This document shows, in pieces, positions 1 to 60,220 of a DNA stretch of 60,220 bases; positions within the stretch are counted from its first letter, which is position 1, and the number at the start of each line of letters is the position of its first letter. The notes under the pieces are model-generated. The model searched no databases. It saw nothing but the letters and a program-made list of their open reading frames with translations, and had not been told where the DNA came from. The stretch is from Paecilomyces variotii (lineage: Eukaryota). The translations under genes were made by a program, and so were the position numbers. Location: NCBI GenBank assembly GCA_004022145.1, contig RCNU01000016.1; one strand, 5' to 3'.

Positions 1-1372
1 ATTAATCTTAGATTGCTAGCTTCTTAATAGCCTATAATATAGATTTAGATTTAATTATTCTTAAAGAGTTATTTATTAATCTTAAGGCTATTATATTTAA
101 AATTACTATATTTCTCGCCTAATTTATTAAGTTTAATAGCTTTAATAAGATTAATAATAATCCTTATATTTACTCTTACTTTCTTTCTTTTCTTAATACT
201 ATTTAAAAGGTAAATTAGTAAACTTTATTGCCTAATATTAATATGCGAGATATATATTTCTATTTATAGGCTATTTAAAAAAATTATTAAAAAGTCTAGC
301 TTACTATATTTAGTATACTTATAAAGATATAAATAGCCGATTTAATCTAGGACTAATAAATCTAATATATCTAAGGAATTACCTTAATTACTTCTTTAAA
401 GTATTATAGTAAAGGAAAGTATTTTTTAATTTAGAATTGCGATCTGCGAGACCTTAGCTAAAAATAACTATATTAATTTCTTCTTCTAGCATAGAACTAT
501 TTCTTAAAGTTAGTAAGAAAAAAGACCTTAATTTTATCTTTATAGTACTATATTAATAAAGTTAAATTAGGGTAAAATAAGTGTCTCTAATATATTATAA
601 AATGGTTAAGTCTAATAGCTTAAATAGAGGATTATCTATTATAAGAGAATAATATTTAACTTAAAAACTATATTTAAATAAAAAAGAAATAGTTAAGAGT
701 ATAATATAATCTTAATAGTTTTAACTTAAGTTAGATTTTTAATAAGTTATATAAATATATAAGATTTTCTTTAGAAGTTATAATTTATTAATTATATATA
801 GATTTTTTATTAACTTATTAAGAGAATAATTTAGAAAATACTTTTTATTTAAAATAATAATAGTAATTAAATATATATTCTTTAGTTTAATAACTTAAGC
901 TTTTAAGAAAAATTATATATTATATATAATAATACTATATTAGCACTATAGTTTATAAATATATATATTTCTATAGCTATAACTCTATATATATATATTT
1001 AATAATATCTTAAAAGACTTTCTTTATAGTTTTATTTTTAAATTAATATAATAATATTATATTTAAACTATTTTTTAGCTATAGATTTAAAGGTCTATAA
1101 CTAATAATAATATAAAATAATATAAAATTAAAGCTTTAATATCTATAATACTGCGAACTATATAAACTATTTAAACTAAATTATTTAAGTTAATCTAACT
1201 TAAGTTAGTTTAGCGTATAATCTTAGCAAATATTTTAGTTTTTTTAGTTTTAAACTAAACTACCAGAATATAGTTTAGTTTAAGTATAGTTTTTTTATCT
1301 TAAACTGAAAACTACTATAAATAGTTTAACTCCCTCTTTAAACTAAACTAAACCGCCTATATAATTACTTTA
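1..1372 (-). mobile_element. Left end of a second copy of the hAT element, running out of the window
   Basis: 1-1372 is the reverse complement of 6843-8210 with transition differences and small indels; terminates in tataattacttta (1360-1372), matching the TIR. Confidence 0.93.
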
Positions 1373-2769
1373 TTAAATATTTAAGATACTTTTAAAAGAG
1401 TCTTATTAATATTATTAAAATTATTAAGAATATCTATAAACTTAATAATAAATTACTTTATTATAATAATAATAATAGCAGCGCTTTAGCGCTTATATAA
1501 TATTAAAAAAAAGAAGCTTAATTTTAATTAGCTAGGGGATTTTATAAGTAATAATCTGTAAAATCTTAGTAAATTAAAAGTTTTACTAGTTTTAAATAAA
1601 ATAGATAAGATTAATAATATTCTCTAAGGTATAATAATACTATAAGATATAATTATACTTATATAAGGTAATAAGAAGCTATTACTGCTTTTAACTTAGG
1701 GCTTATATATTAAAGATATTAATAATTATAATAAGTATACTAAAGATAAAATTATTATAGGTAATTCTAGAGATAAAGAAATTTTTTATAATAAAAATTA
1801 TAGTTTAATAAAGATAAGTAGGCTAAAAAGATTATATTTTATTTATAAGTTTTAAAGCTTTATTTATAAGATTAAATAAAGATCTTAAAAAGAGAGAAGG
1901 TTATTAATATTAGCCGGCTATAAAATTTTCTTAAAACTTTTCTCTTTACTAAAATATAAGAGCCTATTAATTATAGCCCTATTTAATATATAAATAATAT
2001 TTTTAAAGAAATTAGTATTCTTTATAAGAGTAACTATATATTTAGCTATTTATTTAAAGTTAATATAATACTATATAAGCTCTATATTTTTAAAGCCTTA
2101 CTTATTTATAATATTTCTTTTTATATTCTTAATTTATCTTTTTCTATTACTAACTTTCTTATAAATAGCCTTAGTATCTTTAAAACTATTCTAAAATTAT
2201 TTAATACTAATAGTATATAATTAAGCTTAGGAGAATTTAATATATTCTTATAATTATATAAGGAGATTATCTATAGCTTTATAATTCTAATGCAGTATAA
2301 TAGCTAGCTAAAGCTAATAACTATATTAAAGGATTATTAGTTATTAATTAATAAAGCTAATAGCTTCTTATAGAGAAGAGAACTAAATATTATTAATTAT
2401 TAAAATATTATCTTAATTAATTAATATAGGTATAAATATAGTAAAGTAAGAAGTAATCTAATAATATAATATAATTATAAAAAAATAAAGTAAGAAAAAT
2501 AAAATAATAGAAGACATTATTTAATAAAAGAAAAAAGAGAATATACTTATTAATAAAATAGCGAGATTTTAATCTCCTTTTATTATCTCTAATTAAAGCT
2601 AAAATTAACTATAATCTTCTTAAAATAATAGAGAATAGAAGATAAATTTAGTAAATATTTTATTAAGTAATAGATAAGTAAATAATAACTCTTTAAGATA
2701 ATAGTAATAATAGGTATAATAAAATAATTAGCTTAAGGGTTTAGAAAAGATAAAAAAAAAAAAATAAGA

Positions 2770-5700
2770 ACTTAAAATATAGTAAGATATTAAATTTATT
2801 ATATATAAATTTACTGCTTAAGGTAAATTTTTAAATAAGAGTAACTGCTATTATATAGATTTAGCTAATTAAATAACTTTATTAATTAGAATAAGTTAGA
2901 TTAATAATTATAGCTATATTCTATTTAAGTAAAATCTAGTCCTTTATTACAGTTTTAATATTTATATTACTTAATTTAGCCTTATTATCTTTTTATTTAT
3001 CTTTAAATATATAGTTTATCTTAATAATACTATTTATTTTAAAAATGCTATTCTCTCTATTTAAAAAGTTAACGGCCTTATTAAACTTAAGAATAAAGCC
3101 CTTTAATTAATTCTTATTAATAGTTCTATTTAATAATATATTATTTAGCACTTTAAATTAGTAAGATCTTAAATCTTATATATATAATATAGGCTAAGCT
3201 AGTAAAAGGCTAGCTTATTTAAATAAGATATATTATTCTCTCTCTATATATTATAAAGTAATACTAGAGATTTATTTTTAAGCTCTTTAATATAGATATT
3301 ATAACAGTTATTAAAATATTCCTTATTTTACTTATATATATACTTTAAATATATAGCTACTTCTTTAAGGTTTTAATTACATTATTTTATCTAATAAGCT
3401 CTTATAATAAGTAAGTTAATAATAGTTTAAATAGTCTTCTATAAAAGTATAGACTATATAAGAATTTCTAGATTAATAAATAAAATTACTTCTTAACCTA
3501 TAAGTAGATAATATAAGGTTATACTAGTATTTATATAGATAATATAATAGTTTATAAGCAGTATTATAGATAGATATTAAAGCTATCTTCTACTAGTCTT
3601 ATTTATTATCTTAGATAATATATTTTTAATAGGATAATATTTTATATCTATAATATTATTTAACTATAGGTAATATAATAAAATAAGAATTTTTTTAATA
3701 TTATATTTAGTAATAAAAGCTTTTACTAAGGCTTAATTCTTTAATTCTCTATTTTTAATAATTTTAAGAGGTAGATTAAAATAGTAAAAGATATCTTCTT
3801 ATAAAAACTTTATAACTATATTTAAAATAGCTATAATAAAGGTATAAGCTTTTATCTATTTAAATAAGCTATTCCTAAAAATAATAAGAAAGTTCTTATT
3901 ATAATCTAGAGATATATAGATTATATTAATATAAATTTTAGCCTATAATATTAATAGCTATATTAAGTATAATACCTTTTCTTATCTATTTAATTCTCGC
4001 AATTAATATAGAAAATAAGTCTTAATATAATATTTTATATTAAGATATAGGCTTAGCTATTAATAGTAAGCTATAATTTAGTAGTTTATACTTTTCTTTC
4101 CTCTATAACTATATTCTTTATATATTATATATAAGATTCTCTTCTTATTTTCCTTATTATTAATAACTCTATATAAAGGTATATTCTTACTTATATAGCA
4201 GAATAAATACTAATCTTTAATTAAAAATTTTAAGGCTTTCTTCTAAAACTATTAAAATTCTCCTATTAATATACTCTAAGGCTTTTTTAGAATTATTAAG
4301 TACTTAATAATATACTTAGATTCCTTAAAATAGGAAAGATTAAAGATATAGACTTCTTCCTTAGCTTAAGGTATAGTCGCGCATATAAGCATAATATATA
4401 TAAGGAAGTAATCTAGCTAGTCTTAGATAAAATTATCTATATCTTCTTTAATATTAGCCTTATTAAGAAATAATATTTAAAATAAACTATTTACTGCAAT
4501 ATATTTTTATCTGAAATATATTTAATAATAAAATTAAATAAGTAAATCTATATAAGCTAATTAATAATTAAAGCACTAAGAAAATCTATAGCTAATTTAT
4601 TTAATTATATTACTAGAGTTTAAGTATTAATCTTAAGCTTAAAATAAATTCTATATAGCTAATAGTAAAACTTCTTAAATATCTTTAAGATTATCTTATA
4701 TTCTCTCTTTCTTATATTATACTTCTTCTCTATATTATTTTATATATTAGACTTATATTTAATAAGATAATACTTATCTTATTATTTTTATATAATAATA
4801 GCTCTAAAGGCTTTTTTATTTATATTTATAGTAATAATAATATTAAGCGAGTTTTAAGTATAATTAATAAAGATAATTATCTAGTTATTTATAAGAAGCT
4901 ATTTAATCTCTTTAAAGACTACTTATTACTTCTTACCCTAAATTTATTTTACTCTTATTTAAAGTAAATAGTAAAGAGGCGCTATAATAACTCTATACTA
5001 TAGTATAAGAGCTTTAAAATAAGAAGTTAACTTAAGAAATAAATGAATTTAATTTATATTAATAGGCATAGGCTATTTTATAATCTTTTAAACCTTTTCT
5101 CTATCTATATAGTAGCTAGAATAATTATATAACTATTCTATTATCTTTAGACTAGCTATAATAAATTAGGACTTTTTAGTAAATATAATTACTCCGATAA
5201 GCTTAAAAAGATAAAAAATATAGTTAAGATTCTGAAGATATTCTAATATATATAGGTATATATTAAGAAATACTTTTTTATTATTATACTTTAAGTAAGA
5301 ACCTTTAATACTTATATTATTTAAGAAGATCTTAATAATCTTAAGTAAAGCTTCTAGCAGAATAAATATTATAATATGCTTAATTTACTTAATAAAGTTT
5401 ATAATATTTTAGAGAATTATTACTTAATATAGAAGCCTAAATAGAGTTTAAATAACTATTATATCTCTATTTTCTAAGATAAAAATAATTTAGTTATATC
5501 CTAAAAGTAAATTAATAAGTAAACTTAAAGATAAGCTATTAAAATCCTTAGTAAATTTATTAATATTTAGAGGCATATTTATATTATAAACTATTACTTT
5601 ATTAATTTATATAGTAGTATTAATAAGCCTATACTTACTATTTTTCTTCTTAACTAAAAACTATAAATTCTAGTATAAACTATAATACTATTTAAGAATC

Positions 5701-6842
5701 TTATTTTTAAAGTCTTTTATATAATATTTAAGCTATAATTTTCTTAAGCACTTAAGGCGGCTAAAATCTAGGGACTTACTATACTTTATATAAAATAGTC
5801 TTAATATATTATAATAGAGTAATCTTAAAATAAATTCTTTTAATATTCTCTATAAACTATTTTAAAATATTTTCTCTTTTATAAAGTAACTTTAATAGTA
5901 TAACTCTTTTATTCTCTAAAAGCTTTATACTTATAATTAATTATTCTACTTATTTAGAAGTTAAATAAGACTCTTATATAATTATTATAATTTATAGCTA
6001 TAGATATTTATTATATAATATCTCTATATTTAGTACTAAGTTTCTGTAGTAATATTCTAAATATAGCTCCTATTATCTTAGATCTTCTTTAGGTATTTTC
6101 TTATTATTTAATCTCCTTAGGTTAATAGAGTTTATCTTATTAGCCTTTTACTTCTTTAGTATATTAACTGCTATATAAATATAGTTATAATAGCCTATTT
6201 ATAGCTTAAGGTCTAATTACTTTAATATTTTATATTTAATATTTAAGTCTATAAGATTTAGGCGGTAAAGGAATTTTACTAGATTATCCTTAGCCTCTAA
6301 TTAGCTAATTAATTTTATAGGTTATAATTTATAAAATCTTAATAAATTAAAAGTCTGCATTTTTACAGTTATATATTTTATTCTAATTACTTTAATCTAG
6401 ATATATAAGTTTACTAGTATTTTTATTACTACTTTTCTTTATCTTTTAGTAAATATTATACTAGTAAAATAATATCTGCTTAAGCTTTTAAAGACTTTAG
6501 CTAAATATTCTTTATTATCTTAATATTTTAGTCGGTTAGTCTATATCTAATAAACTTAAAGTAGTTATTTTAAATCTAAGTAAATAATATAAAACTTTAA
6601 CGTTAAGTCTCTTAGGCTAATTAAATCCTCTTAAATAAGCTCTACGTTTATATAATATAGCTAACTGTATAGAAGCCTATAGAGATTTAGGGCCTCTTAT
6701 TAGCTAAGAGTAAATACTAAGTTAATATAGTTATATATAATAACTATCTATAAGAATATTAAAATCTTTTAAACCCGCTAACTTTTAAGTCCTTTAATTA
6801 GCTTAAGGTTTATACTAAGCCGGTATAGTTATACACAACAAC
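2770..6842 (-). pseudogene. pol: Gypsy pol (RT, RNase H, integrase), RIP-inactivated
   Basis: Reverse-strand translation IFLNNISIKGSYLKYN at 5283-5330 restores to FLDDIGIKGPYSKY by transitions only; integrase core motifs at ~3550-3850. Confidence 0.82.
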
Positions 6843-7060
6843 TAGAGTAGTTATATAGGCGGTTCGGTTCGGTTTAAAGGGGGAGTTAAACCGCCTATAG
6901 CGGTTTTCAGTTTAAGGTAGAAAAACTGTACTTAAACTGAACTATATTCTAGTAGTTTAGTTTAAAACCGAAAAAACTAAAGTATTTGCTAAGATTATGC
7001 GCTAAACTAACTTAAGTTAAATTAACTTAAACGGTTCGGTTTAAATAGTTTATATAGTTC
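6835..7060 (+). repeat. Left TSD, TIR and subterminal GGTTC/AACCG pentamer repeats of the hAT
   Basis: ggcggttcggttcggttt at ~6858-6875, aaaccg and acggttcggttt units, plus RIP-decayed versions (gtttagttt). Confidence 0.85.
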
Positions 7061-9027
7061 GCAGTATTATAGATATTAAAGCTCTATATTATTTTATATT
7101 ATTATTAGTTATAGACCTTTAAATCTATAGCTAAAAAATAGTTTAAATATAATATTATTATATTAATTTAAAAGTAAAACTATAAAGAAAGTCTTTTAAG
7201 ATATTATTAAATATATATATATATAGAGTTATAGCTATAGAAATATATATATTTATAAACTATAGTGCTAATATAGTATTATTATATATAATATATAATT
7301 TTTCTTAAAAGCTTAAGTTATTAAACTAAAGAATATATATTTAACTACTATTACTATTTTAAATAAAAAGTACTTTCTAAATTATTCTTTTAATAAGTTA
7401 ATAAAAAATCTATATATAATTAATAAATTATAACTTCTAAAGAAAATCTTATATACTTATATAACTTATTAAAAATCTAACTTAAGTTAAAACTATTAAG
7501 ATTATATTATACTCTTAACTATTTCTTTTTTATTTAAATATAGTTTTTAAGTTAAATATTATTCTCTTATAATAGACAATCCCTTATTTAAGCTATTAGA
7601 CTTAACTATTCTATAATATATTAGAGATACTTATTCTGCTTTAATTTAGCTTTATTAATATAGTATTATAAAGATAAAATTAAGGTCTTTTTTCTTACTA
7701 ATTTTAAGAAATAGTTTTATGCTAGAAAAAGAAATTAATATAATTATTTTTAGCTAGAGTCTTATAAATCGCAATCTTAAATTAAAAGATACTTTCCTTT
7801 ATTATAATATTTCAGAGAAGTAATTAAGGCAATTCTTTAGATATATTAAATTTATTAGTCTTAAATTAAATTAGCTATCTATATCTTTATAGGTATATTA
7901 AATATAGTAAGCTAGACTTTTTAATAGTTTTTTTAGGTAGCCTATAAATAGAAATATATATCTTATATATTAATATTAGGTAATAAAGTTTATTAATTTG
8001 CCTTTTAAATAGTATTAAGAAAAGAAAGGAGATAAGGGTAAATATAAGGATTGCTGTTAATCTTATTAAAGCTATTAAGCTTAGTAAATTAGGCGAGAAA
8101 TATAGTAATTTCAGATATAGTAGCCTTAGGATTAATAAATAACTCTTTAAGAATAATTAAATCTAAATCTATATTGCAGGCTATTAGGGAGTTAGCAATT
8201 TAGGGTTAATTTAATTTTCTAATACCCTTAAGTTAAATAGAATAATTTTAGAAGAAGAATAATTATTTTTTATAAAATAATAAGAAAGAAATAATAATTT
8301 CTATTAAGAGTCTTCTATATAAAAAATTTAAGAAAAGAATCTAAATTTTATATTCTAACTTAAGTTAAAATATATTAAAAGTTTCTGCTAAAACTTTAAA
8401 GGCTATAAAAAAAAGGTCTATTATTTTAAGAAATATACTCTGCTAAAAAGTAAGAGAGTAATAATTTTTTTTATATAATAAGTCCTACTATTAATTAAGA
8501 GATAAATAGTTAATATAATCTAACTTAAGTTAGAATGTTAACTTCTTAATTAGGACTAGTATAAGTTATAGATTATATAAACTAATTTTATTTTTTTCTT
8601 ATTATATTTATTTCTTTTCTTAAATATATTTTTTATATTTTTCTTACTAATTTTAACTTAGTTAGAATTGGCTTTTTATATATAGATAAGAAAATCCTAT
8701 AAGAATAAAATAATATCTTATTAATATTATTATCTTAATTTAAATTCTTCTAAGACTCTTAGTATAATAAGCTTTTAATCCTTACTTTAGTAGTCTATAT
8801 TTTAACTTAAGTTAGAATACTGCAGATTTATTTACTCTATTATAAGATTTATAAAAATAAGAACCCCTAGATTATTTTACTAAATATTAGAACCCTTAAT
8901 CTATTTTATTACCCTTTAAAAACCCTAGTTTGCTTATAAATAAACTTTAGTTAAATAGTCTTAGTATAAAGTCTCTTAATAATCTTAACCTATTAGACTA
9001 TATATTTTAACCTAAGTTAAAACTAAA

Positions 9028-11990
9028 ATGCCGCCTAAAACTAGTCTATTACCTAAATTTATTATTCCCGCAGTATTATTAAAAAGAAAAAAAAAAAATT
9101 AGCTAAGCAGAGTTTAGTAGAGATAGCTTTATTAATCTTTTCTCCTTTCTAGGAAGATACAGTTTAACTAAAACTTAAAGAGGTATTTCTTAAGACTCTA
9201 TATATTAATATATAAGATCTAGATAGTAAATAGAAAGATAAAGAAAAAAATTATAATTTTAATAAAGATTATATAAAGAACTTAAAGCAGGAATTCTAAG
9301 TAGCTATTTAATAGTAAAATATTAGCACTCAGATAAAAGTAATAATAAAATATAGCGACTTTAAATAAGTTATTAAAACTTTTATTAAAAACAATAATAT
9401 AGATAATGCTAATACTATAGAGGCATATAAGGAGGTATATAAGGAGGCTCTTAATATTATGCGCTCTAGAAATAAGATAGAAAGAGATATATTTATCTAT
9501 CTTAATAAATAGCTAGATTCTGTTTAGAAACTTATTTTTTAAGTAAGATAATATTGCTAAGCTGCTTTATTAGAGCTTCTGCTTAAGCAGACTTAAGTAG
9601 TTATTACTTATATTAAGACTTCTAAAGGTAAAACTATTTAAAAAATAAGTCTTAATATATGTTTTTATTTTAACTTAAGTTAGAATTTAGCTAATTATAG
9701 ATTAATAAGCCTAGTTATAGGCAGTTAATATCTATAATAAAGAGAAGATAGATATAGAATTATTAACTATATTATGCTTAAACTATAAGAAAATAGAGAG
9801 ACTTAATATAGATAGAAAATATATACTAGCTTTAATTTAGGCCTTTAAGCAAAAAGATTAAATATAATAGAGAGAGTTACTTAAAAATATAGATAATTTT
9901 AGAAAGTAAGTTTAGCCAGTTATTAGTATCTTATTAAAATATATAGTATGCGCTTAAGCTCTCTTATAAAAAGACTTATAGATATAGTAGATTTTAAACT
10001 ATATTTATACTCTATATAGGAGAGTATATTATAACTTTACTTTTAGTAAGCTTATAATTAATTTAAAACTAAATTATATAAGTTAAGAAAATTACTTAGT
10101 AGTTCTTAATTATTCTAACCTAAGTTAGATTTAAAAAGCTAAGTTTAGAAGGTTTAAAAAATAGGCTATAAAGATCTTTATAGAGAAGTTTAGCGCTTAT
10201 ATCTTAATAAATAATTAGTAATTTATTATTAATTATTATTACTAAGCTAATAATAATATGCTAAGAATATTATTCTTTCTATTTAGGTCTAATTATAAGA
10301 GAAATAAGCTATACTCTGCCCTAGATAAAAAGTAGTTTTTTAAACTGTCTCTACTATAGTTAATAGTAGAGGTTTCTTCCCTTAAGAATCTTATAAGGAG
10401 ACTAGGATTTCTTATTATATTAAATAATAAGGACTATATAATAATATAGAAAAACCTGTATAAAAATAATAACTTTAAGTTCTCTTTTTAGTAAGATTTA
10501 ACTTAAGTTAGATATTAAAGATATAATATTAATTAGTTATAGAAACTTATAGGTCGAACTATAAAATAAAGTAATTAATCTATTAAAAGCTATATTTAAA
10601 TATATAATATTTTAGTACTAACTAGAATAATATTATTTATCTCTTATATCTAACTGTTTAAAGATATTTTAATAGGCTTATAAACTTTAGTTAATTCTAT
10701 TTCTTATTATAGAGGACCCTAATGCAGCTGCATATTTTATTAATATGTTTCTTAATAAGATCTATAAAGACCCCTATTAGGGCTAGTAAGACCTAAAATA
10801 AAGTATAAGCCTTTATTTAATTTAAGTTAGAATTTAGACTAATCCTTTTTAGCTAAATAAGCTACTAAATATACTGCGAGATATAGATATTATTAAAAAA
10901 GATAAAGACTATTATAAGGAGTATTAAACTTATTTATTATAGTTTAACTATTATTATTAGGCAAGAGTCTTATAAAAATACTTAAAAATAATTAGAGGCG
11001 AGTTTAAGGGCGTTATAAAAAAGTTTAGTAATACTATTAAGATTATAAGTTTTAAAAAAACTAACTTAAGTTAAAACTAATATAATATAGGGTAACTATA
11101 TATAGACTTTTATAGACTTTAAAAATATAACTATAAGAATATAATTTTAATAGAATTATAATATTAAGAATATTTATATTTTAAGATATTATAAAAAAGA
11201 ATTAAAGAAAAAGGCTAATCTACTAAAGGCGCTATAGACCTACTAGTATATAAAAACTAATATAATTAAAATACTGAAATTAAGCTAGAGAAAAGCTAAC
11301 TCTTAAAAAGAGGATCTTATCTAAAATAAAATATATATATTATTAATTTAACTTAAGTTAGATATTAATCTAATATAAGAGAAGTAAAATAATTATCTTA
11401 GAGCTTTGCGGGAGGTAGCTAATCTACTTATATAATAGGATTAAGAGCCTAATATTAATAATATTAATAAATTACTAGCCTAATATATTATTAATTATAA
11501 TTTAATTATTTAGAAAGCTATTTAAGAGTAGAAAAAAATATATATAATAAAGCTAGGTCTGTCTATTAAACTTTTATCTAAAAAAGAATTAATAAAGGAT
11601 AAAAAATAAAAGAAGAAGCAGGAAAACTTAGAATAATTAAGATATATAAATCTTAACTTATTATATAAGAAGCAGAAAATCTTAAGAGACTTTATTAGAG
11701 CTTACTTATAAATAAGTATATTTTATCTAACTTAAGTTAGATCTAAGATTAATTTATTATAGACTATAGATTTAATATAAATAGCATAATAAAATAAGAG
11801 TAATAAAGTAATCTAGGCTAACTTAAACAGGCTTTAGCAAGAAAAAAAAGATAAAAAAAAGGAAAGATAGAATAGGCAGATATTAATTAAAGTTTTAATA
11901 AATAAGAAGAAATTAAGGTTTTAGTAGATATTAATTAAGGTTTTTTAAGGGATAAGAATTTTAAGAGAATAGTAAATTATAATAATAATA
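9028..11990 (+). pseudogene. Multi-intron cargo gene of the hAT; predicted ParB/Srx-like (DUF3723-like) N-terminal domain, RIP-inactivated
   Basis: ATG CCG CCT AAA at 9028 (probable slip in the A-run at ~9087-9098). Codons ttt taa gta aga taa tat tgc taa gct gct (9537-9566) restore by transitions only to LQAGQHRQAA; upstream NRxFDEDHVKNLKQEF (~9249-9296); downstream AWLWAVDIYD..LRSN..PDTDG (~9709-9820). About seven short introns. 3' end approximate. Confidence 0.62.
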
Positions 11991-12809
11991 ATTCTTATAA
12001 TTTAATTAAACTAACTTAAGTTAAAACTTTATAAATAAAGCAATTTTTAATATAGTAATAATAGGCAATTAATAAGATCTTATAGTCTATTATTTTATAC
12101 TACTAATATAATAAACTATCTAATATAGTAAAAGAGTAAATAGTAAGTATAAATTCTAACCTAAGTTATATTTAAATAGGTGCTTATTTAAAAATATAGC
12201 ATTTATAAAAAATCTTAATCCTAAAGATTAGCCTTCTAGTATAGTAAGTAATTTAAGTATAATAGATTAAGGTACTGCTATTAACCTATCTTAAGCATAT
12301 TATTTTATAATTTATTAACTAGACTTAGCTTACTAATATTAATATAGATAGGTTCTGAAAAATATCTAATAATAAAAAAAAAAAATAAAAAGTCTTAGAG
12401 ATAAGATACTTCTGCACTATTGCGATTAAACTTTTTAAGTAAATTCTAACTTAAGTTAGATTTAGGTATATTATTCCTAACGCAGAATTTCTTATACTTT
12501 TTTCTAGGCTAAAGTTATTTAATATATTTTAAAGTTTTAATAGTTCTTAATTCCCCTTATCTATAATTTTTTTTTAACAAAGTAAAACCCTTACTTCTTA
12601 TTATTATTTTAAAAGATAATAATAGTTTTTAATTATAGAATATTTAGTTCAGTTTAATCTTATAAAAGCTTAATATAATCTAATTTTTATCTTAGAACCT
12701 TTAAATATAATAAATAAGAATTTAACTTAAGTTAGAATGCTATAGATATTATACTGCCGCCTATATTATTATCTTTAAATTTCTCTTCCTTATCTTTTTT
12801 TAATGTAGA

Positions 12810-15400
12810 TATATTAAGATTACCAGGTCCTTTATTATAGTTTTAGAATTATGCTATTTATACTTCTATAAAAACCTATAAGACTTCTTTATCTTTAGAT
12901 ATTAATATCTAGAATACTAATTTTAATTATAATTCTATTAAATAATCTAAGCCCTAATCTGAAATTAATACTCCTAACTTAACCTAACTTAAGATAGTAA
13001 GATATAGTTAAATAAAGGCTATTATTTATCTAGCTCTTCTAGAATAAGTTTAAATCTTTAAATCTTAATAAATTAAAACAGAGTTTGCAAAATAATAATC
13101 TAAGTTTTAATAAGTAAAATTAAAAACTTAATTAGCTATATAGTAATACTATTAAGAAGTTATAGATAATATATCTAGCTTTTCTTATATATAATATCTA
13201 TATTACTTAATATTTCTTTAATATCCTTATAAAGGAGGAAATAGCACTAGCTTAATAGCTACCTATATAAAAAGGGCCGTATATAGATCTAGAGATAAGA
13301 CTTAGAAAAATAGTAATATTTAAAATATATTAATTGTAAAGGTAAGAACTAGTTAATTATTATAAACTTTATTACTAATATTTCTATTAGAAAATCTTTA
13401 ATCTAATATATATATTAGACGCGTTACATAATTAGATCTTATATTTTATTACAGAATATTGCTAATTATTTTAAATAGTTAAATATATTTAGTTCTGCTA
13501 TATGCTATATACAGCTGCTAGTAATTTATATCTAGAATTACTTAACCGATATTAGATTTAAGCACGCCTTTTTAAACTTAAAGAAATTAATTATATAGAA
13601 ATATTATTATATTTACTTAAGTAAAGAAAGATTTCTCTAATATTAGATTATTAGACTAGTTAAAGTTAATATTCTTTTCTTACTATAATAGGGTATTTTA
13701 TTAATATAAAATAAGTATATAGAGAAATACTCTTAGCCTTTAATCCTGTTTATAAATTATATATTAGGAAGAACTTAGTTAAAATAATGCTAAAGAATCT
13801 TTATTAATATAATCTATAATATTAAATCCTTACTATTATAATAGATAATATAAGTAATAATATTATTCTAATAGTAGAGCTAGATAAAAGCCTAAGAGAT
13901 AAGCTTAAGATAAATTTATTGTTAGAAGATTTCTAAGATATAATATTAAGTTAACTTATTTTAAATTGCTATTATATTCTATATTTAGTATATATTTTAT
14001 AATTTATAGTTAATGCTTTATTAGGTAAACTCTATATTAATACTCCTATTAATAATAGTATTAGTTAGGATATAAAAAAGAATAGAGGCCTATTATATCC
14101 TTAAGATATCTTAATATTATTAGAAAAGGTATATTCTCTATTTAATTTAAGTTAGATTAATATTAATAGGTTTTTATATAAGTTCGCAAGGTTACTAGAT
14201 TTATTAATATAAGCCCTTAATATTAAGAATATTTCCTAATATTATAATAATTAAGTATTAATTAATTAAAATTATTACTTCTTAATTGCTAGATATAATA
14301 GAATTTAATATATTTTATATTTATATATACTCTTAAACTATATGCAGTAATTAGATAATTTATTATATTATAGGCTAATAAAGATATTTATTTTCTAATA
14401 TTATCCCCTACTAAATAGTATTAGATTAAATATCTTATTAAGTTAACCTAGCTATTCTATAATCTTACTCTTATTGTATTAAAGATAAATAGTCTATTAG
14501 TTTATAGGGTTTTTAAAATTTATAATATTATCTTTAATTATCTTAATAATTATATAAAGCGTTTAAAATTAAAAAGAGCTATATAGAAGATATAATTTTA
14601 AAATATTTTATTTAAAGCTTATAATAAGTTACGAACTTATTATATTAAAATATATAAATTTTAAGGATTTATATATATAATTATAATAATCCTTTACCCC
14701 AGTTTAAAGCTTAAATATTTTAAAATTTAAGTCTGGCAAGATATAATAAAAAACTAGTATAATATTTATAAAAAGATTTTTTATAAGGTATTTTAATACT
14801 ATAATAATTAAAATCTAAATATTAAGGTATAATTAAGAACTTATTTATCAGTCTTAATATTAGATTATGCGCTTATATAATCTAAATATTATTATCTTCC
14901 TTTAAGTACTACTAGTACTTATTAAGAAATTTAGACTTATCTTATTAAAGGTAATATTCTATCTAATATTATACCCAAATTACATAGTTTTATTTTAACT
15001 TAAGTTAGATTAGCTTTATTAGAATTAGATAATATCCTTAACTATTAGAGAATTAATAAACATTAATTTCTAATTTTTATAATAATAGCCTAAGATTTTT
15101 TTATAATCTTATTAAGTAGTATTAGTATAGAATAATTATTTAATAGTACTTAAGATATCTGCTATTACTAATATAGCTAACTACTTCCTAATATAATCTA
15201 TGCTTTAATACTTCTTATATATATTAAAAATTTTATTATTCGGCGGGAGTTTAAGGCAATAATTAATAATATAAATATAATACTTAATTATTAATAATCT
15301 AAAAGAGAAGAGACTAAATTGCTAAACCTAATTAGTAATAATAAGGATATAGATAATATATTAGAAAAAGAGATAGAGGTTAATAATAAAGATTGTTAAA
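12810..15400 (+). pseudogene. hAT transposase (BED finger, DDE core, hATC dimerisation domain), RIP-inactivated
   Basis: De-RIPed motifs: GGNGTSSMATH (~13233-13266), SLxLDCWTS..GYFID..WxYREILL (13634-13736), TITTDNASNN (13832-13861), PCLAHILQ (13979-14002), LNYWR..MARDF..SVGVERLFNSARDICHYRRSQL (~15037-15183). Introns at ~13342-13390, 14129-14181 and 14951-15022. Start approximate. Confidence 0.92.
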
Positions 15401-15739
15401 TAGAGTAATTTAAGGGTTAAGGTCTTTTAAATATTTAAATAGATTAACCTATTACTAACTCTATATATAATAAAGGAGAATTAAATTAATTGCCTATATT
15501 TAGAGCTTTTATATATTCTTAGAGGAATATAGTAACTATAGATAGACTTAAATCTTCTAATTATCGCTTGCGCTAGATTAACTATATTAAAGGCTAATAT
15601 AAATATTAGTAATCTAACTTAAGTTAGATTTAATTATTAGATCTAATATCTTTCTATTAATTTCTATTTAATATTTAATAATAAATATTATAAAAGAATA
15701 AATAGTTCTTAAAGGTCTATATAAAAATTAAGATTAATA

Positions 15740-15957
15740 TAAAAAAACTAAAAAACTTAAATAAAACTAAAAAAACTAAATAAAATTGAAAAAATTAAAC
15801 CTATCTGAACTATATAGTGCATTATAAACTATTAGTTTAGTTTATAAAATCTATAAACTGTTCTAGTTTATAAAATAGTAAACCGAACTAAACTATAGGC
15901 GGTTTAATTTAGTTCGGTTCGGTTTTTTTAGTTTACTATAACTACTCTAATAATAAC
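15740..15957 (+). repeat. Right subterminal AACCG/GGTTC repeats, TIR and TSD of the hAT
   Basis: Runs of aaaactaaaa, aaaccgaactaaac (~15879-15893), gttcggttcggttt (~15912-15925), then TIR 15937-15949 and TSD 15950-15957. Confidence 0.85.
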
Positions 15958-18900
15958 TATAAGTGCAAATATTAAAATTCTAAAGCTTAAAGCGAATACC
16001 GAGGCATATTACTACTATAATACTAAAATTATAAGTATTATATAGGTCTTAAGGATAATTACTTTAAAGTATAAAATAAAGAGATTCCTTTAATTATATA
16101 ACTGCTTAATTTACTTACAGGATTTAAGTTTAGGGCCCCTAAAGGCCTTAAACCTAAATCGTTTTATATCTAATACCTTTAAATCCTCTATTTAAAACTA
16201 AGCGTAAAGCTCTTATATACTAATTTAAATCTAAAATAAAAGATAATAGTAATAGCTTTAAGTCTATATTAACTAGCTAGCTGTAAAATCTGTAAGTAAG
16301 TCTAGGACACGCGTAGCGTAGCCTAAGGGCTTATCTTTCTATAGATATAATAAAAAATAGCTTTATTATTAAGAGTTTTTATTATAAATTTTAATTTTAT
16401 TTACTAGAGATATTTAAGAATATAATCTATATCGCCTATAGATATAATAAAAATAAGAAATTATATAGTAATATAATTAATAGTAATAGGTATATCTTTA
16501 TAATACTCTATATAGTTTATAATAGTCTATATTTAAACTATTATTAAGTAGTTTAGACCTAGAATTATAAATAGGCTAAGATATTAAATAAGCCCTAGGC
16601 TTATTATATTAATTTTAAAACCTATATTAAGAATAATATATACTTTCTTCTTATTAATTACTATTATAGTCTTTAATATTTTAATTATATATATAATTTC
16701 TTTATTATATATTAGTAATATATATTCTCTAAGAAGTCTTTAGCCTATAACTCTTATTTTAATATTTATTCTCTTTATATTAAGTTTAGGAAAAAATATA
16801 ACTTTAGCATCTAAAAATAATATTTAAAAAAAGATATAATAAATAGTAAGATAATTACTAAGTAATTCTTATATAGTTAAATTAAAGATAGGCTAATTAA
16901 GGACTTTATTTAGAAGAGTATTAATATCTATTAAGTTCTTAAGCTTATAAAATAGCCTATTAAGTATACTTTTTATATTTAGCTTTACTTTTAATTTATT
17001 AGATTATATAAGAATAAGCTTTATATTTTCTATAGTTATATCTTTTATATAGATATTATCTGCTAAACCTTTTATAATTATCTTAAATAGCTTCTAAAAA
17101 GACTATATTCTAATATAATAGCTCTTAATAGCAGAATAAGTATTAATTTAAGAAGCCTTAGAAGTTAATCTTAATATAGTAAATCTTATATTTACTTAAT
17201 AGGCTATAATACTGTTTTTATTACTATTTTCCTATTCCTTATTTATATTATTAACCTTATTATTCTGCTTAAGGGTTAAGCTAATTAAAGTAAACTAAAA
17301 CTAAATATAAGCTTAAACTATAGGCTTATTATTTTAAGTAGCTTCTTATATAATTTTAATTAGCTTTTTACTATACTAAAAAGAAACTTTAATATCTTTA
17401 TTCTTAGTCTTACTAAAATAAATATATATTATTTCTAGGTATTAATAAATATATCTCTTATAAATATTCTTAAGATAATTAAGATAATTATTAATCTTTT
17501 TATTAGATTTTTTATAATAATAGTAAATAGGCTTTACTTACTATTAGTAAGATATAATTAAGATAATATTTACTCTTATAGTAATATAGTATTCTTATTA
17601 ATTCTATTTATCTCCTTATAATATAAGAGCCTTAATAAATAAAGATAGAGCTTTAAATTAAGTAGCTAAGTTACTAACTATTTTATCTACCTCCTTATAT
17701 ATAATCTCTAATTAGCTTAGCTAGTAATTAGGATTTAACTATTATAGCTTTAGTTTAGCTAGAGATTAATATTCTTTTATTATAATATTTAAGTCCCTAT
17801 TTTCTTTTTAAAGTTTAAAGAGTTTATTAATATAATTATTTATAATAATAATCTCTAAAACCTTCTATTTTATTTTATTAAACTTTATTTCTTTTAATTC
17901 TTTAAAATTTATCTTAAGCTTCTTTATTACCTTCTTATTAAGCTTTTTAAATAATCTTTAGAAAAACTAGATATTATAAGTATATTTATCTAAATAACCT
18001 TTCTTAAAGACTACCTTAAAAATACTTATATACTCTTAGATATAATCCTTTACTCTATTATCCTAGGCATACTTCTTATTTTTATATACCTTTAAATACT
18101 TATAAATATATACCTATTATTTAATATCCTTCTTATAAAACTCCTTTTTAACTTTTTTATAAAAAGCCTCTTAATCTTGCTTAATATAAAATATAATTAT
18201 CTTTATTTAATTATTAATCTAAATATTATAATATTCTGGCATTTAATAGAAGATTTTATTATTCTTTCCTTTAAGTCTATAATTTATATATAGGTTTATA
18301 AAGCAATTTAAGAAGTTAATAGTATTCTTTCTATTAAAATAAAGAGCTCCTAATATATCTAGTAATAGTATAGGGATAAATACTTAAGATATAACTAAAT
18401 TAGCTATAGCATATAACTTCTATTTATTTAGAGAAAGAAAAAAAGTTTAGAAAACTAATAAGATAGGGGTATTTTAATTAAGTAAAGATTTTAATTCTTA
18501 AGTATTATCTCTCTTACTATTTATTAAGAATAATTATTTTAATTCTGCTATTAGAGAGAATTCTATCTCTCTTTTTTACTCTAGATAAAGTATTAATATA
18601 ATAATCTCCTATAGAAGACGCCTTTTTTAATTAGCTTTCTTCTATTTCTTATAAGCTATTCTTTACTAGCAATAAGTATACTTAACTACTTTTAATAGGA
18701 TATAATACTAAATAAATAATAAGAAGATTTACTACTTAAGAATAGTCTTCTTATAAAGATTATTCCCTTTAGAAGTTAATATAGAAAGGCTCTTTATAAC
18801 TTATATTTAAAATAGTTTATTAAACTAGCTTCTCTATATATTATATATAAGGACCTTAATAATTCCCTTTTCTCTTTGTAATAGGATTTAGGGTTAACTT
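15958..18900 (-). pseudogene. gag: gag/protease region of Gypsy relic 1 (continuation past the hAT)
   Basis: Joined to 6842 through the 8-bp TSD; lies 5' of RT on the minus strand; zinc-knuckle-like CYYC..H....C at ~17555-17595. Confidence 0.6.
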
Positions 18901-18989
18901 AATACTTTAGCTTTTAAGCTCTTATTTTCAGTATTACTTCTTAATAACTAAATCCTCTATATAATAGTATTTCTTTGCGTTAGTTATTA

Positions 18990-19250
18990 TTTAATATAGA
19001 AAAGATATTAATAAGGAGAATAGCGTAAGAAGCTATATAAGAACTTAAATTATAAGGCGTAACTAGGTATAGAGAATAGAAGTATTATAGGATAACCTAG
19101 TACTATATAAATAGGACTATAGTATATATAATGCTAAGAAGTAAAGAGATATTAATCTAAATATATAGTATAGTTAAGGGAATAAGCTAACTATAGCTTC
19201 GACTATATAATATTATTACGTAATATAGTTATAAGTTCTCTATAATATTA
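18990..19250 (-). repeat. Probable 5' LTR of Gypsy relic 1
   Basis: Non-coding, relatively G-rich block directly upstream of gag with a composition change near 19250; no partner LTR in the window, so boundaries are unverified. Confidence 0.4.
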
Positions 19251-20106
19251 CCTTTTTAATATTAATTAGTTAAAGACTCTTTTTAATTAGTATTTCTTAT
19301 CTCTTAATATTATAAAGTTTATTAACTTATACTTTTATTAGATATATAGCTACTATTTTTTAATCTCTAATACTAAAAGCTAATTCTCTTATAACTATTA
19401 AAGTTTAATATAATTATTTAATAATTAATAAGACTTAATCTATAGTCTTTTAGCCTTATTTCTTTATAGCTTTATAATAATCTTTATTAGTATATTTATA
19501 ATTTTTTTTACTTATATTTTTAATTCTTTTAGCTTATTAATAGTTAATATTTTTTTTTACTTTTTCTAATAGCTCTTATTAGTTTAAGAAATTATAAAAA
19601 TTATTAATTACTTTATTATACCTGTTTTAAAAATTTAAAATAATTACTACTATATTACTTATAAACTAAATCTTTTCTTCTTTATTATTAGCCTTATTTA
19701 TTATCTCTTTTATAAGCTTATAAATTTTACTAACTATAATATATATATATATTTTAAGTTAAAGAGCTTTATCTTAATAGATAATATTTTATATTTTTAG
19801 TATATTTTTTTTCTATTTTTAATATATATCTTTATAAAATAATTCTTTAAAATAGTTTCTAAATAAAAAGATATATTTAAAAGATAAGATAAGGTTAAGT
19901 TTAGCTTAATTTAGTCTTTAATTACTTCTGCTATAGTATTATATAATATAAAAAATAAGATTTTTATAATAAGGTAAGAATCCTTTATTTATTACTTATA
20001 TTCTTTATCTAATATTTTTTATTTTTAGCTTTATTTATAGACTTTTTTAAGGTATTTAAACTAATATTATGTATTTTTTAGTTATCTCTTTTTTTTTCTT
20101 AATTAT

Positions 20107-21386
20107 TATTAAATATCTTTAAATTCTTTCTTTCTCTTAAAAAAGATACCTTTATCTTAAATTTATTTTTCTTCTCTTCTTATTATAGTACTAATACTTA
20201 TTTTATTATTATTTTTTTATTTCTTCTTCTTTTAAACTAACTTTTTATTTAATATTAAACTTATTTTATTACTAGCTTTTTACTTCTCTCTTTTTAAACT
20301 AATATTTTTAAAAGGAGAGTATTAGAATAATAACTATATATTTTAATCTAAGTAATATTTAATTAATATTATTATTATTATTACTTAATTACTAATTTTC
20401 TTACTTAAATATTATATTATTATTTATAGTTAATATTTTATTTTAATTCTCTTATAAATAATAGCCTTTTAAGTAATTTCTATAGATTAAATCTTAAAAA
20501 GCTATATTATTTAACTTCTTAAGCTTATAAGAATCTTTTTAAAGAACTTTTTTAATTTAATATAATTTAAGCTAGTAATATACTAGTTTAGTAAAGTAAA
20601 ATATCTTAAGCTTTATATTATAGAGTAAAATAAATTATCTTTTAATTAGCTATTTTTTATAAAATTACTTTCTATTATTAAAGGCTTTTTTACTAGCTTC
20701 TCTTATATATTAAATATAAAGCTATATTTCTTCTATATCTTAATCTTTATTAAATATCTTTAAATTCTTTCTCTCTCTTAAAGAAGATACTCTTATCTTA
20801 AATTTATTTTCCTTTTCTTTCTATTATAGTACTAGTACTTATTTTATTATTATCTTTTATTACTTCTCCTTTTAGACTAATTTTTTATTTAATATTAAAC
20901 TTATTTTATTATTAGCTTTCTATTTCTCTCTTTTTAAGCTAACTTTTTTAAAAAGAGAGTATTAGAATAATAACTGTATATTTTAATTTAGATAATATCT
21001 AGTCTATATTATCTTTATTATTATTTATTTGCTAATCTTCTTACTTAAGTCTTATATTATTATTTGCCGCTAATATATTTTCTTAATTATCTTATAAATA
21101 ATAGCCTTTTAAATAATTTCTATAGATTAGATCTTAAAAAGCTATATTATCTAACTCTTTAAGCTTATAGGAATCTTTTTAAAGGACTTCTTTAATCCTA
21201 TATAGTTTAAGCTAGTAATATATTAATTTAGCAGAGTAAGATATTTTAAGCTTTATATTATAAAGTAGAATAAGTTATTTTTTAATTAGCTATTTTTTAT
21301 AAAATTACTTTCTATTATTAAAGGCTTCCTTATTAGCTTCTCTTATATATTAAATACAAAGCTATACTTCTTCTATATTCTAATCC
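20107..21386. repeat. Tandem duplication, two units of ~640 bp
   Basis: 20107 tattaaatatctttaaattctttc recurs at 20748; 20701 tcttatatattaaatataaagctata recurs at 21341; the intervening sequence is collinear with transition differences. Confidence 0.92.
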
Positions 21387-24300
21387 CTAAGTTCTATCTA
21401 CCTTATATAAAAAGAAGGAGGTCTTCTATAGTTTTAATTTTATCCTATATTAATATCTTTTAAGTAAATACTTCTAATTTAATTAATAATATTATATTAT
21501 ATCTTATAATTACTCTAAATAGCGTTAAATTAATAAAGGTTTTAATTATATTCTTATCTGCCTAGATTATAGCTAGTAAATAATCTACTTAATTTATCCC
21601 TATTTTTTTATAAGTTTCTTAATGCTGCGTATAAAAGACTTATATATAACTTTAACTACTTTATTTACTTATAGGTTATATAGTAAGACTTTAATATAAT
21701 TAATCTTATATTTCTATACTAATATATTAATTATAATTTTATTCTCTAATCCTTTATTATTAATAAGAGTCTCTATTATTTTTTAATAATAAATCTAGTC
21801 TTCTTATAGAAACTTAATAATAGCTCTTAAAATAGGGCTATTAAGTGCTTTATATTTAATCTAGCTAAAATTATCCTAAAATATAATAATATAAATCTTT
21901 TCTTTATTAGGCAGCATAATCTTATAAATATCTAGATATAGCTTTAATCTCTCTAATAGAATAAATATTAACTATAAAGCTTCTTTTATATATTCTTTAT
22001 TAGCTCTCTAATATTTATTATATATCTTTATTTATCTAGTAATATACTTATATAGGCCTTTCTACTAATATTAATTAATTACTTTCTTATATATTGCTTT
22101 ATATTTTTAATATCTATATTCTTTATAAAAGGCAGTAAGAATCTCTTTTTACTTTCCTTTATTATTAATAACTATTTAATAAGGCTAATTCTACTATATT
22201 CTCTAGAAAAGAATACTATCTTGCACTATATACTTTATAGCCTTCTTCTTAAACTTAGCATATTATCTCTAATCTATATTATCTGATTTTATTATAGTTT
22301 ATAATTATTCTGCGATTAGCAAAGACTTTTTTAACTAATATAATATAGGCATTAACTAAGGGATATTATTTAATTCTATTTCTTATATATTAGTATAATA
22401 AATTATATAAAACTGTAGATCTAAGAATTCTTTTATATTATTATCTTCTATTTCTTTTAAGTCTTATTTTATTATTAGCTTCTAAGATAATCTATCTATA
22501 ATTAAGTTTTTTTTCCCCGATATATAGATAATATTAAAGTTAAATAGCTAAATCTAAATAATTCACTAAATAATTATTAACTTAGAGAAATCTATAGCTG
22601 TCTTATTTAATTGTATAACTAGAGTTTTTATATCTATCTCTAGTTAAAAATATATATTATATAAATATATTTAGAATTTATAAAGCGCCTTTAGTATTAT
22701 CTTATATTCTAGTTTTTTTCTATTATATTATCTCTCTACCTATATCTATACTCTACTTTTATATCTAGCTGGGTATCTCTTATTAAACTTTTTTTCTTCT
22801 TAAATAAATTATACTCTTTATTTATTACTATTAGTATTAATATTAATAATAATTATATCTCCCTTTTTATAATTAATTGGCTTAAGTATTAGTGCTATTA
22901 TTAGGGCTATTTTTAAAATATCTATTATTTCTTATTATTCTAACCCTTAAAAAAAGTCTTATCTCTTCTTTAGTATTAAGTATATTAGCTTAGCTTTAAT
23001 AATATATTCTTTAATTTATATTTAGTAATAGACTATAACTCCTAGAAATTCTCTTATTTTTTATAAATTCTAATAAAATAGCTATTTTAAGATCTTAATT
23101 ACTTTAGCCGACTTAAGATATCTCCCTTTAGTATTATATATATAGCCTACTACTTTAATTCCTAATACTATAAATTATAATTTCTCCTTAATAATTATTA
23201 AATCTGTAAGTTTAAGACTATATAATACCTTATTAATATTCTAGATATATTTAAATATAAACCTTCTAATTCCTAGTAGTATCTCTTCCCCTTTATAATT
23301 AGTCTTAGATTCTTATATTAGTATATTATTTAGAAATATATTATAGATATTAGAAATATTATCTGCTAATATTTTTATAACCCCTTATATAAACTCTTAT
23401 ATTATATTTATCTATCTTTAGAATAATCTAGCTTAATAAACTAAACTAATTTCTAATATATAGAAAGCTGTTAAGTCCTATAATTCTTTAGCTAACTCTA
23501 ACTAATTATACCTAGAGAATAAGTCTATTAGTATTAATACTAATATTCTACTAAACTCTTCTAAGAACTTATTAACTAAAGGGGGTAGATTAATATCTTA
23601 TATTATTATTTAATTAACTTCTATAGCTATATTAATTAGCTAATATTTATTATTTTTCTTTTTTACTAGAAATTATAGATTTTAATAGGGTCTTTAACTG
23701 CATTTAAGGATCTTTATATTTATTCTCTCTTTTATTATTTTTTATATTATATTATAGAGTGTCTTTAATATTAGGAAGCTTTTTACCTGCTATAGTTTAT
23801 AACCTATAGTCTAAATAATAATTAAAGATATAACTTTTAAGTATATTTATCTAATCTCTTTAAAGGTCTAGATAAAGGCTATTTTTTAGGTAAAAAGTAT
23901 TTCTATTAATAGTTCTTTCTCTCTTAACTATAGATTATTTTTTATAATAAGGTTCTTTAGATAGTCTAGTATTAATCTTATTTCTTTTTTAATATTTAAT
24001 ATCTTTAGCTAGATATATTTAGTAAATCTTTTATATATTTTTTTTATATTTTTTTAAGGGTTCTTATAATAATACTCCCTAATAATTTCTTTTTATTTTA
24101 ATAGCCCCTCTAAAGCTATTATAAGTCTATTTAATATATTTACTAAATAAATCTTTTTATATTTCTTCTTATATTATATATTAATAGAATATTTTATTTT
24201 TATAATAAAAAGGTTATACCTTTTAGATAATTTATACCCCTATAATCTTCTAACTCTTTTATTTAATTTAGTAGGTTTAAATATCCTTACCCCTTTATTT

Positions 24301-27174
24301 TTAATTTCCTTGCTTACTCTAAAGCTAATATTATTTATTAAGTATAGCTTCTATAGGCCTTCTCTATTCTTAGTCTAGTACTTATTATTCTTTTCTAGCT
24401 CTAATTTAATAATTCTTATACCTAGGATAATAGATTATATAATATCTCTTTCCTTAATTTATTTCTTAGGTTATCTATTAAAAATACCTATATTACTACC
24501 TAATTCTTTTAGTTTATAGAATAAATTATATTTTTTATTATTTTATTAAATAAGGCTATATATTTTAAGCGTGCTTAATATTTAAATAGTTATCCTAGGA
24601 TATAGTTATAATTAATCTTATTATTTATTATAAAGAAAGGGATCTTATAATAGAAGAATTCTATCTATATAAGTATCTTTTTATAAAAACTTATAAAAGG
24701 AGTTTATCTGCTATTTGCTAAAATTATATTGCCCTTAAACTTTTAGCTTATAATAAGTTTATAGTAATTTGCTATATCTCTATATATTATATTAATTTTA
24801 GCTCTACTATCTATTATAATATTTTATAGCTTTTTATATCTATTAATTTTAATAGATAGTTTTAGAGTTATAGCTGTATATAATACCCTATTATTATTAA
24901 GAGGCTTAAATTATAATAATATATAAGTATACTAGTTTAAACTATTTATTATATATTTTATATTAGATATTAAAATATTAAACTATATAGTTTTAGAGTT
25001 ATAAAATAATGCCTTAGTTATTACTAATTGCGGTTAAGGGATAAATAAAGCTTTATAAAGCCCAGGAGATAATCTAATAAGATCCCTAATAGATATTTAA
25101 ACCTTAATATTTAAGATCTAGTTTATAATACCTATTATATCTATAGTCTCTTTTAGTTTATTTGCTATTTTAAACTTTCTTAGAGATAGTTTCCCTTTTA
25201 TTTTAATTATTTTCTTACTTTTATTTAATTTAGGTGTTTTTTTTATATCTTTATCTACTATTCTTATTTGCTTAATTATATTTAATAGCTAATAATTATT
25301 AAACTAGTTTGTTTTAACTAAGAGAAATCTTTACTTTTATTTAATTACTCTTTGTAGTTTTTTTTTATACTATTATTTAATCCTACTCTATCTCTTCTTT
25401 ATTTTTTAAGGCTTCTCTAATTCTATTATATTAACTAAATAATAATCTTTTATAATATTGCTAGCTTTTTTTTTAGAGCTTAAGTTATTATTAGTCTATC
25501 TTAATATAATAGACTATATATTATATCTAACTGAACTAATTTATTTTTATTCCTTTTTTAATCTCTGTTTAATAATTGCTTTTTATAATATATTTCTTTA
25601 GATAAGGTAGATAACTTCTCTATTTTGCCCTTTTAGCTTAAAATAGAGTTTATAATCTTCTTCTTAATAAATAAGTTTCTAATTTAAGAGATTTTTTAGA
25701 TTTAAATAATAAGGTTAAATATAATTAGGAGCCTAATAGAAGTTATATAAGTTTAGAGGAATTCTAGATCCTCTAGCTAGAGTAAATCTTAAAGATACTC
25801 TAGCTTATATATTTATATTAGTATTAAGTATATTACTATTAGGCCTCCCTATATATTATATACTATATAGTTTTAACTTTTTAAATTTTTTTATTAATTA
25901 ATTAATCTATAATTGCTTTATTAACTTTATTTTAGTGCTCTATTATTTAATCTTATTCTTATTCTTATTTAAGTAGGTTTTATTAAGTTTAATAAGAAAT
26001 TATATATTATCTTTTTTAGTTATCTTCTCCTTTATTAAAGCTACTATATTTTAATCTTTCTCTAGTTTTCTGCTATTAAGGTAGCAAAGGGTTTTAGTTA
26101 TTCTTACCCTATCTACTATCTCCTTATAGAAATTAATATATTTTATAATAGATAGAGTATAATAGTCTATATTTAATTTTTAAATTACTTATTATTTAAG
26201 TTTCTTTAGAAATTCTTAAAAATATTAAACTCTCTATAAATATTAGCTTAACTTATCTAAAGTTACTAGTATTTTTAATATAGTTTAATATTTTTAATTA
26301 TATTCCCTTAAGTCCTTAGAGCTATTATATTTTATATTTTTAAATCTTTTTAGCTATTAGATATTATATTTCTTTTAGTACTTATTATAGTAGGTATATT
26401 CTTATTTAATTGCTTCTGTTAGTTTTAGATAGTTCTTTTTTTTATATTTAGATTAAGTATTTATTTATAATAATACCGACAGACTATAATAGTCTATAAA
26501 TTATTTAATTTTTTCCTTTTCTAGGAGTTAATTTATCTTATATAGCCTTTTAAAAAGCCTTAAATACTAAATAATATTATCCCCTTTAAAATAAGGTACC
26601 CTAAGATTCTTAGGTATTAGCATCTATAAAGCTAATATAATCTAGATTAATTGCGCTATTAGTAATCCTGTATTTTTAAATACTTAAGCTATTTATGCCT
26701 CTAGACCTAGTAATACTAAAGAGCTAGGAGTCCTTCTATCTTAACTAATATTAAAAAGATTAATGCTTTTCTCTATATTTTTTTAAAGAAATAGTAATAA
26801 AGATAATAATAAAAAATTCTTTTATTTTTTAATAAATAGTTCTTATTTAGTAATTTTTTATTCTTTCTAAATTTCTGCTTTTCTTTTATACCTATTAAGC
26901 TCTTCCTTATATTTAGCAGTTCTTCCTTTCTTTTATTATTAATATATATTTTTACCCTATATTATTTTTATTATCTCTGCTAATCTAAGAGATATATTTA
27001 TTTTTTTTTATTTATAATAGTAATCTTCCTTAATTATTTTGCTTATCTTTTTACTACTTTTTACCCCTTTTTTTAATTTTAGCTTTAACCTTAGCTTCTA
27101 ATTCTCTTTTCTTTCTTATTTCTGCTTAATATTTTAATATCCCCTATATTTAGCTCTATTTTATTATAGGAAGA

Positions 27175-27570
27175 TATATTAGAACTTAGTATAGAGTCTT
27201 TAAGTGAGTAGATATTAAAAAGAAATAAAAGAATACTTAACTTCAGAGCTTAGAGTAGAGTTAGAAAAGAAGCTCTAACTGCAAACTAATATAGTAAACT
27301 AATAATAATCTAATACTAAACTGATATTAAATAATAATAGAAAGGTAAAGCTGATTATTTTATTCTAAGTAACTGAAAAAGGTATATATCCCCTGTCCTC
27401 TACTGCTTTACTTATAGACTTTTTAAAGACTTTAAGTAGAAGCATATAACCTCTTAACTAATTATATTCTTTATGCCGATTCTCCCTACTACAGTAGTAA
27501 TTCTTAAAGTCTTATAAAAACTTAATAAATTAATAATATTTATAACTTAGAGATTAACTATATAATAATA
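27175..27570 (-). repeat. Probable 5' LTR of Gypsy relic 2
   Basis: Less RIPed non-coding block (retains ctg, cag, tga) upstream of the gag region; no partner in the window. Confidence 0.4.
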
Positions 27571-29299
27571 TTTCTTAGAATTCTTAATTAATAGCTTATT
27601 TAAGTAAAGTAAATAATATTCTTTTAAATATTTTTTCTTTTAATACTAGGCGCTAAAACTTAATAAAAAAGATTTTAAATTCTTTATTAATTTAATAAAG
27701 GTTAAATAATTTATTATATATATTATTTATATAATTAGGGTTACTAAATATATATTTTAAAATATTTAGAATCTTTTAATAATTATTAAGAGTATAAGTT
27801 CTATTTCTAATATATAGTAATATTTAAGTATAAAGCGTATTTTTTAAGTAATTAATTATATAAGCTATATAGCTTTAGCCTCTAAGAGATTAAAAATTAA
27901 TTTTAGTTAATTATTATCTTTTTTTAGATTTAAGCTATAAAGCGCTAAAGGTTCTTTTAATTACCTTTAAACTTATTTAGATTAAAGAGTCTTTTTAAAA
28001 GTCTAGAGGTAGAGAAAAGTATAATAATAAGTATTTTAAATATTCTTATTAAAGCAGTTATAAGCCTCTTAATATTAAGCTTAAATTTAAGTATAAATAG
28101 AGGTATATTTATAATAGATATAACTATATAATAAGTTTAATCTCTCTTAAGAATAGCTTAAATATATTATTATTCTTTTTTTTAAAGCTAAGTTTTTTAA
28201 TATTACTAAATAGCTTTAAGTTTAATAATTTCTTATTTAAGTCTCTATTAAATAGTAGTAAATTTTTATTAAAGCTTTTAAAAGTATACTTTAACTTAAT
28301 AATTTATTTTATTTATAGTAGTCTTAGCTTTATTAATATATTTATATACTCGGCGATAATATTTATATTATTTTAGCCTATAGCTAATAGTAATATATTT
28401 AATAAATTTATTTAAAGCAATTAGTAAGAATAAGAGAATTAAGGTAAATATTATTAATAGTATTAACTCTTAAATAAGAGCTATATAGTATTAAAGTATA
28501 GGCTTAAGAAGTAAGTTAAAATAAATAAAGTAAGGTAGTTAATATTAAGACTAACTATAAGATCTTTATTTAATTAATTTAGACTAGAATAAGCTATTAT
28601 AAATAAGCTTAATAAATAAAATATAGCTTAAGAAGCTTAAATTTAAATTAAGCTATATATTAAAGATATCTTTATAAGATTATATAATCTCTTATATAAT
28701 CTAGAAGAGTTTAGACCTTATTTTTCTAGATTAAGTAAGTATTAGCTAATAGGTTAATTATCTTATTAAGGCGCCTTAAAGTAGCTTTTCTTAAAACTCT
28801 CTTATTTCTTATATTAATACTATAATAAAATAAGTATTATAATAGTATATAGTAAAGCTTTTTAAATTTAAATAAAATAGTTTATAAATATATTTTATTA
28901 AGGAAGCTTAAATACTATTATTATTAAAATAATTTAAAATTAATATTAATACTATAATATATAAGCTAGAAAAAATATTATACTCTATAGCTAATATTTA
29001 AAATAGTATTATATTATAAAACTTTATATAAATAATTATTTAACTATATAAGGTAATAAGATTTAGTATAATTTATATATAGCTTTATTAAATATAGATA
29101 AAGTTTTCTCTATATATATAAAAAGACCTTATCTATTTTAATAAGAATATATTATTAATATAATTTATAGAATTAATAAATAAAGCCTATATAATATAAT
29201 AAGATTAAGCTAATTTAAAGAATTATTAATAATTAAGATAATATAATTATTATAATAACTATAGATATAGTAATTAAAGCTATTTATAAGCGCTATTAT

Positions 29300-32200
29300 A
29301 TTAAGTATATTATTATAATAATTAAAAATAATTTAACCTAGGGCTATAGCTATAGTAATAATTCTTAAATATAAGACTTATAGCTAATATTTCTTAGAAT
29401 TAAATAAGATAATTTATTAATAAAAGAGATAAAGGAAGTAAATTCTCTATATCTTTTTAAGCGCTATTTATATAAAACTATAATTAAATAAACTAAGATA
29501 TTATTATTTAATAAGTATTCTTATAGAATTATAATAAGGCTTAATAGTTATTTATATTAAATTATACTTAATTAAATTAAGGTAATATTTCTCCTTAATA
29601 AATATATAATATTTATATTAAAGATAAGTTAAAAATAGAAGATTTATTATTTATATTATAATACTTAATAAAGATTAATAATAGATAAACTAGTTTTTTT
29701 ATAAATAGATTTTATTAAGATATATATTATATAAGATATAGAGATACTAGATATAATAATAGGCTAAATAAAGGTATTAAATATATTAAAGATATAGTAA
29801 ACTATATAGAAGATAATAGCTATAATTAGTTTATATACTATATTTATTTAAAAGCTCCTATATAAGAATATTATATATACTTATATAAGTTTAAATTAAA
29901 TAATAAACTATATTAATACTTTTAAAGTATATAATTTAAATATAGTAAAAAGATAGTAATACTATAAATACCTATAATAACTAGAAATAAAATACCTTAA
30001 ATAATATATTTTATAGCCTTAATATAGCTATAAATAAGTACTAAATATTTCTTTAAAGGATAGTATTATATTAAGGTATTAGTATATATAGCAGATTTTT
30101 AAAAGTATACTATTATTTACTTAAATAGTAATTACTCTATAATAATTATTAATAAATAGTTCTTATAATAAACTTTATATTTATTAATATAAGATATATT
30201 AAAAGTTATAGTTAAGGTATTAATAATATAGTTATACTATTTACTTAGTTTATTTAACTATTAATTAATTTATCTACTATTTTTAATAGCTAAAAAATTA
30301 AGGCTAAATTAAAAATAGAAGTATATTTAATTAATAAGCTAAGAATAAATATCTTTATAAATAATAATATTCTTATATTATATAAGTTTATACTTAATTT
30401 AAATATTAATATAATAATTATTAATATTTATTAAAAAGTAATAATATTAATAAAAATTATAGTAAAGCTAAAGTATTATATGCTTTAATCTATTTATTTA
30501 GCTTAATAAGTAGTAATATTATTAAGATTTAATATATAACTATTAATTAAAATAAAAGGTAACTTAATTAATAATAGAGATTATCTCTTTAACTTATATT
30601 ATAATTATAATTATATTATTCTTATATATAGTTAATATAAAGATAATATTTATTTAAGTATTTAACTTCTTAAAGTAATTATAAGTAATTCTATAAAAAA
30701 TATAATTAAATATACTTAATAAACTAGATAAAATAAATACTCTTATAATTAATCTTATAATAATACTTTTAATAAAAGCTATATAGAAAGAATATAGTAA
30801 ACTAACCTTAAAAATAATATATAAATTAAGCTTAAAGTATATTATAATAAAAGATAGTACTATTTATAAAAATAAAAATACTATTTATTAACTATAATAT
30901 ATTATTAAATTATATAATATATAGAATAACTATAGCTTTATTAATATATTAGAAAATTAATAAATATAAATATTATTAAAAAAGGTTAAGAAGCTTAATT
31001 TCTATATTAATTTAAGATTTACTTATTAAGATTAGTAAATTAAAAGATTATAGATAATATCTTTAATAAGCTATATAATTTAAACTATATAAAATAGGCC
31101 GATAGCTATATACTTACTAAATACTTAATCTTTATTATTTAAAAAATAATAAAAAAAGATAGTTAATAAATATAAAAAAGGTATATTATAATAGATATTT
31201 ACGCACTAAATTAAGAGATTAAACTTAATATTTATCTTATTTTATTATAAGATAAGATAAAATTCTAATAATAATAGTAAGAAAGCTATTTATCTTTATT
31301 TATAATATAATCTCCTTTTTTTATTAATAAAGAATATTTCTATTATATTAATTATAATTAGTAGTAATTAACTATTAAAGCTAAGAGGTTTTTAATATAA
31401 CTATAATAAGATTTTATAATACGCTTATTTATATTTAATAAATTAAAGACTATTATTTATAGAAGTTCTAGAAGTTTATTTATATTTATATAGATAATCT
31501 AGTTATAATATTAAAGATATTAAACAATTATAAATAATATCTATATATATTATTTTCTATAATATAAAAGCTTAATATTACTTTAAATTTTAAAAAGTCT
31601 TTTATTAAATTTCTCTTAGTAATATTATTAGATTATTAAGTTAATACTTTTAATATAGCTAATTTAAAAGAGAAAATAAAAGCTATAATAAACTTATCTT
31701 TCCTAGCTATTTTAAAAGACTTTAAATATTTTTTTACTTTTATAAGATAGTTTTACTAATATATTTTAAAATATATAATTATTATAAGTTCTTTATAAAA
31801 CTATAAGATATTATTATTATATCTTAATTTTATTAAAGATAAGCTATATTAAAAGTTTATAATTAATATTTAAGTAAATCTTTTAATTAAATAAGAATTA
31901 TAGTTATTTTAAGAAATTAAATAATATTTCTAAGACTTATTCTTTTTAGCCTACTTCTTATTAAATAAATTATTTTATATTAATCTTAATATAGTAAATA
32001 GCTTTAAGATAAATATATTAAGATATAATCTTAATATAATAGTATACTATTTATATAATAAAATATTAGCAGATAAATATTATTTTTTAATAGCTAGCCT
32101 ATTAGCTAAAGTAATATTAAGTAAGTTAAAGATATAGCTAATTTTATTTTTATTAAAATAGTTAAATTTAGTAAAAATAAAATATTAGCTAATAAAATTA

Positions 32201-32620
32201 GAGATTATATACTTAATATAAATACTTAAGAAAATATATTATCTTATTAAAGTATTAAAATTAACTATTATAATATTTATAAATTATAGCGCTATTTTAA
32301 TAATAGCTAAATAGATTATATTAAAATTTAGTTTAATAAAGTAAATTAACTTATATTTAATTCTTATAATATAATATATTTAATAATTTAATTTAAACCT
32401 TATTTATAAGCTTAATAAAACTAATATAATATTAAATATATTATTATATTTATTATTAGCTATAATAAAGCTATATACTCTCTTATTAGAAAATATTAAA
32501 GATATAAATATCTTTATTATTAATATTAATAGTAAGATAAATATTTATTATATTTCTCTAGTTAAAATAAGCTTTATATTTAAGAAGAAATAATATAGTT
32601 TTATATAAATAAACCCCGCG
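29300..32620 (+). mobile_element. Ty3/Gypsy relic 3 (protease, RT, RNase H); integrase not recognised
   Basis: Protease-like (C)L(D)S(GC)S at ~30118-30140; RT KG..IDI.ALN at ~31177-31211 and Y(V)D(D)LV at ~31487-31504; RNase H (W)PT(E)LEI..L.(W).LRKI at ~32183-32236. Heavily decayed, boundaries approximate. Confidence 0.72.
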
Positions 32621-34399
32621 ATAATAGTATTAAAAGCAGAGATAAGAATATAATAAGCTTAATTCTCCCCTTTTAAAGAGATATTACTATTAAATATTAA
32701 TCTCTAGAGCGGTTTAATACTATTAGCCCTATCTTATATCTCTTTACTTTACTATAAGATAAGTCTATAAAAAATTCTTATTAAGGTTTTCTTATTCGAA
32801 AATTAATAATATCTTTATTATTATATTAGCTAAAATATTATATAAAATTATAAAGATTATAATATTAAATATAGCTAATTATTAAGTAATACTATTAATT
32901 TTCTATAAATAAGCCTATTATTAAAGCTAATCTATTTAGCTTTTCTCTTCTTAATATTTATTATATTATCTTACTTATAGTTTAAAATAGCCTTATTTTT
33001 TATAATTAAATAAGCTTTAGCTATATTTATATTTTACAGCTATAATATAATTAGCTAGTTATAATTTACTAGGAAAAATTTCTATTTTTATTTTTACTAA
33101 TTATATTTTTATTATAAATATTTTTTTATAAAAAGTCTTTTAATAATCTTAAAGCTATTCTTATATTTTAATATAGCTATAGTAATTAAATAGATCTATA
33201 ATATATTTATCATAGTATAAAGAGATAATAAGATATATTTTATTAAGACTAAAGTTCTATTTTTATTAATATATATATATATTACTTTATAGTTATATTT
33301 ACGCGAAGTAAGACTATATAGCTCTTAATATAATATATATTAGCGAGAATACCTATAGAAACTAATAGTAGATAATATAAATTATTTAAGATAAAATGCT
33401 TAAGTAATAGTATATTAATAGAAATAGCAGTAATTATAAAAAATTATAAATTAATATATAAAAATAAAAAACCTTTACTAATAAATAATAGCGCGCTTAT
33501 ACTATCTCTTATTATAGCTTTAATATTATTATTATTATAAATATAGTCTTTAAAGCTAAGATTCTTATAAATATACTTCGCTAGCAGTTTTTCTATTTAA
33601 ATAATAGTAGACTTTATCTTTATAGTAAAGAGTATAACTATAAGTATAGCCTTTAAAGTTATAATTTCTTTATAAGTAGTAGTTAATTTCTCTCTTACTT
33701 AAATTAAGGTAAGCCTTAAATATTTATTTATAATTATATTTACTATAGAATTTATTATAGAGTTTATTATACTATTATTAATTAAAAATAGCTAATTATA
33801 ATTTTAAAAATACTATAGTATATTTATAAGTAAAGATAATAATAATTAATTATAGTTCTAGAAATACTTATATTATAAAGTATCTTTAAATAATATATAT
33901 AATAGTATAAAAAATAATAAAATAATATTATTATATAAAGAAGTAGAAAAAGTAAAAATAATATAAGAAGAATATAAAGAGTAAAAAAACTATTAATTAT
34001 AAGTAAAGATATAATATAATAGCTATTATAGCTTTATTTAACTTTTTACCTTATTTTTAATTTAATATCTCTAATACTTTATAATATTTTTTTTCTTTAA
34101 AGGTTTATCTCTCTTTTTTACCTTTATATTAACTGCTTATTATTTATATTAGTATTCTTATAGTTAATTCGCTGCGATAAGTTTATATTAGCTATTATAT
34201 TTATATATTAGCTTTAAAGTATTAATAAGGTTTTTAAGCTAATATTAAATATTATATTAAAGTTTATATTCTTACTAATATATTAAATATTCTATTATTA
34301 TTTTACTATATATTTTATAAATATAATAATCTATAAGCTTATTTATTTTATAGTATTTAATAGTATTATTATCCTTATTAATATATAATAATAGAAAAT

Positions 34400-34750
34400 T
34401 ATTTATAGTATAATTATAGCTAAATAAGTCTTTATTATAATATAGCTTAAAGTATTTTATTAAGAAAATATTATAGTAACGCTAATATAGTAAGATATTT
34501 AGCTTATAAGCTAAATAATTAATCTATCTCTTAACTATAAGTAGACTAGTATATTATATAAATAATTTTAGTTTTAAAATCTATAAACTTAGAATATTAT
34601 AGCCTTAATAAAGCTAAAGGAAAATTTAATCTTTAAGCGCGAAATAAATCGGCTTATATTTTTTATTATATATATACTTAATATTTAATATTACTAAGTA
34701 TATAGCTTTATAGATATTTAAATAGTAAATAAAATCTTAAAACTACCTTA
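34400..34750 (+). mobile_element. Possible Ty1/Copia fragment (post-integrase region)
   Basis: gga aaa ttt aat ctt taa gcg cga (~34619-34642) restores to GKFDPRAR, typical of the Copia integrase C-terminal region; little else is legible. Confidence 0.35.
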
Positions 34751-36093
34751 ATTAATTATATAGATTAATAGTATTATTAAGGCTTACTCTATAAATAAGC
34801 TTATATAAAGACTTAAATATAGTTATAAATAGACTAGTATTTAAAGTAGCTTATATTATTAGTAATACTTTAAGCTAATCTATAATATCTTCTAATATAA
34901 TAAAGTAGTATTATAGTGCGATTTTAGCTATTTAATTAATTTATTTAAATTGCCTATTAATCTATAAGTAATAAGCTATAAAATAAAAGAGCTTAATATT
35001 TATTCTACTAAATAAACTTATCTAGAGTTTTAATAAGAACTTAAGATTATAGTTAGAGATAATAATAAATAGTAAACCTTAATCTCTAATATAAAGCCTT
35101 TTAAATAGTATTAATGCCTAGTTTATTACTATTTAAGTATTTTACCTTAAGATAAAAATAACTCTTTTAATAAATTTATAGATAATAATAAGTATTTAAT
35201 TATAATTAATTATTTCTAGTAATCTTATAATAAAATCTATTATAATTATATAAAATAAAATATTTAGAGTAAGAATTAATTAATAAATACTATTTTTATT
35301 CTAATAAATACCTCTTTAAAAGTTATCTATATCTTATTAATTATTAGTCTATTTAATACTTTATTTTTAATATATATATTAGTTTAAATAGCTTTTACCT
35401 ATAATTTAATTAGAAGATTAATATCTTTAAGTATAATATAAGTTTCTCTCTTAATAATTTAATATGTTTTCTTAATTACTTTATTCTAAATTAATATATA
35501 TAGAATTATTAATTTATAATAAATACTAAAATCTTTTTTTTATTTTAAAAATATTCTTAAGTTTTAATATATTATTTAATTAAATATTAAGTATTTTAAG
35601 ATTAATAGCAGTTTTAATTTCTCTTTTCTATTTATTTAAAATAGAGCTAGTATTAGATTTAGCTCTTATTAGAAATATTTATATTTTCTATAAATAGTTA
35701 TTTATAATAGTTAAGAAGTAAATATATTTATTCTTTAACTCTAGTATTTAATTATATATATTTATATAAATTAGTTTTAAGATATTTTCCTTCTATTTAT
35801 TTATTATATCTCTTTTATTTCTAATATTAACTATAATATAAGTTATATATTAGTAATTATTAATAACTTTAATTAGTTTCTTTAATATTATTATTTTATA
35901 TAGGCTTTTAATCTTTTTAAATTTAAGGTAATTAATTTATTTATACTAAAGCTAATATTTCTCTTAAATTTAATCTTTTATATTTCTCTTATAAGAGAAT
36001 TTATTAAAATATCTTAATTTATAATTATTATTATTAATTTTAAAAAAGGTTTTTTTAAAATTATTTTAAGAAGTAATTATTATATAATAAACT

Positions 36094-36294
36094 TATAATT
36101 TTATCTATAAAAGATCGCATATTTCTCTAAACTAAGGGAATATAACTATTTATATAGGTTTTCTTATATATATAATTTTACTTTACTAAGATAATTTTAT
36201 AAATTAAAGGTTTACTTTAGGGAAAGTTTAGGGAAGAACTTAGCTATACTAAGTTTTACCTAGTATCTCTATTATATAATACTAGAATATTATA
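36094..36294 (-). repeat. 3' LTR of Gypsy relic 4
   Basis: Direct repeat of 42910-43110, transition differences only. Confidence 0.95.
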
Positions 36295-39200
36295 TCTTCT
36301 TCTATTAAATAGAACTATATTATTTTTAATACTAAATATTAAATAAAGCTAAGCTATGTAAGTAATCTACCTTCTTTATAGAGATTTATATAGTATAAAT
36401 TATAGTTATAGGTTCTTATAAGGTTAGCCTTACTTTTAATTTAAATCTTAATATTTAATTTAAAATATAGCTTATATAATTAACTCGCGGGCTAAGATTT
36501 TAATAATATTTAAAGTTATTAATTATAGTTAATTTACCTTCTCCCTATCTATAGATATAGGTTATCTTTTATAACTTTTTTTTAGATTAATTCTTATCTC
36601 TTAATATAAGTCTAAGGAATAAATAATAGATAAGTCTGTTTATAGCTTTATAGCAGCAGATTCTTATTTTTATACCTCTTTAATTTTCTCCTATAAGGTT
36701 ATAGATTAGAGTAAATTATATATTTTATTTAATAGTTTTTATTACTTATTTCTAGTCTATCTATATAATATATTACTGCCTAATATCTGCTATAATTCTT
36801 ATAGTTTATTTGCCTAGCTAGGGTCTTTCTAATAGAAGGGGGGGTAGTATAAGTAAATTATCCTAGTAATTTACCGGTAAGTTATATTAGAGGTATAGGG
36901 TATAAATATTCTTTTCTCCCCCCTTTTAAACTTTTCTTTTTTCTCTCTTTTAGCTATCTCTTTATTTTTTTAGGCCCTATAACTCTAGTAAGTCTCCCCT
37001 TTTTTCTATTATATATAATAGTCTTTAGCTAATATATATATAATTTTTTAAAAAAAAGAAAAAGATTTTAAACTTCTCTTTTTATAATTTATAAAATGCC
37101 TTTAAGTAAGTTCTTTTTTTATCTTTATTAAGTAATTTCTAATTTAATATCTTAAAGATCTACTAATAAATATTTTTTATTATTATATTCTAGTACTAGG
37201 CTTATCTCTTTAAGGTAAGTAAGCTCTTTTATTAAGTTATTTATTACTAATAATAAATATAGTTCTTATTATTATTTTATTAGAAGCCTTCTTAAGTTTT
37301 AATAATATAGAGAAGCTTCTTTAATGCCTCTAGGCATTATTAACTAAGTTTTATCTTATAGTTATTAGTCTAGAAATAGCTTTATATTAGGCTAGTTAGT
37401 ATAATACTCTCTCTACTAATAGAGCAGTAGTATTCTCTTATTCTTTAATTTAGAATTAAATTTTTTTTCTCTTTAAATCTATTATTCTTCTTATAGACCT
37501 TTTATTCTTATAAGTATTTTTTTATAAGTATTTCTTTTTATAAATATTCTTTCCCCTTATTATATATTTCCTTATATTAGTAATACTTTATTTTATTATT
37601 TAGAGTTATTAATAACTATTATAAATAGTTAATTAGAGGAGATAATCTTTATTAGCTTTTTAGTATTTTATCTAGCTGCGACTTTCTCTCTTAATATATT
37701 TATTATTTCTTTATCTTTTTCTAGTTATAATAGTATTTTTAAAGAGGTAGTAGACTCTTAATTTAATAAGTTCTTTTTATATATTTAATATTACTTATAT
37801 TAAAGTCTTAGATAAAGTTAATTATATATCTTTATATTCTTTTTAATATATTATCCTTTCTATAGCATATAGTTAATTATTTTATTTTTTTCTTTTATTT
37901 TACCTAGATATATTTCTATATATTTATACTTCTTCTATTTAGCCTTTATTATTAATAATAGCTCTAAATAAGTTATAGAAGTAGGTTTATTACTATTTAT
38001 AATATTATATATTTTAATAAGTTATTTAATCTTCTATTCTTATTATACTAAGGTATAGTTATAAGCTAATAATATTTATAGCTATTTTAGATTATTAACC
38101 TTTATCTTTATTAATCTTAATCTATTAATTAAGTTATAGAGTACTTATCTATTTAGTTCCTTTAAGGTATATATTTTTAAAGAGTATACCTTAAGAATAT
38201 AATATAGCTTAAATTAGTTATACTATAACTTTTAATAAGTCTTATTATAAATTAAGACTTATATTCTAACTATAAAGCTTATCTTTATAATAGCTTTATC
38301 TTAGATTCTCTATATATATAGCTCTATTAAGTAGTTATTTATTAGCTAATAACTATATATAATTTATTTTTTATAAGTACTTATTATTATCCTTAATTAG
38401 TCGCTCTTTATTTAATATATTAACCTTATTGCTTAGAATTTATAGGTATATTCTATATATTAGATAAAATAGGCTAATGTTAAATACTATATATTTCTTA
38501 ATTTTTATTATAAAGACTACTTATAAGAGGTATTTATTCTATAGGTAGATTAGCTTCTTTAAGAGATACTTTATTAATATTTATTTTAATATACTGTTTA
38601 AGTTTTCTATTTTACTATTTATATATAGATATTATAGTATTATTATCTTATATCTAGTTTTTAATAGCTTAAGATAGTATTATACTACTCTTATAAGTAA
38701 GTTATAATTATTATTAATAAAGATCTTATATAAAATATTATAGTTAATATAGATCTTATTATAAAGAAATTATATAATTATTTCTTCTATTATATTTAGC
38801 AGGGCCTTTATAATTAGCTAACCTATAGTATAATTAATTATTATAATTATCTAATAATTACTATTAAGTATTATAGGTAATTATCTAATTAGGTTAATTC
38901 TTTATCTCTTAAATAGTAAGATGCCTATCTTTATCTAATATTAAGCTTTCTCCCTTTTTAGTAACTATTATAGGTATTAGGTAATTTAGTAATTTAGATA
39001 AGTTATTATATAATCTTATATATTCTTCTATATATTTAGCTATTATACTTATATATAGAGAATATCTTTTAATCCTAGGTATTTTAAGTAACTGAACTTA
39101 TTATATATTTAGTATATTAAGTTATATCTAAATAGCAGTTCTAGGTAAAGTATCTTTTCTCTATCTTTATATCTCTATATAAGGATATTATCTGATTTTA

Positions 39201-42200
39201 GAGTTAATATTTTAAACTTTAGAGCCTTTTCTTTAATTAATTTTATAAGTTAATTCTCTTTAAGAATTATTTTCTTTTTATAGAACTTAATTATAGCAGT
39301 AATTTATTTATTCTTAAGTATCTTATATATTGTAGCTAATTAAGCTACTAGTTCTATAATATTTACTAGTTAATTCTTTATAAAATTAAGCTAGCGGTTA
39401 ATAGTATTTAATATTATAGCCTTAAATCCTTTATAATATTAAATATTTAAGTTATATTTCTAGAACTTTAATATTTACCTTATTAGATATTTTAAATATA
39501 TTTTAGTTAATTAAAGGTATTATAAGCTCTTATAATCTATAAGGATTATTATTATTATATTATTATTAATATATTAGTCTTAAAGCTAAAATATATACTT
39601 AATTATTAATAGTTTTTTCTTATATATAGAATAGTTAAGTTCTATATTATTTAACTTTTACCTATTAAATATAATAAGATATATTATGCCTTCTTTATCT
39701 TTCTATATTAGTATACCTCTAATAGTTTATTTTAAGGTATTTATCTTAATAATAAATAGTTTCTTATAAACTAGTTATATAAATATAGGCTTAAATAATA
39801 GAGCCGCTTAGATATAAAGAAAAGTAGCTTTATATACTATATTCTATATAATAAGATAAAACTTTTTTTTATATAATATCTTATTTACCTTCTTTAATAG
39901 GTTAGATAATAGGGCAGCTATTTAAGAAAAGTCCTTAATAAACTATTAATAATATATTACTAGTCCTAAGAACTATTATATTTTATATATATTTTTAAGT
40001 TAAGGCTATATTATAATTGCTTTAATTTTCTTAGATATTAATTATATATAGCTATTATTAATAATATATCTATAAAACTTTAGCTCTAGTATTAAAAATA
40101 TATATTTACTAGGCTTTATATATAACTAGTTATTCTCTAATACTTATAGAATAGCCTTAATATATATATAGTATTCTTTTAGTATTTATAAGAAGATTAA
40201 AATATTATCTAAATATACTATATAGAACTAGCCGGTAAACTTCTATAATATTATATTTATTATTATTTAAAAAGTTACCGGGATATTTATAAGTTTAAAT
40301 AATATTATTAATTATTTAAACTTTTTAAAGATAGTATTAAAAGCGGTCTTAAAAATTAATAATACTCTTATTTAAACTTACTAATATCTTAATAATAAGT
40401 TAATCTTAAATAAGTATTAGGCTAAGCTAATTATATTTAATAATTCTTAGATCTTTAGTAATAAGTATTTATTCTTTATTAATATCTTATTAAGGGCTTA
40501 GTAGTTAATATATATCTGCTATTTTTCTTTAAGTTTCTTTATAAAGAATATTAGAAAGCCCTATAGGCTTACTAAGAGCTATATTAGCCCTTTAACTAAT
40601 AGCTCTTTAATTTATTATTTTAATTCTTTTATATAAGTATATAATAAGAGGTAGGAATTAATATTAATAGATCAAGTATCTCTTATCTTAATATTATGCT
40701 TAAATTCTTTATTAGGCAGTAAAGCTAGTAGTAGTTTTATTTAAAAGATCTTATAAAACTATTATAGTAAGACCTTTAGTCTTAAATTACTTATTTTAAT
40801 AGGTTTAATATCTGTTTTTATTTTAGTTAATTAGATTAGCTATAGTATTACCTTTATTAACTTTTTTTATAGTATTTATAATATTTATAGTATTTACAAT
40901 ATTTATATTATTAATATTATATTTAAGAGTAATAGAAGTATTTTTTTAGGGTCTATCTTATATTAATAGAATTTAAAATATAAAGATATCTTTACTTATT
41001 ATAGATACGTATCTATAAAATTCTTTAATTAATATTAGGGTTAACTTTCTGCAACTAGTCCCGCCTTAAGATTAAATTATAATTATATATATTAATCTTT
41101 TAAGTATAGATTAAATTAGTCTATTCTCTAATTCTTAAGAGCAATTAAGTATTTAATTTTATAGTTATTAATTCTCTATTTAGCAGCTTAATATTAAGGG
41201 AATTTGCTTACTCTTTTTAGTAAACTTACTATTTCTCTGCGAGTAGTCTTTTTAATATAAATATATAGCTTACCCCTAAGTTAACTAGTATATAAATCTA
41301 CTAGTCTTAGCCCGGTAAGCTAATTTACCTATTAAATAGTATAAGTAACTCGCCTATTATATATAAATAAGTAGTTTATTTAAATTTATTAACTTTCCTT
41401 TTTAATTTTATTTATCTTTTTTCTTCTTTTCTAATCTTAGCAGAATTAAGATTATTTAAAACTATTAGGCTTAGTCTTATTTAAGAAATATAGTATAAGT
41501 AATTAATAAGGGCTTCTAGACTTATTAACCCTTCTCTTTTCTTATATTTATAGAGTTTATCTTTACTAAATAGTTTTAAGAGGTATAGGAGTAATTCTTT
41601 TATTAATATATTATCTCTTTATAGCTAAAATAGGCTTAGCAATATTTATATTATATTACTTAACTTAGTAATAATTTCTTTAAATAATTTAGATTTATAG
41701 CGATAGTATTTAGGTCTATTAAATTATTTACTTCTAGTATATTACTCTTATTTTATCTGTAGTTAGTAGTTATTAATAGTATAGAGGCCTATAGATTCTA
41801 TTTTTAGCGCATAAAATATAGAATTGCTTTATTAATAGTCTTTAGTTTTATTTTATATTTATACTATTTTACCTATAGCTTTATCTTAGTGCCTATAATT
41901 AACTTTCGCAGGACTATTTTATTAGTTATATTTTTTAGGTCTAATATTAAGATAGTATTCTATAGTCTTAAGATATATTTTTAGAATAATTAATTGCCTT
42001 ACTTATAATTCTTAAATTATTTCTAGTACTTATTATATTTATTATAGTCTTTAAAATTTTCTAATAGCTATCTTTAGAAGTTTATTAAAATTATAATCTT
42101 TTTAGCCTTCCTGTTATTTACACGTATATATTAGTTATTTTATTTAATCTCTATATTGCTATTAAGATAGCTCTAGTATAAGGTTATTTTTTAATATTTA

Positions 42201-42909
42201 GTTACTTCTTATCTTATAAGGTCTTTTTTATTTTAAAAATATCTTTTTATTTTAAGAATTTATTTAAGAGCTATATTATTTTTAATCTACTTATTATACT
42301 TAATTAAATATAATAGTTTAAAGGCTTTATAATAGGCTTAGCCTTTCTTTATAAGTATTTAATTCTCTAAGCTATTTAAATTTATAATTAAAATATTTTT
42401 ATAATTTTAAGCTATATAGAAATCTTTAAGATAGGCCTTAATCTTCTAGATTTTTTATTTCTTAGCCTCTTAAGCTTAATAAGCTTATTTAAATATCTCT
42501 TAGGTAGCGGCTTTAGCCTGCTAAATAGCCTTTATAGCTCTCTATATATTTATATTATAGTTTACCTTTTATAATTTAAGGCCTTACTTAAATTTATATT
42601 ATTTTTTAGCTAATTATTTTAAGAGAATCTTTAGACTTTCTTAATTAATAGTATTTAGCCTTTAAAATACTTATTTTAGGGTAGTAGCCTCCTTAGCTTT
42701 TAGCTAATTAATAAAGAGTTCTTAAATAATAGACTTTATCTTATTTTTAAAAGAATTTTTCTATTATTAAAATTAAAATATAAATCTTTAAATAATAGTA
42801 TAATATTTATACTAAATCCTTAGGATTAGTATAATAGAATATAGCTCTATAAGTTTTTGCCTATTATTAGTTTACCCTAGAATAAGCCTTAGCATAATAT
42901 ATTATTAGA

Positions 42910-43110
42910 TATAATTTTATCTATAAAAGATTATATATTTCTCTAAACTAAGAGAATATAACTATCTATATAGGTTTTCTTATATATATAATTTTACTTT
43001 ACTGAGGCAGTTCTATAGATTAAAGGTTTATTTTAAGGGAAGTTTAGGGAAGAACTTAGCTATACTAAGTTTTACCTAGTATCTTTATTATATAATACCG
43101 GAATATTATA
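42910..43110 (-). repeat. 5' LTR of Gypsy relic 4
   Basis: Direct repeat of 36094-36294. Confidence 0.95.
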
Positions 43111-46100
43111 AATTTAATCTTTTTTATATATAAGCTAGCTATATATAGTAATATTCGGTTTTAATACTAAGTTTAAAAAGACTTTCTTTATAATATAAAT
43201 TTTATATTTAAATATATCTTAAATTATAATATTATTAAATTTATTTAATATAAATATTAAACTAGTATTAAAGTAATTATATAAGTTAAATTACTAGTAA
43301 AGTTTCTTAGTTAATAATAGATTTATTTTAAGCTTTAAAATAAGTAATATATTTTTTAAGTATATAACTTTTTTATTCTATTTATTTAATATAGTAGTAT
43401 TTATATATTTTATATATAAGATTTCTTCTATTTAAATATACTTTCTCTTAATTTTTACTAATAATTCTTTAAAGTAATAAGTTTTATTAGTTATATATAA
43501 ACTAGTACTACTATTAATATATTATTAAAGTAAATTCTTATTAATTATATTTTTTAATAAATAAATAATTTTATAAGAGACTTAATTATTTAATATAATT
43601 AAATTAAGCTTTAAATATAATAATTTAATATTAGAGATTTCTTTTATTTTATAGGCCTTTTATTTTCTTTTTTAAGATCTTTTCTTTTTTAAGAATTAAA
43701 CTTTTTAAAATAGCTTAGCTATTATTTTTATTAATTTTTAGTCTATAGATAAAAATAAGTCTTTTAAAGATTTTTTTCTCTATCTTTAAATATTTTAAGT
43801 AGCTTATTAAGTTATAGGTAATTATAAGTAGTCTTTAATAAAATAGTTTTTTTTATATATATAGTATTTAATAAGTTCTTATTTTTTTTATATAAAATAT
43901 ATTTAATAGAGAAGCTTAAAATTTAGCTTTTATTTCTTTAAGAATAGTTAAGATATTTTTTATTCTTAAATATTTTTAAGTATTAATTGCTATTTTAGTA
44001 ATAGTATATTTATTAAATAAATTAAAGAGTAAGTATTAAATCTTAATTTTAAGTTTAACTAGAGAAAATATAATATTATTATAAGCTATTATTTTCTTTT
44101 CTATTTATTATAATTATCTTTATATATTAATAATAATCTATTTAAATATTATTTTAAAATTAATAAATAATTAAATAAGTTAGTATTATTAAGTAAACTA
44201 AGTCTTTTTATATTATTTCTTAAAATAATTTTATAATACTCTAGTAATAATATCTTTAATATATTTATTTTAATTATCTTTAGATAAGTATTTTATAATC
44301 TAGTATTATACTATTATATTATTTTTTTATAATAAGTTACTGTCTTATTATTAGTATTTAATAATATTTTAATAATTCTTACTAATAAGCTATTTTTTAT
44401 ATAAATAAACTATTTTTTATAATTTCTTTTAAAAAGAGTAAGAATTAATCTTTTTTTTTAATTATTAGAGTTATTAATAGAGAATATTATTATTTATATA
44501 TAAAGTAATTTAATTAATTCTCTAATTATATATAGAGTAATTTAATTAATTCTCTAACTATTAATAGGTTTTAATACTTATTAAATTTAATATCTATAGT
44601 AAGTATTAAAGTAATTTTATTATAATACCTTTCTTATAAGAGTATTTAATAGCTATTATTTTAAATCTTATAATCTTAATAAAAAATTTTATATTACTTA
44701 AGTATTTATTTTCTTAAGTTTTTATTAACTTAAGTTTATAACTATTTAAAAAGAGTAAAGAATAAAATAACTTTTATACTAGCTTTAAAAGAAAATATAA
44801 CTTAAAATAAAGATAAAGTATAAGAGGTAAAACTAATATTAATATATTTTTATACTATAGTTAGTTAATTATATTAAGTTAATTAAGTTCTTCTTTTAAG
44901 CTAATATATTTAATATAAGAATTTTTTATTAAGCTAATTATTCTCTATAACTATATATATAATTATCTTAAATTCTTTTATAAGAGAATCTCTTATATAT
45001 TCTTTATATAAACTATTAGTCTTAACTACTATATTATAATAAAGAGTATATAATATATTTTTAATAGTATATTTAAAGCTAACTTTATTAAAGGATAATT
45101 CTTTTAATAAATAGCTATAATTACTACTAATACTATATATAAAAAAATAATATAAGAACTTATAAAATTAAGAAGCTTATAGATAAATATATTTAATATT
45201 ATTATTAATATATTATAATAAAATACTTAGTTTAATAAAAAGGCTAAAGACTAAAATATAATATATGATATAATATTAATAATCTTAAAGATATATTAAA
45301 GCTAATAAAAGAATATAAAAATAAAATTATTAAGAGTTCTTTATATTTATTATTAAAAAAGAGATTATTAACTTATTTAGCTAATATTAGTAATACTTTA
45401 TCTATTTTACTCTTATACTATACTTATAGCTAACTTTAATAAAGTATTAGCTTAATCTCTCTTATTTAATATAAACTATTACTTATTCTATATTATTATC
45501 GAATATTAATATATTAATAAATATCTTTATACTTAATAATAAGAATAAAGGCTATATTATAATTATATAACTAAATATATAGTTAATAGAATAATTTATC
45601 TTATAGGAGAAATTAAGACTTTATTATAATATTTAAATAAGAGAAATATTATAAGATTATAAGGCTAAATAGAAATAATAATTCTTAAACTTAATAAGAT
45701 ATTTAGTATTAATATATATAATATATACTGCTATAGTAATATTAGTATAATTAAATAATATTCTAGAATTCTATTAGTAAATTAAAATATATTATTAATA
45801 TATCTTTAAGAAAGAATATTATTATATTATAATAATAGAAAAACTTAATATTAGCGTTAATAATAATTATAATAATATTTATTATATTAATAATAAAATA
45901 AGTAATATAGCTATAAAGTTATTAGCTTTATCTATTAATATCTTTAATAAGGTTAATATCTTTAGTAATAAAAAAATAAATAATAATAAAGAAACTAGTA
46001 ATAATAAAGAAATAAGTAAAGTAGCTATAGAAATACTAGCTTTATTTTTACCTTTAAATATCTTTAATAAAAATTATCTCTTTAGTAATAAAGTAATTAA

Positions 46101-47370
46101 TAATATCTATAATAATAACTATATTGCTAATAATAAAGTAATTAACTTAACTATAGCTATATTAAAACTATAGTTAAAGGGAATAATAAATAAGGAAATA
46201 TATAGTAATCTTATACTAGAGAAATAAGAAGATTTAGCTATCTTTAATATTTTAAAAGACTGCTATAGTAATACTATTTAATTAAGGTAATATTAGGCGT
46301 TCTTATAGTTATAACTATGTTCTATTTTTATATCTATAACTTAAGTCTATAAATTAGCGCTTAAATACTTTATTTTAATAAAGTTTTAAGAATTATTTAT
46401 AGTAATAATAGAGATCTTTATTAATAAAGCTAAGGAAAGGTATTTTAATAAGAATAAATAGCTATATTAATAAGAACTATTAGTATTACTATATATTATA
46501 ATATCTTTAAAATTTACTTAATAATAAAAAACTAGCTATATTATTTAATAGATAAAAATTACTAACTTATTAAGTATAATAATATTATCTTTTTCTTAGC
46601 TTATTACTCTTATAATAGCTTATTAAATTTAATATAATAATTATATTAAAACTATATTTATATACTTTAAGTCTAAAAGACTATATTTAACTAAAAGTAT
46701 TAAAAATAGAAATAAAATTAGATTAAATAAGAATAAATAATATTTAAGGATAATTAAGATAATAATATAACCCGTTTAAGCTAATATCTTAAATATATTA
46801 AGGAATAATACTTTTACTTTAAAGAAATAAAATAAATATATTTAGTTATTTTAATATTTATATTTAGCAGTATTTACTACTAGCGCAGATACTATCTTTA
46901 TTTAAAAAAAAGAGATATCTTATTATAAATATAGCTCTATTATAATTATATCGCCTATTTAATAATAATAGTATTAAATTGCCTTAGCAGTTACTTAATA
47001 GTAGTATCCCCCTAGTCTAAAGTAATTAACTTTCTTATCTCTTATATCTTTATAGCTACGCTTAGTTATAACTAGTAATTAAGTCTACTTAGCTTTAAGC
47101 TTTTATATTTAAGTCTTTATAGCTTATTACTAATTATTAGCCTATAAGTATCTTTAACAGCTATATATACTATATAGCCTAGTTAAAGGTAATAGAAGTA
47201 AGAAAGAAAGGCGGTAAAAGTATTAAAGCGTATATTTTAAAGTAATCGCGTATTTATATATTTAATAAGAATTTACTAGCCTATAAGAATTTAACTACTT
47301 ATTTATAAGTACGAGAAATCTTAACTTTATAAGCTTATATAGGTTATAGAGCTAGAGCTAAAATATTATA

Positions 47371-50300
47371 TTATTTACTCTCTTTAATCTTTATAAGTTT
47401 CTTTACTTAAGTTACTTAAGTTACTTAAGTATTATAAGCTTATTTATTTCTTAGTTAAAGTACTAGCTTCTTATTCTATATAAGATATATTATTTCCTCT
47501 ATTAGTTTTTCTATAAGTTATAGGCTAATTAAATTAATATAGTTAATATTTTTATACTTTATAAGACTAATATTATAAAATTATTCTTATAATAAATTTA
47601 GAGATATTAAGATATCTTTATAATACTTAGTTAATTAGCTTATTTATCTAAGTATTTAAGTTACCTATAGTATAGTAGATAATATTTATATTTTCTTATA
47701 TTTCTAATAGTTACTATTTAATTTATTATTTAATTTAAAGTATAAATAATAGAGTTTTAATATATTATTAAATAGTATCTTTAACTATTTAATAGATTAA
47801 GTCTATTATTTATAATTAATTCTTAATATATTATATTAAAATAAGTATTTATATTTTATTAGTATTTAGCGTTAAATTTTTTAATATAAGATTTTTTTTA
47901 TAATTATAAGAATTAATAGATTATTAAAATTTTTAAAAAATATAATATCTTTAGAATATTTAATCTTACTTATTTTTAAGATTTAGATCTTATAAATATA
48001 GCTATTATCTCTCTTATATTTAACTAAGTATTTAACTTAAGCGCAAAATACTATTTTAAATACTTGTTTCTTATCTTCTTTAAGTATATAAAGATATACT
48101 TAATAGCCTTAAACTTATAAGTATTTTAAGGAGAGATTTTTATTTAATATATTAAAATATTTCCTTTATTTTATAATAAGTAGTTTAATTTTATTCTTTT
48201 ATAATAATTTATTTATAATATAAGTAGTAGTTTTAATTATAAATAGCTAAAGGTTTTCTAAGAGTTTTAAAGCTATTATTATTATATAAGCTAATAAATT
48301 AAAATATCTTTTATAGTATTTTAAAGTACTATTACTTTTTAAAGTTTATAAATATATTAATTTAACCTTTAATTCTTTAGCTTTAGTCTAAATTTTAAAG
48401 TTTAGAAATTTTCTGCTATTATTTATTCTCTAGTATTATAAGTAATAGCTTATTAATAAGATATTTTTAATTCTTTTAATAAAGGAGATTATATATTTTA
48501 AAGCTTTATCTTTTAATTTTAATATATAAATAAATTATATTCTTATAGTATTATTTATAATAATAAGATAATTAATATATTTTTAAACTCTTAATAGCTT
48601 TATAGGCTAAGTATTTATATAAAAGAATTTTATTAATTATAATATATAAGATTAAAAGTTTTTAAATATTAATTACTTTATCTTTATAATATAATATATT
48701 TTATAGTAAAAGTTTATATTTTTAATAAATTAAATTGCCGCAGAATTTAATTTAATAATAGCTTTAAGCTTTATAGCTTTAATATATCTTAATCTTCTAT
48801 ATAAGAGTTTTAATAATATTACTAGTATAATAATTTACTTATAAAGCTTAAGCTATAAAATATTTTTATTCTTATATATATATTTAATAACTTAATTAGT
48901 ATTTATATTTACTAGTCTATTATCTTAAAAGTTATATTATATTTTATATAATATTTTATTTTAAATTATAAGAAATAAATAGTATTTTTACTTTAATATA
49001 TATAGGGTATAAATAAAAATATTATTTATATAACTACTATTAAGCTCTAGATTTAATTTAATAATACCTTTACTTTTACCTTTACTTAAAATATTATTAA
49101 TATAGTTATATTTATATTATTACTTTTCCTTATAAATAAAATCTCTATATTTAATAAATTAAGACTTATTATTATATATATTCTTATATACTCTTTAATC
49201 TACTATTTAGCTAATAAATAAAATAAGTATTATTAAAACTACTATACTTATAAAGCTATTAAAATTCTTTTTTTCTTTATTTTATTTTTATAGACTAAAG
49301 TTAATTTTTTTTAATTTAATAAAGTCTAGATACCTTTTAATAAGCGCTATTAATTAAGGACTTTTTCTTTAAGGTAATAATAATTTATAGAGTTATATTT
49401 AAGTATATAATAATATTTATATTTATTTTTAGAATATAGTTTCTTATTATATATTTTATAAATAAAGTTTAAAGAGTCTTTATTTAGTAGTAAACTCTTT
49501 AATAGTTAATTTAATTATTTAATCTCTTAAGCTAAAGTCTTATTTATAAATATAGCTAAGTACTTAAATACTTTTATAAAATCTAGCTTAATTAATAGCT
49601 TTAAAGCTAAGTTATTAAAATTTCTCTATTATTATATTTATTAAGAGTTTAATTTATTAAGCTTACTTAATATAATAGAAGTTAGTCTAAGCTAATATTT
49701 TAAATTTAAGCTATTTAAGAATTAATATTGCTATATTAAAGGGCGAGAGAATTAAGCCTATATTATTTAATTTTATTATATAATCTCTAAATTTAATAAT
49801 ATATTATTTAATTATTCTATATTAAGATTTAATTATAGTAATAGCCTATTAGAATATAAAGAGTTTACTTAAAGCTAAGCTATAGTTAATAACCTTTTTA
49901 ATTACTTTAATATACTTATTTATATAAATTAGCTTATTAAGTATAATTCTAATAGTTTTAATTAGTTTATAGTTTATTTAACTATTAATCTAGCTCTTTA
50001 TTATTAAGCTAAGCTCTCTTTATATTTTATAGACTTTAGCTTTATTTTAGAATATAAGTCTCTTAATAAATATATTAAGTTCTTATAATTTATAGTTTTA
50101 AGAACTTCTTTAACTAGTTAAAGCTAATTATTAAAGTTACTATTATTAATTAATTAATTAATTATTATAGATATTTTATCTTATATAATTTTTAATAGCT
50201 TTAATTCTTAATAGATTATAATTATTAAAGCTATTAGAGAAGTTAACGCTATTAATAATATTATTATATTAAAGAATTAGTTTAATTAAAGGTAAAGATC
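47371..50300 (-). mobile_element. Ty1/Copia relic B (gag, protease, integrase; RT not seen)
   Basis: GAG-pre-integrase L(WH)RRL(GH)I at ~48782-48808; integrase R.(D)N(G)R(E)F at ~48407-48430; LPENLWPFAIETATY at ~48220-48265; LRVWGC.VY.HIPKE at ~48077-48121. Boundaries approximate. Confidence 0.8.
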
Positions 50301-50643
50301 TATTAGTTTAACTTCTTATTATAAGTATTATTTACTAATATTTAGTTAAAGCTTTTTAGTTAAATTAAAGCTTTAAAGTATTTAGCTTATTTATTTAAAA
50401 TAGTAATAAGGCTAAGCTAAGCTTATAATCTCTTAGAGCTAATAAAGATACTTAATTAAAAAATTATTTAAGGGCTAAGCTAAATTAATTTATTTAGCTA
50501 TTACTTTATTAATTAAGCTAGTTATTAGTATAAGCGACTATTACTAGAGCCTTTAAAGGTATTAAATTATATTTTAAGTAAAATAGCTTTTATTTTAAGC
50601 TATATATAATAATTTTAGCTATAGATAATATAATCGCCTATTA

Positions 50644-51066
50644 TAAAGAAGTATATTAAAAATAACTGCTAACGCTAGTAATAATAGAATTAATACTATT
50701 ATATTACTAATTATATATTTTAATTCTAGAGATATTTTAAGAAATTATCTTATTTATTTAAATTACTTTAAGGATAAAGAACTAGATTTATAGAAGCTTT
50801 TATATATTAAAATAATCTCTTTAATTTACTTATATTCTTTCTATATTTCTTTTTTTTAGCTTAATAATATATTATATTAAGATAATTATAAGTACGAAGA
50901 TATTTTAAAGTAATAAGTTATATATATATTTAATAATAGAAGTAAGATCTTTATTTAAAGAGAGCGAGGCTTAATAATTTACTTAGTATTTTCTCGAGAA
51001 TAAAAGTATAATTTATATACTAGTATAATTACTAGCGTTAGTAATTAATTTTAATATACTTCTCTA
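50644..51066. mobile_element. 423-bp MITE (TA-targeting) inserted in the left TIR of the Tc1 element
   Basis: ~38-bp TIRs taaagaagtatattaaaaataactgctaacgctagtaa (50644-50681) / ttactagcgttagtaattaattttaatatacttctcta (51029-51066); TA duplicated at 50642-43 and 51067-68; removing it restores the Tc1 TIR. Confidence 0.88.
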
Positions 51067-51199
51067 TAGAAGTTATTAAATTTTCTTTTAAATTATATAT
51101 AGATTTATATTAATTTATTAATAACTTACTTTATCTCTTTTATTTATAATACTATATTCTTTAATATACTTAGTATTTTAAAGACTTTAAGATATAAGT

Positions 51200-52224
51200 A
51201 TTTAAATCCTATAGTAGTAGTTATTTTAAAGCTTTATAATTTAGGCTATAAGGCCTCTAAAATTAGTATTAAAATAAATATTTTAAGATTTATTATTTAC
51301 TATATTATTAAGGAGAAAGAATACTATAAAAATACTATAAATAAGCGTTAAAAATAACTAGGTTATTCGCTTATACTTAATAAACGAGCTAAATATTATT
51401 TCCTTTATTATATTAAAAAGAATCCCTTTAATATCTTTTAAGCTCTAAGTACTTCTTTTAAATTAAGTTATTAATTCTATATTAGTATTATTTACCGCTA
51501 TCTCTAAAAAAACTAAATATACGCGTTTTATCTAAGGAAGAAGCTATTTTTAACTAATAAGTATAAAAAAGCGAGATTAAAATAAATAAAGGAATATTTT
51601 AATTAAATAGATAAAGACTAGGCTTATATAAGCTTCTTAGATAAATTTACTTTTAAGCTTAAATATAATAAAATATTAGAATATATTAAATGCTTAAAGG
51701 GTTAGGCATTTAAATTTAATTATTTTATACTTGCCTTTAAGTCTAGATATTTATCTATTAAAATTTAGGGTTATATTGCTTATAAAAAGAGGGGAGCTTT
51801 ATTAATTCTACTTAAGAGTATATAAATAAACTTTAAGATCTATTATAATATTATCTTAAATTAATATACTTTTTTATTTTATAAGAAGCTTATAAAAGAA
51901 TATAGCGACGCTCTTTAATAAGAATATAAAGCTTAATATTATACTTTTAAAGTAATAAGATATTAGCAGAAATCTATAATAATATAATATATAATATAGT
52001 CTGCGAGATCTCCTAATTTAAACTTAATTAAAAATATCTAGTATATTATTAAGATTTAGATATTAAAGCAGCGTTATTAGATTTAATCTTTAGCTAAACT
52101 AAGCCGCTAAATTAAAGAGAAATAAGATAAAATAAATTAAAGAGAGATTAATAAAATTCTTTTTATAATATATAAGAGATATAGCGCTTATATTCTAATA
52201 AGGGGTAAGTATACTAAATACTAG
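51200..52224 (+). pseudogene. Tc1-type DDE transposase, RIP-inactivated
   Basis: De-RIPed RKKPFLT..HKKARL.W..EH.NW..EDW..VSFSDEFTF (~51535-51654), WPARSPDLNPIENIW (51997-52041), terminal GKHTKY-stop (ending 52224). Start approximate. Confidence 0.9.
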
Positions 52225-52649
52225 ACTAGATTAATTCTCTAGTTATTATTTTATATAAAAATACTAAGATTTATTAAATATAGAGGTTTAAATAATTAAA
52301 TATATAATATATAAATCTAATAAGTAAGTAAGTTATATTAAGTACTTAATAAAAATCTAATAACTTCTAGTAGGCGATTATAGCTTTACTCTTTACTATA
52401 TATTACTTTCTTATTATTATTATTATTAAACTATTATTAGTATTTTTATTTACTTTTAAATTAAATCTAGATTTATATTAATATTTATATTAAGATTAAT
52501 TTATAGGTTTAAATTTCTCTTCTAGATTTATCTCTAGAGGCTTTATCTTAAAATTCTTTATTAGTATTAAAAGTATTTATAGAGTTCTTTAGCTTAAGCT
52601 TAAGACTAAGTTTAAGACTAATTAGCTTTTAATCTTAAGACTGCGTATA

Positions 52650-54467
52650 GCGTAATTTTACTATTTTAACGCAGATACTTAGCTTAATAAAAAATTATCT
52701 AGATTTATTAAATTTTAACTTCTTATATTATTTTTAATTTACTATAATATTTAAATTATATAGTAATATTAAAAATAAAATCTAATATAATCTTACTATA
52801 TTATTTAATTAATTAAAACTTAATATTATATAAGCTATATATTAGTTTAATATACTTAATCTATATCTTCTATTTTATTATTATAACTATATTTTATAGT
52901 TTAATAAACTTTTAATTAATTAATAATTCTCTTTAGCTTAAAAGCTTATTATCTATAAGTATATTAAATATTTAAATATAATTAGATTATCTTTAATATA
53001 AAAAATAATAGCTAGTTATATAAATATAGTATTAGCTTAAAATTATTAAGATTTCTTAATATCTTTATTAAAGATTAATAAATACTAGATTAAATAGTTT
53101 CTTAAATAATATTTTAAAATATATATATATAAGTAATAAGCTCTTAATATAAATAAAAAAGGGCTTATTATTTAAATAATATATAAGATAATATTACTAC
53201 TATAAATAAATACTAGTTAGTTTAAATATATAACCCGCAGATCTTTATAATATAAATAAGATAAGCTTTTAAATAAAAGAAGAGAAAAATTATTAAGTTA
53301 TTACCTTAAAGTAATAAAAAAATCTATATATAAGTAATTATAGTAATTCTTAGAGAGTTATTAATAGTTAAAGCTATAAGTACTAATAAATTAATATTTT
53401 CTTTTCTTATTATTCTAGTTAATAAATTTAAATAAAATAGTTTAAGTTTTTAAATATTAATACTGCGATTAAAGTATTTAATACTAAATATATAAATAAC
53501 TATTTAGTTTACTAATAAATATAATACTTTAATTACTAGTTAACTTATTATTAAAAGAAACTTATTACCTTTTTTTATATAATAGATATAATAGACTCTT
53601 ATTTAATATATAAAGTCTTTAATTTTTATAAAAAGAAGAAGATTTTCCTCTATATTAATGCGTTATACTAGTTATTTAATCTAACTACTAGATATTAATA
53701 TTTTTTAAGCATTTAAGTATTACTATAATAAAACTATTAATTTTAATATAAAAATAAGTAATCTTAAATTTAATAAGTATAAGTTTCTCTAAATACTTAA
53801 ATCTATAAAATTAAAAACTTTTAAATTCTCTATTATTAAAAGTATATTTATAAAGTTTAGATTTTATCTATATAACTTAAATATTAAATTAAATAAGTTT
53901 TAAGAAATAGATAATAAACTTATTACTCTTTAACTTAATATATTAAAGACTATAGAATAATTTAAATAGTTTAAATAATATTTACTTTAGCTTAAATTTA
54001 ATTTAAATTACTTTATTAATAGAATTTAAAAACTACTAAAGAGTAATATTACTTAGTCTTATATTATAAACTAAATATAGAAAAAGTTTAAGGCCTTAGC
54101 TAAAGTATAATTAGCTTATTAAGTCTATATTAAAGTATTTAAAAGAGTTCTATAATATAAAGGTATTATAATAAAATATAATATAGATTATATTTAATTA
54201 TAAATCTTTAAAAATAGTAATAAAAAAGTATTATAAGAAGTTAAAGCTTAAATAGAAATAAGTAATAATTAAGCTTAGGCGAGTAATTAAGCTATAGAGA
54301 ATAGCTTTAAAGAAATAAACTAATTAAAGGAAATCTTATTCTATATAGTACTATATTTAATTAAGTAATTAATTAAATTTAATAAGTTTAAAAGCTTTAA
54401 AAAGTAATAGGTTTTATATAGATTTATATTAAGCTAGGCATTTATATTAAGATAGTAAGACTATATA
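52650..54467 (+). mobile_element. Fot1/pogo-family DNA transposon (~1.8 kb) with RIPed DDE transposase
   Basis: 37-bp TIRs (52650-52686 vs 54430-54466) differing only by transitions; motifs DLYNMDETGFRI (53240-53275), VEAISADG (~53368-53391), HTSHLIQPLD (53664-53693). Confidence 0.88.
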
Positions 54468-56499
54468 TAGCGTAATCTCGAGATTAAGTACTAATTAGAG
54501 GTACTTATAGGATTTTTTAACTTATATTTCTTATATTTAAGAATATCTGCAGAGTTTCTTTAGCTTAAGCTTTATAGTCTTTATAAGATTCTTTAGCTTA
54601 AATTTAAGTAAGTATTTAAGCTTCTTAAAAGGTATTTTATTTTTAAGTCTAGTATTAATTAATATTATAGCTAATTAATTAAAATTAATTGCCTTTTAAA
54701 GGCTAAATTAAGAATTAAAGAGTATATTAAAGAAAATATTAAATAGAATATTAAGGTAAATTATTAAATAGAACTAATTATTATAAGACTTAAAGAGCTA
54801 TATTTTAAGCTCTTACTAGCTATAAGGCTTAAGAGATTATATCTTAAAACTCTACTAGCTTTTTAAGAAAGATAATAAGTTACTTTAATTTTATATATAT
54901 AAATATAGTATTATATTAGCGCTTTAAATAAGTAAGTATTATAGCAGTAATTTATTTTATTATTATATAAACTTATTATAAAATAGTAGTTAGAACTAGT
55001 AAATATTAATATATTAAAGATTTTACTTTAAAGAAATATTTAGAAATAATTTTACTATAGTAAAATTAAGAGGCTTAAAAGAATTTTTTCTTAAGCTTCT
55101 TATAAAAAAATCTATTATCTTAATAGAAAAAATATATATATATATTATATTTACTGTATAAGCTAATATTTTTTCTTCTTAAATATTATTAGCCCTTTAA
55201 GCTAATAAATAATCTAGGGAATTTTATCTAGATTTATTCTTTTTAACTCTTAGAGATTTAAAGGAAGAAGAAATAATAAAGTAATAAAAATATAGAGAGT
55301 CGCCTTATTTAAGTATAAATAAAACTTAATAAACTCTTTATTAATCTCTATAATTTACCTAATAGTTAAAAGCTTTATATATATTTAGTGCGGAAATATT
55401 AGTAATTATCTTATTATTTATATTATTATTATATATAGTAATTTTAATAAAAAAGATTAAGTATTTTATATTATTATTAGGGGTAAAATAATAATTTAAA
55501 TAATTATTTACTTACTAAATAATAGTATTAATAAGATTAAATAGAGAATATATTTAGTATACTTATTTATACTAAAGTCGCTTTAATATAAAATATATAA
55601 ATAAGCCTTAATTATAATCTTAAGAGTATTTAATAAGTCTTATTTAATAGATAAAACTTCTATATATACTTTAATAGTATTAAATAAGAATTTTAATAAG
55701 AGATTATTATAATATAATACTCTATTAATTTAATTACTCGCTTAATCTAATTAATATTATATTATATATAAAATAGCTAAAATTTAAATATAAATATTTT
55801 AATAGTAAAGTAGTTTAATAGTATTTAAAATATAAATATTTAAAATATAGATTATTAGAAATATTTAAGCTAAGTTTTAAATATTTAAATTTTAGTTTTC
55901 TGCAGATATTAAAGATATAAGATAATTACTAGAATTATACTTATAATTTATATTACCTAGATAAAAAGTAATTTCTAGAATTAAAGTTATAAATATATAT
56001 AAATTTATAATTATAAAATACTATAAATTAAATCTTATATATATTAAATAATTAGTTATTAAAATATTTAAGGGCTATTTTATATATAATATAGTATTAA
56101 TTAAGTTAAGCGAGTAATTAAGTTAATAGAGAATTATATTAGTACTTAATTATTATATTAATAATATTTATTATAATTAAGTTCTTAAGATAAATATATT
56201 TCTTTATAATTATATAGAAGTTAAAGATAATTATAAAGCCTTTAATATAGCTTATATTAAGTTTAAGATTATAATACTTATAATAATATAATAATTAATA
56301 TTAATAAGAGTAAATATAATAATAAAATAATAGAGAGAAATTAAATTAAATACTATTAAATATAAATAAATAACTATAGTTTTAAAGAGAAATAATATAT
56401 AATAAAATTAACTTATAAAGTATTTAGTTAAAAAGAATAAGTTTAAATAAATATCTCTAGACTATTTAACTAACTTAAAGGGCTAATAATACTTAAGGA

Positions 56500-59400
56500 G
56501 AAAGAGTATTAGCATATATAGTAGATATAAAGTATATATATATATTCTTAGTTAGAATAATTAATTTTAAATAAAGCTTAAGAAATAATTTCTCTAAGCT
56601 ATTTAATTTTATTAAAATAAAATTATTTTTAAAGATTTTCTTAAAGTAAAATCTTTATTATATTAAAACTTACTAGTCTTAACTATTATTTTATAATATT
56701 TTTTCTTAGTCTAGACTTATTAAATTAATTAATCTTAATTAATTTAAAAATTTTAAGAAGTTTACCTTTAGTAATAATTTAATAAAACTATTTATTATTA
56801 TATTCTATATTCTAATAAACTTAATATTAATCTTATTCTTTTAGTATAAATTATATATATAGTAATATATAATATTAATATATTTTAATTTTTTATAAGT
56901 ATAAGTATCTTTAATTAATAATAATAATACTTAGTTATTTTTATAGACCTTAATTAAAGAACTAATAATAAAAGTTTACTTTTCTCTTATTATTAGCTTA
57001 AATTTATTTAGATTAATATAATATCTATATCCTATATCTCTTAAAAAAAGGGCTAACTATTAAGATTACTTTATAGCTTAATATATAGCTATATATTTAA
57101 TTTTTATAGTTGAAGTTATAATAGATTTTTATTTTTTATTTAATTAGCTTATTAAGCTATTAGCTAAAATAAAAATATTCCCTAATATTAATATCTAATT
57201 AGTCTTATTTATTATATAATTTAAATCTAAGTATTTAATAAATTACTAATCTTAATTTATATTAAACTTAAGATTAAAGTATATAATTAATTATAAGTAT
57301 CTTATAAAGGACTTTAATATTTTAAAATACTTTTTAAATAAATTTAATAGATATTAACTTAATTTACCTATTATAAATATAATATCTAGTCTTATTAAAA
57401 TTATTAAATAGATTAAGCTATTAATAATTCTTTAATACTCTCTTTAGTCTATTTTTTTATTTTAAGAGCTAAATAGTTTTAGAGAGTTATATCTATTTAA
57501 TAGAATATTAACTAAGTATATTTTCTCTTTACTTATTTTATATTATAATAAGAATTCTTTAATATAATAAGATTAGTCTATTATTAATATTTAGTCTTTT
57601 TTATTTTAAATAATTTAAATATTAAGAATCTTTTTTATTTCTTTTAAGTCCTTTATCTTATATATTAACCTAAACTCTTATTTAAACTAGTAAATATTCT
57701 TTATTTATTTTATATTAATTAAAATATTATTAATATATATTAGAAATAAGATTTCTTTCTCTAAATATTATAATAAGTATAAATTAATATTAATTTATAT
57801 AAAATCTATTTTTTAAAATATTTTTATATAAGTTTAATTTTAATCTCTTATAGCTTACTTTAAATTATATAGAGATTAAAGAACTTTTAGTATTATTTTT
57901 AATAATATATTTATTCTTAATAAAGGTATTATATAAATTTCTTCCTTTAATATTAACTTTATAAAGGTATTATTAATATTTATAATATAATATTTATAAT
58001 TCTCTATTATAATAATAATTAAAAATATTTATAATATATTATATTATAAGATAAGAATAAAGGTATATTTAAAATTAATATTATATTTTTAAATAAACTC
58101 TTAAATAATAAGATATACTTTAAGCTTTTAAAAGAAATTATTTAAATTATATTTTATAGCTAATATTTAATAGCTAATTATAATATTAGCTTTTAATAAT
58201 AGTATAATTACTTTAAAAATTTTATTTACTTAAAGTATATTTATTTTAGCTTTAAATATACTCTATTATAATTTACCTTAAATAAGGTTATTAATTATAG
58301 TATAATATAAGTTTAAAATTAAAATATACTCTTTTATTATATATATTATTATAATAATATTTAATACTTATTTTATATACTTTTTTTAGTCTATATTAAT
58401 ACCTAGAGATAAGAGATTTAATATAAGCATTACTTAATATAATTTTTTAACATTTTATTTATTATCTAATAATTTAACCTTCTCTTTCTTATACTTTATT
58501 ATATAGGAGATCTTTATATAAGATATAATTTACCTGCTTAGCGGGAATAAAAGGTTTATTTATAAGTCTTTATAATTATTTAAATTATTAAAGTAAAAAT
58601 AGTTAAATATTTTCTCTTATTCTATAATTTTATTATAGTAAAATATTTTAATTTTCTTTTAATAAAAAGCTTTTTTTTAAGAAAATATTTTAATTTTTTT
58701 TAATAAAATACTTCTTTTTTCTTTTAAGGAAAAACTAGAACTTTCTTATAGCTCTTCTCTTAATTATTAATATTATTTTTCTTTTTATTTAAGAGTATAT
58801 ATATATTTAAAATAATAGGCTAAATTATTAATTAATCTTTTAAATTTTTTATTAATATTATATTTAATAATAATTTTTAAAGAATCTTAAGGTCTAGATC
58901 TCTTCTTAATTTATTTTTAAAAAACTTAGTTTAATAAGTCTTAATAGTCTTTTTTATATTTAGAGCTTAAATTTTTTATTATTTATTTATTCCCTTAATA
59001 TATTTTATAAAAATATAGATTCTATTTTAATTTATTAATTTATCTCTCTATATATCTTATAATAAAGATTCTGAGTTTATATATAATATTACTTAATATC
59101 TTTATACTCTTAAATAGTTAATTAATAGCTTAACTTTAATAAAGGCTTCCTTTAGAGATATTTAAACCCTATTAATTATTAATCTATTTAATATTCTATT
59201 TTTAATATATAGATTAGTTTAAGCTATTTTTACTTATAATTTAATTAAAAGGTTTAAATTTTTAAATATAGCTCTTATTTTTTTTAATAGTTTAATATAC
59301 TTATTCTATAGCTCTATTTTATATTAATATATATAGAATTATTAGTTTATAATAAATGCTAAATTATTTCCTTTAAGTTTTAAAAAGATTCTTAAATTTT

Positions 59401-60220
59401 AATATATTATTTAATAATATATTAAGAATTTAAAGACTTATTATTATCTTAACCTCTCTTTTTTATTTATTTAAAATAAGAATAATATTAGATTTAGTTT
59501 TTATTAGAAATACTTATATTTTTTTAAAAAAAATTATCTATAATTATTAAAAAGTAGATATATTTATCTTTAAACTCTAGTACTTAACTATATATATTTA
59601 TATAAATAAGTTTAAGAATATTAGCCTTTTATATATTAATAGTCCCTTTTTTATTTTTAATATTAGCTATAGTATATATTATATATTAATAGTTTATTAT
59701 TACTTTAATAGGCTTTTTTAATATAATTAAATTATATAAGTTTTTAACCTTTTTAAGTTTAAAATAGCTAATTCTTTTATATTATAGTTAATACTTTTTT
59801 TTAATTTTATTTTAATAAAATCCTTCTTTTTAATCTATAATTATAATATTAAGAGTATTTTTAATAGGGAGTAATATAATAAGTATATATTATAACTTAA
59901 GTATTTAATCTAGAAAGATTTTCTTAATAATATAAACTCTATATTTAATAATACTTTAAATTATAATCTTATCTAACTTATTTAATATAAATATTATTTT
60001 TTTATTAAAATACCTGTATATATTTAACTATTAGTAAAATATCTTAATTAATAAGAGATTTACTCTAAGGTTTAGTATAAATAATATGTTTTCTAAGTTT
60101 AATACCTTCTTATTCTTATTCTTTAAAATAATTATTTTTATATATTTTAAATATAGGGTCTCTCTATTTATATAAATATACCTCTATTAAATTTAAATTA
60201 ATAGTCCTTTAAAGTAATAG
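56500..60220 (-). mobile_element. Ty1/Copia relic C (integrase, RT, RNase H, PPT, 3' LTR edge), continuing past the window end
   Basis: EYQRIIGSLIYL..TRPDI.F.VGKLSQY at ~57355-57441; YSDSDY..D..DR.S..G.VF.LAGGP.SW..KKQKS..TST.EAEY at ~57092-57236; ADGFTKPL at ~56770-56793; purine tract on the minus strand at 56699-56707. Left boundary approximate. Confidence 0.88.

Follow-up and report, generated by a model that had tools for sequence, protein, structure and literature searches.

Positions 6843-15949 of the window (the whole 60,220-nt stretch of Paecilomyces variotii DNA that we analysed) are a real and unusual hAT variant that bears an unexplained dyad motif. This motif, a 16-bp palindrome, is genuine and element-specific. 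We tentatively regard the element as a once-autonomous hAT transposon killed by RIP and its palindromes as putative sites for a DNA-binding dimer encoded by the element itself, an account that we hold to be possible rather than probable. An earlier sequence-only reading had proposed that a hAT transposon carries a ParB/parS-type module here; taken as a whole, that interpretation is partly supported.

The element spans 9107 bp on the plus strand. Its TIRs (TAGAGTAGTTATA), at 6843-6855 and, on the minus strand, at 15937-15949, are inverted matches over 13 of 13 bp. They are flanked by an 8-bp TSD, ACAACAAC on the left (6835-6842) and ATAATAAC on the right (15950-15957); 6 of the 8 bp are identical and the other two are C/T transitions, C>T in the right TSD relative to the left. 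Flank pairs as alike as this TSD occurred at 146 of 50820 random offsets. Of 13 CGGTT/AACCG repeats, 12 lie within ~200 bp of an element end: 8 sites form a left subterminal group (6860-7041) and 4 a right one (15881-15924). A second copy of the left end, clipped by the window start, was found on the minus strand at 1-1372. It corresponds to 6843-8210 (1372 to 1 in the copy) with 91.8% identity, or 99.4% in purine/pyrimidine code, and the differences consist of 107 transitions and 5 transversions. Because the second copy shares that end, the left boundary of the element is fixed independently. The TIR/TSD-bounded unit of the earlier reading is confirmed. Both copies seen (n = 2) are dead. The entire window carries heavy RIP mutation (TA/AT = 1.37; (CA+TG)/(AC+GT) = 0.14).

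The putative transposase gene occupies an approximate span of 12738-15400 on the plus strand, deduced from a stop-poor frame and purine periodicity: stops are fewest in one plus-strand frame across 14403-15360, and the purine periodicity follows the same frame. When the X-read RIP-mutated frame was searched against Pfam, the C-terminal dimerisation domain of hAT transposases left a trace at 15031-15210, plus strand (PF05699, E 0.0037), scoring 17.5 bits, below the 21.4-bit cut-off. This weak match lends weak support to the transposase identity. It is the sole Pfam family match in the element apart from an Mre11 cap match (E 0.017), which we judged spurious. Ten segments of 12700-15009 gave no Pfam match to a DDE / RNase H-like core, and a word-based protein search came back empty, RIP being too heavy. 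The earlier hAT reading is supported by the hAT-type architecture of the element and by the C-terminal domain trace; for the transposase itself, the sub-threshold match is the sole evidence. Short TIRs, an 8-bp TSD and subterminal repeats by both ends are shared with the hAT superfamily (Hermes, hobo, Ac), whose transposase ends in the dimerisation domain of which we see a sub-threshold trace. Restless is a fungal example of the superfamily. The element studied here differs from the superfamily in its 9.1-kb size, its second gene, and a perfect 16-bp palindrome whose copies run along its full length and not just near the ends.

We scanned the whole window for the 16-mer TCTAACTTAAGTTAGA, allowing up to 3 mismatches, and compared the result with 100 shuffles. 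The scan returned 23 matches against a shuffle mean of 6.07 (maximum 13; 0 of 100 shuffles reached 23). Twenty-one of the 23 fall within the element and the other 2 belong to the second copy, in agreement with the ~21 copies counted earlier along the element. Exact copies lie at 8519-8534, 11726-11741, 12445-12460 and 15613-15628. Copies with 1 mismatch lie at 7476-7491, 8354-8369, 8801-8816, 9669-9684, 10114-10129, 10497-10512, 11347-11362, 12721-12736 and 14994-15009; with 2 mismatches at 7006-7021, 10816-10831, 11060-11075, 12010-12025, 12155-12170 and 14141-14156; and with 3 at 9006-9021 and 12983-12998. The second copy retains the palindromes of 7006 and 7476 (at 1194-1209 and 720-735), so these two are older than the last transposition. 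A 10-mer core of the palindrome matched 18 times where 0.77 were expected, and sub-words of the palindrome are the only strongly repeated 10-12-mers within the element. All 16 of the 16 positions are kept, departures are nearly all C>T or G>A, and the consensus has perfect dyad symmetry. We detected no conservation in the flanks of the copies and no homology among the stretches between them. Half-sites hardly ever occur singly: 3 were found outside palindromes, and shuffles expect 6.3 occurrences in all. The hairpin that the palindrome can form is weak (-2.9 to -4.4 kcal/mol), in keeping with a site that is recognised in double-stranded form.

Could the palindromes be the 3' modules of introns? 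On this reading, a CTAAC branch point and a TTAAG or GTTAG acceptor would serve both plus-strand genes, and the dyad would be a by-product, since CTAAC reads GTTAG on the opposite strand. We consider it somewhat unlikely. The palindrome includes CTAAC, the fungal branch-point consensus, with AG 5 and 9 nt after it, and part of its conservation would therefore be accounted for by splicing. Stop codons occupy all six frames in 19 of the 21 copies, so the copies are non-coding and any copy within a gene must be intronic. A GT at 9628, after an exon defined by homology (see below), lies 42 nt before the palindrome at 9669 and would give a 55-nt intron. The copy at 14994 falls within the transposase span, 22 nt ahead of the hAT-domain match; the same frame is poorest in stops before and after this copy, and 54-58 nt upstream there is a GT. 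The sequence GTA[AT] is found within 15 nt upstream in 7 cases on the plus strand versus 1 on the minus strand, and within 60 nt in 14 versus 7, an asymmetry that is modest beside the element-wide 89:67. Spacing is more even than chance: the closest two copies are 145 bp apart, a minimum that just 4 of 20000 random placements attain and that would suit a lower limit on exon size. However, splicing requires CTAAC and YAG only, and the central TTAA and outer T/A are kept too. An intronic position is unlikely for the copy at 7006, which sits among the CGGTT repeats and 164 bp in from the left end, and for the one at 15613, which lies downstream of the transposase. Palindrome flanks lack strand asymmetry in composition. 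Many of the nearest GTs are just 21-27 nt off, below fungal intron length, and ~11 introns within 3.7 kb would be an unusual density in such a fungus.

The accessory gene sits upstream of the transposase on the same strand. One exon (9357-9635, plus strand) is defined by homology to P0001, an intact orphan protein of P. variotii (HMMER E 3.6e-11; BLASTP 80.9 bits, E 7e-25). The earlier reading of a second multi-exon gene is therefore borne out as far as one exon. A RIP-aware alignment to P0001 scored 93.9 bits over 9357-9662 (null at most 23.8), and 80 of 98 positions are identical or restorable by undoing C>T/G>A. A 12-nt tandem duplication within the exon (9420-9448, plus strand) coincides with a 3-4-residue gap in the alignment to P0001. 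The raw translation F*VR*YC*AA (9537-9566, plus strand) had been restored on paper to LQAGQHRQAA; it aligns to LQAGQHRRAA in the intact homologue, which bears out the restoration.

Homology to the exon is limited to P0001 residues 5-102, as would be expected if the "cargo" were a captured or shared gene fragment of ~95 residues, the rest of 9000-12700 non-coding filler and the palindromes unrelated to the accessory protein. We regard this as unlikely. Several observations agree with it. Residues 92-284 of P0008, a longer member of the P0001 cluster, find no match in 9620-10400, where they score 13.3 bits at best against a null of up to 14.8; 18 X-read segments of 9000-12600 gave no Pfam match; and a clear coding signal is confined to around 9240-9480. 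P0001 itself belongs to a cluster of 9 sequences with varying gene models, beyond which a word search found no relative. However, the Pfam silence in 9000-12700 is weak evidence because the transposase body is equally invisible after RIP, and over 9-12 kb the plus strand shows the purine richness that is typical of coding strands.

In the model of the earlier reading, the accessory protein would adopt a ParB/Srx fold, here of the DGQHR type, bind the palindromes in the manner of parS sites, and spread along or compact the element. This we hold to be highly unlikely. The parS site is a 16-bp dyad, as is the palindrome. DGQHR is a near-invariant pentapeptide whose domain is placed in the ParB/Srx fold in the excerpts of PMC4619093. 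P0001 has AGQHR, 4 of the 5 residues with A in place of D; in context it reads KKPVLQAGQHRRAALSELL, fetched bacterial members of the family read INDGQHRRAAIEEA, and its GQHRRAA is identical to that of some fetched bacterial members of DGQHR/DndB (TIGR03187, PF14072; a ParB/Srx-fold family). We built our own HMM profiles of DGQHR and ParB_N, scored each against 2000 shuffles, and also ran hhalign. The DGQHR profile gave P0001 6.1 bits over the 14 residues GQHRRAALSELLLE only, a score equalled by 2 of 2000 shuffles. The ParB_N profile gave 2.9 bits (29 of 2000 shuffles were as high) in the correct register, AGQHRRAA falling on aGhRRlraa. The hhalign probability was 27.7% for DGQHR (P 6.4e-4) and 0.6% for ParB_N, and these targeted alignments take in no more than 14-32 residues, around the GQHRRAA motif. 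They are partly circular because the same motif suggested the hypothesis.

The remaining tests argue against a ParB/Srx identity of the cargo protein. P0001 and P0008 matched neither ParB_N, DGQHR/DndB, DUF262 nor DUF3723 at E up to 10 (Pfam, NCBIfam, PADLOC), and sequence comparison with the PDB matched no solved structure. The QR pair of the DGQHR domain was not found in P0001, which has QK 56 residues upstream instead. A RIP-aware DGQHR scan of 9102-9638 scored 16.0 bits, below the null mean of 17.1, with FxxxN expected past the known exon, and no RIP-aware profile scan at the exon exceeded its null. Neither an HTH domain nor CTP-binding motifs were identified in the candidate accessory protein. 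On the mutated DNA alone G-x-H-R carries no weight, because 1228 six-frame sites in the window are de-RIP-compatible with it. Nor did we find a tie between the protein and the palindrome. P0001 is open for 46 codons beyond the shared exon, and therefore its locus has no palindrome there. The ParB/parS link comes down to one short protein motif and is a weak lead rather than a finding.

As in bacterial ParB/parS, a 16-bp dyad is present in multiple copies on one replicon-sized unit, and the candidate has a G-x-H-R-type motif after a hydrophobic strand, whose register agrees with that of the GxRR box in our ParB_N profile. Unlike the bacterial systems, the candidate lacks a profile or structure match, the 21 sites are evenly dispersed and unclustered, and the host is eukaryotic. 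Algal DNA transposons that carry ParB-like accessory genes have already been published (PMC12477816, excerpted text). The likeness is an accessory gene in a eukaryotic DNA transposon, there proposed to bind its own DNA; the algal ParB-like domain, which the authors of that paper identified, forms a fusion with a methyltransferase (PMC12477816, same text), whereas here the fold is a candidate and no methyltransferase was seen. That excerpt makes no mention of a cognate repeated palindrome. Our element also differs in superfamily, hAT, and in its fungal host. DUF3723 (PF12520), also put forward for comparison, is in the excerpted part of PMC9156397 an SMC-like (TIGR02168) conserved cargo of Starships and not ParB. 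It resembles our case as a fungal mobile-element accessory gene described as related to DNA-binding chromosome-segregation proteins (PMC9156397, excerpted part); PF12520 was nonetheless unmatched by P0001, P0008 or the window segments scanned with Pfam, including the 18 of 9000-12600.

We return to a RIP-killed, once-autonomous hAT element with palindromes as putative dimer sites. By analogy with the hAT family, its transposase would have used the CGGTT repeats as binding sites and made its cuts at the TIRs. The palindromes, which would lie in introns and spacers, are predicted to be recognised by a sequence-specific DNA-binding protein that the element encodes and that acts as a two-fold-symmetric dimer. 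This binder may be the N-terminal DNA-binding domain of the transposase, or the accessory protein, and its dimers would bridge or coat the 9-kb element. The six-frame stops and the wide minimum spacing of the copies speak for this reading as they do for the intron one. There is a precedent in Hermes, whose transposase, in the available portion of PMC10368747, uses two BED domains for cooperative binding to AAG(T/C) sites arranged as a quasi-palindrome. The palindrome core, ACTT followed by AAGT, is likewise two inverted AAGT.

Some observations count against dimer sites. Unlike the Hermes sites, AAGT is neither enriched in the element (168 versus 152 +/- 11 in shuffles) nor concentrated at its tips (4 of 132 non-palindrome sites within 300 bp of an end). 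The CGGTT repeats already hold the usual position of transposase binding sites, and CTAAC with AG would leave part of the conservation to splicing.

The most far-reaching possibility is a very divergent eukaryotic ParB/Srx (DGQHR-like) accessory protein that dimerises on the 21 dispersed intron and spacer palindromes of a hAT element. We think it very improbable. If true, it would mean that a fungal cut-and-paste element has a self-recognition or coating system, an analogue of ParB/parS.

The 60-kb window has a G+C content of 12-24% in every 1-kb bin, and its RIP indices are extreme (TA/AT 1.37; (CA+TG)/(AC+GT) 0.14). It is thus a block of repeat-induced point mutation (RIP), a known process in filamentous ascomycetes. 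RIP and AT-rich blocks have been documented in P. variotii, with hAT elements unmentioned in the available part of that account (PMC6300479). We found a weak RT_RNaseH match (PF17917; E 0.0022, 18.6 bits; RT_RNaseH_2, E 0.089) on the minus strand of window 22341-24680, and observed a DUF4100 trace (E 0.017) at 24680-27019. The matches over 22341-27019 are probably a RIP-mutated LTR retrotransposon adjoining the hAT element, and the RT_RNaseH trace beside the element is consistent with an accumulation of mutated transposons.

The element (window 6843-15949) is bounded by TIRs at 6843-6855 and 15937-15949 that form a perfect 13-bp inverted repeat, TAGAGTAGTTATA. The 8-bp flanks, ACAACAAC on the left and ATAATAAC on the right, differ by two C/T transitions alone, and a pair this alike was found at 146 of 50820 random offsets. 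Of 13 CGGTT/AACCG sites, 12 lie no more than about 200 bp from an element end. This layout of TIRs, TSD and subterminal repeats is the anatomy of a hAT element. A second copy of the left end (window 1-1372, minus strand) matches 6843-8210 with 91.8% identity, or 99.4% in purine/pyrimidine code, the two copies differing by 107 transitions and 5 transversions. Because this match begins exactly at the TIR, it independently supports the left boundary. When the window was searched for older copies by purine/pyrimidine BLAST, the second copy alone stood out, and a RIP-tolerant pattern derived from the outermost 22 bases at the left end had no other occurrence there. RIP-degenerate DNA patterns for unmutated copies returned 0 and 0 matches in metagenome contigs and 0 in viral contigs. 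At least half of the element's words are present in public food-fermentation and grain metagenome runs and in runs of isolates of about 34 Mb. Two metatranscriptome runs contained small shares of these words (0.19 and 0.12), which have no bearing on expression.

Most protein evidence of the element is erased by RIP. Pfam recognized no family in the six whole X-read frames and, because long queries lose weak hits, we rescanned the frames in short pieces. The piece at 15010-15240 matched the hAT dimerisation domain (PF05699) with E 0.0037; its score of 17.5 bits falls short of the curated 21.4 bits. The remaining presumed transposase had no Pfam match in 10 segments, and among 8000 candidates compared with the RIP-mutated transposase in a word-based protein search, not one had an E-value of 10 or lower.

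The sequence-only reading had restored a raw motif at 9537-9566, F*VR*YC*AA, to LQAGQHRQAA. De-RIP-compatible six-frame sites in the window number 1228 for G-x-H-R and 138 for GQHR, and such a motif on mutated DNA alone is little proof. A full HMMER search of the X-read frame at 9102-9638 against 1.84 billion representatives returned a single protein, the intact P. variotii homologue P0001 (E 3.6e-11, 43% identity), and pairwise BLASTP of the exon against P0001 gave 80.9 bits (E 7e-25). We also wrote a RIP-aware log-odds alignment in which decay by C>T and G>A is modelled. With this method P0001 aligned to 9357-9662 with 93.9 bits (at most 23.8 bits in 10 shuffles), and the next-best site for P0001 in all six frames of the window reached 22.1 bits. 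Among 98 aligned positions, 41 already agree without correction, a number that rises to 80 when residues attainable by undoing RIP changes are included. At the motif, P0001 reads ...KKPVLQAGQHRRAALSELL..., showing that the restoration was essentially right. A 12-nt tandem duplication (2.4 copies) lies inside the accessory exon at window 9420-9448 and shows up in the comparison with P0001 as a gap of 3-4 residues.

P0001 belongs to a cluster of 9 near-identical 'hypothetical proteins' from many strains of P. variotii, with differing C-termini and few substitutions; word-based searches found no other relatives. The homology between exon and P0001 ends after about 100 residues, and the remainder of P0008, a longer cluster member of 284 residues, has no match downstream in the element. 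The second gene had been described as multi-exon: one exon is now proven by homology and, since that homology stops at about 100 residues, multiple exons are not. The models P0001-P0009 read through a stretch that is intron-like in the element, so their locus may be a relic, or the gene may have been modelled wrongly. P0001 stays open for 46 codons beyond the shared exon, and thus no palindrome lies within 138 nt at that P. variotii locus; in the element, a palindrome starts 42 nt downstream.

The proposed ParB-like family match was not borne out: family libraries stayed silent even with the intact homologue. Pfam found no family in P0001 or P0008, NCBIfam returned only EttA (E 0.099) and GvpU (E 0.16), and PADLOC only DpdF (E 0.013). 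In the PDB, a single-sequence search gave no match and a profile search nothing relevant; the ESM Atlas gave no usable match. tblastn of P0001 against plasmids and phages yielded irrelevant hits (E 2-7), and BLASTP against a rhizobial ParB gave E 8.9. Because whole-library E-values hide weak targeted signals, we built two profiles from natural sequences: a ParB_N profile from 30 Pfam-matched stretches of 5 rhizobial genomes, and a DGQHR profile from 28 of 38 TIGR03187 matches across 401 genomes. In these targeted tests, which are partly circular since the motif prompted the hypothesis, residues 1-95 of P0001 scored 2.9 bits against ParB_N (matched by 29 of 2000 shuffles) and 6.1 bits against DGQHR (matched by 2 of 2000), the part aligned to DGQHR being GQHRRAALSELLLE alone. 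hhalign gave a probability of 27.7% for DGQHR (P 6.4e-4, 32 columns) and 0.6% for ParB_N. RIP-aware profile scans of the element found nothing above null at the exon; their top, spurious scores came from an A-rich tandem repeat (period 9, 19 or 28) at window 15740-15799, near the element's right end.

In the available text of its description, the DGQHR domain is characterized by three features (a QR pair, an FxxxN motif and the near-invariant DGQHR), and its fold is given as ParB/Srx (PMC4619093). P0001 instead has AGQHR and carries QK at the expected QR position, and the FxxxN region lies beyond the known exon. The resemblance is thus real, though confined to the motif. We consider a putative ParB/Srx-like fold of the accessory protein rather unlikely. 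The full ParB/parS-like model, in which this protein would bind the palindromes as parS-like sites, is very unlikely, and the ParB/parS reading is a weak lead. The accessible part of PMC9156397 presents DUF3723 as a conserved cargo of Starships with a stated relationship to SMC; we found no literature on DUF3723 together with ParB.

The palindrome itself is firmly established. With at most 3 mismatches, the 16-mer TCTAACTTAAGTTAGA has 23 matches in the window (shuffles: mean 6.07, maximum 13; 0 of 100 reach 23), 21 in the element and 2 at corresponding places in the second copy. In an unbiased word count, its sub-words were the sole strongly repeated non-trivial 10-12-mers of the element. Ungapped and MAFFT alignments limit conservation to the 16-bp core, the flanks adding nothing, so a longer introner-like unit was rejected; the stretches between copies share no homology, which rejects a diverged tandem array, and a tandem-repeat search found nothing explaining the palindrome. 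hAT excision footprints or nested insertions were rejected because they would vary from site to site. A stable hairpin was rejected because the single-stranded DNA fold is weak (-2.9 to -4.4 kcal/mol), and Rfam returned only two miRNA families (E 0.2), far below thresholds. Departures from the consensus are nearly all C>T or G>A. An ancestral CCAAC...GTTGG form was rejected, since CA/TG is kept in 0 of 42 half-sites, although across the element roughly one in four such dinucleotides has survived. An extra exact 10-mer core, AACTTAAGTT, occurs outside both element copies at window 44727-44736; with its flanks included it departs from the 16-mer by more than 3 mismatches, and its surroundings showed no homology to the element.

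The palindrome consensus is its own reverse complement and is interrupted by a stop codon whichever of its three frames is read; in 19 of the 21 copies, every one of the six frames is stopped. The copies thus do not encode protein, and one located within a gene must belong to an intron. CTAAC is the fungal branch-point consensus; the palindrome contains it, with AG dinucleotides 5 and 9 nt further on, so it could act as an intron 3' module. The homologous exon is followed by a GT at 9628, and copy 9669 sits 42 nt beyond this GT; copy 14994 is within the transposase span with the same frame on either side, and a 5'-splice-like GTA[AT] occurs within 15 nt upstream at 7 sites on the plus strand versus 1 on the minus strand. 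However, flank composition lacks strand asymmetry, many GTs are too near the palindrome to be splice donors, copies 7006 and 15613 probably lie outside introns, and splicing does not require the whole dyad. We regard this function as fairly unlikely. An ATG directly follows GTTAGA at palindromes 8519 and 12721 (window 8519-8540 and 12721-12742) and lies 7 nt after palindrome 9006 (window 9006-9031). The ATG near 12721 may mark where the transposase begins, and the one near 9006 where the accessory gene region does, though the arrangement may be chance.

We tentatively prefer that the palindromes are candidate dimer-binding sites, which is possible but far from assured. Dimer binding would account for the retention of every one of the 16 positions and of the exact dyad, for the lack of enrichment of isolated half-sites (3 outside palindromes versus 6.3 occurrences expected in all from shuffles), and for the presence of copies near both element ends and inside. 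Palindrome spacing averages 430 bp and is never below 145 bp, a minimum reached by 4 of 20000 random placements. For the Hermes hAT transposase, the available text reports that BED domains bind AAG(T/C), two of them binding a quasi-palindrome cooperatively (PMC10368747). The palindrome core, ACTT|AAGT, likewise holds two inverted AAGT words. Against the dimer-binding reading, AAGT in the element is neither enriched nor concentrated at the tips, so that Hermes-like single sites enriched there were rejected, and the CGGTT repeats already occupy the usual position of transposase sites. Dimer binding and an intronic role are compatible, since sites with stops in every frame can persist only in introns and spacers.

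Taken together, the element is a real, unusual hAT variant, now dead, with an accessory exon. ParB-like accessory genes in eukaryotic transposons are already published for algae, according to the available part of PMC12477816, so that concept alone is not new; literature searches on the palindrome word, on hAT elements with palindromes in fungi and on ParB in Pezizomycotina transposons found no such element. The solid gains are threefold: the anatomy of a large fungal hAT that carries a second gene has been curated, de-RIP reading is proven for one exon to recover a genuine protein motif, and the P0001 cluster provides an intact orphan homologue with which the fold and binding questions become bench-testable. 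Should a protein encoded by the element bind the palindromes, a eukaryotic DNA transposon would here be marking its entire length, and not its ends alone, with a cognate site. Such whole-body marking would bear on end pairing in long elements, self-protection and host recognition.

What the first reader, a model, noticed from the sequence alone, without database searches (positions are those of the whole stretch)
9645..15022. The palindrome sits inside nearly every intron of the element and avoids exons
Cores at 9671, 10116, 10499, 10818, 11062, 11349, 11728, 12157, 12447, 12723, 14143 and 14996 each lie between a (RIPed) GTAAGT/GTAAGA/GTATRT-like donor and a CTAAC/CTAAT-like branch plus YAG, in introns of ~45-95 nt. 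A clear case is gtaaat 12439 to cctaacgcag 12485. Removing 14129-14181 and 14951-15022 restores transposase frames (EK|VRK, IK|ELDNILNYWR). One intron (13342-13390) lacks the motif. The introns may be carriers that let DNA binding sites be spaced through coding DNA, or an introner-like family that spread within the element.
Basis: partly seen in the sequence, partly recalled or inferred. Interest (0 to 1): 0.82.

Follow-up and report, generated by a model that had tools for sequence, protein, structure and literature searches.

The report
Exon-avoiding palindrome array in a dead transposon
A mutated, inactive 9-kb fungal jumping gene carries about twenty copies of one 20-base palindrome spread along its length, never in protein-coding exons but inside introns and between genes, which suggests a spaced set of binding sites rather than a family of copied introns.

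Summary
The palindrome cluster is real. TAACTTAAGTTA is the commonest 12-mer in the window, and every exact copy lies in one 9,107-bp RIP-mutated hAT transposon (6843-15949) or in its partial second copy (1-1372).

Homologues found by HMMER let me map the transposase gene as 4 exons and 3 introns. No core lies in 2,377 nt of transposase exon (5.5 expected, P=0.004).

Upstream, 9075-11939 carries a significant plus-strand coding signal, an unidentified second gene that I call ORF-X. Its reading frame switches at or near cores 9671, 10499 and 11062, and three further cores put a stop codon in frame.

Two parts of the claim do not hold:
- Splice motifs alone are weak evidence in this AT-rich DNA.
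- Twelve of the 21 cores lie where I detect no coding signal, including one 165 nt from the left end and one 5 nt after the transposase stop.

In a transition-proof alphabet the shared sequence is only about 20 nt, so an introner family is unlikely. My best reading (0.45) is a spaced array of dyad-symmetric protein-binding sites that genes tolerate only in introns. No RNA evidence or un-mutated DNA copy could be obtained.

The parts
6843..15949 (+). Complete RIP-mutated hAT-type DNA transposon, 9,107 bp
   Evidence: The ends are defined by a 13-bp perfect TIR and an 8-bp TSD and by where similarity to the second copy stops. GC is about 19%, with CpA 57 and TpG 75 against TpA 1897.
6835..6842 (.). 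Left target-site duplication ACAACAAC
   Evidence: It differs from the right copy ATAATAAC by two C-to-T transitions.
15950..15957 (.). Right target-site duplication ATAATAAC
6843..6855 (+). Left terminal inverted repeat TAGAGTAGTTATA
   Evidence: 13 of 13 bases match the reverse complement of the right end.
15937..15949 (-). Right terminal inverted repeat
6860..7041 (.). Left subterminal zone with CGGTT/AACCG repeats, a different motif from the palindrome
   Evidence: CGGTT at 6860, 6865, 6870, 6901, 7032 and 7037; AACCG at 6889 and 6966.
15881..15924 (.). Right subterminal zone with CGGTT/AACCG repeats
   Evidence: AACCG at 15881; CGGTT at 15900, 15915 and 15920.
1..1372 (-). Partial second copy of the element (its left 1.37 kb), inverted and running off the window
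   Evidence: 1-998 matches 7213-8210 at 93% and 1101-1372 matches 6843-7114 at 85%. Cores 722 and 1196 correspond to 7478 and 7008.
9075..11939 (+). ORF-X, an unidentified plus-strand coding-like region. Frames: m0 to about 9627, m1 about 9701-10490, m2 about 10543-11048, m0 about 11116-11939
   Evidence: Gene-structure score is 66.9 bits against 19.1 +/- 6.5 (maximum 38) in 100 Markov resamples, and 4.2 on the minus strand. Codon-position periodicity in 9020-9670 has P=4.7e-5. No homologue was found.
13057..13341 (+). Transposase exon 1 (frame m1). The true start lies a little upstream and cannot be seen after RIP
   Evidence: RIP-aware spliced alignment, 6 homologues. A BED-finger-like stretch was recognised by eye only (recalled motif).
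13342..13390 (+). Transposase intron 1 (49 nt, GTAAGA...ACTAAT...TTAG), without a palindrome
   Evidence: All 6 alignments that reach exon 1 jump at 13354-13390/96 and change from m1 to m2.
13391..14128 (+). Transposase exon 2 (frame m2)
14129..14181 (+). Transposase intron 2 (53 nt) holding core 14143. The 3' end reads AA in this copy
   Evidence: All 11 alignments that cover both sides change from m2 to m1 at or next to it, 4 exactly at these bounds and a fifth (P0012) by an equal 53-nt jump at 14132-14184. In 8 of 11 the core lies inside the jump.
14182..14950 (+). Transposase exon 3 (frame m1, ends in a split codon)
   Evidence: P0002 is 57% identical over 14332-15000.
14951..15022 (+). 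Transposase intron 3 (72 nt, in frame) holding core 14996
   Evidence: Five of 10 alignments place a jump over it. P0002 stops at the core's TAA.
15023..15609 (+). Transposase exon 4 with stop codon TAG at 15607-15609
   Evidence: P0054 residues 1-174 of 175 align to 15085-15603 at 49% identity.
7008..7019 (.). Core (exact), 165 nt from the left end, among the CGGTT repeats. No coding signal
   Evidence: Conserved in the second copy at 1196.
7478..7489 (.). Core (exact). No coding signal
   Evidence: Conserved in the second copy at 722.
8356..8367 (.). Core (exact). No coding signal
8521..8532 (.). Core (exact, full 16-mer TCTAACTTAAGTTAGA). No coding signal
8803..8814 (.). Core (exact). No coding signal
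9008..9019 (.). Core (1 mismatch, TAACCTAAGTTA), about 60 nt before the ORF-X signal starts
9671..9682 (.). Core (exact) between the ORF-X m0 and m1 blocks
   Evidence: The frame change is placed at 9518-9622. The gene-structure model puts an intron at 9628-9709.
10116..10127 (.). Core (1 mismatch). ORF-X is in frame m1 on both sides. The core reads N-L-S and is then followed by TAG
   Evidence: Intron status unresolved.
10499..10510 (.). Core (exact) at the ORF-X switch from m1 to m2, with donor-like GTAAGA 8 nt upstream
   Evidence: Change point at 10493, range 10480-10506. Modelled intron 10491-10542.
10818..10829 (.). Core (1 mismatch). Frame m2 on both sides, with the central TAA in frame
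11062..11073 (.). Core (exact) at the ORF-X switch from m2 to m0
   Evidence: Change point at 11070, range 11048-11160.
11349..11360 (.). Core (exact). Frame m0 on both sides, with the first TAA in frame. No GT within 70 nt upstream
11728..11739 (.). Core (exact, full 16-mer). Frame m0 on both sides, with the central TAA in frame. GTATAT 12 nt upstream
12012..12023 (.). Core (exact), about 70 nt after the ORF-X signal ends.
12157..12168 (.). Core (1 mismatch). GTAAGT-like donor upstream. Coding signal weak or absent
12447..12458 (.). Core (exact, full 16-mer) inside the textbook-looking unit GTAAAT...CCTAACGCAG (12439-12485). No coding signal around it
12723..12734 (.). Core (exact). No GT within 70 nt upstream. 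No coding signal
12985..12996 (.). Core (1 mismatch, TAACTTAAGATA), about 60 nt before the first homology-supported transposase codon
14143..14154 (.). Core (1 mismatch, TAATTTAAGTTA) in transposase intron 2, 14 nt after the donor
14996..15007 (.). Core (exact) in transposase intron 3, 45 nt after the donor and 15 nt before the acceptor
15615..15626 (.). Core (exact, full 16-mer), 5 nt after the transposase stop codon

Best explanation
The 12-nt core is the centre of a roughly 20-bp dyad-symmetric motif, close to ATTC-TAAC-TTAA-GTTA-GAAT. It is a family-specific cis element of a two-gene hAT transposon, now inactivated by RIP.

About 21 copies run along almost the whole 9.1 kb, from 165 nt inside the left end to 334 nt inside the right end. 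In the 9-13 kb part they are unusually evenly spaced, about 330 bp apart. A 20-bp fixed palindrome with stop codons in two of its three frames cannot sit in coding sequence. So inside the two genes the copies lie in introns, and elsewhere they lie in untranslated or intergenic DNA.

I think the motif most likely works as DNA. It would be a repeated binding site for a dimeric sequence-specific protein: the product of the upstream gene ORF-X, the transposase, or a host factor. That protein would have to occupy the element at many spaced positions.

Shown: the array, its restriction to the element, exon avoidance, the intron location of two copies, the limit of similarity to about 20 nt, and presence of the motif's reading in an un-mutated relative.
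Inferred: that it is bound by a protein, which protein binds it, and what the binding achieves.
For: - Over-representation and restriction to the element.
- No core in 2,377 nt of transposase exon against 5.48 expected, Poisson P=0.0042. Both gene-internal cores fall in the 174 nt of introns, P=0.0047.
- The gene structure comes from RIP-aware spliced alignment to 12 homologues, with scores of 204-497 half-bits against 31-45 for reversed-protein controls.
- Cores also lie where there is no detectable gene. These include 7008 among the subterminal repeats, 15615 five nt after the stop, and 7008-9008 and 12012-12985 in DNA without coding signal. This fits a DNA element better than an intron-specific one.
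- Conservation in the RIP-proof purine/pyrimidine alphabet covers only positions -4 to +15 and is symmetric. Outer flanks are at the random level.
- Spacing in 9008-12985 has a CV of 0.39 against 0.93 for random placement, P=0.0004.
- The terminal repeats are a different motif, CGGTT/AACCG, so the palindrome is a second, separate site class.
- The un-mutated relative P0002 ends ...ILT and then stops, exactly as xTA-ACT-TAA predicts, so the motif is not a product of RIP.
- The RNA hairpin is weak at -4.6 kcal/mol. Whole introns fold no better than shuffles, with z from -0.03 to -1.96.
Against: - No binding protein is known, and ORF-X has no detectable homologue or domain.
- GT or GTA is enriched 6-15 nt upstream on the plus strand only (13/21, P=0.006; GTA 8/21 against 1/21 on the minus strand). 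That gives the units an orientation, which a purely symmetric DNA site would not need and which points to the RNA level.
- The motif contains CTAAC, which I recall as the fungal branch-site consensus, together with its complement.
- The even spacing could simply reflect exon sizes if most units are introns of one long transcript.
- I saw no un-mutated DNA copy and no RNA. Because RIP hides CA and TG, the outermost TA steps of the core could have been different before mutation. P0002 constrains only the first T.
Confidence: 0.45

Rival explanations
1. RNA-level intron element. The palindrome acts in the pre-mRNA as a small hairpin (6-bp stem, UUAA loop) that contains a branch-site-like CUAAC and its complement. 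It would tune or gate splicing of the element's many short introns. On this view most or all units, including those I call non-coding, are introns of long transcripts.
For: - GT/GTA is enriched just upstream on the plus strand only.
- Two units are proven intronic, and seven lie at junction-like places in ORF-X.
- The isolated 20-mer folds better than shuffles, z -3.64.
- 12439-12485 looks like a complete short intron.
- The CTAAC branch consensus is recalled, not tested.
Against: - The hairpin is weak at -4.6 kcal/mol, and four of the five whole introns fold no better than shuffles (z -0.03 to -0.51); only 12439-12485 folds somewhat better (z -1.96, 11 of 200 shuffles as good).
- Its position inside the two verified introns differs: 14 nt after the donor in one, 45 nt after the donor and 15 nt before the acceptor in the other.
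- Copies occur 165 nt from the terminus among the terminal repeats and 5 nt after the stop codon.
- A downstream AG is not enriched.
- Core 11349 has no GT within 70 nt.
- One verified intron works without the motif.
Confidence: 0.2
2. Introner-like origin. Each unit descends from a small mobile or copied intron that spread within the element, and the palindrome is the remnant of its symmetric core.
For: - Many short intron-like units share one motif.
- Symmetric, proliferating intron families are known in fungi (abstract of PMC8469720).
Against: - The RIP-invariant comparison shows no similarity outside about 20 nt: 0.49 and 0.51 against 0.501 +/- 0.004.
- Distances from core to the nearest GT and AG vary.
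- The intron after 'YL..E/G' is old and shared by distant relatives. Many ORF-type homologues break off or diverge there, so at least that intron was not created by a recent insertion.
- No copies occur outside the element in this window.
Confidence: 0.1
3. Chance, or a by-product of RIP in AT-rich DNA.
For: RIP makes the sequence low in complexity, and splice-like motifs and short AT palindromes are common.
Against: - 28 matches against 5.4 +/- 2.2 in shuffles, and none of 100 shuffles reaches 28.
- It is the top 12-mer of the window although it contains C and G.
- It is absent from the other roughly 44 kb of equally RIP-mutated DNA apart from chance-level one-mismatch hits.
- P0002 from an un-mutated relative reads as the motif predicts.
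Confidence: 0.01

Closest known systems
Ac/Ds-type hAT transposons with subterminal transposase-binding hexamers (recalled knowledge)
   Same: 8-bp TSD, short TIR, and a hAT transposase with homologues that NCBI names 'HAT C-terminal dimerisation domain-containing protein'. Short repeats (CGGTT/AACCG) cluster within about 200 nt of both ends.
   Different: The palindrome is a second motif class, about 20 bp and dyad-symmetric. It is spread over the whole 9 kb rather than confined to the ends, and it sits in introns where it crosses genes. The element is about twice the usual size and carries a second gene.
En/Spm (CACTA) with its 12-bp TnpA-binding motif arrays, and PIF/Harbinger with a separate DNA-binding ORF (recalled knowledge)
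   Same: A DNA transposon with two products. In those systems one product is a DNA-binding accessory protein that recognises many copies of a short motif in the element. This is the closest working analogy for ORF-X plus the palindromes.
   Different: Those motifs are subterminal, not distributed along the element and not housed in introns. They belong to different superfamilies. ORF-X has no shown DNA-binding domain.
Introner-like elements and internally symmetrical (stw)introns of Hypoxylaceae (PMC8469720; abstract and outline read)
   Same: Families of short fungal introns that share sequence and have an internally symmetric, inverted-repeat structure.
   Different: According to the abstract, those introns resemble each other strikingly, derive from an ancestral stwintron with 45-55-nt terminal inverted repeats, and sit in many host genes. 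Here only about 20 nt is shared, and the units are confined to one transposon. At least 12 of the 21 are not in detectable genes.
Fungal hAT elements that carry an extra gene: TET/JBP-encoding hAT7 of Puccinia (PMC12730594, passages read) and histone-H3-capturing hAT of Pseudocercospora (PMC6710886, abstract read)
   Same: A hAT element with a second gene. In hAT7-1_PCor and its relatives the extra gene lies upstream of the transposase in the same orientation, as ORF-X does here. The Pseudocercospora copies are also RIP-inactivated.
   Different: ORF-X shows no detectable similarity to any family. No palindrome array is mentioned in the passages I read.

Membership tests
hAT superfamily DNA transposon | 8-bp target-site duplication | tested here: met
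   ACAACAAC and ATAATAAC, identical apart from two C-to-T transitions.
hAT superfamily DNA transposon | Short terminal inverted repeats | tested here: met
   13 of 13 bases, TAGAGTAGTTATA.
hAT superfamily DNA transposon | Transposase homologous to hAT transposases | tested here: met
   phmmer gave 204 hits at E<=1e-3 and 31 at E<=1e-10. Cluster members are named HAT C-terminal dimerisation domain-containing protein. Spliced alignments scored 204-497 against controls of 31-45.
hAT superfamily DNA transposon | Pfam hAT dimerisation or BED domain hit on the protein itself | tested here: not met
   No Pfam families for the six X-read frames or for single exons. I attribute this to RIP damage. Motifs were seen by eye only (recalled).
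RIP-mutated repeat | Depletion of CpA/TpG with excess TpA | tested here: met
   CA 57, TG 75, TA 1897, AT 1355, AC 253, GT 279. This gives TpA/ApT 1.40 and (CpA+TpG)/(ApC+GpT) 0.25. The usual thresholds are recalled.
Spliceosomal intron (units 14129-14181 and 14951-15022) | Removal restores the reading frame and collinearity with homologous proteins | tested here: met
Spliceosomal intron (units 14129-14181 and 14951-15022) | GT...AG boundaries | tested here: inconclusive
   14951-15022 runs GT...AG. 14129-14181 runs GT...AA in this RIP-mutated copy. An AG at 14168-14169 is phase-compatible but fits the homologues worse.
Spliceosomal intron (all units) | Spliced reads in RNA | not testable with these tools
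Spliceosomal intron (units in 9671-11728, ORF-X) | Frame logic of the flanking coding sequence | tested here: inconclusive
   Three of 7 coincide with a frame switch. Three of 7 have a palindrome TAA in frame, and 1 of 7 is open but followed by TAG. Splice-site pairs do not discriminate.
Introner / introner-like element family | Copies similar to each other over the whole intron | tested here: not met
   Purine/pyrimidine conservation only at -4 to +15. Outer flanks 0.49 and 0.51 against 0.501 +/- 0.004. No longer repeat families.
Introner / introner-like element family | Presence in unrelated host genes | not testable with these tools
   No genome is held for this window. There are no copies in the other 44 kb of the window.
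Subterminal transposase-binding repeats (Ac type) | Clustering within the terminal few hundred bases | tested here: not met
   The palindromes span 7008-15615. The CGGTT/AACCG repeats do meet this feature.
Known structured RNA family | Rfam match | tested here: not met
   No matches at gathering score over 6800-16000.

The most novel reading that the evidence does not exclude
A DNA transposon keeps an operator-like 20-bp palindrome at roughly 330-bp intervals along its entire length. To run this array through its own genes it uses introns as housing, so some of the element's introns are maintained at least partly because they carry a DNA-level site. The unidentified upstream gene ORF-X would encode the dimeric protein that reads the array, for example to compact or mark a long element for transposition or to shield it from silencing. 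A hint of depth in time: a relative only 41% identical (P0023) ends its read-through of the same intron in N-L-S and then stops, which is what AAC-TTA-AGT-TAG would give.
Probability: 0.3. Interest if true: 0.75.

Novelty: new variant of a known kind. Interest (0 to 1): 0.55.

Why it matters
Transposons are known to carry repeated protein-binding motifs near their ends. An array that runs through the whole element, is evenly spaced and crosses genes only through introns would be a different architecture. It would also give a concrete case of introns kept as carriers of DNA sites. That would bear on two questions: why some mobile elements are intron-rich, and how long (9 kb) cut-and-paste elements are recognised or organised. 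It also points to an uncharacterised second hAT gene.

On the method side, the work shows that RIP-ruined genes can still be mapped. Reading stops as X and running exhaustive HMMER found relatives where Pfam and word-indexed searches found none. A transition-aware codon score then recovered the exon structure.

If the motif turns out to be only a splicing signal or a passive remnant, the finding is a curiosity of one transposon family.

Tried and rejected
- Pfam on all six frames of the element and on single exons read with X: 0 families.
- Word-indexed protein search, three times: transposase part with 'longer', ORF-X exon 9021-9629 with 'near', ORF-X 11115-11939 with 'shorter'. None scored E<=10. 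The tool says this is weak evidence of absence.
- PDB phmmer on the three plus frames of 7020-13002: one chance-level hit (archease, E 0.27) and nothing else. Minus frames were not searched.
- RNA evidence: the run search listed 24 runs, 2 of them RNA with shares of 0.12-0.19. Nothing was laid, so there is no verdict on splicing or on habitat.
All are single or near-adjacent occurrences with unrelated flanks. The only recurrent family lies beside bacterial two-component genes. No relative of the element was found. An un-mutated relative might spell the outer TA steps differently and would then be missed.
- Stop-codon density by frame and purine periodicity were too weak to assign frames even in known exons.
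- Standard tblastn found hAT similarity only in 13565-13906 and 14332-15369 and nothing upstream.
- The extra C-terminal 320 residues of P0158 do not match ORF-X: 34.7 against a reversed control of 36.2.
- Literature: searches for the motif strings found only primers and unrelated text. Searches on hAT, intron and palindrome found no description of such an array. The library lacks most subscription journals and Repbase reports, and supplements were closed.
- tRNA and promoter scans were not run.

Full report
THE SETTING

The whole 60-kb window is 12-24% GC. In the stretch of interest CpA (57) and TpG (75) are almost gone while TpA (1897) abounds. That is the signature of fungal repeat-induced point mutation (RIP; the usual thresholds are recalled).

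Of these, 23 lie between 722 and 15626. The other five are one-mismatch hits, at chance level. With 17 exact copies it is the commonest 12-mer of any kind in the window, ahead of pure AT repeats.

THE ELEMENT

The copies belong to one mobile element, 6843-15949 (9,107 bp).
- It has a perfect 13-bp terminal inverted repeat, TAGAGTAGTTATA.
- It has an 8-bp target duplication, ACAACAAC and ATAATAAC, which differ by two C-to-T transitions.
- CGGTT/AACCG repeats cluster within about 200 nt of each end.
- A second, inverted, partial copy occupies 1-1372 (85-93% identical). It keeps the two cores that fall in the shared part.

Inside the full element there are 21 cores. Fifteen are exact and six have one mismatch.

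GETTING HOMOLOGUES DESPITE RIP

Several standard routes found nothing:
- Pfam found nothing in any frame.
- A word-indexed search found nothing.
- A metagenome scan for the 16-mer gave 122 unrelated loci.

Exhaustive phmmer worked. Using 14182-15300 with stops read as X, it gave 204 hits at E<=1e-3.

The best hit, P0002 (228 aa, 57% identical, E 8.5e-71), is an ORF-type prediction from an un-mutated relative. It was seen on 4 Logan contigs, the longest 8,358 nt. Other hits cluster with Aspergillus and Penicillium proteins named HAT C-terminal dimerisation domain-containing protein.

THE TRANSPOSASE GENE

I built a transition-aware codon-to-residue score. Each observed T or A may descend from C or G. 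I used it to run a spliced alignment of 12 long homologues against 12700-15500. Scores were 204-497 half-bits, against 31-45 for the reversed proteins. The structure is:

| Part | Coordinates | Frame / note |
|---|---|---|
| Exon 1 | 13057-13341 | m1 |
| Intron 1 | 13342-13390 | no core |
| Exon 2 | 13391-14128 | m2 |
| Intron 2 | 14129-14181 | holds core 14143 |
| Exon 3 | 14182-14950 | m1 |
| Intron 3 | 14951-15022 | holds core 14996 |
| Exon 4 | 15023-15606 | stop at 15607-15609 |

The end of exon 4 is fixed by P0054, whose residues 1-174 of 175 align to 15085-15603.

Support for each intron:
- Intron 1: all 6 alignments that reach exon 1 jump at 13354-13390/96.
- Intron 2: all 11 alignments that cover both sides change frame at or next to it. 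Four do so exactly at 14129-14181, and a fifth (P0012) makes an equal 53-nt jump at 14132-14184. In three (P0156, P0157, P0159) the jump is placed just before it, at 14087-14130. This intron ends in AA, not AG, in this copy. An AG at 14169 would also keep the phase, but it adds four codons that the homologues lack.
- Intron 3: 5 of 10 alignments place a jump over it. The others bridge it, which is possible because its 72 nt keep the frame. Independent support comes from spacing. Fourteen of 15 spliced or intron-less homologues have 12-14 residues between the 'YL' and 'W' anchors, and one has 6. The window has 10 after splicing and 34 without.

P0002 reads ...YLTE|GNVPSNIISKSHSIILT and stops. 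It runs through the donor and ends at the central TAA of the palindrome, with L-T as xTA-ACT predicts. So the motif existed before RIP. Many ORF-type relatives break off or diverge right after 'YL..G', so this intron position is old in the family.

EXON AVOIDANCE

At the element-wide density of 21 cores per 9,107 nt, the 2,377 nt of transposase exon should hold 5.48 cores. It holds none (Poisson P=0.0042). The two cores inside the gene both fall in the 174 nt of intron (P=0.0047). Core 15615 lies 5 nt after the stop codon. The one-mismatch core 12985 lies about 60 nt before the first homology-supported codon.

A SECOND GENE UPSTREAM (ORF-X)

Nothing upstream of 13 kb resembles the transposase.

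To look for coding signal I made a codon log-odds model from simulated RIP of back-translated proteins. Among the plus-strand frames it picks the right one for three of the four transposase exons. It does not separate the strands reliably.

Applied upstream, it gives a strong plus-strand signal from about 9075 to 11939:
- m0 for 9075-9627 (+25.1)
- m1 for 9701-9906 (+8.8) and 10144-10490 (+7.7)
- m2 for 10543-10785 (+4.6) and 10831-11048 (+8.6)
- m0 for 11116-11330 (+8.9), 11380-11715 (+13.8) and 11770-11939 (+9.2)

A gene-structure optimisation scores 66.9 bits on the plus strand. One hundred first-order Markov resamples of the same 3 kb give 19.1 +/- 6.5 (maximum 38), and the minus strand gives 4.2. 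A model-free test of base composition by codon position gives P=4.7e-5 for 9020-9670, but only P=0.035-0.6 for the other blocks.

I call this ORF-X. It is purine-rich and would be rich in Lys, Glu and Asn. I found no homologue for it.

Precedents for fungal hAT elements with an extra gene exist. Some have it upstream of the transposase in the same orientation (PMC12730594, passages read; PMC6710886, abstract read).

CORES WITHIN ORF-X

Seven cores lie in ORF-X.
- Frame switches fall at 10493 (within-1-bit range 10480-10506; core 10499) and at 11070 (11048-11160; core 11062).
- A third switch falls at 9518-9622, some 50-150 nt before core 9671. This fits an intron from donor 9628 that encloses the core.
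- At four cores the frame is the same on both sides. In 10818 and 11728 the central TAA is in frame, and in 11349 the first TAA is in frame.
- In 10116 the core reads N-L-S and is followed at once by TAG.

Since P0002 shows the central TAA is a real stop in an un-mutated relative, these units cannot be translated. This is consistent with introns, but I could not fix their boundaries. Phase-compatible GT..AG pairs exist around most cores, but a third or more of all enclosing pairs (30-48%) fit by chance. Core 11349 has no GT within 70 nt upstream.

WHAT DOES NOT FIT 'THE PALINDROME IS AN INTRON MOTIF'

Twelve of the 21 cores lie where I see no coding signal:
- 7008, 7478, 8356, 8521, 8803 and 9008 to the left of ORF-X
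- 12012, 12157, 12447, 12723 and 12985 between the genes
- 15615 after the stop

. Some of these may be introns in untranslated regions. For example, 12439-12485 looks like a complete GTAAAT...CCTAAC..CAG unit. However, 7008 sits among the terminal CGGTT repeats, 165 nt from the end.

Splice-like motifs carry little weight here. A downstream AG or TAG is no more frequent than at random positions. A GT within 15 nt upstream is found at 13 of 21 cores against 0.33 at random positions (P=0.006; the threshold was chosen after seeing the data). The minus-strand mirror shows no enrichment (8/21). That plus-strand bias is real evidence that many units have an orientation, and it is the main point in favour of an RNA-level role.

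INTRONER OR SHORT SITE?

RIP makes only transitions, so the purine/pyrimidine pattern is preserved. In that alphabet the conserved columns among the 21 units run only from -4 to +15 relative to the core start. The consensus is near TAATC-TAACTTAAGTTA-GAATT and is symmetric. The 34-nt outer flanks are 0.49 and 0.51 identical, against 0.501 +/- 0.004 for random sets.

The repeat finder also gives nothing longer. The units are therefore not copies of a longer intron, which argues against an introner-like family such as the symmetric (stw)introns of Hypoxylaceae (PMC8469720, abstract read).

As RNA the 20-mer forms only a 6-bp hairpin (-4.6 kcal/mol). Whole introns fold no better than shuffles (z -0.03 to -1.96). 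Rfam has no match.

SPACING

Between 9008 and 12985 the twelve intervals average 331 nt with a CV of 0.39. Random placement gives 0.93, and only 0.04% of 20,000 trials are as even. This could reflect exon sizes or a requirement of the array itself.

CONCLUSION

The better description is an element-wide array of a 20-bp dyad-symmetric motif that crosses genes only via introns.

I favour (0.45) a DNA-level role as repeated binding sites for a dimeric protein, with ORF-X as the obvious candidate reader. This would be analogous to the accessory DNA-binding proteins and motif arrays of En/Spm and Harbinger (recalled).

An RNA-level splicing role (0.2) is kept alive by the strand-specific GT bias and by the CTAAC inside the motif (recalled as the fungal branch consensus). 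An introner origin (0.1) is disfavoured, and chance is excluded.

Open for lack of data: the pre-RIP spelling of the outermost TA steps, the identity of ORF-X, splicing of any unit, and whether the motif occurs elsewhere in the host genome.

One lead on age: P0023, 41% identical to P0002, ends its read-through of the same intron in N-L-S and then stops. That is what AAC-TTA-AGT-TAG would give. By my own rough estimate, made in no call, that ending would turn up by chance in about 2% of such sets of tails.

Noticed in passing
L005, L009, L020, L023, L031, L034, L044, L052, L055, L058, L062, L066, L068, L075 and about 20 short loci (L085-L121): The same 16-mer TCTAACTTAAGTTAGA sits at a fixed place in a conserved repeat of about 100 nt or more, found many times in several assemblies of about 48% GC. 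In L031 and L068 it lies just after a response-regulator/LuxR gene that follows a PAS histidine-kinase gene, so it is a bacterial intergenic repeat. It is unrelated to the fungal element.
   Followed up: partly
window 15001-27000 and 33001-45000, minus strand: The codon model gives coding-like scores of 32-69 bits on the minus strand in these 3-kb tiles, as high as for ORF-X. These are probably RIP-mutated genes of other transposons. Their strong negative GC and AT skews agree.
   Followed up: no
window 9907-9947: A GTAAGT...ATATAG unit of 41 nt without a palindrome lies inside ORF-X, where the frame signal becomes ambiguous (9948-10098). It may be a motif-free intron of ORF-X.
   Followed up: partly
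window 1525-1581 and 6298-6354: A 57-nt direct repeat (84% identical) lies outside the two element copies, about 150-200 nt beyond the end of the partial copy and about 490-545 nt before the full copy. The two copies may have inserted into related repeats.
   Followed up: no
window 15607-15615: The G of the transposase stop codon TAG is also the G of a donor-like GTAATC that directly precedes core 15615. The nearest acceptor would give an intron of only about 32 nt, so I did not treat it as an intron.
   Followed up: no
P0023 (protein): This relative is 41% identical to P0002. Its read-through of the conserved intron after 'YL' ends in N-L-S followed by a stop, which is the reading of AAC-TTA-AGT-TAG. 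The palindrome may therefore be conserved in that intron in a distant family member. The DNA could not be fetched.
   Followed up: partly
window 9008, 10116, 12157: Three cores share the same variant TAACCTAAGTTA, with C at position 5. The mirror variant with G at position 8 never occurs. Because RIP only removes C and G, this may be an old sub-type of the motif rather than decay.
   Followed up: no

Follow-up and report, generated by a model that had tools for sequence, protein, structure and literature searches.

The window analysed here, 60,220 nt of Paecilomyces variotii contig RCNU01000016.1, is saturated by RIP, and from 9028 to about 11990 on its plus strand it holds what reads as the relic of a real gene, RIP-killed and with its 3' two thirds presumed. 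The best explanation, which we hold to be probable, is that of an intron-containing gene in a 9.1-kb hAT transposon, coding for a protein with a ParB/sulfiredoxin (Srx) N-terminal module distantly homologous to DUF3723, which in intact copies would be an accessory factor. The gene sits upstream of the transposase gene and on the same strand within the hAT, and in intact copies its product would be encoded by the element for its own use rather than captured from the host. The ParB/Srx module may bind nucleotide and the DNA of the element, and the factor could help the transposon to move or persist. The gene copy in the window is dead, having 40 in-frame stops in 420 verified codons, and the whole element is dead with it.

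That the gene lies inside a hAT, as the sequence-only reading had it, is supported by the structure of the surrounding element. Like the hAT superfamily it has a target duplication of 8 bp, inverted ends that are short and start TAGAG, and short subterminal repeats, and there is a weak match to the C-terminal dimerisation domain. The element spans 9,107 bp (6843-15949), and its features in the window are:

1 to 1372, minus strand: left end of a second element copy in inverted orientation, cut by the edge of the window; 91.8% identical to 6843-8210
6835 to 6842, unstranded: left target-site duplication, 8 bp, ACAACAAC, equal to the right copy bar two C>T at CpA
6843 to 6855, plus strand: left terminal inverted repeat, TAGAGTAGTTATA, starting TAGAG; homology with the second copy begins exactly here
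6856 to 7045, unstranded: left subterminal region with CGGTT (6860, 6865, 6870, 6901, 7032, 7037) and AACCG (6889, 6966) repeats
7007 to 15629, unstranded: the palindrome CTAACTTAAGTTAG (14 bp, core AACTTAAGTT), found 24 times with no more than one mismatch
15031 to 15210, plus strand: putative remnant of the dimerisation domain at the C-terminus of the hAT transposase, PF05699 (Dimer_Tnp_hAT), profile positions 19-78 of 84
15937 to 15949, minus strand: terminal inverted repeat of the right end, reading TATAACTACTCTA in plus-strand orientation
15950 to 15957, unstranded: right target-site duplication, 8 bp, ATAATAAC

The 13-bp inverted ends are perfect (13 of 13 positions match between the left end and the reverse complement of the right), and the two target duplications are the same in purine/pyrimidine terms, both differences being CpA>TpA. 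The TAGAG start of the left repeat we take to be of the YARNG type of hAT inverted repeat, and the CGGTT/AACCG repeats are clustered under both element ends. PF05699 was matched with E=0.011 and 15.9 bits (cutoff 21.4) on the X-read (X at stops) stretch 15010-15399, where no other family came up at E<=10, and the match is absent when the same stretch is scanned within a 1183-aa frame. A DDE core and a BED finger were not recognisable by Pfam in X-read RIPed frames. Ordinary single-gene hATs are smaller, and this element differs from them in its 9.1 kb, in its second large gene and in its roughly 24 palindromes. All 104 substitutions that separate the second copy from 6843-8210 are transitions, with 8 gap columns besides; only 6843-8210 is duplicated within the window, which leaves one full element copy in view and no second copy of the gene for a de-RIP consensus.

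Within the gene, three motifs had been read by reversing C>T and G>A changes, and all three are at the places given for them: NR.FDEDHVKNL..EF at 9249-9296, LQAGQHRQAAL at 9537-9569, both in the frame of 9030, and WLWAVDIYD..L..LRSN..PDTDG at 9712-9820 in the frame of 9028. Free de-RIPing of this kind is weak evidence when taken alone, as by rough arithmetic a RIP-compatible G-x-H-R is expected several times by chance per 3 kb. The reading is fixed because independent un-RIPed proteins carry the same motifs. One of them, P0005, has NRDINADHIKNLKNEF (its N52 falling on 9249), then LQAGQHRRAALLELL, then YLWAINLYNK..LTALRSN..INTDREH, in the same order and frames as the three de-RIPed motifs, and at 9543-9557 the un-RIPed residues are G-Q-H-R, in agreement with the G-x-H-R proposed there. 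RIP-aware mapping of the un-RIPed proteins onto the window gives the following exon map:

9028 to 9134, plus strand: putative start (ATG 9028, MPPK..) and presumed first intron; P0005 starts MPHRPK, with no scored alignment over this part
9135 to 9644, plus strand: relic exon, frame of 9030, motifs 1 and 2 (AGQHR); P0005 14-97 on 9135-9386 (73 bits) and 111-182 on 9453-9668 (56 bits); stops at 16 of 170 codons
9645 to 9690, plus strand: intron 1, 46 nt, starting ATAAGT (from GTAAGT) and containing the palindrome TTAACTTAAGTTAG; borders inferred from splice-site logic
9691 to 10077, plus strand: relic exon, frame of 9028, motif 3; P0001 70-192 on 9724-10092 (143 bits) and P0005 191-301 on 9748-10080 (101 bits); stops at 15 of 129 codons
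10078 to 10128, plus strand: intron 2, 51 nt, starting ATAAGT and ending CTAACCTAAGTTAG; skipped by P0005, borders inferred
10129 to 10491, plus strand: relic exon, frame of 9028, its 3' border between 10456 and 10491; P0005 298-368 on 10120-10332 (60 bits) and P0003 1-97 on 10201-10491 (102 bits); stops at 9 of 121 codons
10492 to 11990, plus strand: presumed remainder of the gene; the exhaustive search covered the frame of 9028, and transition-invariant coding signals are weak

Before residue 14 of P0005 the relic has about 68 extra nt, and its reading moves out of the frame of 9028 into that of 9030. Intron 1 is based on a +1 frame shift between the mapped exons and on 52 nt extra relative to P0005, and the P0001 gene model runs a few codons into intron 2. 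Reversed proteins used as controls reached at most 22 bits, against 55-143 bits for the real ones. Of the 123 residues of P0001 70-192, 102 fit today's codons once RIP changes are allowed for, when 2000 random placements gave a mean of 19% and a maximum of 30%.

Conventional signals are faint in such DNA, and it might be argued that the motifs reflect a free choice among reversions in degraded sequence. Pfam did find 0 families when 8500-12500 was X-read in all six frames, and the transition-invariant (purine/pyrimidine) coding statistics, which are strong for the retroelement relics, are borderline in 9028-11990 (11.3 bits at 9072-9509 against shuffle maxima of 8.1-11.7), nor are stop-class codons depleted in the plus frames; alone, they would have counted against a gene. 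However, Pfam has almost no power on X-read RIPed frames, an evident retroelement polymerase relic yielding just RT_RNaseH at E=0.0027, and so its 0 families in the three plus frames of 12400-15949 and of 6843-8600 are equally uninformative. Against a mere over-reading stand a raw X-read frame that reaches E=2e-21 in the database, long collinear RIP-aware alignments far above their controls and the RIP-compatibility test, which together refute it and leave it a negligible probability. The ciliate code opens all frames here because TGA is rare, and is meaningless as a test in this DNA.

The database matches came from reading the frame of 9028 through its stops against 1,835,955,588 proteins, which returned 4 at E<=0.001, and a follow-up search added further relatives. 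There are seven related, fragmentary models (P0001-P0007), every named one being a P. variotii hypothetical protein, and the six named ones span four P. variotii strains, two of which have two models each. The P. variotii entries concerned are KAJ9301415.1, KAJ9400980.1 and KAJ9272163.1 and the loci DTO169C6_6770, DTO282F9_7141 and DTO271G3_1722. Several gene models across strains point to a multi-copy gene, as expected for one borne on a transposon. A word-indexed search for longer proteins with X-read 9030-9629 gave 578 candidates and 0 at E<=10, and when metagenomes were scanned using the alignment of the P. variotii proteins, 590 pattern matches came up, of which 0 were confirmed. PADLOC and PHROGs returned nothing meaningful, and a PDB sequence match of P0005 to a GST (E=1.5) was set aside as chance.

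The resemblance to DUF3723 (PF12520) had been proposed from the motifs LHGRHR, WW.VDLY and SDGEI, and these prove real: five metagenome ORFs were found with them, having first either CL[HRQ]G[LR][HD]R or LEAGQHR, next WW[IV]VDLY and last [CS]DGE[IV]Y, and all five pass PF12520 at 24-233 bits (gathering score 22). How far the relic gene itself is DUF3723-like is a more qualified matter, in that a collinear N-terminal homology stands for P0005 24-226, whereas the likeness ends at about residue 226 and PF12520 is not matched, either in P0001-P0004 (E<=1) or in P0005-P0009 (E<=10), the Pfam threshold not being reached. By hhalign P0005 24-93 aligns to L021 54-128 (P=5.9e-5), 141-226 to L024 47-113 (P=6.8e-5) and 141-214 to L021 168-217 (P=0.0061), L021 and L024 being DUF3723 proteins. 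These alignments are collinear and cover profile positions of about 1-115. The DUF3723 profile was built on five sequences and the P. variotii N-terminus is represented by two near-identical ones, and the default column rule of hhalign masks the N-terminus of P0005; reversed templates gave P of 0.34-0.87, and the minimum P over 30 column shuffles per test was 0.039, 0.27 and 0.29. A run of P0005 by itself against A5 reached E=0.026 in hhalign.

BLASTP of P0005 against L024 gives E=5e-5; of 16 metagenome loci searched by tblastn with the P. variotii proteins, L024 alone is matched (E 0.004-0.01), and a local five-sequence HMM scores P0005 at 14.9 bits. The closest named clusters in the Atlas belong to DUF3723, one at 0.95 (169 features shared) and one at 0.94, and 14 of the 30 matches listed carry that family. 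Scored RIP-aware directly on the window, the five DUF3723 ORFs reach at most 17.4 bits against up to 19.3 for reversed controls, and so the link rests on the P. variotii intermediates. For P0005 215-368 the DUF3723 profile gave P of 0.47-0.85, so that no similarity is seen there, with one template (L018) covering that part of the 508-position domain, and a search for PF12520 in one viral record and 14 control genomes found nothing.

On these sequence comparisons the N-terminal roughly 230 residues are taken as a distant homologue of the DUF3723 N-terminal module of Starships, the remainder of the protein apparently having no recognisable DUF3723 likeness. Common to both, and collinear in the first 200 residues or so, are [QN]R..D.[EK]H[VI].[RN][LV]K..F...G[CV]RR, [LC].[AG]G.HR..A, W..[VI][DN][LI]Y and [STC]DGE, and each of the two travels in mobile DNA of fungi. 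In contrast to the HG[RL]HR and WW of DUF3723, the relic gene family has AGQHR and a single W, and its carrier is a 9-kb DDE-type hAT and not a tyrosine-recombinase Starship. DUF3723 genes are described in the Starship literature as auxiliary genes tied to mobile elements and among the most constant passengers of these giant transposons, with function stated as unknown (PMC9156397; 10.1101/2025.02.28.640899).

The ParB/Srx character claimed for the gene is supported by two routes, a predicted structure for DUF3723 and a weak match of P0005 to the DGQHR domain. Among the top Foldseek matches listed for the model of L021 all are of the ParB/Noc/KorB/Srx type (best E=2.4e-4), and in VIA the same model finds Noc with Z 9.0 (rmsd 2.7 Å over 80 residues), ParB with Z 8.8-8.9 and Srx with Z 8.4; rows 1-31 are all of the ParB/Srx superfamily, judged by titles, after which Z falls to 3.4 or less. 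The L021 model is of middling quality (mean pLDDT 49, core 63-80) and the AF2 model of P0005 is unusable (pLDDT 39), and so the fold modelled for L021 is carried to the relic gene by homology. The L021 core (residues ~60-197) superposes on the ParB/Noc/KorB CTPase fold and on sulfiredoxin with rmsd 2.6-2.8 Å over 79-81 residues, at a sequence identity of 12-21%. Its G..R..A loop presumably occupies the place of the ParB GERRxRA. In contrast to ParB/Noc/KorB, no helix-turn-helix or parS-type DNA-binding domain was recognised, and the fold is known from a predicted model of L021.

TIGR03187 (DGQHR) is matched by P0005 at E=1.1e-4 and by P0002 at E=6.9e-4, with P0005 142-333 on profile positions 104-256 of 276 at 22 bits, far below the curated cutoff of 58.85. 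With DGQHR/DndB (TIGR03187, PF14072) the relic gene family has GQHR in common and a weak HMM match, whereas its first residue is A and not D, and it is fungal and transposon-borne where DGQHR/DndB genes serve DNA modification or defence in bacteria. In P0005-P0009 the DndB model of Pfam found no match (E<=10), nor did an NCBIfam scan find DGQHR in the five DUF3723 ORFs. DGQHR is placed next to the ParB/Srx fold via DUF262/GmrS in PMC4619093, and a literature search found no paper linking DUF3723 to ParB, sulfiredoxin, DGQHR, DndB or CTPases. From the modelling, the N-terminal ~230 residues of the relic gene product are provisionally assigned to a ParB/sulfiredoxin-type module with the blocks QR/NR..DH[IV]K.L...F..G.RR, GQHR, W..[DN][IL]Y (a strand) and [TS]DGEH, the GQHR block being a predicted phosphate-binding-type loop.

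Whether the gene matters to the element is approached through its company. A host gene or fragment with a ParB/Srx module could have been captured by the hAT as passive cargo with no part in the element's life, and hATs are able to carry extra or foreign genes, as ToxhAT shows. The database relatives are also few and confined to one species. We nevertheless regard such a capture as unlikely, given the related models in several strains with two strains having two each, the mobile-element ties of DUF3723 itself, the nearest family (PMC9156397), and the distribution of the 14-bp palindrome. The palindrome is at intron 3' ends in the relic gene and also just 5' of the last mapped exon of the transposase, and its presence in introns of both genes, as at the 24 sites of the element, suggests that the two have long had a history in common.

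The same distribution bears on a nested insertion, in which the relic would derive from a different element inserted into the hAT, for instance as a piece of a Starship-borne gene, and the association would be accidental. In its favour, RIPed repeats are piled up in the window, retroelement relics lie all around and a single full hAT copy is in view. However, an unsystematic look showed no inner ends or duplication, and the palindrome is evenly spread through the hAT, within the relic gene as well as to its left and right. The exact cores in the whole window number 18, of which 15 lie in 7007..15629, two in the second copy and one outside both copies. A nested origin is accordingly given little credence.

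Just as improbable is a single long gene of about 9028-15400, in which the ParB/Srx module would form the N-terminal part of a hAT transposase fusion. The two parts do lie on the same strand and in order, RIPed DNA hides any stop or gene end, and 10492 to about 12500 is without assignment. Yet the coding length would be far above that of usual hAT transposases, and the P. variotii models are separate and short, at most 368 aa, though fragmentary. A search with P0002 for longer proteins (418-2000 aa) found 0 at E<=0.001 among 6703 candidates, in itself weak evidence.

In this element a distant relative of the DUF3723 module travels with a DDE-type hAT transposase. The ParB/Srx fold modelled for the DUF3723 N-terminus, with its G.HR loop, predicts nucleotide binding and DNA clamping or nicking, and were the module to aid both kinds of element it would serve fungal mobile DNA in general, independently of tyrosine-recombinase chemistry. 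The copy here is inert, but tests would be far easier with the small hAT and its relatives in Paecilomyces than with a Starship of 100 kb.

A more speculative idea, to which we attach a low probability, is that the hAT codes for a ParB-fold DNA-handling protein of its own along with the sites it binds. The 24 CTAACTTAAGTTAG copies, which lie in introns and other non-coding stretches of the element, would then be parS-like candidate sites for loading of the GQHR protein, with the DUF3723 module acting likewise in Starships, so that a ParB/parS-type system would serve two unrelated transposon classes. Of 44 plus-strand sites with the 5' splice-like RTAAGW, 12 lie 15-75 nt upstream of a palindrome, where about 7 are expected, and of 47 on the minus strand 6 do, only a mild enrichment.

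The gene from 9028 to about 11990 (+) is a dead gene within a dead hAT, and the carrier itself can be delimited closely. Homology between two hAT copies in the window begins at 6843 with TAGAGTAGTTATA, the exact reverse complement of which ends at 15949, and the 8-bp flanks ACAACAAC and ATAATAAC are one word but for two CpA>TpA changes. CGGTT/AACCG repeats cluster beneath both ends, and the exon at 15010-15399, translated with stops as X, gives Dimer_Tnp_hAT (PF05699, E=0.011) as its sole Pfam family; the element at 6843-15949 is therefore a 9,107-bp hAT, and the sequence-only reading was right to place the gene inside one. The transposase gene occupies the right part on the + strand, with the studied gene upstream on the same strand.

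The base composition of the window (G+C 12-24% throughout its 60 kb, TpA/ApT 1.37, (CpA+TpG)/(ApC+GpT) 0.14) and the lack of any ORF of at least 80 aa on either strand are those of saturating RIP. The two hAT copies, 1-1372 and 6843-8210, lie inverted relative to each other with about 5.5 kb between them and are 91.8% identical, with 8 gap columns; all 104 of their 104 substitutions are transitions and none a transversion, and so purine/pyrimidine identity still keeps the ancestral sequence. By context the differences are mostly CpT (55, against CpG 20, CpA 19 and CpC 10), a late-stage pattern.

Three motifs, read by allowing C>T/G>A reversions, had been claimed for the gene and are present at the positions given, the first two in the frame starting at 9030 and the third in that starting at 9028, de-RIPing by eye being highly permissive. 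Pfam finds no family in the six stop-masked frames of 8500-12500, and transition-invariant coding statistics for 9072-9509 are borderline (11.3 bits, where shuffles peak at 8.1-11.7). At such a level of RIP Pfam sees almost nothing, since an evident retroelement polymerase relic at 21603-24542 (-) yields just RT_RNaseH at E=0.0027.

An exhaustive phmmer search of 1.84 billion representative proteins (E<=0.001), with the stop-masked frame of 9028 as query, found four proteins.

Proteins matched by the frame of 9028
P0001, query residues 227-355, E 2.0e-21
P0002, query residues 226-332, E 1.8e-10
P0003, query residues 398-485, E 1.2e-8
P0004, query residues 280-352, E 4.7e-5

A second round, with a profile from three of these, added P0005 (368 aa), P0006 and P0007, and the named relatives are all hypothetical proteins from Paecilomyces variotii strains. 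The intact relative P0005 bears NRDINADHIKNLKNEF, LQAGQHRRAALLELL and YLWAINLYNK..LTALRSN..INTDREH, so that the three de-RIPed motifs recur in an un-RIPed protein; at the place of 9543-9557, for which G-x-H-R had been predicted, it has G-Q-H-R. P0008 and P0009 are weak profile matches, solely via the unrelated N-terminus of P0001. P0001 looks like a chimeric gene model, a host gene joined to a piece of transposon gene, because its first ~40 residues recur in P0008 and P0009 (weak DUF3669 matches, E 0.06). P0001, P0008 and P0009 originate from Paecilomyces variotii and a Logan record, and in P0006 two family parts are joined in the wrong order.

These proteins were mapped onto the window with RIP-aware scoring, which lets an ancestral C or G stand as T or A today.

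Mapped segments and introns (+ strand)
9135-9386, P0005 residues 14-97, 73 bits
9453-9668, P0005 residues 111-182, 56 bits
9748-10080, P0005 residues 191-301, 101 bits
10120-10332, P0005 residues 298-368, 60 bits
9724-10092, P0001 residues 70-192, 143 bits
10201-10491, P0003 residues 1-97, 102 bits
9645-9690, intron of 46 nt, from mapping and frame shift, exact borders inferred
10078-10128, intron of 51 nt, from mapping and frame shift, exact borders inferred

Reversed-protein controls reach at most 22 bits. Of the 123 residues in P0001 70-192, 53 are identical and 102 RIP-compatible, against a chance compatibility of 19% on average and 30% at most in 2000 random placements; the mapped exons carry 40 stops in 420 codons. 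A start at 9028 (MPPK, compared with MPHRPK in P0005) is plausible, lying outside the scored alignments, and 10492-11990 is the presumed rest of the gene, the exhaustive search having covered the frame of 9028 alone.

Both introns open with ATAAGT, which is GTAAGT pre-RIP, and end 3' in the 14-bp palindrome CTAACTTAAGTTAG. This also stands as an intron 3' end just before the exon with the hAT dimerisation-domain match. Allowing at most one mismatch in the core, there are 24 sites in the hAT (7007-15629); of 18 exact cores in the window, 15 are in the hAT, two in the second copy (where the sites fall within 723-1206) and one elsewhere. Conservation is symmetric over 14-16 nt with the flanks at background, and one copy, at 7009, falls in non-coding subterminal sequence. 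Fungal branch points have the consensus CTAAC. The palindrome may serve as a stereotyped end for introns, or else as a protein-binding site placed where coding allows.

A degenerate pattern of the DUF3723 motifs given in the sequence-only reading picked out 16 loci in a metagenome collection, of which 11 with short or unrelated-looking ORFs were left out, and all five ORFs of convincing context given to Pfam pass PF12520 (E 5.9e-69 to 1.8e-5). In these the order is CL[HRQ]G[LR][HD]R or LEAGQHR, then WW[IV]VDLY, then [CS]DGE[IV]Y, and so that reading described the family correctly. When the P. variotii alignment was compared with that of the five ORFs by local hhalign, the matches came in the correct order.

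hhalign matches of P0005 to DUF3723 ORFs at metagenome loci L021 and L024
P0005 piece 1-125, residues 24-93 to L021 54-128, P=5.9e-5
P0005 piece 125-230, residues 141-226 to L024 47-113, P=6.8e-5
P0005 piece 125-230, residues 141-214 to L021 168-217, P=0.0061

Reversed templates gave P 0.34-0.87; among 30 column-shuffled templates in each test the lowest P was 0.039, 0.27 and 0.29. BLASTP matches P0005 to the L024 ORF at E=5e-5, and in the ESM Atlas DUF3723 clusters are nearest to P0002 (0.93) and to P0005 (0.95, with 169 shared features, and 0.94), DUF3723 being named on 14 of 30 named matches of P0005 and ParB_N, DUF6551 and GmrSD_N clusters coming next (0.88). Residues 215-368 of P0005 have no similarity to the DUF3723 profile (P 0.47-0.85). 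By these comparisons the N-terminus of the gene product is homologous to that of DUF3723, the common part being an N-terminal module of some 200 residues. PF12520 however matches none of P0001-P0007 (P0001-P0004 scanned at E<=1, P0005-P0009 at E<=10); "DUF3723-like" holds for the module, but by Pfam's own criterion the gene falls outside DUF3723. Scored RIP-aware straight onto the window the five ORFs stay at noise level, and the link therefore depends on the intact P. variotii intermediates. The usual DUF3723 loop is CLHG.HR, as against G-Q-H-R in P0005, and it is the L024 ORF that best connects DUF3723 with the P. variotii/hAT family. That ORF (L024:1185-1604, -, on a metagenome contig) is barely over the PF12520 cutoff at 24.1 bits, with LEAGQHRYAA replacing the usual loop.

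The DUF3723 N-terminal module models as a ParB/Srx fold. For the model of the L021 ORF (mean pLDDT 49, core 63-80), the top Foldseek matches listed from the PDB are ParB, Noc, KorB, PadC, sulfiredoxin and SbnI-type chains (best 6sdk_A, E=2.4e-4). VIA-align gives Noc 7ol9_A at Z 9.0 (rmsd 2.7 Å over 80 residues), ParB at 8.8-8.9 and sulfiredoxin 6ky4 at 8.4, where Z 7-8 is common in models without a clear match; rows 1-31, judged by titles, are all of the ParB/Srx superfamily, after which Z is at most 3.4, and the call is made on this clean drop and uniform family of matches. The AF2 model of P0005 has pLDDT 39. The DGQHR model TIGR03187 matches P0005 (E=1.1e-4) and P0002 (E=6.9e-4), both well below its cutoff, and none of the five DUF3723 ORFs. 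PMC4619093 places the DGQHR domain in the DndB superfamily and describes it as related to the ParB/Srx fold. The ParB/Srx likeness first proposed has support from the L021 model and, weakly, from the DGQHR match of P0005.

In live copies the protein would bind nucleotide via the G-Q-H-R loop region and might be an accessory factor acting on the element's own DNA. That several P. variotii strains have related models, and that the gene has an intron signature in common with the transposase gene, favours an accessory gene resident in the element over one captured by chance. DUF3723 and ParB were not found together in one publication, none of the literature matches listed ties DUF3723 to sulfiredoxin, DGQHR, DndB or CTPase, and of the papers that name both DUF3723 and hAT none, by title and abstract opening, takes a hAT-borne relative as its subject. 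The hAT transposon thus carries a gene related to DUF3723 with a probable ParB/Srx module, and the gene's relevance to fungal mobile DNA is tempered by the copy being inert and the association observed once.

Other relics and coding-like signals in the window
4500-5654 (-), second retroelement relic, between the two inverted hAT copies, RT_RNaseH_2 E=3.1e-6, RT_RNaseH E=2.6e-5
16329-18410 (-), strongest coding-like purine/pyrimidine signal of the window, 33.9 bits over 694 codons
19246-26173 (-), RIPed LTR-retrotransposon polymerase relic containing the RT_RNaseH match, transition-invariant coding signal 16-30 bits per segment
47890-49350 (-), coding-like signal, 18.2 bits

The signal at 16329-18410 lies just beyond the right end of the hAT, and Pfam finds no family in its stop-masked frame. 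That at 47890-49350, with a weak SH3_retrovirus match (E=0.019), is possibly a Copia-type integrase relic.
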